In this document: in pieces, positions 1 to 63,203 of the stretch | Layout: every line of letters starts with the position of its first letter | Numbering within the stretch: position 1 is the stretch's first letter | From: a virus | Taxonomy: Duplodnaviria > Caudoviricetes | Virus record (IMG/VR): IMGVR_UViG_3300027969_000101 | Location: 1 to 63,203 of that record | Strand: one strand, 5' to 3' | Length of the DNA: 63,203 bases | Made by a program: the position numbers and the translations under genes | Notes under the pieces: model-generated | The model's database searches: none | What the model was told of the DNA's origin: nothing | The model's input: only the letters and a program-made list of their open reading frames with translations

Positions 1-154
1 AAGAAAAATAGGTGCCAAGATTATGCCTTGTATAAGTTTATATCGCTGTTCCGCTTCTTTCTCTTTAGATCTCTGGCGTTCAACTTCTATTTGTCTTTGA
101 GTTGAATACATATAATTTGTCCTCCTGACAAATATTTAGTCAAAAAAAATGCTA

Positions 155-241
155 CACTTTAGGAATTTGCGGTAGCGAATCGTTCATCCCAGGGCAGTAG
201 CCTCCCCACACTTACGGTAACAAGTACCGGTCCTAAGGTGT
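155..241 (-). ncRNA. Putative structured RNA 3' of ORF 247-576
   Basis: Terminal inverted repeat ACACTTTAGGA/TCCTAAGGTGT enclosing GC-rich hairpins; T-run follows on minus strand. Confidence 0.35.
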
Positions 242-246
242 GTTCT

Positions 247-576
247 TTAAGAGCTTCCGCCTTTTACTTCTTTATCATCTGGCTCGTCGTGTTTATTAAT
301 TTTCTTTTCAGCTTCAACACGTTCATACTCAATAGTCTTACCACGTAGGTGTAACACGGTATTAACTTTTTGATTTAACCGAATCAAATCATTGTCCAAC
401 ATACGAATGCGATCTATTAGTGCAATAAGAACAGTATTAGCATCTGAGATAACAGGTTTAACTTCGGTAGTGGCCCACGTCCATACATACTTGATGATAA
501 AACCCATACCAACTGCCATGACAATTGGAAAGCCGTATTTGTTTACTAGTTCTACAACGTCCATTAGAATAGCCAT
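247..576 (-). CDS. Small membrane protein (N-terminal TM helix + coiled coil), paralog of 1113-1394
   Basis: GFPIV..TM segment; LIDRIRMLDNDLIRL resembles LDNRVKTMNHDVIRI in 1113-1394. Confidence 0.6.
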   Translation of the reverse strand: MAILMDVVELVNKYGFPIVMAVGMGFIIKYVWTWATTEVKPVISDANTVLIALIDRIRMLDNDLIRLNQKVNTVLHLRGKTIEYERVEAEKKINKHDEPDDKEVKGGSS

Positions 577-702
577 CCTATGAAGAAGCCAACTAATGCG
601 CCGACTGCCGCGGCCTTGGCTAGATCAGCATCATGCCATAGAGGTTGTGTTTTTAAATATTCTTTTGTAGTTGCTGGTAAACTATCGTACCAATTTTCCC
701 AT

Positions 703-897
703 TTATTCATTGCTATTCACCTTATGTCCTTTTACAAACTGTTCTACAGGGTCCAGCTTGACCAACATGGCCCTGCCGTCAACATTTTTAATTTTAAAAC
801 AATCGCCGGCTTGCCATCCTAGTGCATCTATGTTTAATTCAGGGTCAAATTTAATGCCCCAAGGTTCTAAATCCCAATCGTAATCATAATGTCTCAT
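703..897 (-). CDS. Hypothetical protein
   Basis: ORF in co-oriented minus-strand run. Confidence 0.5.
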   Translation of the reverse strand: MRHYDYDWDLEPWGIKFDPELNIDALGWQAGDCFKIKNVDGRAMLVKLDPVEQFVKGHKVNSNE

Positions 898-1153
898 TAT
901 TCGCCCTCGCCCACTCTGTTGGCCATTTTGGATTAGTCTTTTTCTGTTCGGCTAACATTCTAATCCATTCTTTCTTTACTGCTAAATTATGTTTCATACG
1001 GTCTAATTCAGTGTCTGAATTATCACTGTAAAAAATATAATAAAACGCTATTCCAAATCCAACGCTTAGTAAAAAGTAACCAATATAATCTGAATTTAGA
1101 TTTATAACAAAATTAATCTCTACGAGCATCATTCTTTCCATCAGCTCGGGCAA
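884..1153 (-). CDS. Hypothetical membrane protein (start uncertain)
   Basis: One TM segment; overlaps neighbouring ORFs. Confidence 0.45.
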   Translation of the reverse strand: MPELMERMMLVEINFVINLNSDYIGYFLLSVGFGIAFYYIFYSDNSDTELDRMKHNLAVKKEWIRMLAEQKKTNPKWPTEWARANNETL

Positions 1154-1394
1154 TACGATCTGCGTCCGGACGTAGTCCTAGAGCATTAGATACAATCGTA
1201 TCAATACGTATAACATCGTGATTCATGGTTTTAACGCGGTTATCAAGTGCTGTAATAATACCAGCCATGCCTTTTACAGAGCTTAACACTCCCTGTAATA
1301 GTAGTTTGATTGTTAGATATACGAAATATCCGCCCGCTAATGCCGCTGCCACCGGAAACCCTAGGTCTCCGATAATTTTGAAAATATCGCCCAT
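1113..1394 (-). CDS. Small membrane protein, paralog of 247-576
   Basis: GFPVAAA TM helix; TAAATA late-type motif upstream on minus strand. Confidence 0.6.
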   Translation of the reverse strand: MGDIFKIIGDLGFPVAAALAGGYFVYLTIKLLLQGVLSSVKGMAGIITALDNRVKTMNHDVIRIDTIVSNALGLRPDADRIARADGKNDARRD

Positions 1395-1521
1395 TTTGAT
1401 TCGCTCCGCTCTGGTATAGATATTTAGTAGTTTTTATGCCAAAATACTTGCTTATAAACCTAGAATATGTTTAAATACACTGTACACAAAATTTAGTGTA
1501 TTTTAACAGGAAAGTAAGAAA

Positions 1522-1725
1522 ATGGTAACAGGAAAAGTAAAATGGTTCAATGACGCTAAAGGTTTTGGTTTCATTACTCCGGACAATGGCGGCAATGACT
1601 TATTTGCACATTTTTCACAGATTAACGCTGACGGGTTTAAAAGCCTGAAAGAGGGCCAATCCGTAAGATTTGAAGTAACTATGGGTCAAAAAGGTGAGCA
1701 GGCTAGCAACATTCAGCCAGCTTAA
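1522..1725 (+). CDS. cspA: Cold-shock protein
   Basis: [15 protein letters not shown] (RNP1) and LFAHFS (RNP2) motifs. Confidence 0.97.
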
Positions 1726-1727
1726 AA

Positions 1728-2052
1728 AATTGTTGTAGAAGTCTTAAAGTAAGGCATTCTGGACGCGGGTTCGACTCCCGCCAGGTCCACCATAAAGTAT
1801 ACTCCGATCCGAGTATTCTGGAAGCAAGGCGAAAGCTGAGTGTACTTTATAATGGGCCTGCCATGGTTTCGACAGGGTGAGATAGGATAAAGATCAACAC
1901 GTGGGGTCACGTAAAATACAAAAAACGTAAATGCAAACGCAAATACATTCAAGTACATGCAAGTTGATGTCGCTCTTAATGACGACCAATTTGCACTAGC
2001 TGCCTAAGAAACAGCACTTGCGAGGTAGGACTTACCTTGTCATCAAAACAAC
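1728..2052 (+). ncRNA. ssrA: Two-piece (circularly permuted) tmRNA
   Basis: Acceptor piece with T-arm and CAGGTCC-A-CCA ending 1792 precedes coding piece starting GGGCCTG at 1854 (G3.U70); tag frame 1933-2007 ANANTFKYMQVDVALNDDQFALAA*; outer ends approximate. Confidence 0.93.
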
Positions 2053-2053
2053 C

Positions 2054-2080
2054 AAAAAGGCACCTTCGGGTGCCTTTTTT
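2054..2080 (+). terminator. Intrinsic terminator
   Basis: AAAAAGGCACC-TTCG-GGTGCCTTTTTT. Confidence 0.9.
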
Positions 2081-2153
2081 ATTGACTTCTGGTTAGCACG
2101 GATATATACTTGTGACATGACACATGTCATTTATTAATAAAAGGAAGTTAACT

Positions 2154-2888
2154 ATGAAAAAGCTATTTTTAGCACTTATGATGGCAGTAGGTTTTGCCTC
2201 AGCACACGCCCAGGTAACCGGCAACTTGGGTCTAACATCAGACTATCGTTTCCGTGGTATTAGCCAAAGCCAAAATGCACCAGCAGTACAAGGTGGCGTT
2301 GACTACGCTCACTCAAGTGGTTTCTATGTTGGTAACTGGAACAGTTCTGTTTCAAGCCAATTATATACTAATGGTGCAGGAGTTGAAAGTGATTTGTATG
2401 CAGGATTTAAGAAAGATATTTACAAGGGTCTAACACTTGATGTTGGTTCTTATAACTATTTTTATCCACGTGCTACTACAGCAGGCACTGGTTCGAACTT
2501 TGACACATACGAAGGTTTCTTAGGGTTAGGATACGGTCCAGTTTCAGTTAAGTACAATCGTACTCTAGGTAATAGTTATTTTGGTACAGCTAATGCTCAA
2601 GGTACTCAGTACTATCAAGCAGACGTTGCTTACCCACTACCAATCAAAGGTCTAGAAAAAGTAAGTTTCTTAGCACACGCAGGTCACACCAATGTTGCTA
2701 ACAACAACTCACTGGACTACAGCGATTACAATGTTGGTCTTGGTTACGACTTAAAAGGATGGCAGTTTGCCGCTAAGTATTACACAAATACTAGCATGAC
2801 AAATTCGTTCCAAACAGCTAACACAGTTAGCGGTCAAAAGTTATACAAGAACACAGGTGTATTTTCAGTAACAAAAACATTTGAATAA
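2154..2888 (+). CDS. TorF-family (TIGR02001-like) outer-membrane beta-barrel protein
   Basis: Signal peptide; SDYRFRGISQS..PAVQGGVDY..GFYVGNWNSSV motif; near-terminal Phe. Confidence 0.85.
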   Translation: MKKLFLALMMAVGFASAHAQVTGNLGLTSDYRFRGISQSQNAPAVQGGVDYAHSSGFYVGNWNSSVSSQLYTNGAGVESDLYAGFKKDIYKGLTLDVGSYNYFYPRATTAGTGSNFDTYEGFLGLGYGPVSVKYNRTLGNSYFGTANAQGTQYYQADVAYPLPIKGLEKVSFLAHAGHTNVANNNSLDYSDYNVGLGYDLKGWQFAAKYYTNTSMTNSFQTANTVSGQKLYKNTGVFSVTKTFE

Positions 2889-2906
2889 ATTTCAAATTGT
2901 TTCAAT

Positions 2907-2927
2907 AAAGGCCTTCGGGCCTTTTTT
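2907..2927 (+). terminator. Intrinsic terminator
   Basis: AAAGGCC-TTCG-GGCCTTTTTT. Confidence 0.85.
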
Positions 2928-2930
2928 GTT

Positions 2931-3008
2931 ATTGATTTTTTCTATAAGCGTAATAGAAATAATTATAGCAAAAAACTATTGACTTGGGCATCTAATAGGA
3001 TATATAAT
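2931..3008 (+). promoter_or_regulatory. OxyR-like operator abutting a sigma70 promoter
   Basis: ATTG-N7-CTAT-N7-ATAG (2931-2956) and ATAG-N7-CTAT (2965-2979); TTGACT 2979, TATAAT 3003. Confidence 0.55.
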
Positions 3009-3032
3009 AGTACAAACACACAAGGAGACACT

Positions 3033-3482
3033 ATGTCAATAACATTAAAAAATTTAGAGTCGGCGCTTGCTGGCGAGTCTATGGCTCACATCAAGTATCG
3101 TTACTTTGCAAAGATTGCTCGCGAAGAGGGCTTCGAGGATGTTGCTAAACATTTCGAACACACAGCAGATCAGGAAATCAAACACGCTTGGGGACATTTG
3201 GAATTGCTAATTGGTAAGCCATCAACCCGCGAGTGCTTGGAGAAAGCCATCGAAGGCGAGACCTATGAGTTTACCCACATGTATCCAGATTTTGAACGTT
3301 CAGCTAGACTAGAGGGCAATACTCAAGCGGCTGGGGAAGCAAAACACCAAATTGAAGAAAGTAAAGAACATGCAGAGCAGTTTACCGCAGTTTTAGCAAA
3401 AGCAGAAAAACGATTTGCCGCTTTGAAGAAAGTTGAAGAACGTCATGCTAATGCTTATAAAAATGTTTTGGAGACACTATAA
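3033..3482 (+). CDS. rbr: Rubrerythrin
   Basis: NLESALAGES..YRYFAKIAREEG..QEIKHA..EGETYE..MYP..ESKEHA diiron motifs; AGGAG RBS. Confidence 0.93.
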   Translation: MSITLKNLESALAGESMAHIKYRYFAKIAREEGFEDVAKHFEHTADQEIKHAWGHLELLIGKPSTRECLEKAIEGETYEFTHMYPDFERSARLEGNTQAAGEAKHQIEESKEHAEQFTAVLAKAEKRFAALKKVEERHANAYKNVLETL

Positions 3483-3610
3483 TGGATCACGTATGCATAG
3501 TTTGTGGACATGTCCACGATGAGGAAACTGAAGGCAGATGGGACGAACTCTCAGCAGATTTTACTTGTCCAGAGTGTGGTGTTGGCAAAGATGAATACGA
3601 AGTTGTGTAA
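3482..3610 (+). CDS. Rubredoxin (not in ORF track)
   Basis: MDHVCIVCGHVHD...WDELSADFTCPECGVGKDEY: two CxxCG motifs; translationally coupled to rbr. Confidence 0.88.
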   Translation: MDHVCIVCGHVHDEETEGRWDELSADFTCPECGVGKDEYEVV

Positions 3611-3681
3611 ACTTTCTTAGGGGCTAAGGCGTTATATATATGTAGGGGTAGAAATTCCTACTTAACCAAAAAGGATATATC

Positions 3682-3885
3682 ATGAAATTGATCGCAACTT
3701 TAATGGCAACCTTGTTTGCCGCAACTGTGTTCGCCGCTGAGCCAGCTAAAGCTCCAGCAACTCCAGCTTCAGCACCAGCTAAGGCCGAAGTTAAGAAGGA
3801 CGAAAAGAAGCCTGCAAAAAGTGAGCCTGCAAAGAAAGACGCACCTAAAGCAGACGCAAAACCAGCTACACCAGCCGCTAAGTAA
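3682..3885 (+). CDS. Secreted Ala/Lys/Pro-rich low-complexity peptide
   Basis: Signal peptide followed by PAK/APA repeats; AGGA RBS. Confidence 0.7.
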   Translation: MKLIATLMATLFAATVFAAEPAKAPATPASAPAKAEVKKDEKKPAKSEPAKKDAPKADAKPATPAAK

Positions 3886-4152
3886 TCTTAGTTTAGATGA
3901 CAATGATGATCTCATTATTAATGATGAGATCACATTTGGCCGTAATCGACGAGCAGAAGATTTTGGTAAACTAGTCCATGAAGATGAGTTATCGGATCAT
4001 GTAAAATTTCGGTTATGGCTAGCTAGACAATTAGCCATGAAGAAGTACCAAGAAAAGTGGGGATAAAATCTCACTTTTCTTGTTAGGTTTTACTTCTTAT
4101 AAATTCGGTGGCAAAACTAATAACCTGTTTTTGCCACATATCAATACTAGTA

Positions 4153-4364
4153 TTGACAAGAAGACATATATACAATACAATAAAGATTAGTTAACCACTA
4201 AGGCATAAATAACTTGATGAAGTTAGCCAAAAATGGTTGACGGGATTGCTGAAAGGCAATATAATAGAAACAAGTTAGCAAACAAGGTGTCCGACAGTGT
4301 TGTAGAAATACAACAAAAAGAATTACAGAAAGTTGTTGACAAGGGTGTTGAAAGACACTATAAT
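4153..4364 (+). promoter_or_regulatory. Three tandem sigma70 promoters
   Basis: TTGACA-17-TACAAT (4153), TTGACG-17-TATAAT (4237), TTGACA-17-TATAAT (4336). Confidence 0.85.
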
Positions 4365-4423
4365 TAACACAAGACGCTAGCATTCCGCTAGTAAATTTTA
4401 AAGAAGAGTAAACGAGAAACAAA

Positions 4424-4573
4424 ATGCAATCAAACGTTAAACATCAGCAATTTAATACGATGCCTAGACTGGCAGGCGTTATAGCCTGTTCTTGGTTATC
4501 GATTAATAGCGGAAGTTTATCATATGATCGTACACCAGAGATTACCCAGGGGTCCCGGAGGACTGTAATGTAA
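4424..4573 (+). CDS. Putative attenuator leader peptide (49 aa, all 20 amino acids, 40 distinct codons)
   Basis: MQSNVKHQQFNTMPRLAGVIACSWLSINSGSLSYDRTPEITQGSRRTVM*; 3' end lies in the antiterminator hairpin. Confidence 0.7.
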   Translation: MQSNVKHQQFNTMPRLAGVIACSWLSINSGSLSYDRTPEITQGSRRTVM

Positions 4574-4631
4574 CTTAAACCTTACATAACAAACTTCAAG
4601 GACCCTAGGATTAAAAACCCTGGGGTTTTTT
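4546..4631 (+). terminator. Attenuator: antiterminator (4546-4609) versus terminator (4600-4631)
   Basis: GGACCCTAGG (4600-4609) pairs either with CCTGGGGTTT plus U-tract or with CCAGGGGTCC (4546-4555). Confidence 0.75.
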
Positions 4632-4636
4632 GTTTT

Positions 4637-4825
4637 GTGGAAAAGGAAAAGATGGAACAGATAGATTATACAAAATTGAATGAACGAATTGTTGAACAGG
4701 CTTATGAAACTGCTTTTGGAGAAATGTCCAAAGAACAGCTTCAAAAACTTATTCAAGATAAGTTTGAACGTGCTAGAAAATATCACGAAGCGTTGAACAA
4801 CTGTCCAACATTTAGTGTAAACTAG
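4637..4825 (+). CDS. Hypothetical protein (start probably 4652)
   Basis: ORF right after attenuator; AAGGA RBS before ATG 4652. Confidence 0.5.
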   Translation: MEKEKMEQIDYTKLNERIVEQAYETAFGEMSKEQLQKLIQDKFERARKYHEALNNCPTFSVN

Positions 4826-5090
4826 AGTAAGCGAAAGGTTGCCCAAGGGCAGTCGTAGATCGCAAAGTGCAATAGGAAACGAGATCCTAGCCCGCACTTA
4901 AAACATGGGTAAATGGGCGGACTAGTGGATGGCATTCCCTCTTGTGGGAAGAAAATACTAGTTATTAAAGCATATTCCGAAACTAGAATGTTTAGGGGAT
5001 AAGGCCACAAGCCGAGTATGCTTTAATAAACACTCTTCACCTCCGCCTACGACGCGGTTGACATCATAGAAGGAGAGTGTTACAAATTAT

Positions 5091-5173
5091 GGATGTGCTA
5101 GGCATTGGAGAGCCTAAGTGGCTGTAACCCACCCGTTAATTCTGTGTAAGTTCAACTCTTACCGCATCCACCA
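5091..5173 (+). tRNA. tRNA-Tyr(GTA), atypical
   Basis: GGATGTG/CGCATCC stem, CTGTAAC loop, encoded CCA. Confidence 0.8.
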
Positions 5174-5179
5174 TATTTT

Positions 5180-5253
5180 TCCTCTGTAGTTAAATGGTAT
5201 AACAATCGGCTGATAACCGGTCATTACAAGTTCGATTCTTGTCGGAGGAACCA
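5180..5253 (+). tRNA. tRNA-Ile(GAT)
   Basis: Cloverleaf, CTGATAA loop, CCA. Confidence 0.9.
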
Positions 5254-5262
5254 TAGTTTAAT

Positions 5263-5354
5263 GCCAGCGAGACTTGGTAGTCAGAGAGGTCTTATATACC
5301 TTTTAGCGCCAGATTAGCGTTCTTGAGAGGGTTCGATTCCCTCCGCTGGTACCA
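5263..5354 (+). tRNA. Atypical tRNA with TAT anticodon (Ile?) and long variable arm
   Basis: GCCAGCG/CGCTGGT, 4-nt D loop, CTTATAT loop, T-arm, CCA. Confidence 0.7.
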
Positions 5355-5358
5355 GTTT

Positions 5359-5418
5359 TAGGATAGCAACAGCAAATTTAAAAATTCTACTTTTAATGGA
5401 AAAAAAGATGCTATCCTG
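5359..5418 (+). ncRNA. ACAGCAA-stem RNA copy 1 (Lys-UUU anticodon stem-loop cargo)
   Basis: TAGGATAGCA/TGCTATCCTG stem; TTCTA-CTTTTAA-TGGAA. Confidence 0.75.
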
Positions 5419-5426
5419 TTTTATAC

Positions 5427-5501
5427 ACTGTCGTCGTCTAGTGGCTAGGACGCTACCCTTTCAAGGTGGAGAAGCGGGATCGATACCCGTCGACAGTACC
5501 A
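5427..5501 (+). tRNA. tRNA-Glu(TTC), atypical T loop
   Basis: CTTTCAA loop; ATCGATA T loop; CCA. Confidence 0.85.
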
Positions 5502-5505
5502 ACAT

Positions 5506-5580
5506 GCCGTTGTAGCTCTCTGGGAGGGTAACTCGTTGTCTGCGAGACTTAGGTGGGTTCGATTCCCATCAGCGGCGCCA
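5506..5580 (+). tRNA. tRNA-Asp(GTC), atypical anticodon loop
   Basis: TTGTCTG loop, G73, CCA. Confidence 0.8.
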
Positions 5581-5587
5581 AATTTAT

Positions 5588-5665
5588 TGTCCGAGAGCAA
5601 TCATGGTGTAGGCGCTTCGCTGTTAACGAAGAATGAGCTAGGTTCGATCCCTAGTCGGACAGCCA
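5588..5665 (+). tRNA. tRNA-Asn(GTT)
   Basis: CTTCG-CTGTTAA-CGAAG, G73, CCA. Confidence 0.85.
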
Positions 5666-5672
5666 AACAATT

Positions 5673-5747
5673 GGGGGCAGTAGTGGGCTACGGAGTTGCC
5701 TTGCAAGCATCTTGTCTAGAAGGGTTCGATTCCCTCGGCCTCCACCA
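5673..5747 (+). tRNA. tRNA-Ala(TGC), reduced D-arm
   Basis: G3.U70, CTTGCAA loop, CCA. Confidence 0.7.
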
Positions 5748-5751
5748 ATTT

Positions 5752-5808
5752 TAGGATGCGAACAGCAAATTTAAAAATTCAACTTTTAATTGAAAAATAA
5801 GCATCCTG
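5752..5808 (+). ncRNA. ACAGCAA-stem RNA copy 2 (Lys-UUU anticodon stem-loop cargo)
   Basis: TAGGATGC/GCATCCTG; TTCAA-CTTTTAA-TTGAA. Confidence 0.75.
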
Positions 5809-5827
5809 TTTTATAAAAGGAAATCTA

Positions 5828-5956
5828 ATGGCACACAAGCAACAAGGTATTCTAACACGTAGTCCTCAATGGTGGAAACATCTTAAGGATTGGAAACGTG
5901 TGTTCTGGAAATCAGAACGTCAAGCACAAAAGAAAAATATCAACAAAGGAGAATGA
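5828..5956 (+). CDS. Small basic Trp-rich protein (42 aa, not in ORF track)
   Basis: MAHKQQGILTRSPQWWKHLKDWKRVFWKSERQ...; AAGGA RBS. Confidence 0.6.
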   Translation: MAHKQQGILTRSPQWWKHLKDWKRVFWKSERQAQKKNINKGE

Positions 5957-6042
5957 TATGAAACGTTCAGGTAAACGTTAGTGTCATCTTTGACCCCGTA
6001 TGGTCTTAGATGGCACGTAAAAGAAATTAATTACGAATCCAT

Positions 6043-6117
6043 CCACGCTAAACTTTAGTGGCGAAGTACCCGGCTCTTAACCGGACTAACTGAGTTCGAT
6101 TCTCAGAGCGTGGACCA
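6043..6117 (+). tRNA. tRNA-Lys(CTT)
   Basis: CCACGCT/AGCGTGG, CTCTTAA loop, CCA. Confidence 0.85.
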
Positions 6118-6120
6118 TAT

Positions 6121-6195
6121 GGGGGTATAATTCAAAGGCTAGAATAGCCGGCTTTTAACCGGTCTATCAGGGTTCGAGTCCCTGTGCCCCTACCA
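6121..6195 (+). tRNA. tRNA-Lys(TTT)
   Basis: GCCGG-CTTTTAA-CCGGT, CCA. Confidence 0.92.
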
Positions 6196-6297
6196 TAAGC
6201 AAACACATTGTCGCAGTACGCCGAACCGTACTTGATTCTCATGTTGGAACCTAGCATGAAACTAGGGAGATGCGATTTCATCAGTGTGTTTACTTAT

Positions 6298-6372
6298 GGT
6301 AACGTAGCATAATGGTTGTGCACCTCCTTCATACGGAGCAAGGTGTGAGTTCGAATCTCACCGTTACTACCA
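6298..6372 (+). tRNA. tRNA-CAT (elongator Met or Ile2)
   Basis: TTCATAC loop, cloverleaf, CCA. Confidence 0.8.
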
Positions 6373-6393
6373 AATTAAAACATAAGTAATTTT

Positions 6394-6936
6394 ATGTTTA
6401 ATAAAGATGCTTTTAGCAACGGTCAGATAGATAGTAAGCTATGGTTATGTCGCGAGCTCGAAAATCTAGGCTGGACTAGTAACCTAACACATATATATGG
6501 TGGATGGTATGGTATACTGGCTTTTTTGTTATTGAGTAGAGAGAAGTTTAAAGTTGGTCGTATTGAAAGTTTTGATGTTGATCCAACTTGCAAAGAATAT
6601 GCAGATGCAATTAATGAAAACTGGGTTGTTAATAACGGAACATTTTCTTCTTATACACTAGATTGTAATCAAGAAGTTCCTAATATTGCTGACCTTATAA
6701 TTAATACCAGCACTGAACATTTTGAAGGTATGGATTGGTTTAATGAAATACCAAGAGGTACACGGATAATTTTACAAGGTAATAATATGCCGCACGATGA
6801 CCATTTTATTTGCTCGAATAACTTGCAAGAATTTGTTGATCGTTATAAACTACAGACTATTATATATCAAGGTAGTTTAGATTTTAATTACCCTAGTTGG
6901 AATTTTTCCAGATATATGGTAATAGGTATTAAATAA
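6394..6936 (+). CDS. Class I SAM-methyltransferase-like protein
   Basis: IYGGWYG glycine loop, SFDVD, INTSTEH; common in large aquatic phages. Confidence 0.6.
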   Translation: MFNKDAFSNGQIDSKLWLCRELENLGWTSNLTHIYGGWYGILAFLLLSREKFKVGRIESFDVDPTCKEYADAINENWVVNNGTFSSYTLDCNQEVPNIADLIINTSTEHFEGMDWFNEIPRGTRIILQGNNMPHDDHFICSNNLQEFVDRYKLQTIIYQGSLDFNYPSWNFSRYMVIGIK

Positions 6937-7187
6937 AGATATTAGTAAGAAACTCAAAGTACTATAATGTTCCGTAAGGGAAATGCATCTGCCGGAAGCG
7001 GGTGCATGGAGGGGTTATAAACCCCGGCATTTGCCAATGACGAGGTGATAGTGTTTACGGCATGAATTCACAGTTGGCAGAAGTACTCCATGTTAGGCAG
7101 GACAAAATAGAGCAGGCACTGTAAAGCCTGGGCGGCCTCAGACTCATAAGTCAAACCAGATCTCTTAGAGTTTCTTACTAATATCTT
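6936..7187 (+). ncRNA. Unassigned ~250 nt structured RNA closed by a 20-bp perfect stem
   Basis: AAGATATTAGTAAGAAACTC/GAGTTTCTTACTAATATCTT, GC-rich internal hairpins, no ORF. Confidence 0.6.
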
Positions 7188-7191
7188 CTAT

Positions 7192-7267
7192 GCGGGTGTA
7201 GCTCAGCTGGTAGAGCGCCACGTTGCCAACGTGATTGTCGTCGGTTCGACCCCGATCACCCGCTCCA
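7192..7267 (+). tRNA. tRNA-Gly(GCC)
   Basis: Canonical cloverleaf, U73, CCA. Confidence 0.95.
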
Positions 7268-7271
7268 GCGT

Positions 7272-7336
7272 ACTCCTTATATGACAGTTGAACACAGTCA
7301 TATAAGGGAAGGACAGTGTTCAACCTGTCCGAGAGT
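7272..7336 (+). ncRNA. Kissing-loop double hairpin RNA
   Basis: Loop GTTGAACA is the exact complement of second loop TGTTCAAC. Confidence 0.6.
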
Positions 7337-7338
7337 TT

Positions 7339-7467
7339 TAGGATACTAACAGCAAATTAAAATTCGCCTTCTAAGCGAGTGGTCGTTGGTTCGAGTCCAA
7401 CATTTGATCAAGCCTAAAAAGCAGTCAAATTAGCTCAGTTGGTAGAGCACTTAAAAAATGTATCCTG
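7339..7467 (+). ncRNA. ACAGCAA-stem RNA copy 3 carrying circularly permuted tRNA-Arg(TCT) (YrlA-like)
   Basis: TAGGATAC/GTATCCTG stem; order anticodon arm, T arm, loop-closed acceptor stem, D arm. Confidence 0.85.
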
Positions 7468-7477
7468 TTTTTATTGT

Positions 7478-7551
7478 TGGGGCATTGTGTAATGGTAGCA
7501 CAACAGACTTTGACTCTGTTAGTTTAGGTTCGATCCCTAATGCCCCTGCCA
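7478..7551 (+). tRNA. tRNA-Gln(TTG)
   Basis: ACAGA-CTTTGAC-TCTGT, CCA. Confidence 0.92.
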
Positions 7552-7560
7552 AGTTTCTAT

Positions 7561-7636
7561 GGTGTCTTTAGTGTAGTGGCCTGCACCCTGCTCTGTGAAA
7601 GCGGTAGTACCGGATCGATACCGGTAAGGCACCCCA
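7561..7636 (+). tRNA. tRNA-His(GTG)
   Basis: G-1:C73 8-bp acceptor stem, CTGTGAA loop. Confidence 0.88.
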
Positions 7637-7654
7637 ATTTTTAAGGAGAGTATC

Positions 7655-8122
7655 ATGCCGTGGATTGAAAATGTAGCAGCCAGTGATATCCCAATTGGAT
7701 TTCATCACGATGCTGGCCCTAACAGTATGCTGATCAGCATTGTTGATCCGGCAAGTTGGCGACCTGAAGCCAAGCATGAATTCAAAGAGCGTCACAACTT
7801 TGAGTTCTTGGATGTAGAAGAAAAGGACGAAGTTTTAGAAGAAGCTATGAAGTGTAGTCATGAGCAGGCCGCAGAGCTTGTTCGATTGTTACAACACGCA
7901 TTAGACTGTCGTATGAATGTGGTAGTTCACTGCTACGCTGGTATTTGCAGATCGGGTGCGGTTTGTGAGGTTGGAGTCATGATGGGCTTCAATGATACTG
8001 AGCGTTTTCGTAGTCCAAATCTCTTGGTTAAGCATCGCATGATGAAGCATTTGGGTTGGACTTACGATGCGGATGAAAAGCCAAATATTGATGATTGGCG
8101 CACTTTTAGGCCGGTTGATTGA
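7655..8122 (+). CDS. Protein tyrosine/dual-specificity phosphatase-like protein
   Basis: VHCYAGICRS = HCxxGxxRS catalytic loop. Confidence 0.8.
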   Translation: MPWIENVAASDIPIGFHHDAGPNSMLISIVDPASWRPEAKHEFKERHNFEFLDVEEKDEVLEEAMKCSHEQAAELVRLLQHALDCRMNVVVHCYAGICRSGAVCEVGVMMGFNDTERFRSPNLLVKHRMMKHLGWTYDADEKPNIDDWRTFRPVD

Positions 8123-8176
8123 CAGTGTTGCCTGTTTAATGTATAATACTTGTATACTAACAAGCAAGGATATACT

Positions 8177-8350
8177 ATGGCCGGCAAAGCAAAATCAATC
8201 TACTTGACCATTAATCCAAAAGGTAGTTTTACTTCGGTTTTCAAAAAAATGTTCTTTGAAGCTAAATCTTACAATGAATATGTTAAAACAGACGAGTTCA
8301 AAGCCAAGTGGCCTATTACTGAATATGATATTGTGAAAGAAACATACTAA
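8177..8350 (+). CDS. Hypothetical protein
   Basis: TTGACA..TATAAT promoter and AAGGA RBS upstream. Confidence 0.6.
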   Translation: MAGKAKSIYLTINPKGSFTSVFKKMFFEAKSYNEYVKTDEFKAKWPITEYDIVKETY

Positions 8351-8526
8351 TGAAGATTAAATTTGATAAAGAAACTATGCCTGACGAACTGTACAATGCA
8401 CTACTACAGCATTTTGTAAATGAAGCAGTTGGGCTAGGGGTAGAAGTTAATAAGTTTACCCAATTTAATAATTGGATTATTGAATGTACTATAGACGCTA
8501 AAGAAGCAGTTCACTAAGGAATTATT

Positions 8527-8859
8527 ATGAATGACATTATAACACAAGGTCGTGTCATCCGAGATGGCCGAGTAGCGGTACTTTACAGTCCGGGATTTGG
8601 CGCTGGTTGGAGCACATGGGCACATAGTGGCGAAGGTAAAGATTTAGTATTTGATCCAGTCATAGTTGGATATGTGGAACGCGGTGCTAAGGCTGAATTA
8701 GCGACCTACATGGAAATGCGTTATCCAAATGTCTACACTGGCGGTATGGACGATCTAGTAATTGAATGGGTTCCTGTTGGAACACTATTCAAGGTTAATG
8801 AGTATGACGGTAGCGAATCAATCGAGCTAAAAGAAGCCGATCAATGGATGGTAGCATAA
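8527..8859 (+). CDS. Conserved phage hypothetical protein
   Basis: VAVLYSPGFGAGWSTW...EYDGSE motif. Confidence 0.7.
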   Translation: MNDIITQGRVIRDGRVAVLYSPGFGAGWSTWAHSGEGKDLVFDPVIVGYVERGAKAELATYMEMRYPNVYTGGMDDLVIEWVPVGTLFKVNEYDGSESIELKEADQWMVA

Positions 8860-8879
8860 CATAAAGAAAGGAGGGCAAG

Positions 8880-9485
8880 ATGCCTAGTGTATTTTTAGTA
8901 AGCGACACACACTTTGGACACACAGGTGTCTGCCGCTTCACACGTAACGACGGTTTTACAAAATTAAGGCCATGGACCGATCCAGATGAAATGGACGAGG
9001 CAATGGTCAAAGCCTGGAACGAACGGGTAAAGCCCACTGACAAGGTCTATCACTTAGGTGACGTTGTAATTAATCGTAAGGCTTTAGGTATTTTACGTAG
9101 GTTAAACGGAGACAAAGTTTTAATTCGTGGTAACCACGATATCTTTAAAGACGAGGACTATCGTGCTCACTTTAGAGAACTTAGGGCTTATCACGTTATG
9201 AACGGTATGATATTAAGTCATATTCCGTTACACAGTGACAGCTTAGGTCGGTTTGGTGTTAACATCCACGGACACTTACACGCAAATCGTGTTAAGAAAG
9301 CTCGGGGTGTTGATGCTAAGACCGGGGAAGTCTTATACAGCGATGAAATCGATCCTCGATATCATTGTGTATGCGTGGAACAAACTCCAGACTTTGCTCC
9401 TATCTTATTTGAAGACGTATTAAAGCGTATTGAAGAAGAAGGTGGTAGCGTTGGATTTAAGTCCGGCAACGGTCCTACTATGTAA
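8880..9485 (+). CDS. Calcineurin-like metallophosphoesterase
   Basis: SDTHFGH, HLGD, GNHD, HGHLH motifs. Confidence 0.9.
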   Translation: MPSVFLVSDTHFGHTGVCRFTRNDGFTKLRPWTDPDEMDEAMVKAWNERVKPTDKVYHLGDVVINRKALGILRRLNGDKVLIRGNHDIFKDEDYRAHFRELRAYHVMNGMILSHIPLHSDSLGRFGVNIHGHLHANRVKKARGVDAKTGEVLYSDEIDPRYHCVCVEQTPDFAPILFEDVLKRIEEEGGSVGFKSGNGPTM

Positions 9486-9536
9486 GAACAGACCCCCGCT
9501 TTACAAGTTGTGCGGTGAACAACTTGTACTAATTTT

Positions 9537-9612
9537 GCCGCTTTAGCAAATGTGGTCATTGCACCGGTTTGAAGCACCGAGGAATGAGGTTCGATCCCTC
9601 AAGGCGGCACCA
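9537..9612 (+). tRNA. tRNA-Phe(GAA)
   Basis: TTGAAGC loop (G37), CCA. Confidence 0.8.
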
Positions 9613-9774
9613 AGTTTCAAGATAGACGTGGGGATAGAGTCCCGGCAGTCCTAGCATAGTGGCTCAGCTATGTGACAGCGCAAGAACGGACACGCTCGGT
9701 AGACATAAACTCTCCCTTACGAGACAATCCAATGAGTCCCATAAACGGATAGTTGGGCACTTGAAAACCTTTAT

Positions 9775-9851
9775 ACCCCACTGGCGCAATTGGTAGACGC
9801 GACTCTCTCAAAAGGAGTGAAGTCCCCGTTCGAGTCGGGGGTGGGGTACCA
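9775..9851 (+). tRNA. tRNA-Leu(CAA) with short variable loop
   Basis: ACTCT-CTCAAAA-GGAGT then 5-nt variable loop. Confidence 0.85.
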
Positions 9852-9852
9852 C

Positions 9853-9926
9853 GCTCTTGTAGGTAAATGGAATACCACTATCTTGGTACGATAGAATTTA
9901 AGGTTCGATTCCTTACTTGAGCACCA
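9853..9926 (+). tRNA. tRNA-Thr(GGT), mismatched acceptor stem
   Basis: CTATC-TTGGTAC-GATAG, CCA. Confidence 0.75.
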
Positions 9927-9927
9927 T

Positions 9928-10002
9928 ACCGCAATAGTCTAAGGGATAGGCAACACTCTTCTAAAGTGTACAATGTAGGTTCGAGTCCTACTTGCGGTGC
10001 CA
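9928..10002 (+). tRNA. tRNA-Arg(TCT)
   Basis: ACACT-CTTCTAA-AGTGT, CCA. Confidence 0.9.
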
Positions 10003-10013
10003 TAAATAGATTA

Positions 10014-10088
10014 CGGGCTTTGGTGAAATGGATATCATTCTGGTCTTCGAAACCAGCGGTGTGGGTTCGATTCCTGCAAGCCCGGCCA
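10014..10088 (+). tRNA. tRNA-Arg(TCG)
   Basis: CTGGT-CTTCGAA-ACCAG, CCA. Confidence 0.9.
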
Positions 10089-10106
10089 AAATAGTTCACA
10101 AATGTG

Positions 10107-10182
10107 TTGACATAGTGCGCTAGATGTTATATAATACGTACATACACTGATAATACAGCAGTATAAACGTTCTTTAAAAATT
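10107..10182 (+). promoter_or_regulatory. Sigma70 promoter followed by rrn-type boxA
   Basis: TTGACA-17-TATAAT (10107-10135); small hairpin then CGTTCTTTAAAAATT (10168-10182). Confidence 0.7.
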
Positions 10183-10195
10183 TAAAAGTTAATTT

Positions 10196-10271
10196 GCTCG
10201 GTTCGTCTATCGGTTTAGGACACCGCCCTTTCACGGCGGGAAGAGGGGTTCAACTCCCCTACCGAGTACCA
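10196..10271 (+). tRNA. tRNA-Glu(TTC)
   Basis: CCGCC-CTTTCAC-GGCGG, CCA. Confidence 0.93.
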
Positions 10272-10438
10272 TTAAATAATAACTGCCAGTGGGTATCGTG
10301 TAGGGACGCTTACACTAGGCGGGCTGGTCGGGCCATCGATCAGTCCTGAGACAACCACAGCAATGGCTTATGAGAGGAAGCACCTCACTCAGAAATTTGC
10401 CCGGCGTCATAGACCGTGACAGTTATTTTTTAATGGTA
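10267..10438 (+). ncRNA. Unassigned structured RNA closed by a long stem
   Basis: TACCATTAAATAATAACTG/CAGTTATTTTTTAATGGTA enclosing GC-rich interior. Confidence 0.5.
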
Positions 10439-10445
10439 AAGTTAC

Positions 10446-10528
10446 GCCCCTTTGGTGGAATTGGTAGACACGCTGGTCTTAGAAGCCAGTGCGCGAGCGT
10501 CCGAGTTCGAGTCTCGGAGGGGGCACCA
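10446..10528 (+). tRNA. tRNA-Leu(TAG)
   Basis: Class II cloverleaf, CTTAGAA loop. Confidence 0.93.
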
Positions 10529-10533
10529 AATAT

Positions 10534-10619
10534 GGAGTAGAAGCATCAATGGTGATGCAGTGGACTGTAAATCCGCCGTCGTAATGGCACGCCTGGTTCG
10601 ATCCCAGGATACTCCACCA
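10534..10619 (+). tRNA. tRNA-Tyr(GTA)
   Basis: CTGTAAA loop, long variable arm, CCA. Confidence 0.88.
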
Positions 10620-10634
10620 AATAAAGGAAAGTAT

Positions 10635-11273
10635 ATGAAGTATACTATAATTGAAGATTGCAGTCCATTTTATGTAAGATTTGCATGGAACGGTATTGAA
10701 GACATAATTGCGCTTGTAGCAAGTTTGAGTACTATTGATACAAGTATACGATTTTCAAATAGTACATACACCCATTACGATTTTAATGCCGATAAAGCTA
10801 ATCAAATTATAAACAATTTACCAATGAAATCAGACTTTGATTTTATGATGAATAGAGTAGGGTTGTTTGTCACTACACCCGGTTCAAAATCAAGTACTCA
10901 CAAAGATGCAACAGATCATCGATTCAGTATCAATTTGCCTATTGAAATATTAGACAATAATTGTGTTACTAGTTGGTATAATGATGAAGAAATTAACGAG
11001 TTTAAACTGTCAGACTCTCACCGTGGGTACAGCCGAGTGTTAAAAAGTATAGATTTAACATCTAAAGTACCATCTAAAACAATGATTGCTCGTCCAAACG
11101 AGTGCATATTGTTTAACACTGATGTATTCCATAACTGGGATAACACACAGTCAATTAATCAAAGAATTGTTTTAACTCTCCGGGTTAATAATCCCGGCAA
11201 AATGTATTTTGATGATGCAAAAAAAATATTATTTGGAAATGTGGCAGAGTCCGGCTTATTGCAACAGTCTTGA
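10635..11273 (+). CDS. 2OG-Fe(II)/cupin-like oxygenase
   Basis: HKD...FNTDVFH...RIVLTLR; AAGGA RBS at ATG 10635; 3' end overlaps tRNA-Ser. Confidence 0.6.
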   Translation: MKYTIIEDCSPFYVRFAWNGIEDIIALVASLSTIDTSIRFSNSTYTHYDFNADKANQIINNLPMKSDFDFMMNRVGLFVTTPGSKSSTHKDATDHRFSINLPIEILDNNCVTSWYNDEEINEFKLSDSHRGYSRVLKSIDLTSKVPSKTMIARPNECILFNTDVFHNWDNTQSINQRIVLTLRVNNPGKMYFDDAKKILFGNVAESGLLQQS

Positions 11274-11324
11274 AAACTGTCGATCAGAAATGGTCCGTGA
11301 GTTCGAATCTCACCGTTTCCGCCA
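11235..11324 (+). tRNA. tRNA-Ser(TGA)
   Basis: Class II cloverleaf, CTTGAAA loop, G73. Confidence 0.93.
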
Positions 11325-11449
11325 AGTTATACTTGCTGAGTAGCTACACTGGAACACCGAAATACTTGTCAATGTCGACTATGTACAAGGACCGGCCAGG
11401 AAGAGTTGGGCTACCGTGAATTCAAGCGTCACAGCGAGTACCTTTTAAT

Positions 11450-11523
11450 GTATCCCTAATGTAATGGCAGCATGACAGTCTCCAAAACTGTTCGTCGGAG
11501 TTCGAGTCTCTGGGGGTACGCCA
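11450..11523 (+). tRNA. tRNA-Trp(CCA)
   Basis: ACAGT-CTCCAAA-ACTGT. Confidence 0.9.
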
Positions 11524-11527
11524 AGTT

Positions 11528-11602
11528 GGTCTCATAGTATATCGGTTAGTATAATGGCCTGTCACGCCGTAGGGACGAGTTCGATTCTCGTTGAGACCGC
11601 CA
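11528..11602 (+). tRNA. tRNA-Asp(GTC)
   Basis: CTGTCAC loop, G73, CCA. Confidence 0.92.
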
Positions 11603-11654
11603 AGTAATTAAAATAGTTGTTGACAACAGCGTATATAGAGAGTATAATAACAGC

Positions 11655-11885
11655 ATGTATAAAGTTATATGTAATGACAAAGAAGTAGAAAGATTTATCA
11701 CCCTAAACGAAGCAATGTTGTTTGCTAAGTTGTTAGGCACTTTTGTAACTATCAAAGGTCCTGATCTCGAAGTAGTTGGCCGATTCGGAGTTGACTCTGT
11801 AGTAGATGGTAAGTGTCCAGACGGAGTTGCTTATGATTGGAATAAAGCTAGCCGAATTGGTCGTGTAAAACGAGAACGAGTTTAA
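11655..11885 (+). CDS. Hypothetical protein
   Basis: Near-leaderless ORF after TTGACA-17-TATAAT promoter. Confidence 0.6.
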   Translation: MYKVICNDKEVERFITLNEAMLFAKLLGTFVTIKGPDLEVVGRFGVDSVVDGKCPDGVAYDWNKASRIGRVKRERV

Positions 11886-11889
11886 AATT

Positions 11890-11974
11890 GCGACTGTGGT
11901 GAAATAGGTAGACACAAGAGACTTAAAATCTCTCGCTGAAGGGCGTGCCGGTTCGATTCCGGCCAGTCGCACCA
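11890..11974 (+). tRNA. tRNA-Leu(TAA)
   Basis: Canonical class II. Confidence 0.95.
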
Positions 11975-11981
11975 AGTATTA

Positions 11982-12069
11982 GGAGAGTTGGCCGAGTGGT
12001 TAAGGCAACGGTTTGCTAAACCGTCGTCCCGAAAGGGGCGCATAGGTTCGAATCCTATACTCTCCGCCA
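11982..12069 (+). tRNA. tRNA-Ser(GCT)
   Basis: Canonical class II. Confidence 0.95.
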
Positions 12070-12089
12070 TTAATTATAAAAGGAAAAAT

Positions 12090-12329
12090 ATGGCCAAGCC
12101 AAATAAAACATTTAAATTGAGCAAGACATCAAAACGTATGATTGCGTTAATGAAAGGCTGTACAGCCGAACAACGTAATCAATTTAAACGTATGATGATT
12201 GATGCTCAAGTATGCAGTGAAATTGTTGTTAAGAGTGCTCCACGTGATAAAAATGCACCACGTGGTGCACCTGGTGTTGCCGGTACTACTGGCAGTCACG
12301 CTTATACAACAACTGCAACAGTAGAATAA
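12090..12329 (+). CDS. Small basic hypothetical protein
   Basis: AAGGA RBS; true start after tRNA-Ser. Confidence 0.6.
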   Translation: MAKPNKTFKLSKTSKRMIALMKGCTAEQRNQFKRMMIDAQVCSEIVVKSAPRDKNAPRGAPGVAGTTGSHAYTTTATVE

Positions 12330-12336
12330 GAATTAT

Positions 12337-12412
12337 TCCGCCTTAGCTCAGTTGGTAGAGTAGATGACTGTTAATCATTTGGTCCCTGGTTCGAGCCCAG
12401 GAGGTGGAGCCA
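12337..12412 (+). tRNA. tRNA-Asn(GTT)
   Basis: Canonical cloverleaf. Confidence 0.95.
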
Positions 12413-12429
12413 AGAAATAAGTAGTATAT

Positions 12430-12505
12430 GGGGGTGTAGCTCAGTTGGGAGAGCGTATGCTTTGCAAGCATAATGTCGTCGGTTCGATCCCGTCCACCTC
12501 CACCA
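12430..12505 (+). tRNA. tRNA-Ala(TGC)
   Basis: Canonical, G3.U70. Confidence 0.95.
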
Positions 12506-12522
12506 AGTTATAGGAGTTTATT

Positions 12523-12684
12523 ATGGCAGGTAAAGGAAGTAAGCCTAGGCCTTTTAATGTGCCTAAGGAAGAGTTTGATAAATCGTTTGAAAATATTTTT
12601 GGTAAGTATGTTCCGCCTTATTTGCGAAACCGTACAGAAAACAATAGAGAAAAATCAACCGACACCAAACACAACGATAAGTAA
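12523..12684 (+). CDS. Small phage protein (MAGKGSKPRP...; not in ORF track)
   Basis: AGGAG RBS, 53 aa. Confidence 0.6.
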   Translation: MAGKGSKPRPFNVPKEEFDKSFENIFGKYVPPYLRNRTENNREKSTDTKHNDK

Positions 12685-12689
12685 CACAT

Positions 12690-12765
12690 GCCGGTTTAGC
12701 TCATTTGGTAGAGCGCCGCTCTTGTAAGGCGGATGTGGTCAGTTCGATTCCGACAACCGGCACCA
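12690..12765 (+). tRNA. tRNA-Thr(TGT)
   Basis: CTTGTAA loop, CCA. Confidence 0.92.
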
Positions 12766-13164
12766 GGTAACCCGTGATCCCGTACACGTAATAAACGGGG
12801 GTGAGGCAATCACCACAGAGAGTGCTAGGTATTCAATGCTATGACCATCCGTCTCCGTTTAGGAGTAGCGGGAACGCATTGGGTCAGGACTAACAACCTG
12901 CCCAGAAGAAGAAAATGTTACGGACAGAGTAACCGCTCAGTCTAGGGCGCATGTGGTGTGCGTAGCTAGACACTTTATTAAAACAAATTTAAATCCGTAA
13001 AAAGATCAGGTTTGGTATCCCAGGAGCTCTTTGACATAGTCATAACTCTTTATACACCTTAGTTTGTTTTAATAAAGTACATTTAACCGATCTATAAGAT
13101 AGGTAGTAAGGACAGGGCACCGGGTGAAACATCCAAAAGCCATAGATGTGCTTTACTAAAATTT

Positions 13165-13238
13165 GCGGGACTAGTTTAATGGTAAAACAGCAGATTTCCA
13201 ATCTTCGGTTAGGAGTTCGATTCTCCTGTCCCGCTCCA
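13165..13238 (+). tRNA. tRNA-Gly(TCC)
   Basis: TTTCCAA loop, U73, CCA. Confidence 0.92.
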
Positions 13239-13258
13239 GAATTTAAAAAGGTCAATAT

Positions 13259-13864
13259 ATGATTTGGTTCGAACCTCCTTCGCAAATGATAGGATGGGGT
13301 TATACAGCACCAAAAGTGCTAGATAACACTATGATTGATTTTGTAACAAGTTATGCCGACGAACATGATTCGTTATTTCAATCAGGTGAAATATGGGATA
13401 AGGGGAATGAACCAGACAATAATATAGAGAAAAGTTATAGACGAAGTAATATCATGTTCTTAACAGATATGGATTATTTTAGAAATTTATACAATCATAT
13501 TATTGAAACAGTATTAAACGTTAACAATACTCACTTTAAGTATGCGTTAAACTATTTAGAACCCCTACAATATTCAGTGTATGAATCAGCTAATCTAGGC
13601 TATTATGATATTCATACTGATAGTTATTTGCGTAATACTAGCGGGTTTATTAGAAAAGTTTCTTTTAGCATTTTATTGGACGATCCGGCAGATTTTGAGG
13701 GTGGGGACTTTTTAGTACACGCAACTCAAGAACCTGTAAAAATAGAAATACAAAAGGGAGATATATTTTTATTTCCATCTTTTGTTCCGCATAGCGTTAC
13801 ACCAGTAACAAAAGGTGTAAGAAGAGCATTAGTAGGTTGGGTTTGCGGACCTAACTTTGTGTAA
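13259..13864 (+). CDS. 2OG-Fe(II) oxygenase (PKHD/prolyl-hydroxylase-like)
   Basis: HTD..RKVSFSILL..FEGG..FPSFVPHSVTPVTKGVRRALVGW. Confidence 0.9.
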   Translation: MIWFEPPSQMIGWGYTAPKVLDNTMIDFVTSYADEHDSLFQSGEIWDKGNEPDNNIEKSYRRSNIMFLTDMDYFRNLYNHIIETVLNVNNTHFKYALNYLEPLQYSVYESANLGYYDIHTDSYLRNTSGFIRKVSFSILLDDPADFEGGDFLVHATQEPVKIEIQKGDIFLFPSFVPHSVTPVTKGVRRALVGWVCGPNFV

Positions 13865-13873
13865 AGAATAATT

Positions 13874-13950
13874 CGGAGTGTAGCGCAGTCTGGTAGCGCA
13901 CCTGGTTTGGGACCAGGGGGTCCAAGGTTCGAATCCTTGTACTCCGACCA
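13874..13950 (+). tRNA. tRNA-Pro(TGG)
   Basis: Canonical. Confidence 0.95.
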
Positions 13951-13965
13951 ATTTAAGGAAACTGT

Positions 13966-14532
13966 ATGAATACAGTAGTTGATCAAAATGATTTATGCCG
14001 TACTTATAATTTCAACGGACTAATAACCCCAGCTGATAAAGTGCTGGCTATAAGCACTATTGATAGTATAATTGATTCTGGCAATTATTTTAAAAACAGT
14101 CCCCCGTATCAAACACAAGAAAATTTATTTGCTAGACCTGAACCTATTTGGTTAAAATATAGAATGACATTTTTAACCAGTGTGTTTTTATATCTAGGGC
14201 ACGAAGCTCGTGTAGCCAACATGATGGCATGGAGTTTTAAAACTAATCTGAGTACTGTAGAAGATCGTGATAGCTATTGGCATCACCATAACAAGCACAG
14301 TGGACAAAGTCTTAGCGGTATCATGTACTTACATATACCCGACGATGTACAAGATAGAGATACATGCGGCACTGAGATGGCACCTAATGGTCCAGAAAGC
14401 GATGGCAAGTTTTTTATTCGCCCAAGTTATTATACTTGGATGATTTATCCGGGTGCGGTTTGGCATAGGCCGGGCATTGTACAAAGTGATCAATATCGCT
14501 ATATACTTGCCGCAGATGTAGATATACAATAA
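13966..14532 (+). CDS. Putative 2OG-Fe(II) oxygenase
   Basis: WHHH..LSGIMYL..IYPGAVWH..RYILA. Confidence 0.65.
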   Translation: MNTVVDQNDLCRTYNFNGLITPADKVLAISTIDSIIDSGNYFKNSPPYQTQENLFARPEPIWLKYRMTFLTSVFLYLGHEARVANMMAWSFKTNLSTVEDRDSYWHHHNKHSGQSLSGIMYLHIPDDVQDRDTCGTEMAPNGPESDGKFFIRPSYYTWMIYPGAVWHRPGIVQSDQYRYILAADVDIQ

Positions 14533-14539
14533 TGAATGA

Positions 14540-14614
14540 CGCGGGGTAGAGAAGTGGCAACTCACGAGTCTCATAAGCTCGAGATCGGCGGTTCGAATCC
14601 GTCCCCCGCAACCA
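14540..14614 (+). tRNA. tRNA-Met(CAT), initiator-like
   Basis: C1.A72 mismatch, CTCATAA loop; lacks the three consecutive G-C anticodon pairs. Confidence 0.88.
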
Positions 14615-14617
14615 ATT

Positions 14618-14692
14618 CTCGCTGTAGTTCAATGGATAGAACAAGGCACTCCTAACGCTTAGATCCAAGTTCGATTCTTGGTGGCGGGGCCA
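14618..14692 (+). tRNA. tRNA-Arg(CCT)
   Basis: CTCCTAA loop, A20, CCA. Confidence 0.82.
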
Positions 14693-14740
14693 GTTGACAA
14701 CTATAACTAATAGTGTTATAATTAAATTTTAAGGACTTAT

Positions 14741-14971
14741 ATGCGTAAACTTTCCGATAGTAGAGGCACACTAATTGACACAGAACAATGTGTTGAAAAT
14801 GTAGGAACTAATAGATTTGATTTAGTTTTAATTGCGGCAAGCCGTTCAAGAGAAATCCGTAGACAACATAAAGAAAGCGAAAAGCGTGAACACATTTTTC
14901 CAATCATAACAGCCTTACAAGAAATTCAAGAAGGCAAGATTGGCAAAGAGTACTTGAGTAGAGTACGTTAA
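14741..14971 (+). CDS. rpoZ: RNA polymerase omega subunit-like protein
   Basis: NRFDLVLIAASRSREI...ITALQEIQEGKI. Confidence 0.8.
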   Translation: MRKLSDSRGTLIDTEQCVENVGTNRFDLVLIAASRSREIRRQHKESEKREHIFPIITALQEIQEGKIGKEYLSRVR

Positions 14972-14978
14972 GAATACT

Positions 14979-15053
14979 GCCTGGTTAGCTCAGGGGTAGA
15001 GCAACGCCTTTACACGGCGAAGGTCCGCGGTTCGAAACCGTGACCAGGTACCA
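14979..15053 (+). tRNA. tRNA-Val(TAC)
   Basis: TTTACAC loop, CCA. Confidence 0.92.
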
Positions 15054-15057
15054 ACAT

Positions 15058-15134
15058 GTGGGTGTGCCGCTGAATGGTTAGGCCCCGGATTGCAAATCCG
15101 TATTATGCAGGTTCGAATCCTGTCACCCACTCCA
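15058..15134 (+). tRNA. tRNA-Cys(GCA)
   Basis: TTGCAAA loop, U73, CCA. Confidence 0.88.
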
Positions 15135-15200
15135 AACATGTCTTAGTCCATTTTGACTAAGTGGTGGAAATCGAACTCTTGAAATCAGTTCGGCCCCATT

Positions 15201-15251
15201 TAGGATGCTAACAGCAATTCACAATCTTATCCAAGAAGAAAACGCATCCTG
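15201..15251 (+). ncRNA. ACAGCAA-stem RNA copy 4
   Basis: TAGGATGC/GCATCCTG; small TCTT-ATCCAAG-AAGA hairpin. Confidence 0.7.
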
Positions 15252-15280
15252 TTTATTTTAAGCAGTTTAGCCAAAATGTA

Positions 15281-15309
15281 GTGACAAGAAGTACAAAGTA
15301 TACTATAAT
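15281..15309 (+). promoter_or_regulatory. Sigma70 promoter for copies 5-7 and the DUF2828 gene
   Basis: GTGACA-17-TATAAT. Confidence 0.7.
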
Positions 15310-15344
15310 AGATACATAGCAAGCAATAATGCTTGTAAGAGTTT

Positions 15345-15507
15345 TAGGATCGGTACAGCAACATTCATATACTATGAATCGTTGGACCCTATGGTAATAA
15401 CTGGAGTTGAAGGGCTTGCCTGGAGATGTTGAAGGTTATTATTGGAATAGACCAACAAGCACAGAGTGATGGCCTGTGTAAAATAAAAGCAGTCAACAAC
15501 GATCCTG
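15345..15507 (+). ncRNA. ACAGCAA-stem RNA copy 5 (long insert)
   Basis: TAGGATCG/CGATCCTG; internal hairpins. Confidence 0.7.
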
Positions 15508-15515
15508 TTTAGTCA

Positions 15516-15752
15516 TAGGATGACTACAGCAATTTAAAACATACTGACCTTAATGCTATAGAAGGTGGTCGCAGGACACAGTAGAAATACTGTTCTAGAA
15601 ATAGACACCGATGGAATAGACGACAGCATGGAAAGACATACTATGTTTCTAACGCAGACACAAGTTTAGATAGTCAACGTGAATCGTTGATAGGGTCTGG
15701 GTGCTATAATTGGCCAGACCAGAATACTAAAAAAATTGGCACACTCATCCTG
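15516..15752 (+). ncRNA. ACAGCAA-stem RNA copy 6 (multi-hairpin insert)
   Basis: TAGGATGA/TCATCCTG; ACAGTA-GAAA-TACTGT, TCAACG/CGTTGA, GGTCTGG/CCAGACC hairpins. Confidence 0.7.
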
Positions 15753-15761
15753 TTAAAGTTT

Positions 15762-15818
15762 TAGAATGTTAACAGCAACTTTAAATTTCAACTATAATCG
15801 AAAATAAAATACATTCTG
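15762..15818 (+). ncRNA. ACAGCAA-stem RNA copy 7 in 5' UTR of DUF2828 gene
   Basis: TAGAATGT/ACATTCTG (compensatory G-C to A-T change) ending just before the RBS. Confidence 0.7.
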
Positions 15819-15832
15819 TAAAGGTAATTAAA

Positions 15833-17242
15833 ATGAACGCATTTGTAACAGCAGTAGCAAACCAAGAAGCCCGTACCCAAAACGGTATGAAGGCACGTAA
15901 GTCAACAGCTTCGGCTTGTGTTGACTTGTTCTATAACATTGGTGCAAGCCGTGGCAAGGACATCACAGGCGACTTTACAGCCGCTTATGTAGAAAACTCA
16001 GACGTAGCACTACGCATCGCACAATGGGCACGTGATGTCCGTGGTGGTGCAGGTGAACGTCAACTGTTCCGCGACATTCTAGTACATCTAGAAAAGCGTG
16101 ACCCAGACGCCGCTTTGGCTCTGTTGAAGAAGGTTCCAGAAGTGGGCCGTTGGGATGACATCTTTGTCTTCACTTCACCAGTGTTGAAGTCAGCCGCTTA
16201 TACCATGTTGGGCGATGCCCTACGTGCTAAGAACGGTTTGGCTGCAAAGTGGACTCCTCGTAAGGGTAAAATCGCGGCTGAAGTGCGAGCATTCTTTGGA
16301 ATGTCTCCTAAGCAGTACCGCAAGTCATTGGTAACAATGACCACAGTTGTTGAAACTCAAATGTGTGCAGGAGATTGGGACAACATCAACTTCAGTCACG
16401 TGCCAAGTGTTGCTTCACGCAACTATAAGAAGGCATTCAACCGTCACACAACTCTGTTCGCAGAATATGTGGCCAAGTTGGTAAGTGGTGATAAGACTGT
16501 TAAGGTTAACGCCAACGCAATCTTCCCACATGATGTGCTGAAGGGAATCGCTCACAGCTACACCAAGCTGGACAAGACAGAAACTGACCATGTGATTGCA
16601 CAATGGGACGCTCTGCCTAACTACGTAGGTGACGCAAGTATTCTACCTCTAGTTGACGTATCAGGTTCTATGACTACCCCAACAGGTGGTAAGGGCGATG
16701 TGCGTTGTTTGGACGTTGCAGTTAGCCTTGGCTTGTACTTGGCAGATAAGAACAAGGGTGCGTTCAAGGACACATTCTTGACTTTCTCCAGCAAGCCAGA
16801 ACTTGTAACCCTAAAGGGTAACATTGTTCAAAAGGTGGAACAAATGTCTAAGAGCAACTGGGAAATGAGCACTAACTTGCATGCCGCTATGGACAAGATC
16901 CTAAGCGTTGCAGTTAAGGGTTCTGTACCAGCTAGCGACATGCCAGCCATGTTGTTAATCTTGTCAGACATGCAGTTTGACCAATGCGCCCGTTACGACG
17001 ACAGCGCAATGCAAATGATCGAACGCAAGTTCGCAGATGCAGGTTACACTGTGCCGCAGATTGTTTTCTGGAACCTAAACAGTACCGGTAACGTGCCTGT
17101 GGCGGCTGACAAGAGTGGTGCCGCATTGGTAAGTGGATTTAGCCCATCAATCATGACTAGCTTGCTAGCCGCTGATATGGATCAATTCACTCCAGAAGGC
17201 ATCATGCTCAAGACTGTAATGAGTGATCGTTACGCTCTGTAA
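15833..17242 (+). CDS. DUF2828-family / TROVE(Ro60)-like protein with C-terminal vWA domain
   Basis: RDVRGGAGER, GRWDD, AKWTPR, MIDAS DVSGSM, LSDMQFD, IVFWNL. Confidence 0.8.
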   Translation: MNAFVTAVANQEARTQNGMKARKSTASACVDLFYNIGASRGKDITGDFTAAYVENSDVALRIAQWARDVRGGAGERQLFRDILVHLEKRDPDAALALLKKVPEVGRWDDIFVFTSPVLKSAAYTMLGDALRAKNGLAAKWTPRKGKIAAEVRAFFGMSPKQYRKSLVTMTTVVETQMCAGDWDNINFSHVPSVASRNYKKAFNRHTTLFAEYVAKLVSGDKTVKVNANAIFPHDVLKGIAHSYTKLDKTETDHVIAQWDALPNYVGDASILPLVDVSGSMTTPTGGKGDVRCLDVAVSLGLYLADKNKGAFKDTFLTFSSKPELVTLKGNIVQKVEQMSKSNWEMSTNLHAAMDKILSVAVKGSVPASDMPAMLLILSDMQFDQCARYDDSAMQMIERKFADAGYTVPQIVFWNLNSTGNVPVAADKSGAALVSGFSPSIMTSLLAADMDQFTPEGIMLKTVMSDRYAL

Positions 17243-17363
17243 GTAACTGCTGGCCCACCTTAGCCTAGGCTGAGAATCCAGCATCCGCGATACACGAAAT
17301 GTGGGATGGGCTGTGTATCCGGGGTTTGGTAAGTTTCCTGACACAAAAAAACTTATCATTAAT

Positions 17364-17389
17364 TTAGCACCTTTGGGTGCTATTTTTTT
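17364..17389 (+). terminator. Intrinsic terminator ending the tRNA/DUF2828 region
   Basis: TAGCACC-TTTG-GGTGCTA-TTTTTTT. Confidence 0.85.
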
Positions 17390-17496
17390 GGCTACATTAT
17401 CTGCACTATAAATACTAGATGAACTATACATTAAGAGCAGTAGACACATCAATTAATTTTAGTCAAATGCGTAAAATTATATTTGGATTCTAACTT

Positions 17497-18441
17497 ATGA
17501 TATACGGGTTTGAAAATAATCGGTTCTATATAGACATCACATCTTGTAAACGTCCCCATGGTAACATGAAAGAAGAGTGCGACCAACGTGCCCGCGAACT
17601 TGGCAGCACCGGTGAGAAGTTACTGTTAGGCTTGAGCGGCGGGTTAGATAGTCAATGCATTTTACACAGCTTCAATCAACAGGGTATACCTTTAGAAACT
17701 GTATTCTTTTATATGCCTGGCTGTAATGATAACGAGTATGAGCAAGTAAAAATATTAGATAAAAAATACAGTATTAAGACCCAGATACTAGATATTGATC
17801 CTATAGCAGTTAAAGAAGAGATCATAGAGACTAGCAAGCTACTTGATATACCAGGTAAGAACAACGTACTGCAAAGAAAGTTTTTAAGTATGTTGCCGGA
17901 CGAGTGCAATTTTATACAAAATACACACGATCCATTCGTAGTAGTGCATCCTGATTATAAAAACTTAACATATTTTACTGGGTACTATCATCCCGAAATA
18001 GCCCGGCACCGTGCGTTTGAAAGTTTAAATAGAAAAGGAAAGAATATCTTTTACGGCGATACCCCAGAATACTTAGCGTCAATTTTAGACGACGACGTGT
18101 TTAGAGGGGCAATTATGTCTGCTAGATACTTTGATGAAAATGGTGCTATAGTGCCAAATAAGAATCTTAAAACTTATGATAGATGGGATTATTATATAAA
18201 GCCAATTATCTATGGTAAGTATTGGGGAGATGAGTTAATTTACTTTCCAAAATATGCCGGATTTGAAAAGATTGAATATCTGCACGGGTACAATCCGTTG
18301 ACAAAAGATGCCGTGATGATTCCGTATAATGAAGTTGTAAATTTTCTAAATAAAAATGATAATAGTACTCAAAGATATTATTATAACATACCTAAAGATA
18401 GAGAAGGACTAAATAATGCAATCACAGCTATTACTAACTAA
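17497..18441 (+). CDS. PP-loop (adenine nucleotide alpha-hydrolase-like) protein
   Basis: LSGGLDS; paralog of 27091-28002 (shared WGDELxYFPK.AGFE). Confidence 0.6.
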   Translation: MIYGFENNRFYIDITSCKRPHGNMKEECDQRARELGSTGEKLLLGLSGGLDSQCILHSFNQQGIPLETVFFYMPGCNDNEYEQVKILDKKYSIKTQILDIDPIAVKEEIIETSKLLDIPGKNNVLQRKFLSMLPDECNFIQNTHDPFVVVHPDYKNLTYFTGYYHPEIARHRAFESLNRKGKNIFYGDTPEYLASILDDDVFRGAIMSARYFDENGAIVPNKNLKTYDRWDYYIKPIIYGKYWGDELIYFPKYAGFEKIEYLHGYNPLTKDAVMIPYNEVVNFLNKNDNSTQRYYYNIPKDREGLNNAITAITN

Positions 18442-18877
18442 AGCTGATAGTGCAGGCAACCAAATCAATTACTATCGATTTGATGCACTTGCACACAGTC
18501 CGGCATACACTTTCTTTTTAAGAGAGTTAGCTAACCTTATAGATTCAGGATATGCACATCCTATTACCAGTTGGGAAGACCAAGATTGTGCGTGTATATA
18601 CGCAGAACATGACGGACAAATTATCGGTGCTATTGTATATAGTACACGTACTGTAAGCAAACAAGGATCTGTTTGGTTAGTAGTTGGTTCTGTTATTAAG
18701 CAATATCAAGGTCTAGGAATTTATAGAGTTCTTAGAACATTGCTTGAAGATATAGCTAGAGAACTAGGATGTTGGGGAGTTGCTAGTTATATACATGTTA
18801 AGAACCAATCTGCTTTAAAGATGGCGGAAGCATTAGGTGCCCGCCCAGTTTATTATTACATGGCTAAGAAAATATGA
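18416..18877 (+). CDS. GNAT acetyltransferase
   Basis: QYQGLGI acetyl-CoA loop; NQSALKM. Confidence 0.75.
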   Translation: MQSQLLLTKADSAGNQINYYRFDALAHSPAYTFFLRELANLIDSGYAHPITSWEDQDCACIYAEHDGQIIGAIVYSTRTVSKQGSVWLVVGSVIKQYQGLGIYRVLRTLLEDIARELGCWGVASYIHVKNQSALKMAEALGARPVYYYMAKKI

Positions 18878-19560
18878 AAAACTATCATGTACTAAAAAAA
18901 CAATATCAAAGTGATATTGAATTATTAAACAATAAATTAGACGAAGTAATTAAAAAAAGAATATATCACTTTGCAAAATCTAATAGTGAATACACTAGCA
19001 ATCTAATTAGCATCTATCATCGATCACCTGAATACATAACTACTCCTTTGTTTACATGGGATACATTAAACGAGTTAGAAATTATACGAGATATTAGAAC
19101 GGCAGGTTTTGAAATACACCATGTAAATTTGTTTATTCAGTTAGCTGATAAACTAGCCGAGATGCATGTTGATGACGGAGCCGATCCTCGCCATGTGAGC
19201 ATTAATTTACCGTTGAGAGGCTGTAAAGGTAGTAACGTGCTCTGGATTAGGCCAGATCAATTTACGCCGGGCGTACTGGGAGTTAATGGGTTAGATGCAT
19301 CAATTACAAATTCTAAACCTAGGACAATTGGTTCTAAACCGTCAGATTTAAGCGTTCTTAGAGATAGCACTACCTGGGACATTGTAGATAGCGTGAGTGC
19401 AAATCAAGCTATAATTTTAAAAACAGACACATGGCACGCCGTTGATAACAGAGGCAACCTAGACCATCGATGTGTATTTGCTATCCGACTTGTAAAAAAT
19501 CCAGGGTTTGAAGAAACAATAAACAAATTACAACCAACCGATTATGAAACTAGTAGCTAA
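18874..19560 (+). CDS. 2OG-Fe(II)/cupin-like protein
   Basis: HVD..SINLPL..TDTWHAVDN..R. Confidence 0.55.
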   Translation: MKNYHVLKKQYQSDIELLNNKLDEVIKKRIYHFAKSNSEYTSNLISIYHRSPEYITTPLFTWDTLNELEIIRDIRTAGFEIHHVNLFIQLADKLAEMHVDDGADPRHVSINLPLRGCKGSNVLWIRPDQFTPGVLGVNGLDASITNSKPRTIGSKPSDLSVLRDSTTWDIVDSVSANQAIILKTDTWHAVDNRGNLDHRCVFAIRLVKNPGFEETINKLQPTDYETSS

Positions 19561-20281
19561 TCAACCATTTGTTAATCTAGATAATTTCTTAGACATCGAA
19601 GCGTTTGATGCGTTATCAACAGATATAAATTGGGCTATTGCAAAAAATCATAATGCCCTTGAAATATGCTTTGCTCAACAGACTACTTCGTTAGCACAAG
19701 TTGATAACTTTTATGAAATTGAAAAAGCTAAAATAGAAAATATTGCTCCGAATAAAAAAGCAGAAGATTTATTTATAAAACTAAAGGGGGCACCTACACT
19801 AGGGTATAGGTTTGTCCTAGCATACAGTCCAAATTTTTTTAAAAAACATAAAAAAGATGATATGATTTTTAATAAATTTGTCGACGATTTTAAATTTTTG
19901 TTTGACTGGATTGATAAACAAGGGATATTTTCAAGCTACGGAAGAGTTATGTTCTTCATAAGCGAGCCAAATACTGAAGGTACCATACACTCAGATTATC
20001 CAGAATGGGCTAGGAAAAACCCAGATGTTAAGGATATGTTTGTATGGATTACAGGGCCGGTTATGAAACAGATGTTTTTATGCGAGAGTTCAGAAGGAGA
20101 ACGGACATATTCAACTTCAAAAGCACTACTATTTGATAATACTAACTTCCACGGGTCCAGTAACCCAAATGACTGTATGGCTTGGGCACTAAGAATAGAC
20201 GGTATATTTTCAGAAGAATTTGCAAAAAAAGCAGGGATATACGAGCACTTTAAAACTGTAATTTCTAAAAATTCAGTATAG
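19544..20281 (+). CDS. 2OG-Fe(II)/cupin-like protein
   Basis: HSD...NFHG...LRIDG. Confidence 0.5.
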   Translation: MKLVANQPFVNLDNFLDIEAFDALSTDINWAIAKNHNALEICFAQQTTSLAQVDNFYEIEKAKIENIAPNKKAEDLFIKLKGAPTLGYRFVLAYSPNFFKKHKKDDMIFNKFVDDFKFLFDWIDKQGIFSSYGRVMFFISEPNTEGTIHSDYPEWARKNPDVKDMFVWITGPVMKQMFLCESSEGERTYSTSKALLFDNTNFHGSSNPNDCMAWALRIDGIFSEEFAKKAGIYEHFKTVISKNSV

Positions 20282-20356
20282 ATAGCGTTAAATTTTGTTT
20301 TGTCTATTTTAATAAATACTATGTAAAGATATCCAAAACTACGGAGATATAGAGTC

Positions 20357-21577
20357 ATGGCTTTAAAATTTAGAAGAGGCAGTAATGCATCGAGACAGAC
20401 AATAACGCCTGCTGAAGGCGAACTATTATATGTAACCAATCATGTGGCACAAGCAGTTAGTCCGCTATGGGTTGGGGACGGATCTACTGCCGGGGGTAAG
20501 GCGGTGCAAACTGTAGTTAGCATCAATTCACAAACTGGAGCTGTTGTACTTACAACTGACAATGTTACTGAAGGCGCAACTAACAAATATTATCTTGCTG
20601 AACGAGCACAAGACGATGTTGCGGCGGCATTGGTTAACGGAGTTCATACTGGAATTACCTTTACCTACAATGATAGCAATAACAGGATAGATGCGGCAGT
20701 TAATTTAAATTTAAATGCATTGACCGATGTAATTGTTAATAGCCCAGCGTCGAGCCAAGTGCTAAAATATAACGGATCAAATTGGGTAAATTCTGCTAAT
20801 ACCGAAGTAACTCCGCAACTGGCAATAGGCAATGAAGGCTTCCACTATGTTCCTTTTTTACCAAATAACAATGCTAGCTCTGTTCTAAAGACACACCAAG
20901 TATTGTATACCCCAGCTACATTAACTCTTTCAGCACCAGTACTCAGCGCCCCAAGTATTATAGGATCAACACTTGGTGTACCGAACATCACAACTAGTAA
21001 AATTACAGCACCTGGTTTGATAACATTGTATAATACTGCAAATACTTCAGCGGAGGGTTTTAAATTAATAAATTTTGGTGATAACACAAATGACGGGCGG
21101 GTTGGTATTGTTACTAGTACATTTACTACTACCAGTGTGTTCCAAATATCACAAGCACACAACACACCTGATGCCGTTAATGCAACTTTCTTTAGAGCCA
21201 GGAGTTCATCTGTTTCCCCATCTGCAGTACAAGCAAACGATGACATTATTGACATAGCATTTGCTGGCTTTGATGGTACTTCTTATCAAACAAAGGCCGC
21301 CATTAGTGCCACTGTTGATGGTGTAGTATCGACTGGGGTTGTTCCTACAAAAATAACTATATCTACTTCGGGAACAGTAGGAACACCTGTTGTAGCACTA
21401 ACTGTAGATTCTAAACAGCAAGTTTCTTTTACAAGTGCAATGCGATTAGCGGTATATGCCGATAATACAGCTAGGGATACAGCCATTACATCACCTGCGG
21501 CAGGTATGATGATATTTAATACCACCAGTACCAAGTTCCAAGGTTACACTGGCTCTGTTTGGGTTGATCTCAATTAA
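20357..21577 (+). CDS. Tail fibre / virion appendage protein
   Basis: N-terminal KFRRG..PAEGEL..VGDG module, Thr/Ser-rich body, C-terminal GMMIFNTT..FQGY..WVDL. Confidence 0.7.
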   Translation: MALKFRRGSNASRQTITPAEGELLYVTNHVAQAVSPLWVGDGSTAGGKAVQTVVSINSQTGAVVLTTDNVTEGATNKYYLAERAQDDVAAALVNGVHTGITFTYNDSNNRIDAAVNLNLNALTDVIVNSPASSQVLKYNGSNWVNSANTEVTPQLAIGNEGFHYVPFLPNNNASSVLKTHQVLYTPATLTLSAPVLSAPSIIGSTLGVPNITTSKITAPGLITLYNTANTSAEGFKLINFGDNTNDGRVGIVTSTFTTTSVFQISQAHNTPDAVNATFFRARSSSVSPSAVQANDDIIDIAFAGFDGTSYQTKAAISATVDGVVSTGVVPTKITISTSGTVGTPVVALTVDSKQQVSFTSAMRLAVYADNTARDTAITSPAAGMMIFNTTSTKFQGYTGSVWVDLN

Positions 21578-21587
21578 TATCCGACAG

Positions 21588-22259
21588 TTAAATAATTTTT
21601 GCTAACTCAACAGCTGACAATTTTACAGGTTCGGGAAAGGGTCTTGGGTCGCTAAACCCTATTACGGTTTCTTCTTTTATTACAGGATTGCGCCCTATAT
21701 TATTATCAGCTAAACCGATAGATAAAAATATAACTGGCCATTCGTGTTCATCAATATTTAAAATAGACTTAGCAGTTGATTCTATAAAACAAGCTGTAAA
21801 TGCAGTACTGTACCCAAGAGATTCGGCTTGCATCATGGAAAAACTTGCAGCCACCATAATATCTTTTTCAGCTCTAGAACGTATAGTATATCGAGTCTTA
21901 GCATCGAGCAAACTTGTATTAGTATTCATATGCTGTTCTCGAACTGAAGTATTATTTGATTCTAAACCCAAATCATAGTTATCTAAGATAGGAACTCCAA
22001 TCCATGCTAAGACTAAAGGTGCTTTAGCTGTTAGCAAGTGCTTATGAACAGGTGTGTTGATAAAACTGTTTAGGAATAATTGATTCTTTAATTCAACAGC
22101 TGAATTACTTTGAGTTAGTGCTACTACTCTCCAAGGATACGCTCTTTGTTTACTAGGAGCAGAACAGCCTGCGGCTAGTATTGTATCAATATCTTCTTGA
22201 GGTATTGCATTGTCTGTAAATGCACGTTGAGTTTTTCGATTTAGAAATATGTTCAGCAT
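21588..22259 (-). CDS. Nitroreductase-family protein
   Basis: RKTQRAF..APSKQ..PW; AESLGYST. Confidence 0.75.
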   Translation of the reverse strand: MLNIFLNRKTQRAFTDNAIPQEDIDTILAAGCSAPSKQRAYPWRVVALTQSNSAVELKNQLFLNSFINTPVHKHLLTAKAPLVLAWIGVPILDNYDLGLESNNTSVREQHMNTNTSLLDAKTRYTIRSRAEKDIMVAASFSMMQAESLGYSTAFTACFIESTAKSILNIDEHEWPVIFLSIGLADNNIGRNPVIKEETVIGFSDPRPFPEPVKLSAVELAKII

Positions 22260-22303
22260 CTTGTATTTATATAGTGTATTTATTTATATAGTGTAAATAT
22301 AGC

Positions 22304-22810
22304 ATGAATGCGCTATTATTTTACTGGAAATACATTGACCTAGACTTAACCGAAGTCAACAGAATTAAAGAAGATTATCTAAAACATCTCCCTAGTAATT
22401 TTCATTTCTTTCAAGAAGTCAACATAGCAAACAGAACCTTTATGGGGATGGAAATTCTAAGATCTGTGTTAATACAGGTAGAGCCGAATGCCGTAGGACG
22501 AATACATACAGACTTTAGACCGAATAAAAACTTTGGTGATCAACTGGCGATACAGATTCCTTTAGAAAATTGCGAACACAGCATAACTGAATTATGGTCC
22601 AGTGATTACAAACCGCCAGTACAGTATACCCATAATGGTCAGCCTTACAATTATTTCGATAAATCTAGATGCGTTAAGGTCTCTGAATTTACACTTACAC
22701 AACCTGTGATATGGCGTACTGATGTTCCACATAGTGTGAGCAATTCCAGTGATAAATCTAGGCTAGCAATAAGTTTAAGATTTAAAAAAGACCCGTGGGA
22801 TCTTATTTAA
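22304..22810 (+). CDS. 2OG-Fe(II)/cupin-like protein
   Basis: HTD..RTDVPHSVSN..RLAISLRF. Confidence 0.6.
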   Translation: MNALLFYWKYIDLDLTEVNRIKEDYLKHLPSNFHFFQEVNIANRTFMGMEILRSVLIQVEPNAVGRIHTDFRPNKNFGDQLAIQIPLENCEHSITELWSSDYKPPVQYTHNGQPYNYFDKSRCVKVSEFTLTQPVIWRTDVPHSVSNSSDKSRLAISLRFKKDPWDLI

Positions 22811-23505
22811 TGGGTATGTTGTAAATTAGCAATTACTTTTGAAACATTCTCAGTAGTAAACGGAATGTTCAAAATTAAGTGTTGACTATTATCAACCCAA
22901 CTTATAGTACGGTGCGTCATGCGTGTATTGACATAGTACACTTGACCCATTTGTATATTCATTTTCCTATCGTCCATTAGCCAGTCGTATTGTAATGGCC
23001 CGCAGTTGTGTAAAAATACAATTAGTCTAAAACATTCACGAGGCATACTAGGATGATCGCGATGCGGAACAAAGTATCCTCCTGTATTACTCTGCACAAT
23101 AAATGTTCGGCCTAGAGGTTGCCATTGTTCAAGGAATGGATGTAGGCTAGAGCAAGCACGATACACATCGGTAGGTTGATCAAACTCAAGTTCACTTAAT
23201 CTTCGGCCAGCGGCATAACTAGCTTCAGCAAGACTAGGAACATCTTTGTGCGATTTTCCAGGCAAGTTTGTAAGCGTCAATGCTCGACGATTGTTGGGCC
23301 TGTCAGTTCGCGGAAGATAATCAACCCAGTCATTGTCAAATTGTTTTATTTCTTGTGAGTATTGTTCAAGGTTGATTTGAATATTTAAAGGTTCAAACGG
23401 TCCAAGGTTAAGCAAAGCTAGTTCGTTAGCTAGCGTTTCTTGACTAATCAAATTTGGATCGTAGTATGCGGCACGGCCGCTAACTCCTGGGGGTATCTGC
23501 GTCAT
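22807..23505 (-). CDS. Aspartyl/asparaginyl beta-hydroxylase-like oxygenase
   Basis: GGYFVPHRD..YYVNTRMTH. Confidence 0.6.
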   Translation of the reverse strand: MTQIPPGVSGRAAYYDPNLISQETLANELALLNLGPFEPLNIQINLEQYSQEIKQFDNDWVDYLPRTDRPNNRRALTLTNLPGKSHKDVPSLAEASYAAGRRLSELEFDQPTDVYRACSSLHPFLEQWQPLGRTFIVQSNTGGYFVPHRDHPSMPRECFRLIVFLHNCGPLQYDWLMDDRKMNIQMGQVYYVNTRMTHRTISWVDNSQHLILNIPFTTENVSKVIANLQHTH

Positions 23506-23548
23506 GGAAATATTTATACAAGCGGGTAATCGTCATAAATATTTCATA

Positions 23549-24169
23549 ATGAAATACTATCGTCAAGTTAACCTTCCGCCAATCCCTACCGAATTATTGT
23601 GGTTTCGATCTTCCATAGATCCAAGCCAGGTGATGACGGTTGATGATATTGGATATGGATATAACCACAAAAAAGGCAATCGCGATCTTGTTTCATGTAG
23701 GTATGTTCGTGCAAGGATTAAAGATTACAAACCATTAATGGATTGGCTTAATCAAACTATTCCATATTTGGACCCGTCGTTAATAGTAATAGCTCAGCTA
23801 CAAGAATCAAAAGAAAATATGCCTAGCACCCATATTGTACATTCTGATATAGGCAGAGAGTTTGCCTTAAATTACATAATAGATACAGGCGGCGATGCGA
23901 TTACCAGCTGGTACCAAGAAAACGGCAAACAGATTTTTCGTACAAAAATTCAAGGAGGCAAGCAATCCGACAGTGGATTTGTTGACTATAATAATTTGGA
24001 ACTGTTAGAATCAGCAGTACTTGAAAAAAACAAGTGGTATTTAATATCGACTAATGTGTTGCACGATGTAGATAATATCATTGGATCTCGAAAAAGTATC
24101 AGTATAGGAATATTCAAGACCAACACAGAACTACTAAATTTTCTAGGAATAACAAATGACACAGAATAA
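23549..24169 (+). CDS. 2OG-Fe(II)/cupin-like protein
   Basis: HSD..LNYII..VLHDVDN..RKSISI; TAAATA upstream. Confidence 0.55.
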   Translation: MKYYRQVNLPPIPTELLWFRSSIDPSQVMTVDDIGYGYNHKKGNRDLVSCRYVRARIKDYKPLMDWLNQTIPYLDPSLIVIAQLQESKENMPSTHIVHSDIGREFALNYIIDTGGDAITSWYQENGKQIFRTKIQGGKQSDSGFVDYNNLELLESAVLEKNKWYLISTNVLHDVDNIIGSRKSISIGIFKTNTELLNFLGITNDTE

Positions 24170-24905
24170 AGTTGCGGTAATTACCGGTGGGTCGGGCCAA
24201 CTCGGATCTGCAATATCTTATGCCCTTGCACATCGCGGAGTTCAAATTGTATCCCTTGTTAGAAAAAATTTAACTATCGCACAGTCTATGTTAGATCAGT
24301 TGCCAAACTCAGAATTAGGACACATTGCGATACTGGCATCGGTCACTGATTCTGGATCTTTAAAAGAAGCCGCTGCACTAGTAAATTTAAAAATTGGAAG
24401 GTGTGATATTCTTATAAACAATGCTGGCAGAAATGCTCCAAGACCTGCAACTTTAGAAGGGTTAACAGATGATATGATTGATGATATCATTGATACGAAT
24501 ATTAAAGGAACAATCTTAACCACAAGAGAATTTTTAAATTTATTAAAAAAATCAAACGATTCAGTCATTATTAATATTTCTTCTGCATCAGGGAATAGGC
24601 CTTCAAGAGCTAATCCGTTGTATGCAGCATCAAAGGGTGCGGTCGACGTATTAACAAAGGCGTTGGCCAATTTCCTTGCTCCGGAAATAAGAGTAATTGC
24701 CGTTGCTCCAGCATGGTTGCCACTTCCTGTTTCCGGTATAACTCAAAAACGTACTCCTGAACAAGAAGAATTTGTTAAAAAAACTATACCTCTACAAAAA
24801 ATTTCAACAGCACAGGATGTAGCAGAGGTCGTAGAAACTATTGTTTTTGGAATGAAACAACTGACTGGGTGTGTTATACCAGTGGACGGCGGAGTCACTA
24901 TATGA
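24156..24905 (+). CDS. Short-chain dehydrogenase/reductase
   Basis: TGGSGQLG, NNAG, YAASK. Confidence 0.93.
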   Translation: MTQNKVAVITGGSGQLGSAISYALAHRGVQIVSLVRKNLTIAQSMLDQLPNSELGHIAILASVTDSGSLKEAAALVNLKIGRCDILINNAGRNAPRPATLEGLTDDMIDDIIDTNIKGTILTTREFLNLLKKSNDSVIINISSASGNRPSRANPLYAASKGAVDVLTKALANFLAPEIRVIAVAPAWLPLPVSGITQKRTPEQEEFVKKTIPLQKISTAQDVAEVVETIVFGMKQLTGCVIPVDGGVTI

Positions 24906-25780
24906 GCACAATTATAACTTGTGCTATTACAGGAGCAGTTACTTCTAGAGAACAAACACCTTATCTGCCTGTTAGTCCCGAAGAAATAGCTGTATCGAGT
25001 CTAGAAGCGGCCGAGGCAGGAGCTTCCGTAGTCCATATTCATGTTAGGGATCCTAAAACATCATTACCATCGATGGATGTTGAATACTATAGAGATACCG
25101 TAGATAGAATTAAAAAAGAAAACAATAGAGTGATAATCAATCTTACAACTGGGCCGGGAGCATACTATCTACCTAGTATGACTAATCTTGCACAGGGTGC
25201 TCCTTCATCTTTATTACTAATGCCAGATAAGCGTGTAGAACATGTAGAGTTAATACGTCCGGACATTTGTTCAATAGATTTTAATACTATGCATCAAGCC
25301 GGTGATGGTATAAGAATAAATCATAGACGAATAACTAGAGAAATGGTAAAACGTGTACAAGCAGTTGGATGTAAACCAGAATTAGAAATTTTTGATAGCG
25401 GAGACTTCCATATTGCACAAGAGTTTGTAGCAGATGGTACTATTGAAAGCCCGCCACTATGGCAGTTTGCTATGGGTATCAAATACGGTTGGTCAGCTAG
25501 TCCAGAAACACTAGACTATGCTCGTAGGCAATTACCTGCAGGAGCAGTTTGGTCAGCATTTGGTATAGGACGGATGGAAATGCCTCTAGTAGCACAAAGT
25601 TGGTTATATGGCGGTCATGTTCGTGTAGGATTAGAAGATAACATATATCTTGAAAAAGGAGTCCTAGCAAAAACAAATGCCGAACTTGTAGCTAAAGCAG
25701 TGAGAATAATAAAAGATCTCGGGGGGCAGGTGGCCGACTGCCAAGAGTCTAGACAAATACTTAATTTATATCAAAGATAA
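24902..25780 (+). CDS. Beta-keto acid cleavage enzyme (BKACE/DUF849, Kce-like)
   Basis: IITCAITGA..AGASVVHIHVRD..PELEIFD..GGHVRVGLEDN. Confidence 0.92.
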   Translation: MSTIITCAITGAVTSREQTPYLPVSPEEIAVSSLEAAEAGASVVHIHVRDPKTSLPSMDVEYYRDTVDRIKKENNRVIINLTTGPGAYYLPSMTNLAQGAPSSLLLMPDKRVEHVELIRPDICSIDFNTMHQAGDGIRINHRRITREMVKRVQAVGCKPELEIFDSGDFHIAQEFVADGTIESPPLWQFAMGIKYGWSASPETLDYARRQLPAGAVWSAFGIGRMEMPLVAQSWLYGGHVRVGLEDNIYLEKGVLAKTNAELVAKAVRIIKDLGGQVADCQESRQILNLYQR

Positions 25781-25805
25781 AAAAAGGGTCCTTAGGACCC
25801 TTTTT
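25779..25805. terminator. Bidirectional terminator
   Basis: A-run GGGTCC-TTA-GGACCC T-run between convergent genes. Confidence 0.8.
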
Positions 25806-25819
25806 AATTAATCAAAAAA

Positions 25820-26764
25820 TTATTTTGATTGGATTTTGCTTACTAAGCCTGGTGTAAAATAATTTTCAAACTTAGTGTAAACTACTTCAGTTGCTTTGGC
25901 AAAACGAGCTTGTTCAACTTCGCTCATTTTAATAACTTCAATGCCATCAGCTTCTGCACGAGCTTGTACCAATGCAATGTCTGCAATGCTTAAAGTACGC
26001 TCAAAACGTGCGGCAGCTTTTGCGCTTTCAGAAACAATATCTTGTAAGTCGCTGTCTAATGAATTCCAGAAGTCAGTACCAATCAAAATAGTTGTTAAGA
26101 ACAAGCTGTGTTCTGTATGGTTAATAACTTTAGAAACTTTGTTATGTCCTAGTGCATATACACGTGGGTATGTGCTTTCACCAACTGTCACATTAGCAGA
26201 ACCTAAGTTCTCTGATAGTTCTTCAAGTTCCATCGGAACAACATCTGCACCTAATGTACGGAATGTTTCAATAGCAACTGGGCTATGGCTTGTACGTACT
26301 TTCATGCCACGTAGGTCTTCAATCTTAGCAACTGTCTCGTTACCTGGAATAATACGGAAGCCACCTGAGTATGTAAATGCTAGGCCTTTAACTTTACGAT
26401 TTTCTTGTAAGCTGTCTAACAACTGTTTGCCAACTTCGCCTTCGAATACACGGCTTGCGTGATCGTGACTCTTAAACAAGAATGGTAAATCTAACGCAAA
26501 GAAGTCTTTGTTAAGTTTACCTAATGTAATTGTGTAGGTCTGTGACATTTCGATATCACCAGCGTCTAGTAAGTCAACAAGATCATGCTTACCTACAACA
26601 ACGCCATTGTTATACTTTTCAGCGTATTCACTCATAGTCATAACTTCAATTTCAAGTTGACCAGGTGCTCTAGTGTTTACTTCTTCAGCAAATACTTTGG
26701 CAGCACGGATAAACAACTCGATCGGTTCATGTGCTAGAACCCATTTTACGTGTTTTTTGCTCAT
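25820..26764 (-). CDS. TRAP transporter DctP-like substrate-binding protein lacking a signal peptide
   Basis: LDLPFLF, GFR, DLRGMKVR, LGADVVPM; GGAG RBS. Confidence 0.8.
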   Translation of the reverse strand: MSKKHVKWVLAHEPIELFIRAAKVFAEEVNTRAPGQLEIEVMTMSEYAEKYNNGVVVGKHDLVDLLDAGDIEMSQTYTITLGKLNKDFFALDLPFLFKSHDHASRVFEGEVGKQLLDSLQENRKVKGLAFTYSGGFRIIPGNETVAKIEDLRGMKVRTSHSPVAIETFRTLGADVVPMELEELSENLGSANVTVGESTYPRVYALGHNKVSKVINHTEHSLFLTTILIGTDFWNSLDSDLQDIVSESAKAAARFERTLSIADIALVQARAEADGIEVIKMSEVEQARFAKATEVVYTKFENYFTPGLVSKIQSK

Positions 26765-26819
26765 TGTTAATTCTCCAATATTTAACGTTAAATTTGTGTA
26801 GGTCATGACTCCTACACGT

Positions 26820-27080
26820 TTATTTATCGTTTTGGGTTTCAGAGGAGTTATCTGCTACTTTCTTACCCCAATCTGTTGCATTCCAACCGCGCTCATGGAA
26901 GAAGTAAAGTATGCTGTTTACTACAAGAGCAAAGCTAACAACACCTAATCCGACCATCCAGCTACCGCTTGCTAACCAGCCACCAACAAAGTTAGTAATA
27001 GTTACTAGAATACGCCAAGTAATAACTTTAGCTACTGAGCGTGGAATCCGTTCTTGAAATTTAGTTTTAAAGTTTAACAT
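26820..27080 (-). CDS. DUF2061-like small membrane protein
   Basis: RSVAKVITWR...YFFHERGW. Confidence 0.8.
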   Translation of the reverse strand: MLNFKTKFQERIPRSVAKVITWRILVTITNFVGGWLASGSWMVGLGVVSFALVVNSILYFFHERGWNATDWGKKVADNSSETQNDK

Positions 27081-27090
27081 TTTTTTCCTG

Positions 27091-28002
27091 TTAGTTTAAA
27101 TTATTCCATGTACTTTCATAGAATTTTTTAGTATCAGTGCTTGTCAATAAAAAATTAAGTAATACGTCTTTTTCAACAAACACCATATGTTCCCTTTTTG
27201 TTTCATTATTTAAGTTTGCTAACCACGGGATATTTTCAAATCCGGCAAATTTAGGAAAGTAAAATAACTCATCTCCCCAGTGTTTAGCGTACAATAAAGG
27301 TTTTACATAAAACTCATATCGAAATACATCGTGTAATGGTTCCCCTCTACGGGTAATAGTTGGGTCGTTATAAAATTGCCAACTCTTTAAAAAATAATCA
27401 ATTACTTCGTCGCTGATGACACTTGCAAAATATTCGCCAGTGCTACCAAACGATTTAATGTTGCCCGTTCTTTGTATTTTAGACAACAACTGGATTCTTG
27501 ATATCTCAGGATCGTAAAAACTATGATACAAATAATGTTTACCACTAGATTTTTTAGTTACAAACCATGGAGTATGTACTTGTATTATATCGTGTTCTTT
27601 TGGCATTTGATTAACAAACAAGTAATGTAAAGCATGGTGAGGATTTGTGTCATGTGCGTTAGCTAAATGCAAACATTCGTCTCTGTTTTTCTCTGGATCG
27701 ATTTCTATAATGTTAGTTTTAAAACTGTACTTACGCTCAATAGTTTTCAAATTTTCAAATTCAGAATCATTAAATCCCTTAAGATGCATAAAGTAGCAGT
27801 CTATAGGAATGCCCTGAGATTTAAAACTATGGAGTGCAGTTTGGCTGTCAAGCCCTGAGCTTAGACATAAAATAAGTTTATTGTTAATAGCATATAATCT
27901 TTGCGCTTCGAGATCGGACTCGTGTCGAATGTTAGTAGGTGGGCAAGTACACCCACTATACTCAACATAGAACCTATTATCTTCAAATCCATAATCCATC
28001 AT
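27091..28002 (-). CDS. PP-loop protein, paralog of 17497-18441
   Basis: YGFEDNRFY N-terminus, LSSGLDS. Confidence 0.6.
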   Translation of the reverse strand: MMDYGFEDNRFYVEYSGCTCPPTNIRHESDLEAQRLYAINNKLILCLSSGLDSQTALHSFKSQGIPIDCYFMHLKGFNDSEFENLKTIERKYSFKTNIIEIDPEKNRDECLHLANAHDTNPHHALHYLFVNQMPKEHDIIQVHTPWFVTKKSSGKHYLYHSFYDPEISRIQLLSKIQRTGNIKSFGSTGEYFASVISDEVIDYFLKSWQFYNDPTITRRGEPLHDVFRYEFYVKPLLYAKHWGDELFYFPKFAGFENIPWLANLNNETKREHMVFVEKDVLLNFLLTSTDTKKFYESTWNNLN

Positions 28003-28132
28003 ATACTTATTAAGCCCCAGGTAAATAATCGATGAAACTGACAAACTTAGCCTACGCTAAATTAAATATACTTATTAAGCCCCAGGTAAATAATCGATGA
28101 AACTGACAAACTTAGCCTACGCTAAATTAAAT
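28001..28132. repeat. Exact 65-bp tandem duplication
   Basis: ATATACTTATTAAGCCCCAGGTAAATAATCGATGAAACTG...AAATTAAAT occurs at 28001 and 28066. Confidence 0.9.
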
Positions 28133-28939
28133 TTAGAATTTGATAGGGAAGAATTTACACAAGAATACGACAAAGTAATAATCCCTCTATCCAAACGGCG
28201 AGCCAATTTTTACGATCATATGTTAGAAACCCGCGAGTTAAACAAGGTGTGGGGAATGGTTCCTGACGAGATTTATGATCAATCTGATTGCATTAAACTT
28301 ACAAATCAGACAAAGCAATTTGTACAAGGTACACATCGTAGCTGGCTTGCATATCAAATGCTAGAGATTGCTAATGTTGACACAATTGTTGATATAGCAA
28401 CACTTACTTCTAAATCTCTAGTTGAATCTATCAAAAATAAAGATTGGGTTGCATCAAGAATGTCAACTTTAGATGCTGAGTATAAGTTAAAAGATGAGTG
28501 TAAGGATTTAAAAATAGTTAAATGGATCTATGAAAATTTACCTTTTTCTAAACTAAACAGTATATCGTGTATTGCTCTACAACCGAATAGCTTCAGCGTT
28601 ATACACCGAGATCGATTCTACCAAAAAACTGAAATTAATCCTGTACATAACATCATTGCAAGGAAAGGATATATTATTATCAATATTAATATAACTGACG
28701 GTGGGTCACCTCTGTGGTGGTCATTAGATAACGACATGGTAAAAACCCCGTTTAAAGCCTACGATAAAGTTTTTTTAACTAATGATCATTTTTTACATGG
28801 AGTATCTCTTTGTTCTAGCACCCGGCGTCAAATACGTGTTTGCGGCAAGCCGACTGATAATTTTCTAAAGTTGCTTGATTCTAACACAATTATTGACCTA
28901 GGCAATGATTATAATTACAGCAACAAAATAATCATATAA
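28097..28939 (+). CDS. 2OG-Fe(II)/cupin-like protein
   Basis: IHRD..FLHGV..RRQIRV. Confidence 0.5.
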   Translation: MKLTNLAYAKLNLEFDREEFTQEYDKVIIPLSKRRANFYDHMLETRELNKVWGMVPDEIYDQSDCIKLTNQTKQFVQGTHRSWLAYQMLEIANVDTIVDIATLTSKSLVESIKNKDWVASRMSTLDAEYKLKDECKDLKIVKWIYENLPFSKLNSISCIALQPNSFSVIHRDRFYQKTEINPVHNIIARKGYIIININITDGGSPLWWSLDNDMVKTPFKAYDKVFLTNDHFLHGVSLCSSTRRQIRVCGKPTDNFLKLLDSNTIIDLGNDYNYSNKIII

Positions 28940-28963
28940 ATACAAGAGAACTGGAGAATTACT

Positions 28964-29341
28964 ATGGCAAATATTGTTATTGTTACACTTACTAAAAAGT
29001 GGCCCGATGCTGAATCATATACTCAGCAATACGAGGAGATTGGCGGAGGATTGGCGCCCGTCGTAGATCATATTACAGAAAATTATTCACGCACTGGAAA
29101 AATGCTTGAGAGAGTGTTTACTGAAGATCCTGAAGCACTAACTCGTACCACAAGAACTATGTTCTCTGATGATGATGCTCGAAAAGAATACACAGCTGAT
29201 CCTGTTGTTGCTGAGCGAACACTAGTTATGAAACAACACGCAAAAAGCAAAGGCGTTAAAGCAGAGTGGATATGTCGTGAAATGGACGGTGGCGAAACTA
29301 TCCGCCAGTGGAAAGGCGACTGGCTAGAGGGTGTTGAATGA
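28964..29341 (+). CDS. Hypothetical protein
   Basis: TAAATA motif and GGAG RBS. Confidence 0.6.
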   Translation: MANIVIVTLTKKWPDAESYTQQYEEIGGGLAPVVDHITENYSRTGKMLERVFTEDPEALTRTTRTMFSDDDARKEYTADPVVAERTLVMKQHAKSKGVKAEWICREMDGGETIRQWKGDWLEGVE

Positions 29342-29348
29342 GGATTAA

Positions 29349-30221
29349 ATGAAGTTTTTAAAAAATAACTACTTACGCACAGTAGGGAACGGTCCAACAT
29401 TTAACGTTGAAATAGATCCTCCAAGTAATAAAACTGCTAACTATCATCAAGTATCAAAACAAGTAGCAGAACAAGTTTACGAAAATAAACAAGGGAAGTT
29501 GTACTTAATGTACAGCGGAGGAGTCGATAGCGAGTATGCATTAAACATATTCCTGTCTTTAGGTATTGATATAACCCCTGTTATCATCAAGCTAACTCCT
29601 AATTATAACATTCACGATATACAATATGCTTTAGATTTTTGTCAAAATAAAAATCTAAAGCCCTTAATAATCGATATCGACTTTGACGATTTCATCAAAT
29701 CAGGAAAATGTATAGAAATTGCATTAGCCTCAAAGTGCGCCGCATTTCAGCTAACGCCTACTTTCTATGGTGTTAGTCAGCTTGACGGAACTGTAGTAAT
29801 GGGAAGTCACGGACCTCCGCATATGAAAAAACTAGATAGCGGTGAATGGGTTGTTGATGAGCTAGAAATATTTCATAGTGTTTTAACGCACTTTGAAGTT
29901 AATAAAATACACGGGTGTCCTTTTTTCCTAGCGCATACCCCAGAGCAATACTTATCATTTTTATTGCATCCTATAATGCAGGATCTTGCAAATAATAAGA
30001 TTCCCGGAAAGTTAGGTAACCATTCTACTAAAGGCCTTGTGTTTAATCAACTTAGCGGATTTGAATTACAACGTAGACCAAAGTATACAGGATATGAAAC
30101 TATCGAGTCAGCAGAAATTTTTAAACACGAAAACATAAAATGGTTTGATACTGTTAAAGATAAATGGTGGGGAATTTACGAAGAAAACTATTTTGACCTA
30201 ATAGCAAGGCTACAAAAATAA
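29349..30221 (+). CDS. PP-loop protein
   Basis: MYSGGVDS. Confidence 0.6.
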   Translation: MKFLKNNYLRTVGNGPTFNVEIDPPSNKTANYHQVSKQVAEQVYENKQGKLYLMYSGGVDSEYALNIFLSLGIDITPVIIKLTPNYNIHDIQYALDFCQNKNLKPLIIDIDFDDFIKSGKCIEIALASKCAAFQLTPTFYGVSQLDGTVVMGSHGPPHMKKLDSGEWVVDELEIFHSVLTHFEVNKIHGCPFFLAHTPEQYLSFLLHPIMQDLANNKIPGKLGNHSTKGLVFNQLSGFELQRRPKYTGYETIESAEIFKHENIKWFDTVKDKWWGIYEENYFDLIARLQK

Positions 30222-30769
30222 TGTATGCAGTTACTTGGATCCCAGGATCAGATAGCAAGCTAGATAGCATATTTGATTCTTTAAGAGGAGAACAATACCA
30301 AGATCGAACTCACCGGTTGTGGGGAAACTATAGCAAAGAAAATTTTAATTTTGCTGTAGCATTAACAATCTATTTTGAAAACGATGTTCCGTTACTATGC
30401 TCTAGTATTGCCGGCAGACCTTGTTGGCCGGAAAACATTTATCGTATTTTAAATCGAACATGGAAGCCTGCTAATAGATTAACTTGGCCAAATGGTGTTG
30501 GACAAAATTGGGCCATTACACTATCTAGTCAAATTAATTGGCTTAAAGAAAATACAGAATGTAAATTGTATTTTATTAGTAGACAAAAAGCTGGTTGGGA
30601 AGATTGGTGTATAAGAAGTTTTAAAAAACACGGACTAGAATTTAAAACAGATAACTATAAGTATCTAACTTGCCCTAACGAATGTGATTCTACATGCTGG
30701 CAGAAGATAATTTATAATGGCTCGGAGGAATTATTGTCGCAATGGAATCGTCAACAAAACAAATTATAA
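30221..30769 (+). CDS. Hypothetical protein (possibly GNAT-like)
   Basis: Coupled ORF in operon. Confidence 0.5.
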   Translation: MYAVTWIPGSDSKLDSIFDSLRGEQYQDRTHRLWGNYSKENFNFAVALTIYFENDVPLLCSSIAGRPCWPENIYRILNRTWKPANRLTWPNGVGQNWAITLSSQINWLKENTECKLYFISRQKAGWEDWCIRSFKKHGLEFKTDNYKYLTCPNECDSTCWQKIIYNGSEELLSQWNRQQNKL

Positions 30770-31560
30770 AAAACATGTTTACTATACCTAATCTCTTGGG
30801 TAGTGTTATACCTCTTCAAATATTTGGAGTATGGGCTCTTTATAAATTATTTGAAGGCTCTGCACCAAGCTGGTGGATATTTGCAACAATAGTTGGATAT
30901 ATTTGTATTAAAATTTTAGGTGTAACATCTTGCTACCATAAAATGTTAAGCCATAAAGGCTTTACAACTACAAAATTCATGCGAAGACTAATGCTGTGGT
31001 TTGCGTTAATATCCGGCCAGGGAAGTCCAATCTTTTGGGTGTTGGTTCACCGAGGATATCATCACAGGTATACAGACAAAGCAGGCGACCCGCATAGTCC
31101 AAAAGAAGGATTTTGGCATAGCTATGTTTTGTGGATGTTTAAACTTCAAGAAGGAAGTATGAATTCTAAATATGTTATTGAGCTTTTAAGAGACGATGAC
31201 TGTGTATTCATTCATAAACATTATATAAAATTGTTATGGGCTAGCCATCTAATAGTTGCGCTAATAAGTGTTGACCTGTGGCTGTATACTATGATGCTAC
31301 CTGCTTTCATTACGTTCCATAGCTACAGCATACAAACAAGTTTAGGTCACAATCTCAAATTAGGTTACACTAATTATAAATTAGATAACGATGCTGTTAA
31401 TTTACCCTGGTTATTTCCGTTCATTTTAGGAGAATGCTGGCATAACAATCACCATGAGGATCCGCAAAACCCTAACTATGGTGGAAGACGTTGGTGGGAA
31501 TTAGATCCTGGCTACTGGTTAATTAAACTTATTAGAACTGATCACCAATCACGTTCATAA
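30742..31560 (+). CDS. Membrane fatty-acid (delta-9-type) desaturase
   Basis: His boxes HKMLSH, HRGYHH, WHNNHH; GDPHSP; WWELD. Confidence 0.92.
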   Translation: MESSTKQIIKNMFTIPNLLGSVIPLQIFGVWALYKLFEGSAPSWWIFATIVGYICIKILGVTSCYHKMLSHKGFTTTKFMRRLMLWFALISGQGSPIFWVLVHRGYHHRYTDKAGDPHSPKEGFWHSYVLWMFKLQEGSMNSKYVIELLRDDDCVFIHKHYIKLLWASHLIVALISVDLWLYTMMLPAFITFHSYSIQTSLGHNLKLGYTNYKLDNDAVNLPWLFPFILGECWHNNHHEDPQNPNYGGRRWWELDPGYWLIKLIRTDHQSRS

Positions 31561-32795
31561 GTAGACATATAGTGTTTAATATAATCTTGTACACTAGGGT
31601 CATCAATACTTAATACGTTATAGTCACTGTCAATACCAAACCTTGCGTTAGGCCGTAGTTCAACAGGAACATTGCTAACATCTTGATGGAACATTATATT
31701 AGGAGCAAGGGATCCTAGTTTTAATTTAAAATAAAAATACCAATCATTTTTATCTAAATCATAAATGTACTTACGAGCGGCCATTTTATAAGTAGTAGCA
31801 CCTAGTCCAATCTTCTCACCATTATTGTTATTCACCATAGACCAACGTTGAAAATCATCCGTGCTACCCCAATTCATAGCCCAATCATTTATTACACTTT
31901 GGTAGTTTTGTCTATCACTTAAGAATACAGATGTTCTAATAGCACAACTAACCCATTTAGTATTAAACAATAACCACCAATAATAGTCATGCAAACTTAC
32001 AATAGGAACTGTTGCAGTTTGTATATTCTTTTCAAACTTATCATACCAAGATGCTCCTAGTTGTTTATTGCTAGGAATATTCCAGTGTTCGATAATCAAA
32101 TCTTTAAACTGCGAATAATGAATATCACTCGATGTCATCTTATTGCGTATACTAGACAAGTGTGTTTGTGACTCAGCAGATAAATTTTGTATATAGTATT
32201 CAAAGTTCTGTTGTAGCTCTAAGAATCCCATAGTGCCAAATAAGCAATCGCCCTCGTCTGCGGTAATGGGTCTGTACCCATCTGCAATTAGATTATCGTA
32301 CTTTGTTACAGAAGAGTCGTACATCTTAAAATTGCCCCAGATAAATTTTTTCCAAAAAGTTGGATTTTCAATCATTGAATATGAATTGGCACAAACTGCA
32401 ATATTTTTTAATTCTTCTTTAGACAAGTTCTTTATCAAGGCGGCCATTATAATAGTACTGTCAATACCTCCAGAGTACATAACAGCAAATTTTTGATTTT
32501 TAGAATTAATTAAACCTGCAATTTCTATCGCACGTTCGTCACATATTTGGCCATATGATTTATTAAAACTAGGATCATAAGATGGCATCTCAAACCCTGG
32601 CGGAATATCCTGTGGCCAAGGCATGGACCATTCTCCGTTTCGACTAACAAATCTCTGGGGCTTATAATATATTCCTAAATCAAGCATAAACTTCCCACCA
32701 CTTCCGGATTCTTGTCTAATGCTTTCCCAAAACTGTTCTTGATAGTAATTGTATGTAATACCGCTTAGGTATAATTTTTTATTTAAATCTAGCAT
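31542..32795 (-). CDS. Asparagine-synthase-like PP-loop protein
   Basis: MYSGGIDST, TADEGDCLFG. Confidence 0.6.
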   Translation of the reverse strand: MLDLNKKLYLSGITYNYYQEQFWESIRQESGSGGKFMLDLGIYYKPQRFVSRNGEWSMPWPQDIPPGFEMPSYDPSFNKSYGQICDERAIEIAGLINSKNQKFAVMYSGGIDSTIIMAALIKNLSKEELKNIAVCANSYSMIENPTFWKKFIWGNFKMYDSSVTKYDNLIADGYRPITADEGDCLFGTMGFLELQQNFEYYIQNLSAESQTHLSSIRNKMTSSDIHYSQFKDLIIEHWNIPSNKQLGASWYDKFEKNIQTATVPIVSLHDYYWWLLFNTKWVSCAIRTSVFLSDRQNYQSVINDWAMNWGSTDDFQRWSMVNNNNGEKIGLGATTYKMAARKYIYDLDKNDWYFYFKLKLGSLAPNIMFHQDVSNVPVELRPNARFGIDSDYNVLSIDDPSVQDYIKHYMSTYERDW

Positions 32796-33610
32796 TATGC
32801 TACCCACATTGTTTGTTGATTTTTATCTTTATCTAAGTTTCCAATGTTTCCTAAATCGTACAAATCTTTAGGTTGTTCTAATTGCATATTATAATAAAAA
32901 AATTGTCTAATTCCGGTTACTTCGCTTGAAGTATAACTTCTCCAAGAATTATGAATACGTTCTAATGCTTCTTCAACACTGTCTGATTCATATAATATTG
33001 TTTTAATTGAAGATTCAATGCCCTCATCGCTACTAGTTCCATCTACTCTAGCTATAAAGTCTTTAGGATATTCTCCATTGAAGAATGTATCAATATAGCT
33101 TCTTTGTGTAAATGAATTTCTAAAACATAGCGCGGCAGTTAGTGCGTGTACAACTCGTAAACTAAACAAAGCATACTCTTGTAGTTTTAATAACATTGCT
33201 TTGCGATCTGGCTCTTGGAATTCTTCAGGCCATCCTCTATGCACCATCATATTGGGTTTAATCTTCATAGCAATAGTTGATTGTCTGTGGGCATACACTA
33301 TGGGGCCACCGTACTGCTTATCAACCATTTTATGTGAGGTTGTAAATTCTAAGCAATTTGAATTATCCATATCGGGAGTTACCTGATCTAAGATATAAAC
33401 AACGTTAGAACACTTCGACGATAATATTCTCCCCGTTTCAAATACTATCCACGGATCATAGCTATCTACTAAGAAAAATCGATCTATGCCCGGAGAAAAT
33501 AAGACGTAACTATTTTTCTTGCCCCAACTCATTGGATAATAAGTTTGGTGAAAGCCGGCATCGCCCGACATCCATGGTTTGTCTGATTCTGGTAAAGGAG
33601 TATGGCTCAT
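32795..33610 (-). CDS. Hypothetical protein coupled to PP-loop gene
   Basis: AGGA RBS; stop/start overlap. Confidence 0.55.
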   Translation of the reverse strand: MSHTPLPESDKPWMSGDAGFHQTYYPMSWGKKNSYVLFSPGIDRFFLVDSYDPWIVFETGRILSSKCSNVVYILDQVTPDMDNSNCLEFTTSHKMVDKQYGGPIVYAHRQSTIAMKIKPNMMVHRGWPEEFQEPDRKAMLLKLQEYALFSLRVVHALTAALCFRNSFTQRSYIDTFFNGEYPKDFIARVDGTSSDEGIESSIKTILYESDSVEEALERIHNSWRSYTSSEVTGIRQFFYYNMQLEQPKDLYDLGNIGNLDKDKNQQTMWVA

Positions 33611-33667
33611 AAGTGTCCTGTTGTATTAAAAATATATTTATATGCGCATATTAATCATAAATAATTT

Positions 33668-35083
33668 ATGTTAGAGACAATTACAAATATTGGCAAAACT
33701 ATCGACTTATATGCCGGGCCATCAAAAGTTGCAATAATCGACCTTAGCCATCCTGAGCCAAAATCAATAACTTACCAGGAACTTGATAACATGGCCGATG
33801 CTGTTGCCCGTGTGCTGTCTAGTCAAGGAATACAAATTGGTAACAAGGTCGCTATGCTGGCCGATAACTCAATAGAATATGTGGCAACATTTTTTGGAAT
33901 TATGAGAATAGGTGCAATACCGGTACTTATTAATAATAAATTAACACCGGAGCAAATATCTTTTATTGTAAATGAATCAGAATCAAAACTAGTCCTAACT
34001 AAATTTGATGAGTATCTAGATTACGGTGGATTTGAAACATACCAGCCCAACGAAGAAGACCCTGCATTTTTATTATATACTTCCGGTTCTTACGGTGATC
34101 CAAAAGGTGCAGTATTAACCCACAAGAGACACGCTTGGTCTATTTTACGATATACAACTAATGATAAAGCATGGAGCTCTAAAAGAATTACTTTAATATC
34201 AGCACCTTTATATCATGCTAACGGATTAACAACTTTAGAAGGATCCATTGCGGGACATTCTACAATAGTGTTATTACCAAAGTTTGATGCCCAGATTTGT
34301 TTACAATCTATAGAAAAATATAAAATTAATACTATCTACGGTATCCCAACTATGCTTGCTATGATGATGCAAGAATCCAATATAAGTGATTTTAATTTAA
34401 CATCAGTTAGACAAATTCGATTAGCATCATCTCCTATGAGTCAAAAATTAATTGATAATATTAATCGATATTTCCCTAATACTATCATTACTAACAATTA
34501 CGGAATTACAGAAGTAGGGCCTGGATTGTTTGGAGCGCACCCGGACAACTTACCCCGACCCCCCGCTAGTGTAGGCTATCCGTATCCGGGTATTGAGTAT
34601 CGGTTAGTCAACGGTATATTAGAAATTAAAAGTCCTAGCATGATGACTTCGTACTACAAACGAGAAAACCCATCAATCACTAAGGATGGATTCTTTATTA
34701 CCAATGACCTTTTTGAAGTAGACCAACACGGGTTTTACTATTTCAAAGGCAGGGCAGATGATATGTTTAAATGCGGAGGGAATAGTGTTTATCCAAGCCA
34801 AGTTGAAAAACTTCTTGAAAAGCATCCAAGTGTTGCTTCTGCGTTCGTTCTAGGGTTGCCTGATGATATCAAAGGATACAGGCCTTATGCCTTTGTTATT
34901 TTAGAAAGAGGTTCTACCACAACGGAAGAAGAACTAAAAGAGTATACTTTACAGAACGGCCCTGCTTACCAGCATCCGAGACGTGTATGGGTTGTTGACA
35001 GTTTTCCTTTGGCAGGAACTAATAAAATTAATAAAAAAGAATTAGAAAATATAGCTGTTAGTTTGTTAGCCAATCAGAAATAA
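33668..35083 (+). CDS. Acyl-CoA synthetase / ANL adenylate-forming enzyme
   Basis: YTSGSYGDPKG, YGITE, GRADD, GTNKINK. Confidence 0.92.
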   Translation: MLETITNIGKTIDLYAGPSKVAIIDLSHPEPKSITYQELDNMADAVARVLSSQGIQIGNKVAMLADNSIEYVATFFGIMRIGAIPVLINNKLTPEQISFIVNESESKLVLTKFDEYLDYGGFETYQPNEEDPAFLLYTSGSYGDPKGAVLTHKRHAWSILRYTTNDKAWSSKRITLISAPLYHANGLTTLEGSIAGHSTIVLLPKFDAQICLQSIEKYKINTIYGIPTMLAMMMQESNISDFNLTSVRQIRLASSPMSQKLIDNINRYFPNTIITNNYGITEVGPGLFGAHPDNLPRPPASVGYPYPGIEYRLVNGILEIKSPSMMTSYYKRENPSITKDGFFITNDLFEVDQHGFYYFKGRADDMFKCGGNSVYPSQVEKLLEKHPSVASAFVLGLPDDIKGYRPYAFVILERGSTTTEEELKEYTLQNGPAYQHPRRVWVVDSFPLAGTNKINKKELENIAVSLLANQK

Positions 35084-36137
35084 AATTTTCTTTGGTGTAA
35101 TAATCAAACAATTTAAAATCTTTTGCTCGTATTTTAGTATGTTCTGAATCTATAGCAACATACGAATCAGCCGCATAATAAATTGTAGCAGACGGGTGTT
35201 TAATCTTTTTATCAAAATAATCTTGATCTTTGGTATAGTCAAAAATTAATTTTTTAAAATCGTATTTAAAATCCGAAAGAGTAGTTATTTTTGATTGCCT
35301 ATGATTTATCGACCATTGTTGCAGTTGGGGAGAACTAAAGAATGTCTGTATGTCTACAGGTATGTTAGTTCTTAATTTAATTTTTTCATGTGCCCACTGC
35401 CAGCGCCAACAAAAACTTATCCACCACGAAAAGTCATAAACAGTTTCTATGGGCCTGGGCGACTTGCTTGCTGACAACATATAAATGTCATACCAACAAT
35501 TGGCAGATTTATTAGACATTCCGTGATCTTCAAAGAATTTTACTATAATATTTCTTGTTGGTTTTTGTTTTAAAGATTCTCCTCCATAGAGGTTGAAAAA
35601 ATCTATGCCAAACTCTTGTCCGTACATGCAGTCGCCTCGCTCGCAACTTAACACAATACCATCAACACCGGTAAATTTTATTCGTTGCATAAACTCCTCA
35701 GAGGCTACTAACTTAAAATTTCCCAATATATGATTTTGGTAAAAATTAGAATGTTCTCTTATACTGTCTCTGTTGCAAACAACTACTAATTGATCTTTTG
35801 TTGCGCCAGCCTGGATAAAAGAAACTAGCGCCATAGTAGAATCTATGCCGCCGCTCCATAAAAAATAAATTAATTTTTGAGATGATAGTATATCATTAGC
35901 TCTTGTCAACGCACAATCTAATAAATCCATAGATAGCTGATTTGGGAATTCTATTATCTTATTTTCTTCTAGCACTACATTTCTAAAAGGCAATGCTACA
36001 GACTCTGTTCGATCAACTAACCAAGATCCTGGTATGACTTTTAATATATCTTTATAGATGTCTATGTCAGGACGATTATTTAATAAATTTTTTTGATCTT
36101 TTATTTCAAAAGAACAAGATACGATCAATGACTTCAT
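35058..36137 (-). CDS. Asparagine-synthase-like PP-loop protein
   Basis: WSGGIDST, ERGDCMYG; paralog of 31542-32795. Confidence 0.6.
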   Translation of the reverse strand: MKSLIVSCSFEIKDQKNLLNNRPDIDIYKDILKVIPGSWLVDRTESVALPFRNVVLEENKIIEFPNQLSMDLLDCALTRANDILSSQKLIYFLWSGGIDSTMALVSFIQAGATKDQLVVVCNRDSIREHSNFYQNHILGNFKLVASEEFMQRIKFTGVDGIVLSCERGDCMYGQEFGIDFFNLYGGESLKQKPTRNIIVKFFEDHGMSNKSANCWYDIYMLSASKSPRPIETVYDFSWWISFCWRWQWAHEKIKLRTNIPVDIQTFFSSPQLQQWSINHRQSKITTLSDFKYDFKKLIFDYTKDQDYFDKKIKHPSATIYYAADSYVAIDSEHTKIRAKDFKLFDYYTKENFISDWLTN

Positions 36138-36841
36138 CTTCTAGCACCAAATTTAAGCTCTGTCTCAAATGACTTTATTATACCTAAATTTAAAAATTCT
36201 TCTTCAGCATTAAGAGTGTTTACTTTAAAAACATACTTTCTCCATATAGCATGTATTCGCATTAAGGTGATACCGACAGATTCGTAATCCATCCTCAACT
36301 CTTGATATGCGTTGTCAACTGTTAACTCTGCTAGATCTGCCCATTCTATTATGCTTGCAGGATAATAACTATCAGATACCTTGTCTAGTTCTTTGCCGAG
36401 ATATTGATAGAATAACTCATCTCCGCAAAATGTTTTTACACGAGAAATATATCGATCACATATATTTTCTAAATCTCTAAATCTTTTTGATCTAAAGTTT
36501 GCTATTTCTCTTTTAGAGATCCATCCTTTGGGTGGAACAAATTCGGATACAATAAATGATTCTGTTATTCTATCAACCTTAACGGGTTCTGCTACATTTG
36601 TTTCGCTGTCCATTCCAGTCTCATCGACATAGGCCCTTTGCAATTTGTAATTTAGTGTAGTATCGTCTTGATATTTGTTAATATTATGATTTGCAAATTG
36701 GAAATAGATAGTCATAGGGGAACTATTTGTTATTCCCTGAGAAACCGCATTTGCAACATTAGCACTTGAACAGCGTGCCAGTATTCCTTTAGTTTCTTGA
36801 TCTACGACCAAAAATAAATATAATTTGATACCGTTTAACAT
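36134..36841 (-). CDS. Hypothetical protein coupled to PP-loop gene
   Basis: ATGA overlap with downstream gene. Confidence 0.55.
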   Translation of the reverse strand: MLNGIKLYLFLVVDQETKGILARCSSANVANAVSQGITNSSPMTIYFQFANHNINKYQDDTTLNYKLQRAYVDETGMDSETNVAEPVKVDRITESFIVSEFVPPKGWISKREIANFRSKRFRDLENICDRYISRVKTFCGDELFYQYLGKELDKVSDSYYPASIIEWADLAELTVDNAYQELRMDYESVGITLMRIHAIWRKYVFKVNTLNAEEEFLNLGIIKSFETELKFGARR

Positions 36842-36948
36842 TAAACTGTACCTTTGGTCTGTAGATCTAAGTTATTCATAATTGTAAAATTTTTTAGGGA
36901 ATAGAATACTAGTTAAATACTAGCATATAATATTTATAGGAAAAACAC

Positions 36949-37902
36949 ATGCTTAGAATTTTTTTAATGGCATTGTTCCTGCTTCAAAATCAATTAGCAG
37001 TAGCATTTGAGCCAACAGATCGACTAATTACCATCATATCTGGGTTTACTCCGGGTGCAACAGATCAGGCTCTAAAACCATACATTGAAGTGTTAGAGGC
37101 CAAGGGCTATAAAGTCATCATTGAACATCGACCAGGAGCCAACGGTTCCATTGCAATGAATTATTTTACCAATAAGGCCAAACCAGACGGGTACACATTG
37201 TGGGCCACAGCATCCTCATTACTTACTATTGCACCGATCGCCACGCCGGAACTTATACAAAACACAGGAGTTGATTTAATTACCACAGTGGCGGCGGGCC
37301 CAATGGTATTAATATCAACTAAAGAATCCGGAATAAAAACTATAGAAACCTTTAGAAAAGACTTACTCTCGAATAGAAAAGATATCAATATTGCCACTCC
37401 TAGTTTATTCTTTGAAGTAGCGGCAAGATACCTGGTAACTCAAGTTTCAAAAGATAACAAGAGTGTGCCAACAGTAAGCTATAAATCTGGAGCAGATGCT
37501 ATCAGAGACGTACTAGGTAATCATGTACGCTATGGCGTTTTACAATTGGCCGTAGTAGCTCCCTTTATTGATTCGGATAAAATTAATATTATTGCTATCA
37601 GCGGAACAAATAGATTTCCAACTATACCAAACGTACCTACGTTCAGTGAGAAAATAAAAGGCTTTCATCCTAAAGTTGAGGCCAGCTGGGGACTAGCATT
37701 GCCTAACGGAACTGACCCAGCAATACATAAATTTTACCACGATGTACTAACAGACACAGCATTGAGAAGAGAGACTAGAGCAAAACTCCAACAGAGTTTT
37801 ATGATTATACCAGAATCATATGTTGGTAAACCCGCATTTGAAAAACGCATATCGGAGGAGACAGTTTTATGGAAAGAGATACTAGTGAACATCAAGAAGT
37901 AA
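36949..37902 (+). CDS. Bug/TctC tripartite tricarboxylate transporter substrate-binding protein
   Basis: Signal peptide; EHRPGANGSIA, KPDGYTL, PNVPTFSE. Confidence 0.85.
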   Translation: MLRIFLMALFLLQNQLAVAFEPTDRLITIISGFTPGATDQALKPYIEVLEAKGYKVIIEHRPGANGSIAMNYFTNKAKPDGYTLWATASSLLTIAPIATPELIQNTGVDLITTVAAGPMVLISTKESGIKTIETFRKDLLSNRKDINIATPSLFFEVAARYLVTQVSKDNKSVPTVSYKSGADAIRDVLGNHVRYGVLQLAVVAPFIDSDKINIIAISGTNRFPTIPNVPTFSEKIKGFHPKVEASWGLALPNGTDPAIHKFYHDVLTDTALRRETRAKLQQSFMIIPESYVGKPAFEKRISEETVLWKEILVNIKK

Positions 37903-38042
37903 TTCATGGTCCCGAACACTACGAAGGACGGGGTCAGTCTGACTGGGATGGCTCGTGTGTTGTCATTACCAGAAAAGAAGATAAAGGTAGACAACAAACT
38001 AACGACGGGACTACCAGTTTAAAAGATATCAGCAATGATTAA
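37869..38042 (+). CDS. Small hypothetical peptide (57 aa, not in ORF track)
   Basis: GGAGGAG RBS then MERDTSEHQEVIHGPEHYEGRGQSDWDGSCVV... Confidence 0.4.
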   Translation: MERDTSEHQEVIHGPEHYEGRGQSDWDGSCVVITRKEDKGRQQTNDGTTSLKDISND

Positions 38043-38077
38043 GATAGCGGAGTATGTCCGTTTATATAAGGAACAAT

Positions 38078-38872
38078 ATGAATTCAGTTGATGTAAATAT
38101 CTATGATAATCTAATATCAGACGATTTAAGACAAGAAGTATGGAAGTACATTAATAAACAAAAATGGTATGCTACTTGGAAAGTAGTAAGACCCTACATG
38201 ACTAGTTATATCCCAGAAGAAGAAGGATTCATGGACAACAGTCATAGGATTATGAGTTTACGATTACCTACAATGTGGATGCATCGAACTTGTTTTGCTA
38301 GCGATGATTCTAGTCTTGAAAAAAATCATCCTGTTATATGGGACTTGTGGCAAAGAATAAATTTAGCACTTGGCAACAAATACACAATAACCGGCTGTCC
38401 TGAGGAAATGGCATTATGGCCCGAGGACCATCAAGAGTGGAAAGCGCCGGCAACCCAAGATCCAAATTTAGAACAAGGATGGAGAGTATACACTAATGGG
38501 CAATTAGACGAATCTGTAAAACGTAGTCACGGTGTGCATCGAGACACAGTTGACGAAACTGATGATCAAACTAGGACTATACTATATGTTGCTAATTTAG
38601 AATGGTATCCAACTTGGTTTGCTGAAATTGTATTCTACCCAGATGATCCTGCTGGATTAACTGGGGACCGTCAACAATTTCAAGGACAACATAAGCTAGG
38701 GCAAGAAAGAGGATTTAAAATAGGCTGGGCCGATGAAGGAAAAATTGTAAGTTCGGTTCCCGGAAGAATTATAGATTATGATGGCCGAACATTACACACA
38801 ACAAGACCTGCGGCTATATGGTCTCAGGATATAAGAAAAACCATAGCATTTAGAGTACGGTTAAAAAATTAA
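38078..38872 (+). CDS. 2OG-Fe(II) oxygenase
   Basis: HRD..TILYVANLEW..PGRII..LH..RKTIAFR. Confidence 0.7.
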   Translation: MNSVDVNIYDNLISDDLRQEVWKYINKQKWYATWKVVRPYMTSYIPEEEGFMDNSHRIMSLRLPTMWMHRTCFASDDSSLEKNHPVIWDLWQRINLALGNKYTITGCPEEMALWPEDHQEWKAPATQDPNLEQGWRVYTNGQLDESVKRSHGVHRDTVDETDDQTRTILYVANLEWYPTWFAEIVFYPDDPAGLTGDRQQFQGQHKLGQERGFKIGWADEGKIVSSVPGRIIDYDGRTLHTTRPAAIWSQDIRKTIAFRVRLKN

Positions 38873-39363
38873 TCATCAACACACATAATAATATGTATTC
38901 GATTTTCTGTATGAGCGTTTATAAAGGTATGTGGTTTTGTTGTATCAGTTAAGTATACACTGCCCCGAGGCATATGATGGCATTCGTTTAATGTCGGCCA
39001 TATCATCCATGCTTGAGAATTAGTAATAAGTGGTATGTGTATTCGTTTACTAGGATCGGCATGTATTGAATAACATTGTCTTGCTGGCATTGACATTATC
39101 CTAGTTCTATAGGCATTATGCTTTAAAATTATCTTTTCTAATTCTGATCCCTTTAGTTTTGGATTAATATTACAATACTTTTTTTCAGATTGAATTTCTA
39201 ACTCTTCGATTCTACCAATACCGGTGTGCCAATCTTCTTGCCCTTCTTCTAGAGTTTGACAAATTATTTGGTTGTTTACAAACCCAGCAGTTTGTATAAT
39301 ATCATTGATTTCCGTTAGGATTTTTGGGAAATTTTTAATTTGGTACAATTGGTGAACTAACAT
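38869..39363 (-). CDS. Aspartyl/asparaginyl beta-hydroxylase-like oxygenase
   Basis: YSIHAD..RIHIPLITN..DTTKPHTFIN..RIHI. Confidence 0.7.
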   Translation of the reverse strand: MLVHQLYQIKNFPKILTEINDIIQTAGFVNNQIICQTLEEGQEDWHTGIGRIEELEIQSEKKYCNINPKLKGSELEKIILKHNAYRTRIMSMPARQCYSIHADPSKRIHIPLITNSQAWMIWPTLNECHHMPRGSVYLTDTTKPHTFINAHTENRIHIIMCVDD

Positions 39364-39423
39364 GAAAGTATTTATGGTAAAATTGATATTGACATTATTT
39401 CAAAATAGCTATATAATTACAAT

Positions 39424-39534
39424 GTGGACGTGAGTGGAACTTGGTATACCTCCTCCTAGTAGCGCAAGCGAACGGAGGGTGTGGGGCTAACCCATTGGGT
39501 GCCTTTGTAGGTTCGAATCCTACCGTCTACACCA
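39424..39534 (+). ncRNA. tRNA-like RNA with remodelled anticodon domain
   Basis: GTGGACG/CGTCTAC-A-CCA, T arm GTAGG-TTCGAAT-CCTAC, no 7-nt anticodon loop; own TTGACA-17-TATAAT promoter at 39389. Confidence 0.75.
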
Positions 39535-39558
39535 TTTTTAACACACACAGAGGCTCGT

Positions 39559-39900
39559 ATGAAAAAGGCACTAGCAATACTTTTATCTTTATCAGTATCA
39601 ACTGTTTATGCTCAATTTGACCCGAATTGGCGTGACCCAAATGCGTTGTTTGACGCTAGTAAAACTATGACCGATAATGTTTTAGTTACGTGGAATAGAG
39701 TGGATGATATCCGTAAAACTTGCGAAACTGAAAGCAAGCGGCGAGGGCTTGGTGGGTTTGGATATAGCATGGAAGCCTGTTCGTTCTGGGGTACAGATAA
39801 AGGCGGCAAAGATTTTTGCCATATCTTTACAAGAAAGAAAACTACAATGCACGACCTCGGTCATGAAATGCGTCATTGCTTTCAAGGAAGTTTCCATTGA
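39559..39900 (+). CDS. Secreted HExxH-motif protein
   Basis: Signal peptide; LGHEMRHC. Confidence 0.55.
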   Translation: MKKALAILLSLSVSTVYAQFDPNWRDPNALFDASKTMTDNVLVTWNRVDDIRKTCETESKRRGLGGFGYSMEACSFWGTDKGGKDFCHIFTRKKTTMHDLGHEMRHCFQGSFH

Positions 39901-40436
39901 ACAAAAAAGTAGCATCAAGTCCCGAGCGTAATACCTTCCAAAAAGAAGGCGCAATCCGCCGTGCAGAAGAAGCGGGCGAAGAACCCAATCAAGCATACAT
40001 TGACATGTGGGATCAGATCAAGATTGATGAGGCTAACAAGATCCACGATCCTAAGTGGCAAAAGAATAACATGGAGTATGATCTCCGTAGTAGTAAAGAA
40101 CTCTGTGACAAAGTTAAAGAGTCGGACAACTATGCTCAAAACTTGTATGCCGCTATGTGTAACATGGATTGGCAAAGCAGAGAGTTTTGGCAAGAGATGA
40201 AAGGTGAAACTTGGTCGTGCAGTTGGCGGCATGCTGGTGGTATTGTTGCTGATATGCAGGAGAAGGGTGACTACATTGATTGGTACTGTAGTGGCATTGG
40301 CAATAACGATGCCGGCTATGGGCTAGATGCTCGGCCGGCAACTGGTTACGTGCCAGAAGGTGTTGTAACTGAAGAAATTGAATTGGACTTAAACCGTCTG
40401 GGTTGGAGACCGGTTCCTTATAGGGATGATGAATAA
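39876..40436 (+). CDS. Conserved phage hypothetical protein
   Basis: YAQNLYAAMCN..WSCSWR..GDYIDWYCSG. Confidence 0.65.
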   Translation: MLSRKFPLNKKVASSPERNTFQKEGAIRRAEEAGEEPNQAYIDMWDQIKIDEANKIHDPKWQKNNMEYDLRSSKELCDKVKESDNYAQNLYAAMCNMDWQSREFWQEMKGETWSCSWRHAGGIVADMQEKGDYIDWYCSGIGNNDAGYGLDARPATGYVPEGVVTEEIELDLNRLGWRPVPYRDDE

Positions 40437-40452
40437 CGTGGTAAATAATAGC

Positions 40453-40623
40453 ATGGAAAAACATACATATAACGCAGAAGACATTTTTGAAGAGATTCCC
40501 GGAGACCCGGATAATGTTATAATGAAACTTCCTCCAGAGCTTCTTGAGCATACTGGATGGAAAGAAGGAGATACATTGAATATCAAAATCGAAGACGGCG
40601 CAATTGTTATCAGCAAACCATAA
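40453..40623 (+). CDS. AbrB/MazE-like small DNA-binding protein
   Basis: MKLPPELLEHTGWKEGDTLNI. Confidence 0.55.
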   Translation: MEKHTYNAEDIFEEIPGDPDNVIMKLPPELLEHTGWKEGDTLNIKIEDGAIVISKP

Positions 40624-40841
40624 TGGCTAAAGACGATATTATTGAACTAGTCGGTGCTGTTGAAGAAGTTCTCCCTGGAAACATGTTTAGGGTCAAGGTT
40701 GAAAATATGCCTAAACCGTTATTGTGTTACATGGGCGGGAAATTAAAGCAACATAAGATTAGAATTATTTTAGGTGACAATGTAAAAATAGAAGTTAGCC
40801 CATATGACTTATCTAAGGGCAGAGTAACGTATAGATTGTAA
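40623..40841 (+). CDS. infA: Translation initiation factor IF-1
   Basis: MAKDDIIEL.G.VEEVLPGNMFRV..IRIILGDNV.IEVSPYDLSKGRVTYR. Confidence 0.95.
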   Translation: MAKDDIIELVGAVEEVLPGNMFRVKVENMPKPLLCYMGGKLKQHKIRIILGDNVKIEVSPYDLSKGRVTYRL

Positions 40842-40843
40842 AT

Positions 40844-41518
40844 ATGAACAGCGTTATGGAAACCATTTGCGGGGTTTGCAATACTGTTAGAAGCAATAGC
40901 AAACACGGCACAAGTTTCCAGAGGCTATTAACTGAGTTACGTAGAGAGTTTCGGAAACAGGGATTTGAATTAAAAATTCGTACTGCTCGAGATAAGAATC
41001 TTAACTCAGAAGAATTTTATGTTAACGCATATTACGATGCTGAAGACGATAAAAACAAAGAATCTCCAATAGAGGTAATTGTACACCATAACTTTAACAA
41101 AGAGTTAGTTTGGGATTACAAACACATTACCGATTTTCTTGTACAAATTTTTGACGCAGTTGTACACGAATTTAAACATCAACGCCAAAGTCGAAAACGT
41201 ATGTATGTATCTTATTGGGTTCATGCAGACAGCAATCATCAATATCAAGAATATTTAAGTGACCCTGATGAGCTTGATGCCTATGCATTAAGTATTGCTA
41301 TTGAACTGTGCAGGACTATGGGGAAACATCGAGCCTTAAGATATCTTCCAAAGTTTACTACTTTGGCAAAATTTAAAGTGCAGGACAATTATGTTAGTCC
41401 AAATTTAAATGCGTATGTTGCCCATTTTGAAAAACCCATAAGTCCACTCCTTAGGCGGTTAGCCAAAAAAGTTTATGTTCGATTACAGAAGGTTGACACA
41501 GACTGCATTTTCGTGTAA
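40844..41518 (+). CDS. HExxH zincin-like protein
   Basis: VHEFKHQRQ..DELDAYA; similar to 51931-52659. Confidence 0.55.
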   Translation: MNSVMETICGVCNTVRSNSKHGTSFQRLLTELRREFRKQGFELKIRTARDKNLNSEEFYVNAYYDAEDDKNKESPIEVIVHHNFNKELVWDYKHITDFLVQIFDAVVHEFKHQRQSRKRMYVSYWVHADSNHQYQEYLSDPDELDAYALSIAIELCRTMGKHRALRYLPKFTTLAKFKVQDNYVSPNLNAYVAHFEKPISPLLRRLAKKVYVRLQKVDTDCIFV

Positions 41519-41555
41519 AATACAAAGTATAGTAACTACAGTATTTGGGGCGATT

Positions 41556-41981
41556 ATGGAAGTGCTTTGCGGAGAGCGTAAGTCAGCAACTAAAGAGTTG
41601 ACACTGACTGCTATTAAATTTTTCATTCAAGATCTCAAACTAACAAACAGTAAGTATAATCTTCTTGTGTTCTTTGATCGCGGTATGGCTAAACGAGAAG
41701 ACGTCCGAGGGTCTGTTTCAAAACTAGGTCCAAAAGGATTGTGTATGGTACTCGACACAAGTTTAGATTTTGAAAGACTACTTATTACTATTGCACACGA
41801 AATGGTGCATGTTAAGCAATATGCTCGAGGACAAGTTAAAAACAGTTCAAGAGGCAAGACTAGATATTGGATGGGCAAAAGTGTTCGCAAGGAATATTAT
41901 GACCAACCGTGGGAATTAGAAGCATTTAGTAAAGAACGAATTTTAGCCAACAAAGTTTTTAGAATGATAGCTAAGGCCTAA
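41556..41981 (+). CDS. Phage metallopeptidase-like protein
   Basis: IAHEMVHVKQY..QPWELEA. Confidence 0.7.
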   Translation: MEVLCGERKSATKELTLTAIKFFIQDLKLTNSKYNLLVFFDRGMAKREDVRGSVSKLGPKGLCMVLDTSLDFERLLITIAHEMVHVKQYARGQVKNSSRGKTRYWMGKSVRKEYYDQPWELEAFSKERILANKVFRMIAKA

Positions 41982-41983
41982 TC

Positions 41984-42667
41984 ATGGATGACCTGTTTCC
42001 TCTACAAGATGTACTCGAACTAGCATGTGCCGCTCAACGAGTCAATAAAGATTATATCAAAGAACAAGAAATTCTGTATACTGAGGATGGCAAAGTTAAA
42101 CATATCATAATGCCTAATAAAGAGCTTGTAAAAATGACTTTGAAATTAGATCCTCGATATTCCGGGCCAGTTCCTCCTAAACTAATTCCAATTGATCTAG
42201 ACAAGGAACTTGCACAAGAAATTCGTAAGTATTTTCGAAAATTAATGTTTTCGGCAATCGAAGGAGATAATGAATTTAAAACCGAAGTTAACTCGTTGCT
42301 CAATTCTGAAAGTATACCTTTTAATAAAATTGGTTTTATTGCTTGCCTGCCAAGTGTTTACAAACGAGATTATGCAACAAGCCAGATTGAAAAACAAATT
42401 AAAACATTAAATGAAGGATATCTTTCGTTAATTGGCAGTACCGTTTTTGATTTAGATTGTGAAATCTTAGAATCAAAACGCTCAAAAAATTATGATGCAT
42501 TTAATATCACTGCTATAATTGATAATAAAATGGTCAGTTGGTTTAGTAAAGTTGATTTAAAAATTGGTTCTTGCGTTATAGTCAAAGCTAAAGTAAAAGA
42601 CCATTCTAAACATTGGAAGCACCAAAATGATGTTACACGACTTAACTATGTAAAGGCGGCTCAATGA
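41984..42667 (+). CDS. Hypothetical protein (possible C-terminal OB fold)
   Basis: KAKVKDH..TRLNYVK. Confidence 0.55.
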   Translation: MDDLFPLQDVLELACAAQRVNKDYIKEQEILYTEDGKVKHIIMPNKELVKMTLKLDPRYSGPVPPKLIPIDLDKELAQEIRKYFRKLMFSAIEGDNEFKTEVNSLLNSESIPFNKIGFIACLPSVYKRDYATSQIEKQIKTLNEGYLSLIGSTVFDLDCEILESKRSKNYDAFNITAIIDNKMVSWFSKVDLKIGSCVIVKAKVKDHSKHWKHQNDVTRLNYVKAAQ

Positions 42668-42918
42668 GCAAAGAAAAACATAAACCCCATCAATGGATTG
42701 ACGGTGAAACTGCGGATCGCATTACCAGTCTTAATCTAAAAGATTATCGTGCGTATCTTAAGAAAGAAATCAAGCAGTGGAAGAAGAATCCAAGGAGCGA
42801 TAGTAATCCTAAAGGTTATTGGATGCATCCTGAAGACGTAGGACTCAACATGCAAACTATTGCGGCACTGGATTTGATTATCAGTCATTTTCCAGAAACA
42901 TCGGATGAGATAAAATGA
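42664..42918 (+). CDS. Hypothetical protein
   Basis: ATGA-coupled ORF. Confidence 0.6.
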   Translation: MSKEKHKPHQWIDGETADRITSLNLKDYRAYLKKEIKQWKKNPRSDSNPKGYWMHPEDVGLNMQTIAALDLIISHFPETSDEIK

Positions 42919-43352
42919 ACGAAGACCAAGAATTTATAGACTATGAAACATTTGCCAAACGGATGGAAAAATCCTATCCAAAAATGTTTGAGGGCAAGTA
43001 CGGCGGATTTGCAGTAGGCAAAGGTTGGTACCCAATCCTTGAACGATTATGTTCTAACATTCAGCAACATATCGAATGGAAGAATAAAGATAGTGAGGTT
43101 TGCTCACAGGTTATTGTAGAACAGATTAAAGAAAAGTTCGGCGGCTTGCGCTTTTACTACCGTGGCGGTGATGATGAAATTAGCGGTATGGTGCGTATGG
43201 CAGAAGCTTGGGCAGATGTTGCTTGCGAAGAGTGTGGTGGTATTGGTAAACGTAGAGGTGGTGGCTGGGTAAGAACGTTGTGCGATTTGCACGAAACAGA
43301 GCGTAATGCTCGAATTGAAGAACAATGTAGAAAGGATGGTTTAGAGCTATGA
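42915..43352 (+). CDS. Conserved phage protein with CxxC
   Basis: QIKEKFGGLRFY..CEECG..TLC. Confidence 0.7.
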   Translation: MNEDQEFIDYETFAKRMEKSYPKMFEGKYGGFAVGKGWYPILERLCSNIQQHIEWKNKDSEVCSQVIVEQIKEKFGGLRFYYRGGDDEISGMVRMAEAWADVACEECGGIGKRRGGGWVRTLCDLHETERNARIEEQCRKDGLEL

Positions 43353-43960
43353 TTACAATGAAAGAATGGATGGAGTTAGTCGACTATCGTATCACCGAAG
43401 GCAGTGAATACGGGTGGGAGTGTTATGGTCCTAATGCTTACACATTAGATTCGTGGAATGGTGTTCACGGTAAAGGTGGGTACAGTTTCAGTATTGTGTT
43501 CAGCACTAAGAGTCAAAAGGTCTATGAAGTCAGTATGTGCGACTATACCAATGATCGTGCATATCGTATGATTAATCCTAAAAATGTTGAAAAGCATCAT
43601 AAGGAAGCCGAACATAGAAGTGTACTAGAGAATCAGGCGTGGGACGATGTTAACTATGTTGATTTGGACGTAGATGATGACTTCTTCCAAAAAGCATTGG
43701 CTATTAAAGATGGCGATGACTATGATACTCGAGTACTAGTTCCGGTTGACTTTTCGGATGAAGAACTGTTACAATATATGAAGATGGCGCACGAGCGTGA
43801 TATGACTTTTAACGACTTTGTTGAAGAAGCATTACGCCATGCTCTTGTAGAAGTGGAAGCGGGTCGTCTTACTAAAGAAGATGCAGAAAAATTTAAAGTA
43901 GGATACAAATGGCCTGAATCATTTGAGAAAGAAGAAAGCGATGAAGATAAAGTTGGTTAG
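43349..43960 (+). CDS. Hypothetical protein
   Basis: ATGA-coupled ORF. Confidence 0.6.
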   Translation: MITMKEWMELVDYRITEGSEYGWECYGPNAYTLDSWNGVHGKGGYSFSIVFSTKSQKVYEVSMCDYTNDRAYRMINPKNVEKHHKEAEHRSVLENQAWDDVNYVDLDVDDDFFQKALAIKDGDDYDTRVLVPVDFSDEELLQYMKMAHERDMTFNDFVEEALRHALVEVEAGRLTKEDAEKFKVGYKWPESFEKEESDEDKVG

Positions 43961-44831
43961 TGACCTTCATTTAGAATTTTCGGATTGTTACATCAACAAT
44001 GACGAAGGTGCCGATGTTTTGATTCTCGGTGGTGATATTTGTATCGCCCAGGATCTCCACGACCACCCTGAGCCTGCCAATACTGCGGATCAAGCCGCTA
44101 TTGCCAACGGCACTGGACTGGGTCGTAGACAATTGACTGCACAGCGTTTCCGTGATTTCTTCAAGCGTTGTAGTTTTCAGTTTCCACATGTAATTTACAT
44201 TATGGGTAATCACGAATTCTACAATGGCAAGTTCTATGCCGGCATTGACTATATGCGTGAAGAGTGCGCTAAGTATCCCAACATTCATATGTTAGAAAAC
44301 GACACTAAGATTATCCAAGACAGGAATCATGAAACTGGCGAAGTCTCTGATGTTGTGTTTGTAGGTGGAACACTCTGGACCAACATGAACAAACGTGATC
44401 CACTGACTATGCATGCCATTGAAGGTATGATGAACGACTTTCGTATCATTCGTAATGACAAACGAAACTATGCCCCTATGAGTGCGTTAGATGTTGCTGT
44501 TCGCCATGACCGGACCCTGGGCTATATTAAACTTATAGTCGAAGAACATCGAGATACTAAATGTGTTGTGGTTGGACATCACACACCAAGTTTCCAAAGT
44601 ATGCATCCAATGTATGCAAATGATACATTAATGAACGGTGGATACCACAGTGACTTGAGTGAGTTTATTTTGGATCACCCACAGATTGTTCTGTGGACAC
44701 ATGGCCACACTCATCATCCGTTTGATTATACAATTGGTGAGACTAGAGTTGTATGTAACCCACGTGGTTACGAAAATGATGGGTACAGCGAGGACACTGG
44801 TTGGGACCCTACTAAAATTTTGGAGATTTAA
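43941..44831 (+). CDS. Metallophosphoesterase
   Basis: SDLHLE, GGD, GNHE, HGHTH, NPRGY. Confidence 0.9.
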   Translation: MKIKLVSDLHLEFSDCYINNDEGADVLILGGDICIAQDLHDHPEPANTADQAAIANGTGLGRRQLTAQRFRDFFKRCSFQFPHVIYIMGNHEFYNGKFYAGIDYMREECAKYPNIHMLENDTKIIQDRNHETGEVSDVVFVGGTLWTNMNKRDPLTMHAIEGMMNDFRIIRNDKRNYAPMSALDVAVRHDRTLGYIKLIVEEHRDTKCVVVGHHTPSFQSMHPMYANDTLMNGGYHSDLSEFILDHPQIVLWTHGHTHHPFDYTIGETRVVCNPRGYENDGYSEDTGWDPTKILEI

Positions 44832-44989
44832 AATGAGCAATGAAAATATAAAACCAAGCATTAGTCAAATGCTTAGAATGACTGGTAGCAATACTGCTGA
44901 CTTCATGGCACGTGTCGCGGCACACGTTGAAGACTTAGAGCACCAAGTTGTGCTATTGCAAGAACGTATAACCGAACTCGAGACTTCAA

Positions 44990-45328
44990 ATGCTACTAAA
45001 TGAAAAAGAGACTAAACTCTTCAAGAAATGGCTTCGTAGTCATTTAAAGTATGGTCCGGTTACTGTAACCTTTACCAAAAAGGATGGCACAGAACGAGTG
45101 ATGAAGTGTACAACCAGTGAATCACTCGTTCCACAATTACTGCACGAAACTAATACGGATAACCCAATTGACTTTCCGGAACCAAAAAAGGAAAAGAAGG
45201 TTAACGAGGATGTAATGCCCGTTTACGATCTAGAGTCTAAACACTGGAAAAGTTTCCGCTGGGATAGTATTAAAAGCGTATCGTTTACAATCGGAGAAGA
45301 AATTGAGCACAGTAACGAGACACAGTGA
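44990..45328 (+). CDS. WYL-like/Sm-fold phage protein
   Basis: VTFTKKDGTERVMKCT..VYDLE..WKSFRWD. Confidence 0.65.
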   Translation: MLLNEKETKLFKKWLRSHLKYGPVTVTFTKKDGTERVMKCTTSESLVPQLLHETNTDNPIDFPEPKKEKKVNEDVMPVYDLESKHWKSFRWDSIKSVSFTIGEEIEHSNETQ

Positions 45329-45544
45329 TACATGTACCGTTCTACAAGAATCAACTAAAAAATCAGTAGATGCAGTAGTGCAAAACTTTTTGGAAAACGA
45401 AAGACTTGACGTTATCCTTAATAAGAGTGTAAAATTAAGTATGAAATGGAATGGTAGCTTCTATGAAGGCAGAATGGCTGGAATGGATTTTACTAGCGCA
45501 GGCCCAACAATTAGCAAAACACAAACAGGAACTAGAGGCTAAAA

Positions 45545-45985
45545 ATGAAAATTGGACTAAGTTACAGTCGGTGTATTAGAGACATTGTTGACGGTAAAGT
45601 AAACATTGACGATGTTCTAGTTCTTATTACTCGTACAGATTTTGATCCGCATGATGACGAACAATGGTCGGGTATTTGGCTTGGTTACGGTGGCGGCTCA
45701 GATAATGCTTACAGTCGCGGATTCTTTGCCCAAAGTAATCCTGAATGGGCAGGGTACCACAACGAGGATCAGTTCCGTAGTATCAGTATTGAACTTTGGG
45801 AAAGAGGTCTGTTACACCAACCTCGCAAGTTTGGTGCTCATCCTGCTCGTCGACCAGAAATTTGGCTAGAAGCAGTATTGCCAAATAGCGAGCTGGAATC
45901 CAATCCAGCCGCAAAAGCCGCTTGGGATAAGTTTCAAACTATCGCAAGTCTTACTAACGTAAAATTAGATGAAAGCTACAAGTGA
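45545..45985 (+). CDS. Hypothetical protein
   Basis: GAGG RBS, co-oriented. Confidence 0.6.
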   Translation: MKIGLSYSRCIRDIVDGKVNIDDVLVLITRTDFDPHDDEQWSGIWLGYGGGSDNAYSRGFFAQSNPEWAGYHNEDQFRSISIELWERGLLHQPRKFGAHPARRPEIWLEAVLPNSELESNPAAKAAWDKFQTIASLTNVKLDESYK

Positions 45986-46392
45986 AATATCTATCGCTTC
46001 TTGCTGTCCTAATCTTGGTGGGGTGCGGACCCTATCCTGAGCCAAAAGACTTATATCAGACATCTCGGAAAGACGAGGCGTTTGCAGTTGACGAAACTGG
46101 TTGCAACATTAAACAATCTAGCCAATTAGTAACTGAACATAAAGTCGGAGCCATTACTAATCTAATTAAAGAAGAAATTGAATGGGGCATGAAGAACGAA
46201 TGTAATGTTAAATTTGACATTACAGTCAATGGCGAAAAGCATTATTTGGAAGGATCTCATACCGGACTTGAACAAATGGCTAGCGTGTGCCGAAAGGCTA
46301 GAGATAAAGCACGTAATGATTTGCTTTTGGATTTGGGTGGCAATTTTAAAGCCGAATCAACCATCCGATGTAGAGTTAAAGACACTGTATAA
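45982..46392 (+). CDS. Lipoprotein
   Basis: LVGC lipobox. Confidence 0.6.
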   Translation: MKYLSLLAVLILVGCGPYPEPKDLYQTSRKDEAFAVDETGCNIKQSSQLVTEHKVGAITNLIKEEIEWGMKNECNVKFDITVNGEKHYLEGSHTGLEQMASVCRKARDKARNDLLLDLGGNFKAESTIRCRVKDTV

Positions 46393-46593
46393 TTTGGCTA
46401 AACTCGATATTGACATTTAGTTTGCCAGGTGTTACAATATGAACATATTAACACACAGAGAGGCTTTTATGAAGGCGTTTATAGCAGGCACAGTTTTTGG
46501 ACTAGTTCTAGCAACGGTAGGATTTTCCGGCCTTGCTCGTATGTTGGACAAAGGCGTAGACACAGTTAAAACACAGAGTCAGGAGTTGGCAAA

Positions 46594-46716
46594 ATGAAAT
46601 CAGTATTAGTCATTTTAACACTTTTAGCCCTTACCGCTTGCTCAACTGTAGCAGGAGTCGGTCAGGATATTAAATCGTCCGCAGAATGGACAAAAGATAA
46701 GATGGGTGGCAAATAA
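46594..46716 (+). CDS. Entericidin EcnA/B-like lipoprotein (not in ORF track)
   Basis: LTACSTVAGVGQDIK. Confidence 0.7.
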   Translation: MKSVLVILTLLALTACSTVAGVGQDIKSSAEWTKDKMGGK

Positions 46717-47267
46717 TGAAAACACTATTACTAATTCCAATCGTTGCAGTTTTGGCAGCTTGTGGTACTACCGATCCTTACGGTAAACGGGCTGAACAAG
46801 AGCGTGAGTATAAAACCAAACAAGTTGAACGAGTAATCGACGAATCACCAAAATGGATGACTAAACCTCCTACTAGCGCATCAGCTGTTTATGCTGGCGG
46901 CACTAGTCGTAGCGGAGACTACTCAATGGCTGTACATAAAGCTAAGGCAGATGCATATGGTAAAATCTGTATGACTGCTGGGGGTACTGCTAGCCAAAGA
47001 ACAAAGATTTATAAAGCAGACACTTTCCAATCTAGTTCAGAGTTGAGTGAAATGGTTATACGGACTAGTTGTAAAGAAGTGGATATTACCGGGGTTGAAG
47101 TTGCAGAGAAAAAGATTGTAAACGAAGGTGGTTACTATCGGGCATACGTTTTGATTGCTTTGCCAACGGGCGATGCTAACATTCTAAAGAAGGCTAAAGA
47201 GCAAGAAAGGCTAAACGAAATTACAGCCAAACGTGCTCCAGAAGCATTTAAAGAATTAGATCGGTAA
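46716..47267 (+). CDS. Lipoprotein (LPP20-like)
   Basis: LAAC lipobox, PKW motif. Confidence 0.6.
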   Translation: MKTLLLIPIVAVLAACGTTDPYGKRAEQEREYKTKQVERVIDESPKWMTKPPTSASAVYAGGTSRSGDYSMAVHKAKADAYGKICMTAGGTASQRTKIYKADTFQSSSELSEMVIRTSCKEVDITGVEVAEKKIVNEGGYYRAYVLIALPTGDANILKKAKEQERLNEITAKRAPEAFKELDR

Positions 47268-47417
47268 CATAGTAAAAGGTGTTGTGTTAAACCAACACCT
47301 TTTACTATGGCTAATTTAGACTCAATGACTTCGTATTTTGGACTCATTGACTGTTGACAGAAGTTAGGTACTTTGCTATAATATACACATACACTAACAA
47401 ACACAGAGAGATTTTAA

Positions 47418-49574
47418 ATGATTATTAATAGCGCACCACAAAATCAAGCAGTTTTGAGCAACGTTGGTGAAATCGGCGAGTTCCGTATCCGTAACTCAGC
47501 TAAAGCATTTAACATTTTGAGCTCGGGCCTGTACGCAAACAAAGTCCGTGCTATTATCCGCGAATTGAGCTGTAACGCTGTAGACAGCCATACTGCCGCA
47601 GGTAAACAAGATACCCCCTTTGATGTACACTTGCCTAATCAATTAGAACCTTGGTTTGCTATTCGTGACTATGGAACAGGACTTACACATGAACAAGTTA
47701 CATCAATTTATACAACTTATTTCGAATCCACTAAAACTGATAGTAATGATTTTATCGGTGCTCTTGGTCTTGGCTCAAAGTCACCATTTTCTTACACGGA
47801 TAACTTTACAGTAACCGCAATCAAAGATAACAAGAAGGGTATCTACTCTGCGTTCATTAATGAAGCAGGTGTACCTAGCATTGCACAAATGATGACTGAA
47901 GAAACGACCGAACCAGCAGGAGTTGAAGTTAAATTCAGCGTCAATGATCGTTATGACTTTAGTAAGTTTGTTGACGAAGCCCGCATAGTCTATACTTATT
48001 TTAAATTGCGCCCGGTTGTAAGTGGTGTAAGCAATTTTGAATTCCGTGGAGTAACATACGAAACAGAAAACATTGTTCAAGGAGTTCACTCGTACAAAGA
48101 ATCTCGCCGTAGTGTTGCTATCATGGGCAATATTGCATATCCCATCGAAATTCCTAATGCAGACCAATCACTCGGTGATTTGCGTAATTTGTTGAGCTGT
48201 GGGTTGGAAATGCACTTTACGATTGGCGAATTGGACTTCCAAGCGTCACGCGAAGGTTTGTCATATATTCCTAGCACCGTTGATGCTATCAAACGTAAGT
48301 TGGTAGCAGTTAATGCGGCATTAGCTGTAGTAATTGCCAAAGAAGCAGATGCCATTCCTAACTTATGGGATCGTGCTCTACACTTGCAAAAGAAGTATAG
48401 TAACCAACTATGGCAAACTGCTATCAAGAAGTATGTTGCTGATTCTAAACTGCCTACATTTGATGACAGTCGTTACGGTGGCACGGCAACATTTAAGTTA
48501 GGCATTGATGACCTTGCTAAAAAGTATAACATCAGTATTCGTGGTTTTAACTATGCCAAGCATACCAAGGCATTTCCTAATCGTAAACACGATATGGATC
48601 ATACACCAAAAGCTGGTGGTGGATATGATTACATTCCGTACTGGGGTATTACAGTTGAAAAGCATATTCAGTTTATCATTAACGATACCAAAGTTGGTGC
48701 TGTTGAACGTGCTAAGTTTCATTATCGTTCATCTAAACCAGATGTTGGTGCTGTAGTTTTTGTCATTGACAGAGTAGATAAAAACAAAGACATGAATGTT
48801 AAGGCATTCTTCAAGGCTATTTGTAATCCTCCTGCAGATCGAATTATGCAGGCGGGTGCGCTTTTGAAGAAAGAACGTGCTGACAGTGGCTTGGGTAAGA
48901 ACGTTACCATCCTTGCTCTGCAAGAGCGTGGTTCAGGTGGCTACTATCGTGAACGCGAAATGGTTTGGCGTGATGCTGGCAAGGCTGATAGCTTTGACGA
49001 TAACACTACTTACTACTATTTGCCACTCAGTGGTTTTGAAGTTCAAAGTGCTCACGGCATGGCCAACGTCAAAGAGTTTTACAACGATTTGAAAGAGTGT
49101 GGTTTAGATGGTTTAAAAACTACAATCTATGGTGTGCGTAAAGGTGACATTGAGTTTATTAAAACTCAATCTAACTGGATCAACATCGAAGACCATATTG
49201 TTAGTATTTTGAGCAAGCCCGTTGACAACAAACTTATTATGAGTTTGGTGTTACAGGCTGTTGACAATTTTAACTTACTTAGCTATACTAGCAATATTGT
49301 AGACGCCGTCACTAATCCTAATAGCCCATATACTAAATTGGTAACACAATTTAAGGGCTTTGAAAAGATTCGTTATAGCGAACTAAGTTTGAAGCGTTTG
49401 TGCCAACGTTATGCTAAAAGTGTAAATTTTAGTCCAGAAGCACAAGTACAAAAGTTTACTGATGCATGTGCAACCATTGGTAAACGTTATCCGTTACTAG
49501 CCTACTTGCGTAGTGCTCCTAACACAGATGTTGCCGAATATATTAATTTGATTGATACACAGAAAGGTATTTAA
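47418..49574 (+). CDS. rIIA: rIIA-like protein (GHKL ATPase N-terminus)
   Basis: LYANKVRAIIRELSCNAVDSH, RDYGTGL, STK..IGALGLGSKSPFSY. Confidence 0.9.
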   Translation: MIINSAPQNQAVLSNVGEIGEFRIRNSAKAFNILSSGLYANKVRAIIRELSCNAVDSHTAAGKQDTPFDVHLPNQLEPWFAIRDYGTGLTHEQVTSIYTTYFESTKTDSNDFIGALGLGSKSPFSYTDNFTVTAIKDNKKGIYSAFINEAGVPSIAQMMTEETTEPAGVEVKFSVNDRYDFSKFVDEARIVYTYFKLRPVVSGVSNFEFRGVTYETENIVQGVHSYKESRRSVAIMGNIAYPIEIPNADQSLGDLRNLLSCGLEMHFTIGELDFQASREGLSYIPSTVDAIKRKLVAVNAALAVVIAKEADAIPNLWDRALHLQKKYSNQLWQTAIKKYVADSKLPTFDDSRYGGTATFKLGIDDLAKKYNISIRGFNYAKHTKAFPNRKHDMDHTPKAGGGYDYIPYWGITVEKHIQFIINDTKVGAVERAKFHYRSSKPDVGAVVFVIDRVDKNKDMNVKAFFKAICNPPADRIMQAGALLKKERADSGLGKNVTILALQERGSGGYYREREMVWRDAGKADSFDDNTTYYYLPLSGFEVQSAHGMANVKEFYNDLKECGLDGLKTTIYGVRKGDIEFIKTQSNWINIEDHIVSILSKPVDNKLIMSLVLQAVDNFNLLSYTSNIVDAVTNPNSPYTKLVTQFKGFEKIRYSELSLKRLCQRYAKSVNFSPEAQVQKFTDACATIGKRYPLLAYLRSAPNTDVAEYINLIDTQKGI

Positions 49575-49575
49575 A

Positions 49576-50496
49576 ATGAGCTATCCATATTTGATCCAAG
49601 GCAATAATGTTGTTGTCGTTATCGGTAACAAGAGCCATACTATTAGTAAAACGCATATCACATACCAAAAGGTAATTGATGCGATTAAAGCAGGTGACTG
49701 GGATTCGCTTCCAGACGTCATCGAACCTAAAAAGGTTGTATTGAACTACGGACAAGGCAATGTGTCTATCCAAGGTGAAACCCTGTTCTGGAAAGGTAAA
49801 GAACTGAACACCGGTTTGTCAGTGCGTATGATCCAGATGTTGCAAGAAGGCTTCCCAATTGAGCCTATGGTTAACTTTATGGAGAACTTGTACAAGAATC
49901 CATCTAAGCGAGCTGTTACTGAATTGTATGGCTTTTTGGAAAAGAGCAACTTGCCAATTACTCCAGACGGTCACTTCTTAGCGTACAAACGTGTGCGTGA
50001 AGATTATAAAGACTGCCATACAGGCACAATGGATAACGCTATTGGATTAGTAGTTGAAATGGAACGGCATGATGTTGACGATAACAAAGACAATACTTGT
50101 TCAACGGGTTTACACTTCTGCGCTATGAGCTACTTGTCTAGTTTCGGTGGTGCTCGAACAATTATTGTTAAGATTAATCCAGCAGATGTTGTAAGCATTC
50201 CAAGTGACTATAATGATGCTAAAGGTCGTGCTTGCCGCTATGAAGTTATTGGCGAAGTTGACGCAGACAAAGTTGAGCAGGCATTTACACGCTCAGTTCA
50301 GCGAACTGCTAATAGTGATGTTCCAACAGGCGATACTCCATTCAAACATGGTTATCATGACGGGTATCACGGTAGCGAATATGACCCTGATAAGTACTCT
50401 TGGTACAAAGATCAAACTGATTATGAAGAAGGGTTTGATAAAGGATCTGCTCATGCTCGTGAAGGTACCCCTGAACGCTATCGTTATATTGGTTAA
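49576..50496 (+). CDS. rIIB: rIIB-like protein
   Basis: ITPDGHFLAYK, CSTGLH, VKINPADVVSIP.DY..KGRACRYEV; follows rIIA. Confidence 0.9.
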   Translation: MSYPYLIQGNNVVVVIGNKSHTISKTHITYQKVIDAIKAGDWDSLPDVIEPKKVVLNYGQGNVSIQGETLFWKGKELNTGLSVRMIQMLQEGFPIEPMVNFMENLYKNPSKRAVTELYGFLEKSNLPITPDGHFLAYKRVREDYKDCHTGTMDNAIGLVVEMERHDVDDNKDNTCSTGLHFCAMSYLSSFGGARTIIVKINPADVVSIPSDYNDAKGRACRYEVIGEVDADKVEQAFTRSVQRTANSDVPTGDTPFKHGYHDGYHGSEYDPDKYSWYKDQTDYEEGFDKGSAHAREGTPERYRYIG

Positions 50497-50718
50497 AATA
50501 ATGACCACATATAACGAAATTGAACTTATGGAAATGGCTCGTGATTACGAAGCCATGGAACGAGTAGCATTACAAGACGCAGAAGAATTGCGTCAGTTGC
50601 GTGAGGGTGAACGTATTATTGTTCCACACAATTTAGAACACGCCCGCACAATGTTCAAGTTGGCTAGTTTTTATCTTAGTCAACACGACAAAAAGTTTGC
50701 TTTAACAATGGAAATGCT

Positions 50719-51009
50719 ATGAAGACCTTTGATACATTTGAGCAAGTAGACAATATGGGTACTTGTGTCAAGCGACCCATAATTGTCCACGCTAAAAAAA
50801 TTGATGAAGAATTTCGAGTTAATACATTGGAGGGCAATTATAAACAAGGCAAGCCTGGAGATTACCTTATGAAAGGTATTGACGGAGAATTGTACATTTG
50901 TGATGGTCCTATCTTTGAACGTACTTACGACTTTGTATCATTAACAACGATGGCGAGTGTTGGTGCGGACAGCGTTGGGATGGTACAAAGATGTGTTTCC
51001 CCGTTTTAG
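50719..51009 (+). CDS. PGDYG-domain protein
   Basis: TLEG..GKPGDY..GIDGELY..IFERTY. Confidence 0.7.
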   Translation: MKTFDTFEQVDNMGTCVKRPIIVHAKKIDEEFRVNTLEGNYKQGKPGDYLMKGIDGELYICDGPIFERTYDFVSLTTMASVGADSVGMVQRCVSPF

Positions 51010-51033
51010 AAACTGAAAAGAAAGAAGACAAAG

Positions 51034-51288
51034 ATGTTTGATTGGTTTAAAAAGCCTGACTACGCTAATGTAGTTCCAATTTTTCCGGATCAGGTTCCGT
51101 TTATTAAAGAGCCGATACCAGAAAAAGATCCAACTACTTATTACAGTATTGGACACACAGACGACAATCGTGTAACCCTTAGAATGGGTTACACTACACT
51201 TACTATGAATTATGACGGTGTACAAAATCTTATTGATCAACTAGCGTTGTATCAAAAACAATTAAAACAAGAGGAAGATAATGCCTAA
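51034..51288 (+). CDS. Hypothetical protein
   Basis: Co-oriented ORF. Confidence 0.55.
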
Positions 51289-51871
51289 TTTAGTACCAAT
51301 GGTTATCGAGCAAGAAGCTCGCGGAGAACGTAGTTATGACATTTACAGTCGCTTGCTCAAAGATCGTATTGTTATGCTTGATACAGATGTTAACGAACAT
51401 ACTGCTAGTTTACTTGTGGCTCAGCTACTATTTTTAGAAAGCCAGGGTAATGAAGATATCACTATGTTCATTAACAGCCCGGGTGGGGTTGTTACTGCCG
51501 GCATGGCAATTTATGACACCATGCAGTTTATCAAGCCCGATGTTTCCACGGTTGTTATGGGTCAGGCTTGCAGTATGGGTTCCTTGCTTGCTACTGCCGG
51601 GGCCCCCGGCAAACGCAAAATGCTTCCAAATGCTCGTCACATGATTCACCAACCTAGTGGTGGCGCAGGTGGGCAAGCTACAGACATGGAAATTCAAGTT
51701 GAAGAGATTCTTAAAATGAAAAAGAATCTAACCCAAATTTATGTAGATCATAATAGTAAGGGTAAAACTTACGAACAGTTTAAAAACGATATGGAACGTG
51801 ATAAATTTATGGGTGCGCAAGAGGCTCTAGAATACGGTTTGATTGACGAAATTATTAGAAAACGCCCATAA
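51281..51871 (+). CDS. clpP: ATP-dependent Clp protease proteolytic subunit
   Basis: [31 protein letters not shown]. Confidence 0.96.
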
Positions 51872-51930
51872 AGTGCGTATATAATGGAAAGCTGTAGTAC
51901 ACTATAAATACTAATGTCTAGGAGTGTGCT

Positions 51931-52659
51931 ATGGCCCGTCAGGCTTTTAATTGGTCCGAACTGGATCGCGATACTTTGTACTCGATGCTTTACAAACTCA
52001 AATCAGAGATTGTAGATACACGGTTACCTATTGGTGAAATTATCAGTATTATAAGCAAACACATCAAACAACATCTTCCAGTTAAAGTTCGAACTCGTAG
52101 ACATAATCCTGTTAAGCCAGGCGAGGTTTGGATTGGTGGTGCTTATTACAGCCATTTAGACAAGGCAAAAAAGAAACGTTTTATTGAAATAGAACTAGCA
52201 TTTCCAACTGATGTTCAAACTATGAAAACTAGTACATATCGTTGGGAACGTATTTGTACACTATTTGCGGATACTATTCTACACGAAATTATACATACAC
52301 GTCAATACCGGTCTAGAAACTTTAAAGATATCCCAGGATACGAAAGTACAGCTTACTATGCCAAAGATCGAGCTTGGCAACAGTATTATGGTGACAGAGA
52401 TGAAATGGGTGCCCACTCATTTAACATTGCTCAAGACATGATTGATAAATTTGAGTTTGATCCAAAAGCTATTAAAGAATATTTGGACAGCCCTGTTCCA
52501 AAAAGAGTTCGTCCAAACGGTTGGGGACGTTTTATGAAATCTTTTGAGTATGATCACAATCATCCAAAAGTTATTCAAATGAAGCGTAAGATAATGACCC
52601 AACTAGAAAATGCCTATTACGGCAAACCATTTAAGACAACAAATCATTTGACATACTGA
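51931..52659 (+). CDS. HExxH zincin-like protein
   Basis: LHEIIHTRQ..DEMGAH; TATAAATA late promoter upstream. Confidence 0.55.
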   Translation: MARQAFNWSELDRDTLYSMLYKLKSEIVDTRLPIGEIISIISKHIKQHLPVKVRTRRHNPVKPGEVWIGGAYYSHLDKAKKKRFIEIELAFPTDVQTMKTSTYRWERICTLFADTILHEIIHTRQYRSRNFKDIPGYESTAYYAKDRAWQQYYGDRDEMGAHSFNIAQDMIDKFEFDPKAIKEYLDSPVPKRVRPNGWGRFMKSFEYDHNHPKVIQMKRKIMTQLENAYYGKPFKTTNHLTY

Positions 52660-52708
52660 TAATTAGACTGTATAATATAAACTTAAACAGTTAATTATTG
52701 GAGTCGAT

Positions 52709-54034
52709 ATGAGCGTTTGTGCAAGCCACATCTGGGATTTGGAAAGTCATCCTTCCCGTCTAAACAAAGAAGCAATTATTCTAGCCATTGCAGAAGAAGG
52801 CAATAAAGAATTCTTCGAAGGTTGTCGCCTAGCTTTTGATCCAATGATTACCTTTGGCATTAAACAAGTTCCAGAGAAAACAGATGCAGATGGCGCTGGC
52901 TTACCTTGGGATAGTTTCACTCTTGCTCTTACTGGTTTTGTCACACGTCAAGTTACCGGTAACACAGCACGTGATGTAATTGCCGCTATGATGAAGTCAG
53001 CTACCAAAAAAGAATGGAATGGTTGGTATCGTCGCATACTGATCAAAGACTTGCGAGCAGGATTCAGCGAAAAAACAATCAACAAAGTGGTGGAGAAGAA
53101 GTATGCTGACTATGCTATTCCTGTATTCGGTTGTCAGCTTGCTCATGATAGTGCTAATCATGAGTCAAAGGTATCGGGCAAAAAACTTATCGAAGTTAAA
53201 CTCGATGGAGTTAGAGTCATTACTATTGTACGTAGTGATGGTCGTGTGGATATGTTCAGTCGAAATGGTAAAGAACTTGCTAATTTTCCGCACATTGTAG
53301 AACAGATTAGTAATGTAGTTAAAGCAAAGTCTACAAGCAAAGATATGGATCTAGTGCTAGACGGTGAGATCATGTCAAGCAGTTTCCAAGACTTAATGAC
53401 ACAGGTACATCGTAAGAGCGATGTTAAAGCCAACGATGCTATTCTTAATCTGTTTGACGTATTACCTTTAGAAGATTTTGAAAAAGGTATATACAATAAA
53501 ACTCAACGTGTGCGTAGCACAATGGTTAGTTTTTGGGTTGACCAAAACAAAGAACAGTTGCCCAATGTAACTGCTCTTACTAATGAAGAAGTTGATTTGG
53601 ATACTACAGAAGGCCAAGCTCGTTACAAAGAAATTAATGCCAAGGCAGTTGCCGGAGGCTACGAAGGTATTATGATTAAAGATCCAGAAGCTGGATACGA
53701 GTGTAAGCGGTCAGTGGCATGGCTTAAACTTAAACCATTTATTGAAGTTAGTTTGTCAATAGTTGAAGTTGAAGAAGGTACAGGAAAAAACGTAGGTCGT
53801 TTAGGCGCATTTGTATGCGAGGGAGAAGATGATGGTAAACTTATTAGAGTCAATGTCGGAAGCGGATTTAGCGATGATAATCGCATTACTTATTGGGCCG
53901 GTCGGGATAACCTTATCGGTAATATTGTCGAAGTACGTGCAGACGCTGTTACACAAAATCAAGACGGATCGTACAGTCTAAGGTTTCCACGCTTTAAAGG
54001 ATTCCGTGGATTTGAGGTTGGTGAAAAGATTTAA
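52709..54034 (+). CDS. ATP-dependent DNA ligase
   Basis: EVKLDGVR, LDGE, FD, EGIMIK, WLKLK, SLRFPRF. Confidence 0.95.
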   Translation: MSVCASHIWDLESHPSRLNKEAIILAIAEEGNKEFFEGCRLAFDPMITFGIKQVPEKTDADGAGLPWDSFTLALTGFVTRQVTGNTARDVIAAMMKSATKKEWNGWYRRILIKDLRAGFSEKTINKVVEKKYADYAIPVFGCQLAHDSANHESKVSGKKLIEVKLDGVRVITIVRSDGRVDMFSRNGKELANFPHIVEQISNVVKAKSTSKDMDLVLDGEIMSSSFQDLMTQVHRKSDVKANDAILNLFDVLPLEDFEKGIYNKTQRVRSTMVSFWVDQNKEQLPNVTALTNEEVDLDTTEGQARYKEINAKAVAGGYEGIMIKDPEAGYECKRSVAWLKLKPFIEVSLSIVEVEEGTGKNVGRLGAFVCEGEDDGKLIRVNVGSGFSDDNRITYWAGRDNLIGNIVEVRADAVTQNQDGSYSLRFPRFKGFRGFEVGEKI

Positions 54035-54278
54035 TGAATACTGCACGTATTGTTGTTGTTAGTTGTACAATATGCCTTTCACTATTATTTGGGTTAGGCC
54101 AAAGTCCAACCGTTGAGACAGTACATACTAAAAGTTTTTGTGCATACAATAGAGTATTTGTTGAGTTTGAAGAAGGAAATAAACGTTGGGGAGCGTTATT
54201 GTTAGATCGTGACGGTAGACCTATTCCGTGCGATGAAGATAATTTACCCAAAGAAAAAACAAAAAATAGAGGAATAAT

Positions 54279-54656
54279 ATGACAAATCCGTTTCGTGATC
54301 AAGAGAAGTTTATGAAAGCCTGCGATCAAACTACAGGCGGAGAATTTGATCAGGCTCAATTTAAAATGTATCTTGGATTGATTGAAGAAGAATACAAAGA
54401 GCTTAAAGAAGCTGTTAATAATCATGATCAACTAGAAACACTAGATGCACTTATTGATATTCTAGTTGTTACTATTGGTACAATACATAGCATGGGCAGT
54501 GATGCCGAGGGTGCATGGAAAGAAGTAATGCAGACTAATTTTGCCAAGATCGATAAAGATACAGGCAAAGTACGCAAACGTGAGGATGGTAAGGTCCTTA
54601 AGCCAGTGGGTTGGGTTGCTCCTGACTTGACCCCATTTGTAGGAAAACAACTATGA
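54279..54656 (+). CDS. MazG-like/PRA-PH NTP pyrophosphohydrolase
   Basis: EEEYKEL..DALID..N.AK..REDGKVLKP. Confidence 0.85.
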   Translation: MTNPFRDQEKFMKACDQTTGGEFDQAQFKMYLGLIEEEYKELKEAVNNHDQLETLDALIDILVVTIGTIHSMGSDAEGAWKEVMQTNFAKIDKDTGKVRKREDGKVLKPVGWVAPDLTPFVGKQL

Positions 54657-55369
54657 CGATTGATGTATACTGGAGTAGATCAAATCCCATATGTGGAGAA
54701 ACTATTACCATGTCCCCGTTGCGGTTTTATCCTCCCGAACCGTTAATGAAACACATTGACTATAAAGAATTCTTTGGCCCACAAGTTTCTAAGTGCCCTG
54801 CTATTATAGACGACTTAAAAAATATTTTTGTCATTAAAAGTCCAGTTGACTTAAATATTATTATAACAGATAATAATGTAGAAATTGAAGGACAATCTTT
54901 AGATTTTGCTCAAGCATTTTTGGGCGGACCGCAGGGTAAAGCTGGAATTCATCAGTTAGGTATGGGATATAATTTTTTTGCAGAAAAAAGTCTCAAAGTA
55001 ACGCAATTGCCTGCTTACTATGATTCAAACGGATTTACTGAAAACACGCATCAAATCACTGCTAGTTTTGATGCGGGCCGTTGGTTCCGTACTTCTGGCA
55101 AACCTACGTTTGTATTCAAACCAGGAAATCGTACTATCAGTCTTAAAGAAGGCGAAGCATTAATGTATTTTAAATTTAATACCGACGAAAAGGTGAAGCT
55201 GATAGAGTTTGAAGAAACCCCAGAAATGCAAAAGTTAGCAAACATCTGTGCAACATTAAAATTTCATTCGCAGGGAATTTCCCCGCTAGCTGAGTGCTAC
55301 GAATACTTTGATCGATATAATATGCGTAGAAGAGTTCTTAAAGCAATTAAAGCTCAAAAATTAAAATAA
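54653..55369 (+). CDS. Hypothetical protein
   Basis: Coupled ORF. Confidence 0.55.
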   Translation: MTIDVYWSRSNPICGETITMSPLRFYPPEPLMKHIDYKEFFGPQVSKCPAIIDDLKNIFVIKSPVDLNIIITDNNVEIEGQSLDFAQAFLGGPQGKAGIHQLGMGYNFFAEKSLKVTQLPAYYDSNGFTENTHQITASFDAGRWFRTSGKPTFVFKPGNRTISLKEGEALMYFKFNTDEKVKLIEFEETPEMQKLANICATLKFHSQGISPLAECYEYFDRYNMRRRVLKAIKAQKLK

Positions 55370-55389
55370 TTTATTCAAAGGAGAAAACT

Positions 55390-56088
55390 ATGTTTGGTGC
55401 AAATTATTCAAGCGATGGTATTGTTAACTATCGCACCGCAGGAGAAGTAAATCAAGCAATGGGTCGAGTCTATGGACATATGAGCCTCGCTGTCATTGTA
55501 TCAATGTTGGTCAGTTATTTTGTAGGTACTAGCCCTGAGTTGTTACAATTCTTTTTTACAGGTGTGCTAAAGTGGATTGTAATTTTTGCACCGCTTGTGG
55601 CAATTTTTGGTATTAGTTTTGTGCTAGGAAATAATCCTAGTAAAGAGGTTGCTCAATTGTGTTTACACGGCTTTGCGGCTTTGATGGGACTGAGCTTTGC
55701 CACAATCTTTGCCATATTCACTATGGGCAGTATTGTTTCAGCATTTATGGGCGCGGCCATCTTATTTGGTGTAATGAGTGGCTATGGATACTTTACTAAA
55801 CAGAATCTAGATAGCATTGGCAAGTTTATGTTCGTGGGATTGATTGCTATTGTTATTGCCAGCATTGTTAATATCTTTATCGGATCAACTATAATGCAAA
55901 TGGTTATTAGTGCATTGGCTATTATCATCTTCTTAGGCCTAACTGCTTATGACACACAGCAGATTCGTGAAGCAGTTAGTGTTGACACTAGTCCGGCTGT
56001 GGAAGTAACTGGTGCGTTAACCTTATATATGGACTTTATCAACTTGTTTATTAACTTGTTACAGTTGTTTGGAGATAAGAAAGAGTAA
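55390..56088 (+). CDS. Bax inhibitor-1/YccA family membrane protein
   Basis: Seven TM segments; LTAYDTQQI, ALTLYMDFINLF. Confidence 0.92.
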   Translation: MFGANYSSDGIVNYRTAGEVNQAMGRVYGHMSLAVIVSMLVSYFVGTSPELLQFFFTGVLKWIVIFAPLVAIFGISFVLGNNPSKEVAQLCLHGFAALMGLSFATIFAIFTMGSIVSAFMGAAILFGVMSGYGYFTKQNLDSIGKFMFVGLIAIVIASIVNIFIGSTIMQMVISALAIIIFLGLTAYDTQQIREAVSVDTSPAVEVTGALTLYMDFINLFINLLQLFGDKKE

Positions 56089-56218
56089 TGTGGTTAGTAA
56101 AATATTATCAAAATGGGGGTCGACTAATGTCTAAGTATTTTAGCAACCTCCACGAAGCAACAGCATTTGCTGTATATGAGGCACCGTTTGAAAGTGTACA
56201 TTCAATGGATTTAATAAA

Positions 56219-57046
56219 ATGAGATCAAATTACTGGACTATTGGGCCATTTGCAGATTGGCTTCGGGGTACACCTAAACTTAAGATGGGTACTAGCGAAG
56301 AGTGGAATGCTTGGGAGGATAACGCCAAAGCCGCACACCCTATTCGTTGGTGGATTGCCGAAGAGGGGTTAGACTACCTTCAAAAGTTTGTTTATTACAT
56401 ACCGGATCGTTTAAATGATGTTAGATATTATATTAATAATCGTTGGGTTAGTCGCAGTCATAGTCTTACTGCTCATGTTCGGGATATTCGTCCTGGCGCT
56501 TGGAGCGATGTTGGGAATCGATTCCTTCCATGCCTATTTAATGAGTTTCAAGACTTTGTCGAAATAGAGCAAGCGTGGCATCACTGCATGTGGAGCGATG
56601 ATGCTAAAACTAAGTTTGATGTCCCGTGGTATCGTAGTGGTTGGTTCCGTTGGCGAACATGGCGTTGTCCAGAAGCTGGTTTAGAATACCTTAATTGGGC
56701 AAGCAATCTTACTAACGAAGAATTTTGCGAACCAGGACAGACTCCCGAATTAACTTCTCAGGCTGAGTCTGCTAGAGAAATACTAAGTCTATACTATTGG
56801 TGGACAAAAGAGTATCGTAATCGTCCTGATCCATATGAAGCCAGTGGTTGGACTGCTTACTGTGAAGCAAGTCGTGAGGCCAATGGCGGCCGCCTAAATT
56901 TTGGTGCAGATGATAAGACTCCTGAACTTAAAGAAATGAGTAACAATACACATAAATCGCTCCGTGAAATGGAAGAGGCTTACGAAAAAGAAGATGAAGC
57001 AATGATGATTCGACTTATCAAGATTCGTCAAAGCCTATGGACGTAG
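56219..57046 (+). CDS. Conserved Trp-rich phage protein
   Basis: Long ORF with phage-like codon usage. Confidence 0.65.
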   Translation: MRSNYWTIGPFADWLRGTPKLKMGTSEEWNAWEDNAKAAHPIRWWIAEEGLDYLQKFVYYIPDRLNDVRYYINNRWVSRSHSLTAHVRDIRPGAWSDVGNRFLPCLFNEFQDFVEIEQAWHHCMWSDDAKTKFDVPWYRSGWFRWRTWRCPEAGLEYLNWASNLTNEEFCEPGQTPELTSQAESAREILSLYYWWTKEYRNRPDPYEASGWTAYCEASREANGGRLNFGADDKTPELKEMSNNTHKSLREMEEAYEKEDEAMMIRLIKIRQSLWT

Positions 57047-57283
57047 ACATCCTATGGCGACAAAGTGCCAGGGGACACTACATAATAGAAGTATGGAGTC
57101 GCCCTGTTAAGAAATTATCAGGCACAGACTCCACTGTTCCACTCGATGAGGATATGTATCTTGAAATTAATCAATGGTGCATTGATTCGTTTGGATACCA
57201 TGCAAGAACAGCGTATCATATTTTTGAGTTAAAAACTCGCCCACACTTGGACTGGTTTATACTGAGATGGCAATAATTACTAT

Positions 57284-58618
57284 ATGAGCGATCACGAAAA
57301 ATTTAAAAAAATAATCCCTATATTAAATGATGTTAGTCCGAGCTTTTGTCTAGCAAAGTGGTACCAACTTACATTGTATTTGCAAAATGGTTTTAACCAT
57401 AGTTGCCATCATCCGTCGCCTCATAAAATACCATTAATTGAATTAGAAGAAAATTATAAAGCTCTACACAATACTAAATTTAAAAAAGAGCAAATGCAAA
57501 AGATGCTTGACGGCACGAGGCCAAGTGAGTGCGATTATTGCTGGAACGCCGAGGACAACGGTCACGTAAGTGATCGTGCTTATAAAAGCGCAAGGTCTTG
57601 GGCATACCCGCATTTAAACGAAGTAATTAAAAATAAAACTGCTGATGTAGAACCTACATACTTAGAAATAAGTTTTTCCAATGCGTGTAATTTTAAGTGT
57701 GCCTATTGTAGTCCAGATCTCAGCAGTCAATGGTACGAAGAAATAGACAAATATGGTGGTTATCCTACAAGTCAAAATTTCAACGGATTTGGTTGGTTTA
57801 AGCAAGTAGGTAAAATGCCTATCAAGCACAGCGATCCTAATCCATATGTAGATGCATTTTGGAAGTGGTGGCCGGAACTTTATCCCAAACTAAACACTCT
57901 GAGATTAACCGGCGGCGAACCTTTATTAAGCAAAGACGTATGGCGTATGCTAGATGCAATTGAAAAGGATCCTAATCCAGAATTATGTTTTGCTATCAAT
58001 ACTAATTTAGGTATACCTGACGAGTTAATTAATCGAATGATTAAAAAGATTAATAGCATATCTAAAAATATAAAAGAAGTGCAAATCTTTACTAGCGGGG
58101 AAGCAGTAGGAGCTCCCGGGGAATATATTAGATATGGATTAAACTACGATCAATGGACAGGTAATTTAGAAAAAGTGTTAGACAATACTAATAACATTGT
58201 TGCCATCATGACTACCGTTAATCTTACCAGCATAACAACCTATTGCAATTTTGTTCGTTACATTTTAGATTTACGCATCCGATATAATAAAAATTCTACC
58301 TTTAATAAGGTGCAATTTATGACTAATTTTTTAAGGTATCCAGAGTTTCTATCACTAACTATATTAGACTCTGCTAGTAAACAACGATTTACCCACGAAG
58401 TAAAGACATTAATTATAGACAGGTCTGATTTATCAGACAGTGAAGTTGACCAATTAAACCGTATGATTGACTACATGAACGGCACTGATAGCAAAGAACT
58501 ACAATTAAGAAAAGACTTTGCGGCATTTATTACTGAATACGATCATAGACGTGGCACAGACTTTAATAACACGTTCCCAGAACTTATAGAATTTTATACA
58601 TTATGCCAACAGACGTAA
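57284..58618 (+). CDS. Radical SAM protein (N-terminal twitch/SPASM-like)
   Basis: CNFKCAYC, TGGEP. Confidence 0.9.
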   Translation: MSDHEKFKKIIPILNDVSPSFCLAKWYQLTLYLQNGFNHSCHHPSPHKIPLIELEENYKALHNTKFKKEQMQKMLDGTRPSECDYCWNAEDNGHVSDRAYKSARSWAYPHLNEVIKNKTADVEPTYLEISFSNACNFKCAYCSPDLSSQWYEEIDKYGGYPTSQNFNGFGWFKQVGKMPIKHSDPNPYVDAFWKWWPELYPKLNTLRLTGGEPLLSKDVWRMLDAIEKDPNPELCFAINTNLGIPDELINRMIKKINSISKNIKEVQIFTSGEAVGAPGEYIRYGLNYDQWTGNLEKVLDNTNNIVAIMTTVNLTSITTYCNFVRYILDLRIRYNKNSTFNKVQFMTNFLRYPEFLSLTILDSASKQRFTHEVKTLIIDRSDLSDSEVDQLNRMIDYMNGTDSKELQLRKDFAAFITEYDHRRGTDFNNTFPELIEFYTLCQQT

Positions 58619-59931
58619 AACGTACAATAGAAATTATCAACAAAGTTAGTCCTAGCTTCTGCGCCGCTAAGTGGTATAATGCTACTATCTGGTTAGGAAA
58701 TGGTCGCACAGCTAGTTGTCATTTGCCGCCAGCACATACTATACCCCTGTCTGAAATTAGTAGAAATCCTAGCGCATTACATAATACTAGTTTCAAAAAA
58801 GACCGCAGGCTTGAGATGTTAATAGGCAAGCGGTGTGACGAGTGCGCTTATTGTTGGACTGTTGAGGACAATGCGGCTCCTGATGTGTATAGTGATCGAG
58901 TGTATAAGACTAGGATTTACACTGAAGATGAAATACTTCAACTAGCTAAATTAGATCCAGGAACGGATGTTGATCCAAAAACTTTAGAAATTAGTTTTGA
59001 TAATTTATGTAATTTAAGTTGCAGTTATTGTAACGCAGAGTTTAGTACTACCTGGGCTAGTGATATTAAAGTTAACGGGCCTTATATTGCATTAAAGACA
59101 GCCGGTGGTGGTGCGTTTCAAAATGCCGGAGAACATGCTCTACCTTACGGGATTAAAAATGAAAACAATCCCTACATTGAGGCATTCTTTAAATGGTTTC
59201 ATACTAGCCTTAAACATAATTTACAAGAACTAAGAATCACTGGGGGCGAACCTACTCGTAGTCCATCATTTTGGAAACTGTTAGATGAATGCAACGGCAC
59301 AAATTTTGATTTTGCCGTTAACAGTAATCTTATAATGGATCAAGTAAAGTTAAACCAACTTATTGGTGCTAGTAAAAAGTTTAAGAAATTTGATTTATAT
59401 ACTAGCGGTGAAGGGTACGGTGCTCACGGAGAGTTTATTCGGGCGGGCCTGGATTATACCCTGTGGCGGAATAATTTAATACAATTTGCCAAAGAAGGTC
59501 AGTATAATATGATACACATTATGATGACTATCAGTGCGTTGAGTATCTGGACTGTAACAGAGTTTATGGCCGATATGTTAGCGTTACGTAAACAATTCGG
59601 TGGGCATCAGTTTCACATGAGTCTTAATTTAGTACGTTTTCCTAGTTTTCAAAATTTAAATGTGTTACCTGAGCATTTAAAACAAACACAAGCAGACAAA
59701 ATTGAAACTTGGCTAAGTAATGCTGTTGGGTTAAGTCCTGCTGAACGTAATCAAATAGAAAGAATAATAGCATATCTTCGTAATGTTAATCGAAGCCAAG
59801 AAGATACTGACAGCCAAGAAAATAAAGAGCACGACTTGAAGAGCTTTACGCAACAATATGCTGATAGAAAACATATTGAATTGTCCGGGGTATTTCCAAC
59901 AGAATTTATAGAATGGTTTAACACAATATGA
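58603..59931 (+). CDS. Radical SAM protein
   Basis: CNLSCSYC, TGGEP. Confidence 0.9.
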   Translation: MPTDVKRTIEIINKVSPSFCAAKWYNATIWLGNGRTASCHLPPAHTIPLSEISRNPSALHNTSFKKDRRLEMLIGKRCDECAYCWTVEDNAAPDVYSDRVYKTRIYTEDEILQLAKLDPGTDVDPKTLEISFDNLCNLSCSYCNAEFSTTWASDIKVNGPYIALKTAGGGAFQNAGEHALPYGIKNENNPYIEAFFKWFHTSLKHNLQELRITGGEPTRSPSFWKLLDECNGTNFDFAVNSNLIMDQVKLNQLIGASKKFKKFDLYTSGEGYGAHGEFIRAGLDYTLWRNNLIQFAKEGQYNMIHIMMTISALSIWTVTEFMADMLALRKQFGGHQFHMSLNLVRFPSFQNLNVLPEHLKQTQADKIETWLSNAVGLSPAERNQIERIIAYLRNVNRSQEDTDSQENKEHDLKSFTQQYADRKHIELSGVFPTEFIEWFNTI

Positions 59932-61142
59932 ATGAAGATAAATTTTGTATAGTACCGTGGATACATCTTAATACAGAACCTAATGGTCGTGTTAAACCTT
60001 GTTGTGCGTACCTAGGACAAGATTTTGGTAATTTAAAGGATACAACACTTGAGGAAATATGGAATAACGACCATATGAAATCAATGCGTAAAAGTTTTTT
60101 AGAAAATAAAATACCAGAAGGATGTTTAACTTGTACTAAAAAAGAAGACAGTGGCGGTGTAAGCTATCGCATGGCTGTTACTGATAGGTTTAAAGATCAC
60201 ATTGAAAAAGCTAAAGCTAACACACACCCCGATGGCACATATGAAACGTTTGAAATAATTTTTTGGGATTTTAGATTCAGTAATATCTGTAATTTTAAAT
60301 GTCGCATGTGTGGGCATGGAAGTAGTAGTTCCTGGTTTGACGACTTTACCCCTGAAGAAAAGAAAACCAAGATAAAGTTCCTTGACAGTTCGTATTACGG
60401 AACTGATTTAATGAAATACGTTGATCAGTTCATTGATGACGTTGAAGAGATATATTTTGCAGGCGGTGAGCCACTAATGATGTCTGAACATTATCAAATC
60501 TTAGATAAGCTAATTGCCAAAGAACGATATGATGTATTCTTACGATATAATACTAACATGAGTACTCTTAAATATAAAGACTATAATTTAATCGACATAT
60601 GGAAAAGATTTAAAGATGTTAGGATATTTGCCAGTATTGATGGTGTTGACGAAAACGCCGAGTACAGTAGAGCAGGTACAGACTGGCCTAGAGTAGAGGA
60701 AAATTTAAAGCAACTAGTAAATTCTAAAGTTGGATATGTTGTATCTACCACAATAAATATTTTTAGTGTGTTTAATTTCACGCATCTTGTAGATCGAATG
60801 ATAAAGTTAAATATGTCCACTAGAAAATTATTAGTAAGCCATGTTAACTGGCCCAAACATTATGCAACGTCAATATTACCCGAAACATTAAAAGATAAAG
60901 TAAGACTACAGTTAGACGAGCATTTAGAAAAAATAACGTCAACTGTGACTGAAGAAGAAAGCCTGTGGCTAGCTAACTTGTATGGAGAAATTAAATTTTA
61001 TTTAACCTCAGAAACTTCAACAGCAGAAACTGCGGACCTACAACAGCGATTTAAAAGAGACACTATTAAATTAGATAGTATTAGAAAAGAAGATATTAGA
61101 ATTGCAGTTCCAGAAATAGCCGATTGGTATAATACATTATGA
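59928..61142 (+). CDS. Radical SAM protein
   Basis: CNFKCRMC, AGGEP. Confidence 0.9.
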   Translation: MNEDKFCIVPWIHLNTEPNGRVKPCCAYLGQDFGNLKDTTLEEIWNNDHMKSMRKSFLENKIPEGCLTCTKKEDSGGVSYRMAVTDRFKDHIEKAKANTHPDGTYETFEIIFWDFRFSNICNFKCRMCGHGSSSSWFDDFTPEEKKTKIKFLDSSYYGTDLMKYVDQFIDDVEEIYFAGGEPLMMSEHYQILDKLIAKERYDVFLRYNTNMSTLKYKDYNLIDIWKRFKDVRIFASIDGVDENAEYSRAGTDWPRVEENLKQLVNSKVGYVVSTTINIFSVFNFTHLVDRMIKLNMSTRKLLVSHVNWPKHYATSILPETLKDKVRLQLDEHLEKITSTVTEEESLWLANLYGEIKFYLTSETSTAETADLQQRFKRDTIKLDSIRKEDIRIAVPEIADWYNTL

Positions 61143-62347
61143 GTGATAAATTTATCTGCGACTTTCCATGGGTACACCTAAGTGTATTTCCGCAAGGTAA
61201 TTGTACAATTTGCTGTGTTGCCAAACACTCTGGCAAGGGTAACGGGCACAGTTGGAATAGAGTTAACGAAGATCGGACCAAAACTGTAACTGTTATGAAC
61301 AGTAGCATTCCTGAAATTATTAACTGTGACAATTATAAAAATATTAGACTAGACATGTTAGCGGGCAAAGTGCCAAGTGCTTGTGAAGGATGTCACCAAG
61401 TAGAACAAGCAGGCGGAAAAAGTAAACGACAACAAGAAACAAATCGTAACTTAGATCATGCGGCTCTGACTGCTGAAGACGGCACTATTAAACCAGACTT
61501 AAGACATATCGAATTACGACTAGGAAACTTTTGTAATTTAAAATGTCGAAGCTGTAATGCAGACTCTAGCACAAGTTGGATTCAAGATTACTATAAGTTA
61601 AAAGATACAGTTAAGTTAGCCAGTGGATATCATTGGATTAAAAGCAATCCTGATTTTAGTTTTGATTGGGTTGATGACGAATCATTTTATGATCGATTAA
61701 CGGAATTCGCTCCTAACTTAGAGCAAATACATATTAGTGGTGGCGAACCTTTTTTAGTTCCTACACATTTTAAATTATTAGAACGATTAGTAAACGAAGG
61801 TAAAACTGATATTGCTATACATTATCATACAAACTTGAATTACAAATGGGATAAAATTACTCCTGCATTAGATTTATTAACCAAGTTTAAAGAAGTACAT
61901 ATTAGTTTTAGTATCGACGATGTAGGCGAACGAAACACATATATTAGAAGTCTAAGTGATTGGGATTTAACTATTAGTAATTTAAAATTGTTTCTAAGTA
62001 ACTATAATTTTGTTTATGCCGTTACCCAAACAGTTAGTGTGTATAACTTCATGTATATTGAAGAATTAAGCCAATACTTAAAAGAAAACAATATTCGAAT
62101 TAAGGTGCGTTTAAATCACGTACAGAGTCCAGATTACTTAGATGCTAATATACTACCTAAGCAAGTGCGACAAGATAAAATTAATTCACTACATGGAATT
62201 CTTAATCAACGTAACTGGGAAGATTTATACGGGCATTATTATAATCCCGAAGCTAACGGGCAGTGGGAATATTTTAAATACTTTACAGAAAACATAGACG
62301 CAGTACGTAACGAAAACTTAAATAGTATTTTTCCAAAATTAATATGA
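61139..62347 (+). CDS. Radical SAM protein
   Basis: CNLKCRSC, SGGEP. Confidence 0.9.
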   Translation: MSDKFICDFPWVHLSVFPQGNCTICCVAKHSGKGNGHSWNRVNEDRTKTVTVMNSSIPEIINCDNYKNIRLDMLAGKVPSACEGCHQVEQAGGKSKRQQETNRNLDHAALTAEDGTIKPDLRHIELRLGNFCNLKCRSCNADSSTSWIQDYYKLKDTVKLASGYHWIKSNPDFSFDWVDDESFYDRLTEFAPNLEQIHISGGEPFLVPTHFKLLERLVNEGKTDIAIHYHTNLNYKWDKITPALDLLTKFKEVHISFSIDDVGERNTYIRSLSDWDLTISNLKLFLSNYNFVYAVTQTVSVYNFMYIEELSQYLKENNIRIKVRLNHVQSPDYLDANILPKQVRQDKINSLHGILNQRNWEDLYGHYYNPEANGQWEYFKYFTENIDAVRNENLNSIFPKLI

Positions 62348-63144
62348 AATTCATTTTTTTAAAATCGGGCGACTACTTAGAACTAGAACCTAATAACACA
62401 GCTATAGCATCTGCTTGGTTCGATAACATTTTTTCTAAAAAAATGAATATGAGTTATGTTGCTAAAGGTACCTCATATATTGAACGTAGTAATCAAGTAA
62501 TTAACAAATTAAATCGAGCAGTTGATACCGTAAATAAATTTGCTGTAGAAAAAAGTCTACCACAAATAATGTTTAGCAGGATATCCGGACTTGATCAAAA
62601 CTGGATGAATGCCTCACATAAAAAATGGGTTAAGCATACTACTGAATTAAGCAATGTTGTCAACGGTGATGATACAAAAGAACATTATCCTGCTTTTGCA
62701 GAAGCATGGCAAAATATTAATATGTGTATTCACGGTTTAGAATATTACTATTCTGTTTATTTTACCAACACTAAGGGTGCGTATTTAGAAAATGTTGATG
62801 TTAACATAAATCCAGAAGATTGCGAATACTCGCAACATGATTTAATTTTACGATTCGACGACTTAGGAAAACATCAATTTGATCAGTGGATTACGGGAAG
62901 TAGTGTAGACGAAGAAACAAGCAATTATAAAACAATTTCTGCTAGATTCGAATACACATTTAATCCGCAGATGCCTAAAGGACTACCAGCCATACCAGAT
63001 TATATAAATTGGTGTAATGAAAATAATTTACAAGTTATGCCGCCGTGGATTATTTTAGGAAACTTTAAAAAGAATAGATGGGATGTTAAAGAACTTATGC
63101 ACAAAAATTTATTACAAGGACTAGAAGTAGGATTTGAATTATGA
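62344..63144 (+). CDS. Hypothetical protein
   Basis: ATGA-coupled to radical SAM run. Confidence 0.6.
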   Translation: MKFIFLKSGDYLELEPNNTAIASAWFDNIFSKKMNMSYVAKGTSYIERSNQVINKLNRAVDTVNKFAVEKSLPQIMFSRISGLDQNWMNASHKKWVKHTTELSNVVNGDDTKEHYPAFAEAWQNINMCIHGLEYYYSVYFTNTKGAYLENVDVNINPEDCEYSQHDLILRFDDLGKHQFDQWITGSSVDEETSNYKTISARFEYTFNPQMPKGLPAIPDYINWCNENNLQVMPPWIILGNFKKNRWDVKELMHKNLLQGLEVGFEL

Positions 63145-63203
63145 AGATATATGTAAATGGGGACAGTTTTACTGCTGGGGACGGGTTAGCTGACACGGAA
63201 ACA

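Follow-up and report, generated by a model that had tools for sequence, protein, structure and literature searches.

Attenuators of the trp and his type couple ribosome stalling to antitermination by means of runs of one codon. In antibiotic-responsive attenuators, short leader ORFs are located ahead of erm, ABC-F or bmrCD-type genes. To our knowledge, known attenuator leaders sense one to three amino acids, and very little is known about the control of tRNA genes in phages. A full-text search of the literature, at the level of listings and abstracts, returned no description of a leader that contains all 20 amino acids. Here we analyse a 63,203-nt fragment of an uncultured jumbo phage (the window, meaning the whole stretch of DNA analysed), in which such a leader lies upstream of a large tRNA array. 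With moderate confidence, we interpret the locus as a ribosome-mediated transcription attenuator that heads a jumbo-phage tRNA operon and would allow read-through upon slow decoding of any amino acid. As part of this reading, the best explanation of the leader ORF appears to be that it is maintained as an amino-acid 'pangram', with each of the 20 represented.

The module (Table 1) consists of three tandem promoters, the leader ORF, the antiterminator and terminator, a gene for a 57-aa protein, a structured RNA and the tRNA array, in this order. It is kept in all 45 related loci found via the neighbouring gene (first set) and in 118 of 120 further loci recovered by a terminator-motif search, which form an out-of-sample second set. 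No cultured relative is known, because 50,697 GenBank phage records gave no match at the DNA or the protein level.

Table 1. Position of the module features in the window.
Feature	Position	Strand	Description
Promoter-like site P1	4153–4181	+	TTGACA-17-TACAAT, 11/12
Promoter-like site P2	4237–4265	+	TTGACG-17-TATAAT, 11/12
Promoter-like site P3	4336–4364	+	Perfect consensus, 12/12; start near 4371 inferred
5'-terminal stem-loop of P3 transcript	4376–4392	+	Window minimum-energy fold
Leader ORF	4424–4573	+	49 sense codons and TAA; all 20 amino acids; 40 distinct codons
Internal hairpin in ORF	4471–4490	+	Candidate RNA polymerase pause hairpin; invariant Trp codon 4493–4495 follows
Antiterminator hairpin	4546–4609	+	Outer helix 4546–4555/4600–4609, inner helix 4564–4573/4582–4591
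Predicted intrinsic terminator	4598–4637	+	Stem 4603–4609/4619–4625, 9-nt loop, U-tract from 4626
Conserved 57-aa gene	4652–4825	+	20 nt past the U-tract; own AAGGA ribosome-binding site
Conserved structured RNA	4866–4975	+	20 pairs predicted from 34 sequences, 14 of them showing compensatory changes
tRNA array	5091–15134	+	35 tRNAs, all 20 amino acids

Like the attenuators of amino-acid operons (trp, his, leu, thr, ilv and pheA), the module has a short leader ORF whose translation is predicted, mutually exclusive hairpins that share one strand and a hairpin within the leader that is a candidate for pausing the polymerase. As proposed for the module, the position of the ribosome selects the hairpin in these operons, and stalled decoding leads to read-through. 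However, the phage leader has no run or enrichment of codons for one amino acid and instead contains all 20, most of the rare ones exactly once. Its stop codon is located inside the antiterminator, whereas in the amino-acid operons it lies upstream, and the phage module would control a small protein, a structured RNA and tRNAs. No convincing 1:2 anti-antiterminator was found in it, and therefore absence of translation should give read-through rather than super-attenuation. The Rfam models Trp_leader, His_leader, Leu_leader and Thr_leader have no match in positions 4100–5090 at E <= 1.

With antibiotic-responsive attenuators the module shares a short ORF followed by a terminator. In our proposal it also shares the behaviour of a ribosome that, when slowed within a stretch of the ORF, favours the antiterminator, and a response to impaired translation in general and not to a single metabolite. 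The antibiotic-responsive leaders, in contrast, are not known to be compositionally complete, often depend on specific arrest peptides and control resistance genes instead of tRNA operons. A candidate arrest motif in the phage leader, reminiscent of TnaC/SecM (Trp, with Pro ~12 residues later), was rejected as its spacing varies between relatives. A transcription attenuator that would report the charging state of tRNA also resembles T-box riboswitches. However, these lack an ORF and make direct contact with one uncharged tRNA, whereas here all amino acids would be sensed through the ribosome; the T-box model of Rfam has no match in positions 1–16000 at E <= 1. As in the pyrBI-type attenuator, closeness of ribosome and polymerase through a leader of ~45 codons is proposed to decide the outcome. 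The pyrBI leader ORF, unlike the present one, crosses the terminator, which the ribosome blocks directly. The phage ORF ends 24–32 nt before the terminator arm, and therefore its translation should promote termination, opposite to pyrBI. On these comparisons we would class the module as a ribosome-mediated attenuator with a new feature, in which a complete amino-acid set appears to replace the regulatory codon run.

The three strong sigma70 promoters that an earlier note on this DNA had placed before the ORF were found as near-consensus sites (11/12, 11/12 and 12/12). At least one promoter-like site precedes the leader in 46/46 loci and at least two tandem sites scoring at least 10/12 are present in 41/46, while an equivalent of P1 (about −271 from the ATG) occurs in 9/46, those with at least three sites. 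The gene that follows the leader lacks its own promoter. No promoter-like site is seen in the interval from the leader start to the 57-aa gene (0/46 loci), and the + strand of the window from 4364 to 6743 contains none scoring at least 9/12. The terminator must therefore either leak or be regulated. In 13/46 loci the tRNAs are separated from the 57-aa gene by an additional promoter-like site. The RNA that would start at P3 (4371–4635) has a predicted fold energy of −77.1 kcal/mol (z = −5.26). Judged by eye from the alignment, its 5'-terminal hairpin is retained in relatives despite differing sequences; the formal count for this helix (helix 1) is weak, with 41.7% paired in a region that is poorly aligned in alignment A1.

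A short ORF, with predicted translation, is conserved and open in every relative. Exactly one correctly placed ATG ORF of 35–51 codons is present in 45/45 loci of the first set, and the leader ORF is found in 118/120 loci of the second. Its frame is stop-free in 116/116 unique versions; the other two frames are open in 1/116 and 0/116 and contain on average 3.1 and 4.5 stops. A predicted purine-rich ribosome-binding site precedes the leader ATG. The −35 box of seven divergent loci is so close to the ATG, beginning 35–39 nt upstream, that the mRNA should be leaderless or nearly so.

Of the 114 unique leader peptides (35–74 aa), 101 have the complete set of 20 amino acids, with 34/38 unique ORFs complete in the first set and 69/81 in the out-of-sample set. 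Given the pooled composition of the leaders themselves, the chance of completeness rises from 0.27% for 35 codons to 6.3% for 51; for the window ORF alone, P = 0.044 at its length. Among six-frame control ORFs of the same length, 1/100 (non-leader ORFs of the window) and 4/437 (loci) are complete, and the other two frames of the leader DNA are complete in 3/116 and 0/116. Clustering at 70% identity leaves 34 of 41 clusters with at least one complete leader peptide. The full set is already reached 5' of the antiterminator arm in 84–93 of 115 sequences; with the strictest arm boundary 59/115 have all 20 upstream, and Glu or Val is then found in the tail only. Packing of the set upstream of the arm shows no excess over chance placement (mean permutation P 0.32).

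It is the composition of the predicted peptide, and not its sequence, that is selected for amino-acid completeness. In the core group Cys occurs exactly once in 30/30 leader sequences and is spread over 9 alignment columns; His occurs once in 26/30, also over 9 columns. In the window ORF the single Cys is at codon 22 and the single His at codon 7. Column shuffling yields 6.2 ± 2.0 complete sequences, with a maximum of 15 in 5,000 shuffles, against 29/30 observed. Entropy per codon position is 0.84/0.69/0.83, without third-position excess, and the core group shares a few invariant residues (Trp, Asp-Arg and Glu). The C-terminal third of the leader is read in differing frames among relatives, and a conserved GGGTCC motif is decoded as Gly-Ser in some of them and within Arg-Val-Arg in others. 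A nucleotide block at 4515–4539 is conserved at all three codon positions. In divergent lineages the peptides are barely alignable and are still complete. No Pfam or PHROG family matches the leader peptide.

The earlier note had gone further and read the ORF as an all-codon design with roughly one codon per isoacceptor. Our recount agrees with its 49 codons at 4424–4573, all 20 amino acids and 40 distinct codons, and with its isoacceptor spread, as all six Ser and four Thr codons, Arg as AGA/CGT/CGG/AGG, Gly as GGC/GGA/GGG and Ile as ATA/ATT are present; its list of absent codons (CTY, TTG and CCG) was incomplete, with CTA and CCC missing from the ORF too. Counting the 48 codons after the start, permutation against the codon usage of the window gives a mean of 29.8 distinct codons (sd 2.4), and 0/20,000 draws reach 40. 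The uniform-codon null has a mean of 33.4 (sd 2.3; ~34 in the note), so that 40 has P = 0.003. Synonymous resampling of the window peptide gives 33.4 (sd 2.0; P = 0.0008), and none of 242 48-codon windows from long ORFs is above 37. However, synonymous diversity given the peptide is no higher than uniform choice over 38 unique ORFs (mean z 0.33), among which the window ORF alone stands out (z 2.39, P 0.015). The 40 distinct codons are a peculiarity of the window, and the one-codon-per-isoacceptor design fails as a trait of the family. Among relatives, divergent peptides with a complete amino-acid set were indeed found, but not the conserved codon diversity that the note had coupled to them. 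Tuning of the leader codons to the phage tRNAs was rejected as well, with Watson–Crick cognates for 22/48 codons in the leader versus 53% in long ORFs.

At the 3' end of the ORF, a conserved predicted hairpin with the stop codon (4571–4573) inside it competes against a conserved intrinsic terminator for one G/C-rich segment. The arms and the overlap that the earlier note had drawn, with a long hairpin sequestering the 5' arm of the terminator, are confirmed. At least 7 of the 12 arm nucleotides are sequestered in 38/38 unique sequences of the first set and 92/94 of the second, a level reached in 36.9% of 3,800 shuffled controls. The terminator hairpin with its U-tract is present in 38/38 sequences (−14.3 to −22.2 kcal/mol), and its stem can be extended via A/G-U pairs to 4598/4630. 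A pattern scan had missed it because the scanned loops were of 3–8 nt and the terminator loop is of 9. The stop codon and the terminator arm are separated by 24–32 nt in the first set and by 20–32 nt in the second, where the 5' arm ends 15–19 nt before the stop in 87/94 sequences. The minimum-energy fold of the full length is the antiterminator state in 29/38 sequences and the terminator state in 9/38, so the two states are close in energy. No clear anti-antiterminator (1:2) pairing is observed, the 5' arm pairing upstream at a mean of 4.6/8.5 nt.

Covariation of the hairpins, as the earlier note would predict, is seen in a structure-fitted alignment of 79 distinct sequences, where 95.8% of the cells are paired and 12/18 pairs are changed on both sides, in a covariance-model alignment that leans towards its model and leaves six core outer pairs invariant. 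Because these six never vary there, the outer helix is supported instead by the divergent lineages, which swap both strands jointly, for example GGGUUCC/GGAACCC and GGGGUUUCAU/AUGAAACCCC. The RNAalifold consensus of 38 sequences gives the terminator 10 pairs, 3 of them with compensatory changes. On plain MAFFT alignments RNAalifold returns the terminator only, or nothing; these alignments suffer from variability of the inner hairpin and from a register shift of one column, and counts from them are diluted. The hairpin inside the ORF (helix 9) is 73.1% paired, with 5/6 pairs changed on both sides, and we infer that it may serve as a polymerase pause site.

Metatranscriptome contigs (four RNA runs from four studies) cover ~4279–4919 and 5185–5300 of the interval 4100–5300. 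One RNA-library contig of 258 nt is identical to 4354–4611, and another bridges position 4631 with 43 and 57 nt on either side. Contig depth is similar over the leader and the 57-aa gene, as seen in contigs that show neither RNA ends nor levels and may include DNA.

The earlier note had placed the terminator directly before the tRNAs. This has to be revised, since the 57-aa gene and a 265-nt spacer with the structured RNA intervene. The 57-aa protein has a mean column identity of 76% with 13 invariant residues; its 529 cluster representatives in metagenomes are, with few exceptions, unnamed or labelled 'hypothetical'. It matches no Pfam or PHROG family; its predicted model has two helices (pLDDT 78), for which a Foldseek search against the PDB gave 0 matches. 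The Rfam scan of positions 1–16000 (E <= 1) has no match within 4100–5090, the structured RNA included. The number of 35 tRNAs in the array holds with relaxed ARAGORN settings, which add a tRNA-Cys and a second tRNA-Tyr to the 33 of the default run. Same-strand tRNA arrays follow the module in 33 of the 36 loci scanned, the remaining three being cut contigs. In the window, no promoter-like site separates the module from the first ten tRNAs, and additional consensus promoters within the array are located at 8119, 10107, 11620 and 14694. Given the promoters of the later tRNA blocks and the further promoter-like sites in 13/46 loci, only part of the array could be gated. The tRNA arrays of four fragmentary records cover 14–18 amino acids; an amino acid absent from the leader is also absent from the array in 2/4 of these fragments.

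The idea of an attenuator that gates the tRNAs stands as far as the conserved ORF, the overlapping hairpins, the sampling of 20 amino acids and the fixed stop geometry are concerned, although the first gated gene would be that of the 57-aa protein and not the tRNAs. In the mechanism we propose, polymerase would start at two or three strong tandem promoters with a ribosome trailing it through the leader. With fast decoding, a single ribosome or several queued ones would cover the last codons and the stop during synthesis of the terminator. The 5' strand of the antiterminator would then be masked, the terminator hairpin would form and transcription would end at ~4631. The usual footprint of a ribosome positioned at the stop just misses most of the 5' arm (−25 to −16), and masking would therefore rely on steric exclusion or on trailing ribosomes. 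A scarce aminoacyl-tRNA would hold the ribosome at any earlier codon and the more stable antiterminator would form, as it would if no ribosome were loaded. The transcript would then extend through the 57-aa gene and the structured RNA and on into the first tRNA block. The net effect would be a rise in operon output whenever any amino acid is decoded slowly; possible triggers are starvation, general translation stress, defences that cleave tRNAs and a decaying host tRNA pool.

The same architecture might instead report global translation capacity or amino-acid starvation, and not tRNA supply, with the 57-aa protein as the real target and the tRNA array merely the next operon. The 57-aa gene alone requires read-through in every one of the 46 loci, and its product is far better conserved than the leader; 13 of these loci have a promoter-like site before the tRNAs. 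The leader codons are not matched to the phage tRNAs, and the amino-acid set of the leader does not clearly follow that of the array (agreement in two of four records, all fragmentary). We nevertheless regard this explanation as unlikely, as the module heads a tRNA array in 33/36 loci, the window has no promoter-like site before the first ten tRNAs and a pure rate sensor needs no full amino-acid complement.

Two further explanations dispense with attenuation. Promoter, ribosome-binding site, ORF and terminator would also make a complete monocistronic unit, that is, an ordinary small protein gene in which the hairpin does no more than stabilise the 3' end and the peptide has a protein function, and the few invariant positions of the core group fit such a gene. 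However, the missing third-position excess, the differing frames of the C-terminal third, the single Cys and His that shift between columns, the completeness of barely alignable peptides and the lack of a Pfam or PHROG match all speak against such a gene, and the terminator would still have to leak or be regulated; we find this explanation improbable. Still less probable, to a point where we give it very little weight, is that the functional product is the terminated structured RNA of ~260 nt, acting as a small RNA, with the ORF secondary or the RNA dual-function. The very strong fold of the window RNA, the covarying helices within the ORF and the block conserved at all three codon positions would be expected of such an RNA, but it leaves the open frame in 116/116 unique versions and the complete amino-acid set unexplained, and no Rfam family matches at E <= 1.

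Returning to the attenuator, its most far-reaching version, to which we give slightly less than even chances on the comparative sequence evidence, is that of a universal decoding sensor. A shortage of any single aminoacyl-tRNA, as might follow the activation of a host anticodon nuclease or accompany decay of the tRNA pool of the host, would derepress the tRNA operon together with the 57-aa protein and the structured RNA, and the leader composition would be selected for all 20 amino acids. It would be the first known attenuator of tRNA genes and of the whole amino-acid alphabet, and it would be widespread in uncultured freshwater jumbo phages. The leader is a rare clean case of selection for peptide composition, in which the single Cys and His codons move and are never lost, and so compact an all-amino-acid sensor of translation health could serve as a reporter. 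If the reading is true, feedback from the decoding of 20 amino acids would explain how large phage tRNA arrays are matched to need, and would link these arrays to the tRNA-targeting defences of the host.

Recounting of the leader ORF, the short reading frame between the promoter-like sites P1-P3 and the terminator, agrees with the codon details of the earlier note, and its codon diversity is unusual. Against the 40 distinct codons observed, 29.8 ± 2.4 are expected under the codon usage of the window (none of 20,000 draws gets to 40), 33.4 ± 2.3 from uniform codon draws (P = 0.003) and 33.4 ± 2.0 from synonymous resampling of the same peptide (P = 0.0008). None of 242 48-codon segments of long ORFs holds more than 37. 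As a family trait, the proposed all-codon leader does not hold: given the peptide, distinct codons in the relatives equal uniform synonymous choice (mean z = 0.33) and the window alone stands out (z = 2.39). What survives of that interpretation is the complete set of amino acids.

Searching with the 57-aa protein encoded between the terminator and the tRNAs yielded 45 related viral loci (58-88% identity), each with a single ATG ORF, 35-51 codons long, whose end lies 50-110 nt ahead of the 57-aa gene. A degenerate terminator motif matched at least 120 additional stretches; 118 of the 120 listed carry such an ORF, and the matches listed contribute at least 81 new unique ORFs. In the 116 unique nucleotide versions frame 0 is always free of stops, against averages of 3.1 and 4.5 in the remaining two frames, which argues that the ORF is maintained. 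The peptide itself, judged from sequence, is not conserved the way proteins are. Entropy at the three codon positions is 0.84/0.69/0.83, the hairpin's conserved GGGTCC falls in one of two reading frames depending on the relative, and leader peptides of seven divergent lineages are barely alignable.

All 20 amino acids are present in 34 of the 38 unique ORFs found through the 57-aa protein (first set), including one of 35 and one of 38 codons. Out of sample, in the set found through the terminator motif (second set), 69 of 81 ORFs are complete among the matches listed, 9 more hold 19 amino acids and three short ones (28-29 codons) are apparently truncated. In total, the full set of 20 occurs in 101 of the 114 unique peptides with 33 or more residues. 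Chance completeness from the leaders' own pooled composition is 0.27% for a length of 35 codons, 3.2% for 46 and 6.3% for 51. Of the 101 six-frame ORFs in the window with 35-51 codons, only 2 are complete, the leader being one of them, as are 4 of 437 non-leader ORFs in the loci and 3/116 and 0/116 of the other two frames of the leader DNA. Relatedness does not account for this, because 34 of 41 clusters (70% identity) have a complete member. In 30 core leaders, Cys occurs exactly once in every sequence and His once in 26, each spread over 9 alignment columns. When residues were shuffled within columns, retaining column composition and breaking compensation within sequences, complete core sequences fell from 29/30 to 6.2 ± 2.0 (maximum 15 in 5,000 shuffles). 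The wandering single residues and this deficit show selection on the presence of every amino acid and not on its position.

The leader ends in a candidate RNA switch. As the earlier note had proposed, a long hairpin, the antiterminator, holds the stop codon (4571-4573) in its 5' strand and overlaps the terminator stem with its outer helix. The RNA that begins at the P3 start and reaches the U-tract folds at -77.1 kcal/mol (z = -5.26). In nascent RNA ending with the terminator 5' arm, all 38 unique first-set sequences form the long hairpin (-17.5 to -34.2 kcal/mol), pairing 7-11 of the 12 arm nucleotides; their terminator hairpins range from -14.3 to -22.2 kcal/mol. After dinucleotide shuffling of the upstream 72 nt (3,800 folds), at least 7 arm nucleotides were sequestered in just 36.9% of folds, and mean energy was -15.1 kcal/mol against -27.0 observed (mean z -4.2). 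The arm is also sequestered in 92 of 94 second-set sequences among the matches listed. A covariance-model alignment of 79 distinct sequences, which is fitted to the model and within which six core outer pairs are invariant, has 95.8% paired cells, against 85.8% when shuffled and 30-64% with partners slid. Both sides change in 12 of 18 pairs (148 cells against 27.4 in shuffles; 0/500 reach this). Compensatory changes in the outer helix come from divergent lineages (GGGUUCC/GGAACCC, GGGGGUUCUG/CAGAGCCCC, GGGGUUUCAU/AUGAAACCCC). The geometry of stop and hairpin is kept across relatives: 24-32 nt separate the stop from the terminator arm in the first set and 20-32 nt in the second, and the 5' arm ends 15-19 nt ahead of the stop in 87 of 94 second-set sequences among the matches listed. 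Most of this arm falls just beyond the footprint of a ribosome at the stop codon. Full-length minimum-energy folds give the antiterminator state in 29/38 and the terminator state in 9/38, a predicted split as expected of a bistable element.

The window is a jumbo phage fragment (CheckV completeness 18%; 63,203-bp IMG/VR record), with no cultured relative among 50,697 GenBank phage records. The best Rfam model of its tmRNA, which lies upstream of the leader in relatives too, hints at a betaproteobacterial host. The phage tRNAs cover all 20 amino acids once tRNA-Cys and the second tRNA-Tyr are counted. Within and directly beyond the array, the YrlA-like match and the DUF2828/DUF7788 ORF may together form a phage Ro/Y-RNA-like pair. 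The rubrerythrin-like and rubredoxin-like ORFs lie upstream of the promoter cluster.

Features of the window in order of position
Feature	Position	Strand	Remarks
Permuted (two-piece) tmRNA	1680-2081	+	top Rfam score: betaproteobacterial model
Rubrerythrin-like ORF (167 aa), then rubredoxin-like ORF (42 aa, two CxxC pairs)	2979-3610	+	judged by eye
Promoter-like site P1	4153-4181	+	11/12
Promoter-like site P2	4237-4265	+	11/12
Promoter-like site P3	4336-4364	+	12/12
Leader ORF	4424-4573	+	49 sense codons, 40 distinct, all 20 amino acids
Antiterminator outer helix	4546-4555 with 4600-4609	+	takes up 5' arm of terminator
Intrinsic terminator	stem 4603-4609/4619-4625, U-tract from 4626	+	RNAalifold consensus, 3/10 pairs compensated
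57-aa gene	4652-4825	+	
Conserved structured RNA	4866-4975	+	between 57-aa gene and first tRNA; all 34 unique relatives aligned
tRNA genes, about 35	5091-15134	+	jointly all 20 amino acids
YrlA-family (Y-RNA-like) weak match	7355-7478	+	within tRNA array; 39.5 bits, gathering score 69
Second tRNA-Tyr	10534-10619	+	absent from default ARAGORN output; detected by Rfam and relaxed ARAGORN
tRNA-Cys (GCA)	15058-15134	+	absent from default ARAGORN output; detected by Rfam and relaxed ARAGORN
469-aa ORF with DUF2828 and DUF7788	15833-17242	+	directly 3' of tRNA array
AMP-binding enzyme	33668-35083		
ATP-dependent DNA ligase	52709-54034		
Four neighbouring ORFs	57284-62347	+	radical-SAM matches in 3, one of these also SPASM

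The terminator had been placed just before the tRNA array; it is present, but the 57-aa gene and a 265-nt spacer intervene. The 57-aa protein has 76% mean column identity among relatives and 529 cluster representatives in metagenomes. It matched no known family, and its predicted structure, a two-helix hairpin, matched none in the PDB. In the structured RNA that follows, 14 of 20 predicted pairs have compensatory changes and several single-stranded motifs are invariant; a third helix, seen by eye, would make a pseudoknot. Rfam gave no match to it at E ≤ 1.

The three strong promoters described earlier were recovered as near-perfect promoter-like sites. At a score of at least 10/12, 46 of 46 loci have at least one such site upstream of the leader, 41 at least two and 9 at least three; no locus has one in the interval from leader start to 57-aa gene. 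The -35 box of seven divergent loci begins 35-39 nt ahead of the ATG and the -10 box ends 6-10 nt ahead of it (L003, L006, L008, L017, L023, L045 and L046, at about 2760-2810 in each), so near that the all-amino-acid ORF would be read from a leaderless or near-leaderless mRNA. A same-strand tRNA array follows the leader in 33 of 36 loci, the remaining 3 being cut contigs. Promoter-like sites also occur between the 57-aa gene and the tRNAs in 13 of 46 loci, and dependence of the array on the leader's promoter cluster is only partial.

In its proposed mode of action the leader resembles classical leader-peptide attenuators and antibiotic-responsive leader ORFs, but it lacks the defining mark of the former, consecutive codons for the amino acid being sensed. 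Rfam leader-family and T-box models did not match it. A full-text search of literature outside the subscription journals returned neither a leader containing all 20 amino acids nor an attenuator ahead of phage tRNA genes.

Most likely, we infer, the module acts by ribosome-mediated attenuation. A ribosome keeping pace would sit on the last codons and the stop codon while the terminator is being transcribed, which would block the antiterminator and end transcription at about 4631. With the ribosome held at any upstream codon, or none loaded, the more stable antiterminator would form and the polymerase would continue. A covarying hairpin (4471-4490) directly before an invariant Trp codon perhaps pauses the polymerase, synchronising it with the ribosome like the pause hairpin of the trp and his leaders, though this is speculation. 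All 20 amino acids already lie upstream of the antiterminator arm in 84-93 of 115 sequences; packing of the set there beyond chance was not significant. RNA-library contigs represent the leader region, at a level that does not resolve RNA ends.

In four records whose leader is short of one amino acid, the fetched arrays, from fragmentary records, cover 14-18 amino acids, and the missing one is also missing from the array in 2 of the 4. Leader codons are not enriched for Watson-Crick cognates of phage tRNAs (22/48 codons vs 53% in long ORFs) or for codons these decode by wobble (41/48 vs 87%). The leader therefore seems to probe decoding as a whole and probably does not mirror the phage's own tRNA set. 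With each amino acid present, shortage of any single aminoacyl-tRNA would be reported, and a tRNA-cleaving defence, a decaying host tRNA pool or starvation could each be the trigger.

What the first reader, a model, noticed from the sequence alone, without database searches (positions are those of the whole stretch)
5359..5808. Stand-alone tRNA-Lys(UUU) anticodon stem-loop mimics: possible anticodon-nuclease decoys
Seen: copies 1 and 2 each present a 5-bp stem with a canonical 7-nt loop CU-UUU-AA (TTCTA-CTTTTAA-TGGAA at 5385-5401; TTCAA-CTTTTAA-TTGAA at 5778-5794), flanked by A-rich linkers. The stems differ while the loop is identical to that of the phage tRNA-Lys at 6121. Copy 3 has CU-UCU-AA (Arg) at the same position; copy 4 has a weaker CCA (Trp-like) loop and copy 7 a degenerate one. 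Established: tRNA-Lys(UUU) is the target of PrrC and PARIS AriB; tRNA-Arg is the target of colicin D. Inference: protein-protected anticodon decoys that titrate or report on defence nucleases, or that recruit tRNA-modifying enzymes.
Basis: partly seen in the sequence, partly recalled or inferred. Interest (0 to 1): 0.85.

Follow-up and report, generated by a model that had tools for sequence, protein, structure and literature searches.

The report
Small Ro-partner RNAs with anticodon-like loops
The two hairpins are real and conserved, but they are the variable tips of a family of small phage RNAs that lie beside a Ro60-like protein gene and resemble both bacterial Y RNAs and the unexplained Class I RNAs of social amoebae.

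Summary
Observation confirmed. The only 5-bp/CUUUUAA hairpins in the 63-kb window are the two flagged ones and the real tRNA-Lys(UUU) anticodon arm. Relatives keep the loop while the stem covaries.

They are not stand-alone. Each is the variable module of one of seven small RNAs on the + strand. All seven share a covarying terminal helix, an invariant single-stranded ACAGCAA and a CUGU 3' end. Four copies lie directly upstream of a DUF2828/DUF7788 gene, whose model has the Ro60 fold. Copy 3 carries a YrlA-type tRNA-like domain.

The same RNA-gene pairing recurs in phages of Listeria, Bacillus, E. coli, Mycobacterium, Vibrio and Stenotrophomonas. A model built only from other viruses finds copies 1, 2, 4 and 7 at E 1e-10 to 1e-8.

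Best reading: a new class of Y-RNA-like partners of a Ro60-like protein. The anticodon-nuclease decoy idea is untested, and anticodon-like loops occur in only some members.

The family also resembles Dictyostelium Class I RNAs (Rfam RF01414, below threshold). The best scores come from a giant-virus array beside a DUF2828 gene. Dictyostelids encode DUF2828 orthologs.

The parts
5359..5418 (+). Copy 1 (60 nt). Terminal helix TAGGATAGCA/TGCTATCCTG, ACAGCAA at 5369-5375, variable hairpin 5385-5401 with loop CUUUUAA, 3' CUGU.
   Evidence: Model R1, built from other viruses, scores it 44.3 bits, E 2.7e-9. RF01414 18.6 bits. It lies 4 nt after the ARAGORN tRNA at 5263-5354 and 8 nt before tRNA-Glu at 5427.
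5752..5808 (+). Copy 2 (57 nt). Helix TAGGATGC/GCATCCTG, ACAGCAA at 5762-5768, hairpin 5778-5794 with loop CUUUUAA.
   Evidence: R1 48.7 bits, E 1.6e-10. RF01414 24.0 bits. It starts 4 nt after tRNA-Ala 5673-5747.
7339..7467 (+). Copy 3 (129 nt). Same helix and ACAGCAA. The insert is a hairpin with loop CUUCUAA (7362-7380), a T arm, a closed acceptor-like hairpin and a D arm, which is the YrlA architecture.
   Evidence: Rfam YrlA RF02553 39.5 bits (gathering score 69), E 8.3e-8. Rfam tRNA model 33.2 bits on 7351-7409.
15201..15251 (+). Copy 4 (51 nt), short member with a weak 4-bp hairpin (loop AUCCAAG).
   Evidence: R1 42.4 bits, E 9e-9. RF01414 21.3 bits.
15345..15507 (+). Copy 5 (163 nt), same ends and motif, large structured insert of unknown kind.
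   Evidence: No Rfam match. A promoter-like site GTGACA-17-TATAAT lies at 15281-15309.
15515..15753 (+). Copy 6 (239 nt), same ends and motif, large structured insert of unknown kind.
15762..15818 (+). Copy 7 (57 nt). Helix TAGAATGT/ACATTCTG, a compensated G-C to A-U change relative to the other copies. It ends about 1 nt before the AAAGG ribosome-binding site of the next gene.
   Evidence: R1 42.4 bits. RF01414 17.4 bits.
15833..17242 (+). Gene for a 469-aa DUF2828 + DUF7788 protein with a Ro60-like HEAT ring plus vWA fold. It is the presumed protein partner.
   Evidence: Pfam 96.5 and 166 bits. phrog_850 'RNA-binding protein'. AlphaFold2 pLDDT 93.4, pTM 0.92. The top 13 Foldseek PDB matches are all Ro60/Rsr/TROVE.
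6121..6195 (+). Genuine phage tRNA-Lys(UUU). Its anticodon loop (6152-6158) is identical to the loops of copies 1 and 2.

Best explanation
Copies 1 and 2 are the two smallest members of a seven-member family of small non-coding RNAs. These RNAs are the Y-RNA-like partners of the phage's Ro60-like protein (DUF2828/DUF7788).

All members share three features: a 7-10 bp helix formed by the RNA's two ends, an invariant single-stranded ACAGCAA immediately 3' of the 5' strand, and G(U) after the 3' strand. Across viruses the termini read 5'-AGR...YCU-GU-3'.

Inferred, by analogy with Ro60 and Y RNA: this constant part is the protein-binding module, and the region between is a variable effector module. 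In copy 3 that module is a YrlA-type tRNA-like domain. In copies 1 and 2 it is reduced to one 5-bp hairpin with the anticodon loop sequence of tRNA-Lys(UUU).

Inferred from spacing and from the lack of terminators: copies 1-3 are transcribed with the tRNA array and released by tRNA-end processing. Copies 5-7 share a promoter with the protein gene.

Inferred, weakest step: the anticodon-like hairpin presents a tRNA piece to some anticodon-loop-binding factor, while the RNA is held on, or gates, the Ro-like ring.
For: Shown:
1. The family is real. In the window plus 80 close relatives (1.02 Mb) there are 335 stem+ACAGCAA elements on the gene strand, 24 on the reverse strand and 26 in the reversed control.
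2. The pairing with the gene holds across very distant phages, with protein identity of 33-48%. BUCT-ZZ01 has 3 elements, Bacillus FADO 5, Felix-O1-like VpaE1 4, Listeria P100 3, Mycobacterium Kingsolomon 3, Vibrio nt-1 2 and Stenotrophomonas DLP6 1. All are on the gene strand.
3. In a second diverse set, 28 of 80 loci have strict elements on the gene strand, against 4 (reverse) and 3 (control).
4. A covariance model built from 33 elements of other viruses finds copies 2, 1, 4 and 7 at 48.7, 44.3, 42.4 and 42.4 bits. The next best hit in the window is 17.3 bits.
5. In the terminal helix, 7 of 7 pairs show compensatory changes. This is partly circular, because the elements were picked by requiring a stem.
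6. The protein has the Ro60 fold: TM 0.53-0.62 to Xenopus, human and phage phiLo Ro60 over about 515-540 columns, E 2e-7 to 7e-6. A profile search of PDB puts four Ro60 sequences on top, at marginal E 0.024-0.042.
7. Copy 3 and Kingsolomon element 2 hit Rfam YrlA at 39.5 and 37.9 bits.
8. RNA-library contigs from 4 lake or freshwater metatranscriptome runs cover copies 1 and 3 and the stretch 15265-16041, which spans copies 5-7, as well as the gene. Summed depth rises from 1.9-31 to 82-691 at the bin starting 15325, just after the promoter-like site at 15281-15309.
9. No terminator-like site lies on the + strand between 4490 and 7918.

From papers (passages read):
- Y RNAs are encoded next to Ro60 on the same strand, and at least one per genome has a tRNA-like domain (PMC4201824).
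- A phage Ro60 binds two upstream Y-like RNAs (PMC12135203).
- In Listeria phage CKA15 the DUF2828 homolog CKA15_055 is present in virions, and highly transcribed non-coding regions lie upstream (PMC12282133).
Against: No binding, cleavage or processing data exist for any member.

The conserved motif ACAGCAA differs from the Ro-binding motifs in print: GNCGAAN0-1G in bacteria and CGAA in phiLo. Pfam does not call TROVE on the protein.

No element was found within 3.5 kb of the gene in Cronobacter phage GAP32 or Ochrobactrum phage OC. In the diverse set, 52 of 80 loci had no strict element within 5 kb on the gene strand.

Contigs cannot show discrete small RNAs, their ends or their strand, and DNA carry-over in RNA libraries is not excluded.

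The CKA15 region named as most abundant (26,236-26,727) is not an ACAGCAA element. The elements lie at 25,290-25,552, and I could not confirm that this is one of the paper's other two regions.
Confidence: 0.7

Rival explanations
1. Anticodon-nuclease decoys. The CUUUUAA and CUUCUAA hairpins are competitive substrates or inhibitors that soak up host tRNA-Lys or tRNA-Arg anticodon nucleases, perhaps shielded by the Ro-like protein. This could be the specific job of the variable module inside the Y-like scaffold, so it does not exclude the best explanation.
For: The loops are letter-identical to those of the phage's own tRNA-Lys(UUU) and tRNA-Arg(UCU). The UUU loop is kept in 10 of 12 aligned relatives while the stem covaries, which implies selection on loop sequence. 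CU-NNN-A-type heptaloops are enriched about 20-fold over shuffles. A CUUUUAA or CUUUUAC hairpin recurs in unrelated phages: FADO_1, BUCT-ZZ01 element b, and L172. The context is a 34-tRNA array plus tmRNA, and jumbo-phage tRNA sets are read as counter-measures to tRNA cleavage (PMC7824862, passages). That PrrC and PARIS AriB target tRNA-Lys and colicin D targets tRNA-Arg is recalled, not checked here.
Against: Only 6 of 60 unique short members in diverse viruses have such a loop, with triplets AAU, GCU, GUU, UUU, UUU and GCU. P100 and VpaE1 short members have other loops. Other recurrent loops look like D loops (UUGGU, AUGGUAA), not anticodons. In copy 3 the hairpin sits where YrlA has its variable arm, not an anticodon arm. 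No nuclease gene, cleavage data or phenotype is linked to these RNAs.
Confidence: 0.12
2. Cis-acting elements rather than trans-acting RNAs. They would be punctuation or processing signals within tRNA transcripts, and translational operators in the leader of the DUF2828 gene that the protein binds for autoregulation, with no function as free RNAs.
For: Copies 1-3 abut tRNAs by 4-11 nt. The last copy before the gene ends next to or on the ribosome-binding site or start codon in the window (copy 7), DLP6 (TCAATCT-GGAGA), nt-1 (the 3' strand covers the ATG), L148 and L150.
Against: The elements occur in arrays of 3-6, upstream or downstream of the gene, and up to 10 kb away. The large tRNA-like and other inserts are hard to explain as punctuation. 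They are not scored as intrinsic terminators. Leader autoregulation would still require the protein-RNA contact of the best explanation.
Confidence: 0.1
3. The anticodon likeness is incidental. Only the terminal helix and ACAGCAA matter, the insert needs any small A/U-rich hairpin, and CUUUUAA is what A/T-rich sequence happens to give.
For: The window is 38% G+C. Many short members have no 7-nt-loop hairpin: 38 of 82 and 31 of 60. Loops differ widely among phages.
Against: Shuffled inserts give CU-NNN-A loops in 0.5-1.1% of cases, against 10-41% observed. The loop sequence is held while the stem covaries. The same loop appears in independent lineages.
Confidence: 0.08

Closest known systems
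Bacterial Y RNAs (YrlA, YrlB, Yrn1) with Rsr/Ro60
   Same: Small RNAs are encoded next to a Ro60-fold protein on the same strand, often several per genome. A terminal helix is formed by the two ends and carries a conserved motif near the 5' strand. One member per genome has a tRNA-like domain with a T arm, closed acceptor and D arm. Copy 3 scores 39.5 bits on RF02553.
   Different: The motif is ACAGCAA, not GNCGAAN0-1G. The protein is Pfam DUF2828/DUF7788, not TROVE. The YrlA gathering score is not reached. The short members carry single tRNA-arm-like hairpins. Binding is untested.
Thermus phage phiLo Ro60 with Yrl1 and Yrl2 (PMC12135203, passages read)
   Same: A phage-encoded Ro60-fold protein has two Y-like RNAs just upstream that it binds. 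The structures 9KOP and 9L5Y are among the top fold matches.
   Different: The phiLo RNAs were picked by a CGAA motif in a bulge, and that protein is a canonical TROVE protein. No anticodon-like modules are described there.
Dictyostelium Class I RNAs (Rfam RF01414; PMC7919456, passages read)
   Same: A multi-copy family of about 42-65 nt. It has a 6-bp terminal helix in which the structure, not the sequence, is conserved. An 11-nt motif directly after the 5' strand aligns with the viral ACAGCAA in the cmscan outputs. The start is (A)AG and the end is CUGU, and the rest is variable. All 8 short viral elements that hit it match the full model at 17.4-24.0 bits, and a giant-virus array reaches 27.9-34.5 bits.
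   Different: Every score is below the gathering score of 41.5. Class I RNAs were reported as absent outside Dictyostelia. Their known direct binder is the RRM protein Rnp1A/CIBP. No link to a DUF2828 protein is in print: no paper holds 'Class I RNA', 'Y RNA' and 'Dictyostelium' together, and a search for DDB_G0281913 or Q54T94 listed two papers, on proteasomes of autophagy-deficient cells and on mTORC1/AMPK responses (listing only, texts not opened).
tRNA-Lys(UUU) anticodon arm
   Same: A 5-bp stem and a 7-nt loop C-U-UUU-A-A, identical to the phage tRNA-Lys loop.
   Different: Copies 1 and 2 have no D arm, T arm or acceptor arm. Neither ARAGORN nor the Rfam tRNA model calls them. The stems are A/U-rich and include a G-U pair.
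Anticodon-arm mimics in regulatory RNAs, such as the E. coli thrS operator (recalled, not checked here)
   Same: An isolated hairpin that copies a tRNA anticodon arm in order to bind a tRNA-recognising protein.
   Different: Those are mRNA leader elements bound by a synthetase. Here the hairpin sits inside a free Y-like RNA and its ligand is unknown.

Membership tests
DUF2828-associated ACAGCAA RNA family (defined here) | Terminal helix, ACAGCAA 0-4 nt after the 5' strand, and G after the 3' strand, scored by a model built without the window or its close relatives | tested here: met
   R1 was built from 33 elements of other viruses. Copy 2 scores 48.7 bits, copy 1 44.3, copy 4 42.4 and copy 7 42.4 (E 1.6e-10 to 9e-9). 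The next hit scores 17.3 bits.
Y RNA (Ro60 partner RNAs) | Encoded near a Ro60 ortholog on the same strand | tested here: met
   Copies 4-7 lie 15-632 nt upstream of the Ro60-fold gene, and copies 1-3 lie 8.4-10.5 kb upstream on the same strand. Chen et al. used a 4-kb criterion.
Y RNA (Ro60 partner RNAs) | Published Ro-binding motif (GNCGAAN0-1G, GGUCCGA or CGAA) in the terminal helix region | tested here: not met
   All 7 copies have ACAGCAA instead. The motifs are from PMC4201824 and PMC12135203.
Y RNA (Ro60 partner RNAs) | Physically bound by the Ro60-type protein | not testable with these tools
   No RNA-protein predictor or binding data were available.
Rfam YrlA (RF02553) | Gathering score of 69 bits | tested here: not met
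   Copy 3 scores 39.5 bits, E 8.3e-8 in a 161-nt search. The T arm, acceptor hairpin and D arm align, but the 5' and 3' Ro-binding part does not.
Rfam Dicty_Class_I_RNA (RF01414) | Gathering score of 41.5 bits | tested here: not met
   Window copies score 24.0, 21.3, 18.6 and 17.4 bits. The best viral element, in L141, scores 34.5 bits, E 7e-5.
Rfam Dicty_Class_I_RNA (RF01414) | Short terminal helix, conserved motif directly after the 5' strand, CUGU 3' end, length of about 60 nt | tested here: met
   All 7 window copies end in CTGT, and ACAGCAA is invariant. Short copies are 51-60 nt. Features are from PMC7919456. The DUSE promoter feature does not apply to phages.
tRNA | Cloverleaf with acceptor, D, anticodon and T arms | tested here: not met
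   Copies 1 and 2 are not called by ARAGORN or by the Rfam tRNA model. Only an anticodon-arm-like hairpin is present.
Ro60/TROVE proteins (for the neighbouring gene) | HEAT-repeat ring plus C-terminal vWA domain | tested here: met
   The AlphaFold2 model has pLDDT 93.4. The top 13 Foldseek PDB hits are all Ro60/Rsr/TROVE, with full-length alignments and TM up to 0.62.
Ro60/TROVE proteins (for the neighbouring gene) | Pfam TROVE sequence model | tested here: not met
   Only DUF2828 and DUF7788 (plus weak VWA_2) are found in the window protein and in 6 distant phage homologs. A single-sequence phmmer search against PDB found no Ro60.

The most novel reading that the evidence does not exclude
The ACAGCAA RNAs and the Class I RNAs of dictyostelid amoebae are one RNA family. 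Their common partner is the DUF2828-type Ro60 paralog, forming an RNP shared by phages, giant viruses and eukaryotes. This would give Class I RNAs, reported as Dictyostelia-specific and of unknown mechanism, a candidate protein partner: DDB_G0281913 in D. discoideum. It would also give the very large DUF2828 family (6240 clusters at 50% identity) its RNA ligand.

Evidence:
- The two families share the same architecture and the same motif.
- A giant-virus MAG contig, with a fused eukaryote-type topoisomerase II as neighbour, carries a tandem array of at least 6 units of 44-55 nt right after its DUF2828 gene. Four units score 27.9-34.5 bits on RF01414, at E 7e-5 to 3e-3.
- That viral protein is 44% identical to the D. 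purpureum DUF2828 protein.
- Orthologs were listed for dictyostelid species of eight genera: Dictyostelium (D. purpureum, firmibasis, dimigraforme, discoideum, citrinum), Polysphondylium violaceum, Acytostelium subglobosum, Heterostelium album, Tieghemostelium lacteum and Cavenderia fasciculata.

Against:
- Every score is below Rfam's threshold.
- The published pull-down with one Class I RNA found Rnp1A, GuaB, NdkC and DDB_G0281243, not DDB_G0281913.
- DUF2828 also occurs in Physarum, Naegleria, chytrids and oomycetes. No Class I RNAs were reported outside Dictyostelia, and Physarum was among the genomes that study searched.
Probability: 0.5. Interest if true: 0.9.

Novelty: new variant of a known kind. 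Interest (0 to 1): 0.75.

Why it matters
DUF2828 proteins are among the most widespread unexplained proteins of large phages: 711 of 50,697 phage records carry one, across hosts from Listeria to Mycobacterium. One homolog is packaged in virions (PMC12282133).

A defined, easily recognised RNA partner family turns 'RNA-binding protein, function unknown' into a testable Ro/Y-type RNP. It also supplies ready model systems: P100/A511, Felix-O1-like phages, SPO1-like Bacillus phages and mycobacteriophages.

The modules look like single tRNA arms or whole tRNA elbows and sit inside tRNA arrays. This points to a role in the phage-host contest over tRNAs, and decoying of anticodon nucleases is one concrete version of that role.

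If the link to Dictyostelium Class I RNAs holds, a 20-year-old orphan RNA class gains relatives, a candidate protein and a mechanism to test.

Tried and rejected
- Megablast of 5000-8000 against named phages gave no match.
- A single-sequence phmmer search of the protein against PDB gave nothing useful.
- The ESM Atlas returned only the protein's own family.
- Papers not held: Avesson 2011, Aspegren 2004, Burroughs & Aravind 2016 and Sim et al. 2020. What they say on Class I-binding proteins or on phage TROVE systems was therefore not seen.
- Supplements were closed. Table S2 of PMC4201824, which lists its 22 phages, could show whether DUF2828-type mycobacteriophage RNAs were already listed as YrlA.
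- My first scanner allowed G-U pairs freely and picked wrong 3' partners. It was replaced.
- The relaxed motif regex required A or T before the motif. It therefore missed elements such as FADO_1, which was seen.
- Alignment A1 misplaced the FADO_1 hairpin. It was redone without that sequence.
- GAP32 and Ochrobactrum phage OC have no element within 3.5 kb.
- The strict scan listed no gene-strand element in any of the 15 loci named GVMAG. A scan with a relaxed motif on both strands then found L141 (gene strand) and L100 and L102 (opposite strand).
- The hyper-abundant CKA15 region 26,236-26,727 is not an ACAGCAA element.
- DDB_G0281243, the protein of unknown function pulled down with a Class I RNA, is not the DUF2828 ortholog, which is DDB_G0281913.
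- The 'ACAGCAA' paper search was swamped because 'phage' matched 'macrophage'.
- Some window bins had no RNA-contig cover: 6484-6904 and 14062-14482 in runs X3 and X4, and 10694-11114 in X1, X3 and X4. This is not used as evidence.
- A possible promoter inside copy 7, TTAACA-18-TATAAT, is not kept in relatives and was set aside.
- Pairing of ACAG with the 3' CUGU tail was considered. It was dropped because other phages end in CUGG or CAGU.
Full report
**1. What is in the sequence**

The window is a 63-kb fragment of a low-G+C (38%) virus record. IMG/VR relatives of it reach about 300-356 kb. ARAGORN finds 33 tRNAs and a tmRNA between 1.7 and 15 kb.

The two flagged hairpins are exactly as described: TTCTA-CTTTTAA-TGGAA at 5385-5401 and TTCAA-CTTTTAA-TTGAA at 5778-5794. 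The only other 5-bp/CTTTTAA hairpin on either strand is the anticodon arm of the real tRNA-Lys(UUU) at 6147-6163. Block shuffles give 0.15 such hairpins per window.

RNAfold on each copy alone prefers a competing all-A-U hairpin. The hairpin is 96.7% paired, 2 of its 5 pairs show double changes, and the covariation score is 0.367 against 0.074 in shuffles, with 0 of 500 reaching it. FADO_1 was left out because it was misaligned.

**2. The hairpins are modules of a larger repeat**

Seven copies lie on the + strand: 5359-5418, 5752-5808, 7339-7467, 15201-15251, 15345-15507, 15515-15753 and 15762-15818.

All seven begin (T/A)AGGAT, or AGAAT in copy 7. All have ACAGCAA 0-2 nt after a 7-10 bp 5' strand, and all end with the complementary strand followed by GT. 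The helix covaries between copies: AGC/GCT, GC/GC, AC/GT, CG/CG, GA/TC, and AGAATGT/ACATTCT in copy 7.

The inserts range from 28 to about 215 nt. Copy 3's insert has a hairpin with the tRNA-Arg(UCU) loop CUUCUAA, a T arm (GTTGG-TTCGAGT-CCAAC), a closed acceptor-like hairpin and a D arm (AGCTCAGTTGGTAGAGCA). Rfam scores it 39.5 bits on YrlA (gathering score 69; E 8e-8 in that small search) and 33.2 bits on tRNA. In that layout the CUUCUAA hairpin occupies the place of YrlA's variable arm.

**3. The neighbour is a Ro60-fold protein**

Copies 4-7 lie directly upstream of ORF 15833-17242, which is Pfam DUF2828 + DUF7788 and phrog_850 'RNA-binding protein'. An AlphaFold2 model built on a 92-sequence alignment has pLDDT 93.4 and pTM 0.92. 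Its best 13 PDB matches are all Ro60/Rsr/TROVE chains from Xenopus, human, Thermus phage phiLo and Deinococcus. They are aligned over about 500-540 columns, with TM up to 0.62 and E from 2e-7 to 1e-4. Isolated vWA domains follow only at E of 0.01 or more. A profile search of PDB puts four Ro60 sequences first, at marginal E 0.024-0.042.

By sequence the protein is not TROVE. Some annotators already call homologs 'Ro-like' on HHpred evidence.

**4. The RNA-gene pairing is general**

In the window plus 80 close relatives (86-94% protein identity, 1.02 Mb), a scanner for a net stem of at least 6 bp plus ACAGCAA finds 335 elements on the gene strand. The reverse strand gives 24 and reversed sequence gives 26.

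In named phages whose protein is only 33-48% identical, elements of the same build flank the gene. Their helices are entirely different in sequence.
- BUCT-ZZ01: three upstream.
- Vibrio phage nt-1: one after a tRNA and one over the start codon.
- Stenotrophomonas DLP6: one over the ribosome-binding site.
- Bacillus FADO: five upstream.
- Felix-O1-like VpaE1: four downstream, inside its tRNA array.
- Listeria P100: three upstream.
- Mycobacterium Kingsolomon: three downstream, in a high-G+C genome.

GAP32 and Ochrobactrum phage OC showed none within 3.5 kb.

In a second, diverse set of 80 viral contigs, 28 loci have strict elements on the gene strand, against 4 (reverse) and 3 (control). Over 56 elements with distinct helices the termini read 5'-A(36/56) G(40/56) R(49/56) ... 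C(40/56) U(36/56), then G(48/56) U(32/56). All 7 pairs of the helix show compensatory changes, but these elements were selected for having a stem.

The non-circular test is a covariance model built from 33 elements, none from the window or its close relatives. It finds copies 2, 1, 4 and 7 at 48.7-42.4 bits (E 1.6e-10 to 9e-9) in a filter-free search of the whole window. The next hit scores 17.3 bits.

Four of the seven named phages that carry elements have one member of about 125-130 nt with T and D arms (window copy 3, FADO_2, VpaE1_4, King_2). King_2 scores 37.9 bits on YrlA.

**5. Expression**

Contigs from four lake or freshwater metatranscriptome runs cover copy 1 (5357-5502), copy 3 (7338-7469 and 7336-7513), the stretch 15265-16041 that spans copies 5-7, and the gene. 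Summed depth rises from 1.9-31 to 82-691 at the bin starting 15325 and reaches 53-4973 over the gene. A near-consensus promoter lies at 15281-15309 and a terminator-like site at 17365-17382.

Contigs cannot show RNA ends or strand, and DNA carry-over cannot be excluded.

For Listeria phage CKA15, the paper reports three highly transcribed non-coding regions within 2 kb upstream of the DUF2828 homolog CKA15_055. It finds that protein in virions (20 peptides) and itself suggests Y RNAs (PMC12282133, passages and section 8). The ACAGCAA elements lie at 25,290-25,552 of that genome, where nothing is annotated. The one region for which the paper gives coordinates (26,236-26,727) is not such an element.

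**6. How far the anticodon likeness goes**

One search scanned the window, its 80 close relatives and eight named-phage loci, giving 82 unique short elements. Of these, 44 have a hairpin of at least 4 bp with a 7-nt loop, and 18 of the 44 read CU-NNN-A(A/C). The triplets are UUU, UGA, GCA, GUA, CGA, UGU, UUC and GCU. Shuffled inserts give 1.1%. For copies 1 and 2 the script chose the competing hairpin, so these two are not among the 18.

In the diverse set, 29 of 60 unique short elements have such a hairpin and 6 have CU-NNN-A-N (triplets AAU, GCU, GUU, UUU, UUU, GCU), against 0.5% of shuffles. CUUUUAA or CUUUUAC recurs in FADO_1, BUCT-ZZ01 element b and L172. Other loops recur too, notably UUGGU and AUGGUAA, which resemble D loops, and UAGGAAA.

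So the loops are neither random nor universally anticodon-like. Short members seem to carry single tRNA-arm-like hairpins.

**7. Mechanism**

Shown: a conserved RNA family, its genomic coupling to a Ro60-fold protein, a YrlA-like member, and selection on the copy 1/2 hairpin and its loop.

Inferred from Ro60/Y RNA biology (PMC4201824, PMC12135203; passages read): the helix plus ACAGCAA is the protein-binding module, and the insert is the effector module.

Inferred from spacing and the absence of terminators: release of copies 1-3 by tRNA processing.

The ligand of the anticodon-like hairpin is unknown. The decoy idea gets support only from context and from loop identity.

**8. The link to Dictyostelium**

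In e-value mode, Rfam's best non-tRNA family was Dicty_Class_I_RNA (RF01414) for every short element that hit it, and each hit covered the full model:
- window copies: 24.0, 21.3, 18.6 and 17.4 bits;
- P100: 23.1 and 19.1 bits;
- VpaE1: 19.7 and 17.9 bits. The third short VpaE1 element, with TCAGCAA, did not hit.

Class I RNAs are described as having a 6-bp terminal helix conserved in structure only, an 11-nt motif right after the 5' strand, an (A)AG start, a CUGU end, a length of about 60 nt and many gene copies. They were reported as absent outside Dictyostelia (PMC7919456, passages).

A giant-virus MAG contig (L141) has a fused eukaryote-type topoisomerase II next door. It carries a tandem array of at least 6 units, AGAUUGC-AA-UACAGCAA-...-GCAAUCU-GU, immediately after its DUF2828 gene. 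The array runs to the contig end. Four units score 34.5, 31.5, 31.2 and 27.9 bits, at E 7e-5 to 3e-3. Two other GVMAG loci have elements on the opposite strand.

The L141 protein is 44% identical to D. purpureum DICPUDRAFT_91051. Orthologs with DUF2828 + DUF7788 are listed for D. discoideum (DDB_G0281913, XP_640495.2), D. firmibasis, D. dimigraforme, D. citrinum, P. violaceum, A. subglobosum, H. album, T. lacteum and C. fasciculata. The window protein is 33% identical to the D. discoideum one over 449 residues.

Against the link:
- Every score is below the gathering score.
- The known direct binder is Rnp1A.
- The pull-down's protein of unknown function is DDB_G0281243, not DDB_G0281913.
- DUF2828 also occurs in Physarum, Vannella, Naegleria, chytrids and oomycetes.

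No paper in the library holds 'Class I RNA', 'Y RNA' and 'Dictyostelium' together. A search for DDB_G0281913 or Q54T94 listed two papers on unrelated topics; I saw only the listing.

**9. Verdict**

It misses the main point, which is that they are members of a widespread Y-RNA-like family tied to DUF2828-type Ro60 proteins.

This is a new variant of a known kind. It also opens a testable cross-kingdom link to Class I RNAs.

Noticed in passing
L141:6493-6829 (IMG/VR giant-virus MAG contig; DUF2828 gene at 4989-6491): A tandem array of at least 6 units of 44-55 nt (stem AGATTGC/GCAATCT, TACAGCAA, CTGT end) runs to the contig end. These give the best RF01414 scores seen (27.9-34.5 bits). The neighbour gene is a fused type II topoisomerase.
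   Followed up: yes
window 15762-15832; L001:3938-3990; L091:5965-6005; L148:4922-4968: The last element before the DUF2828 gene ends next to or on the ribosome-binding site or start codon (for example TCAATCT-GGAGA in DLP6, and the 3' strand covering the ATG in nt-1). This suggests that the protein may repress its own translation through a Y-like operator.
   Followed up: partly
window 7398-7428 and 15485-15500: Copies 3 and 5 share a second motif, AAAAGCAGTCAA. It lies in the acceptor-like hairpin loop of copy 3 and near the 3' strand of copy 5. Copy 6 has AGTCAAC. Its meaning is unknown.
   Followed up: no
L128, L137, L143, L150, L153, L096:3162-3217 and others: Many short members in other phages carry hairpin loops with UUGGU or AUGGUAA, which resemble a tRNA D loop, rather than anticodon-like loops. 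Related contigs share UAGGAAA loops.
   Followed up: partly
L098 (Listeria phage cka15, OR088597.1 26,236-26,727): The region that the CKA15 paper reports as taking up to about 67% of phage transcripts is not an ACAGCAA element. It looks like a separate, unclassified non-coding RNA of about 490 nt between tRNA genes.
   Followed up: partly
window 6937-7190: An 18-nt inverted repeat (GATATTAGTAAGAAACTC ... GAGTTTCTTACTAATATC) encloses about 215 nt of G+C-richer sequence just before tRNA-Gly. There is no Rfam match at gathering threshold. It is possibly another structured RNA.
   Followed up: no
window 5263-5354; 15058-15131; 10534-10616: ARAGORN calls a 92-nt 'tRNA-Ile(UAU)' at 5263-5354 that the Rfam tRNA model does not report. 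Conversely, Rfam's tRNA model hits 15058-15131 (48.5 bits) and 10534-10616 (33.4 bits), which ARAGORN does not call.
   Followed up: no
window 1680-2098: A two-piece (permuted) tmRNA is present: RF04321 121 bits and RF01850 115.5 bits. ARAGORN reports the tag peptide ANANTFKYMQVDVALNDDQFALAA.
   Followed up: no
window 4336-4364, 8119-8147, 10107-10135, 11620-11648, 14694-14722: Five perfect TTGACA-17-TATAAT promoters on the + strand punctuate the tRNA region. They form part of a repeated promoter cassette (family D12).
   Followed up: no
window 8880-9485, 13259-13864, 13966-14532, 17497-18441, 18416-18877: Protein genes are interspersed with the tRNAs and Y-like RNAs. They include a phosphoesterase (phrog_547), two 2OG-Fe(II) oxygenase-like proteins, a weak PP-loop ATPase-like protein (NAD synthase/QueC, below cut-off) and a GNAT acetyltransferase. 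These are candidate RNA-modifying or RNA-repair functions.
   Followed up: partly
L093 (Cronobacter phage GAP32): The DUF2828 gene lies directly after an annotated RNA ligase gene. In VpaE1 and P100 it borders the tRNA array. This is consistent with a tRNA-repair or tRNA-surveillance setting.
   Followed up: no
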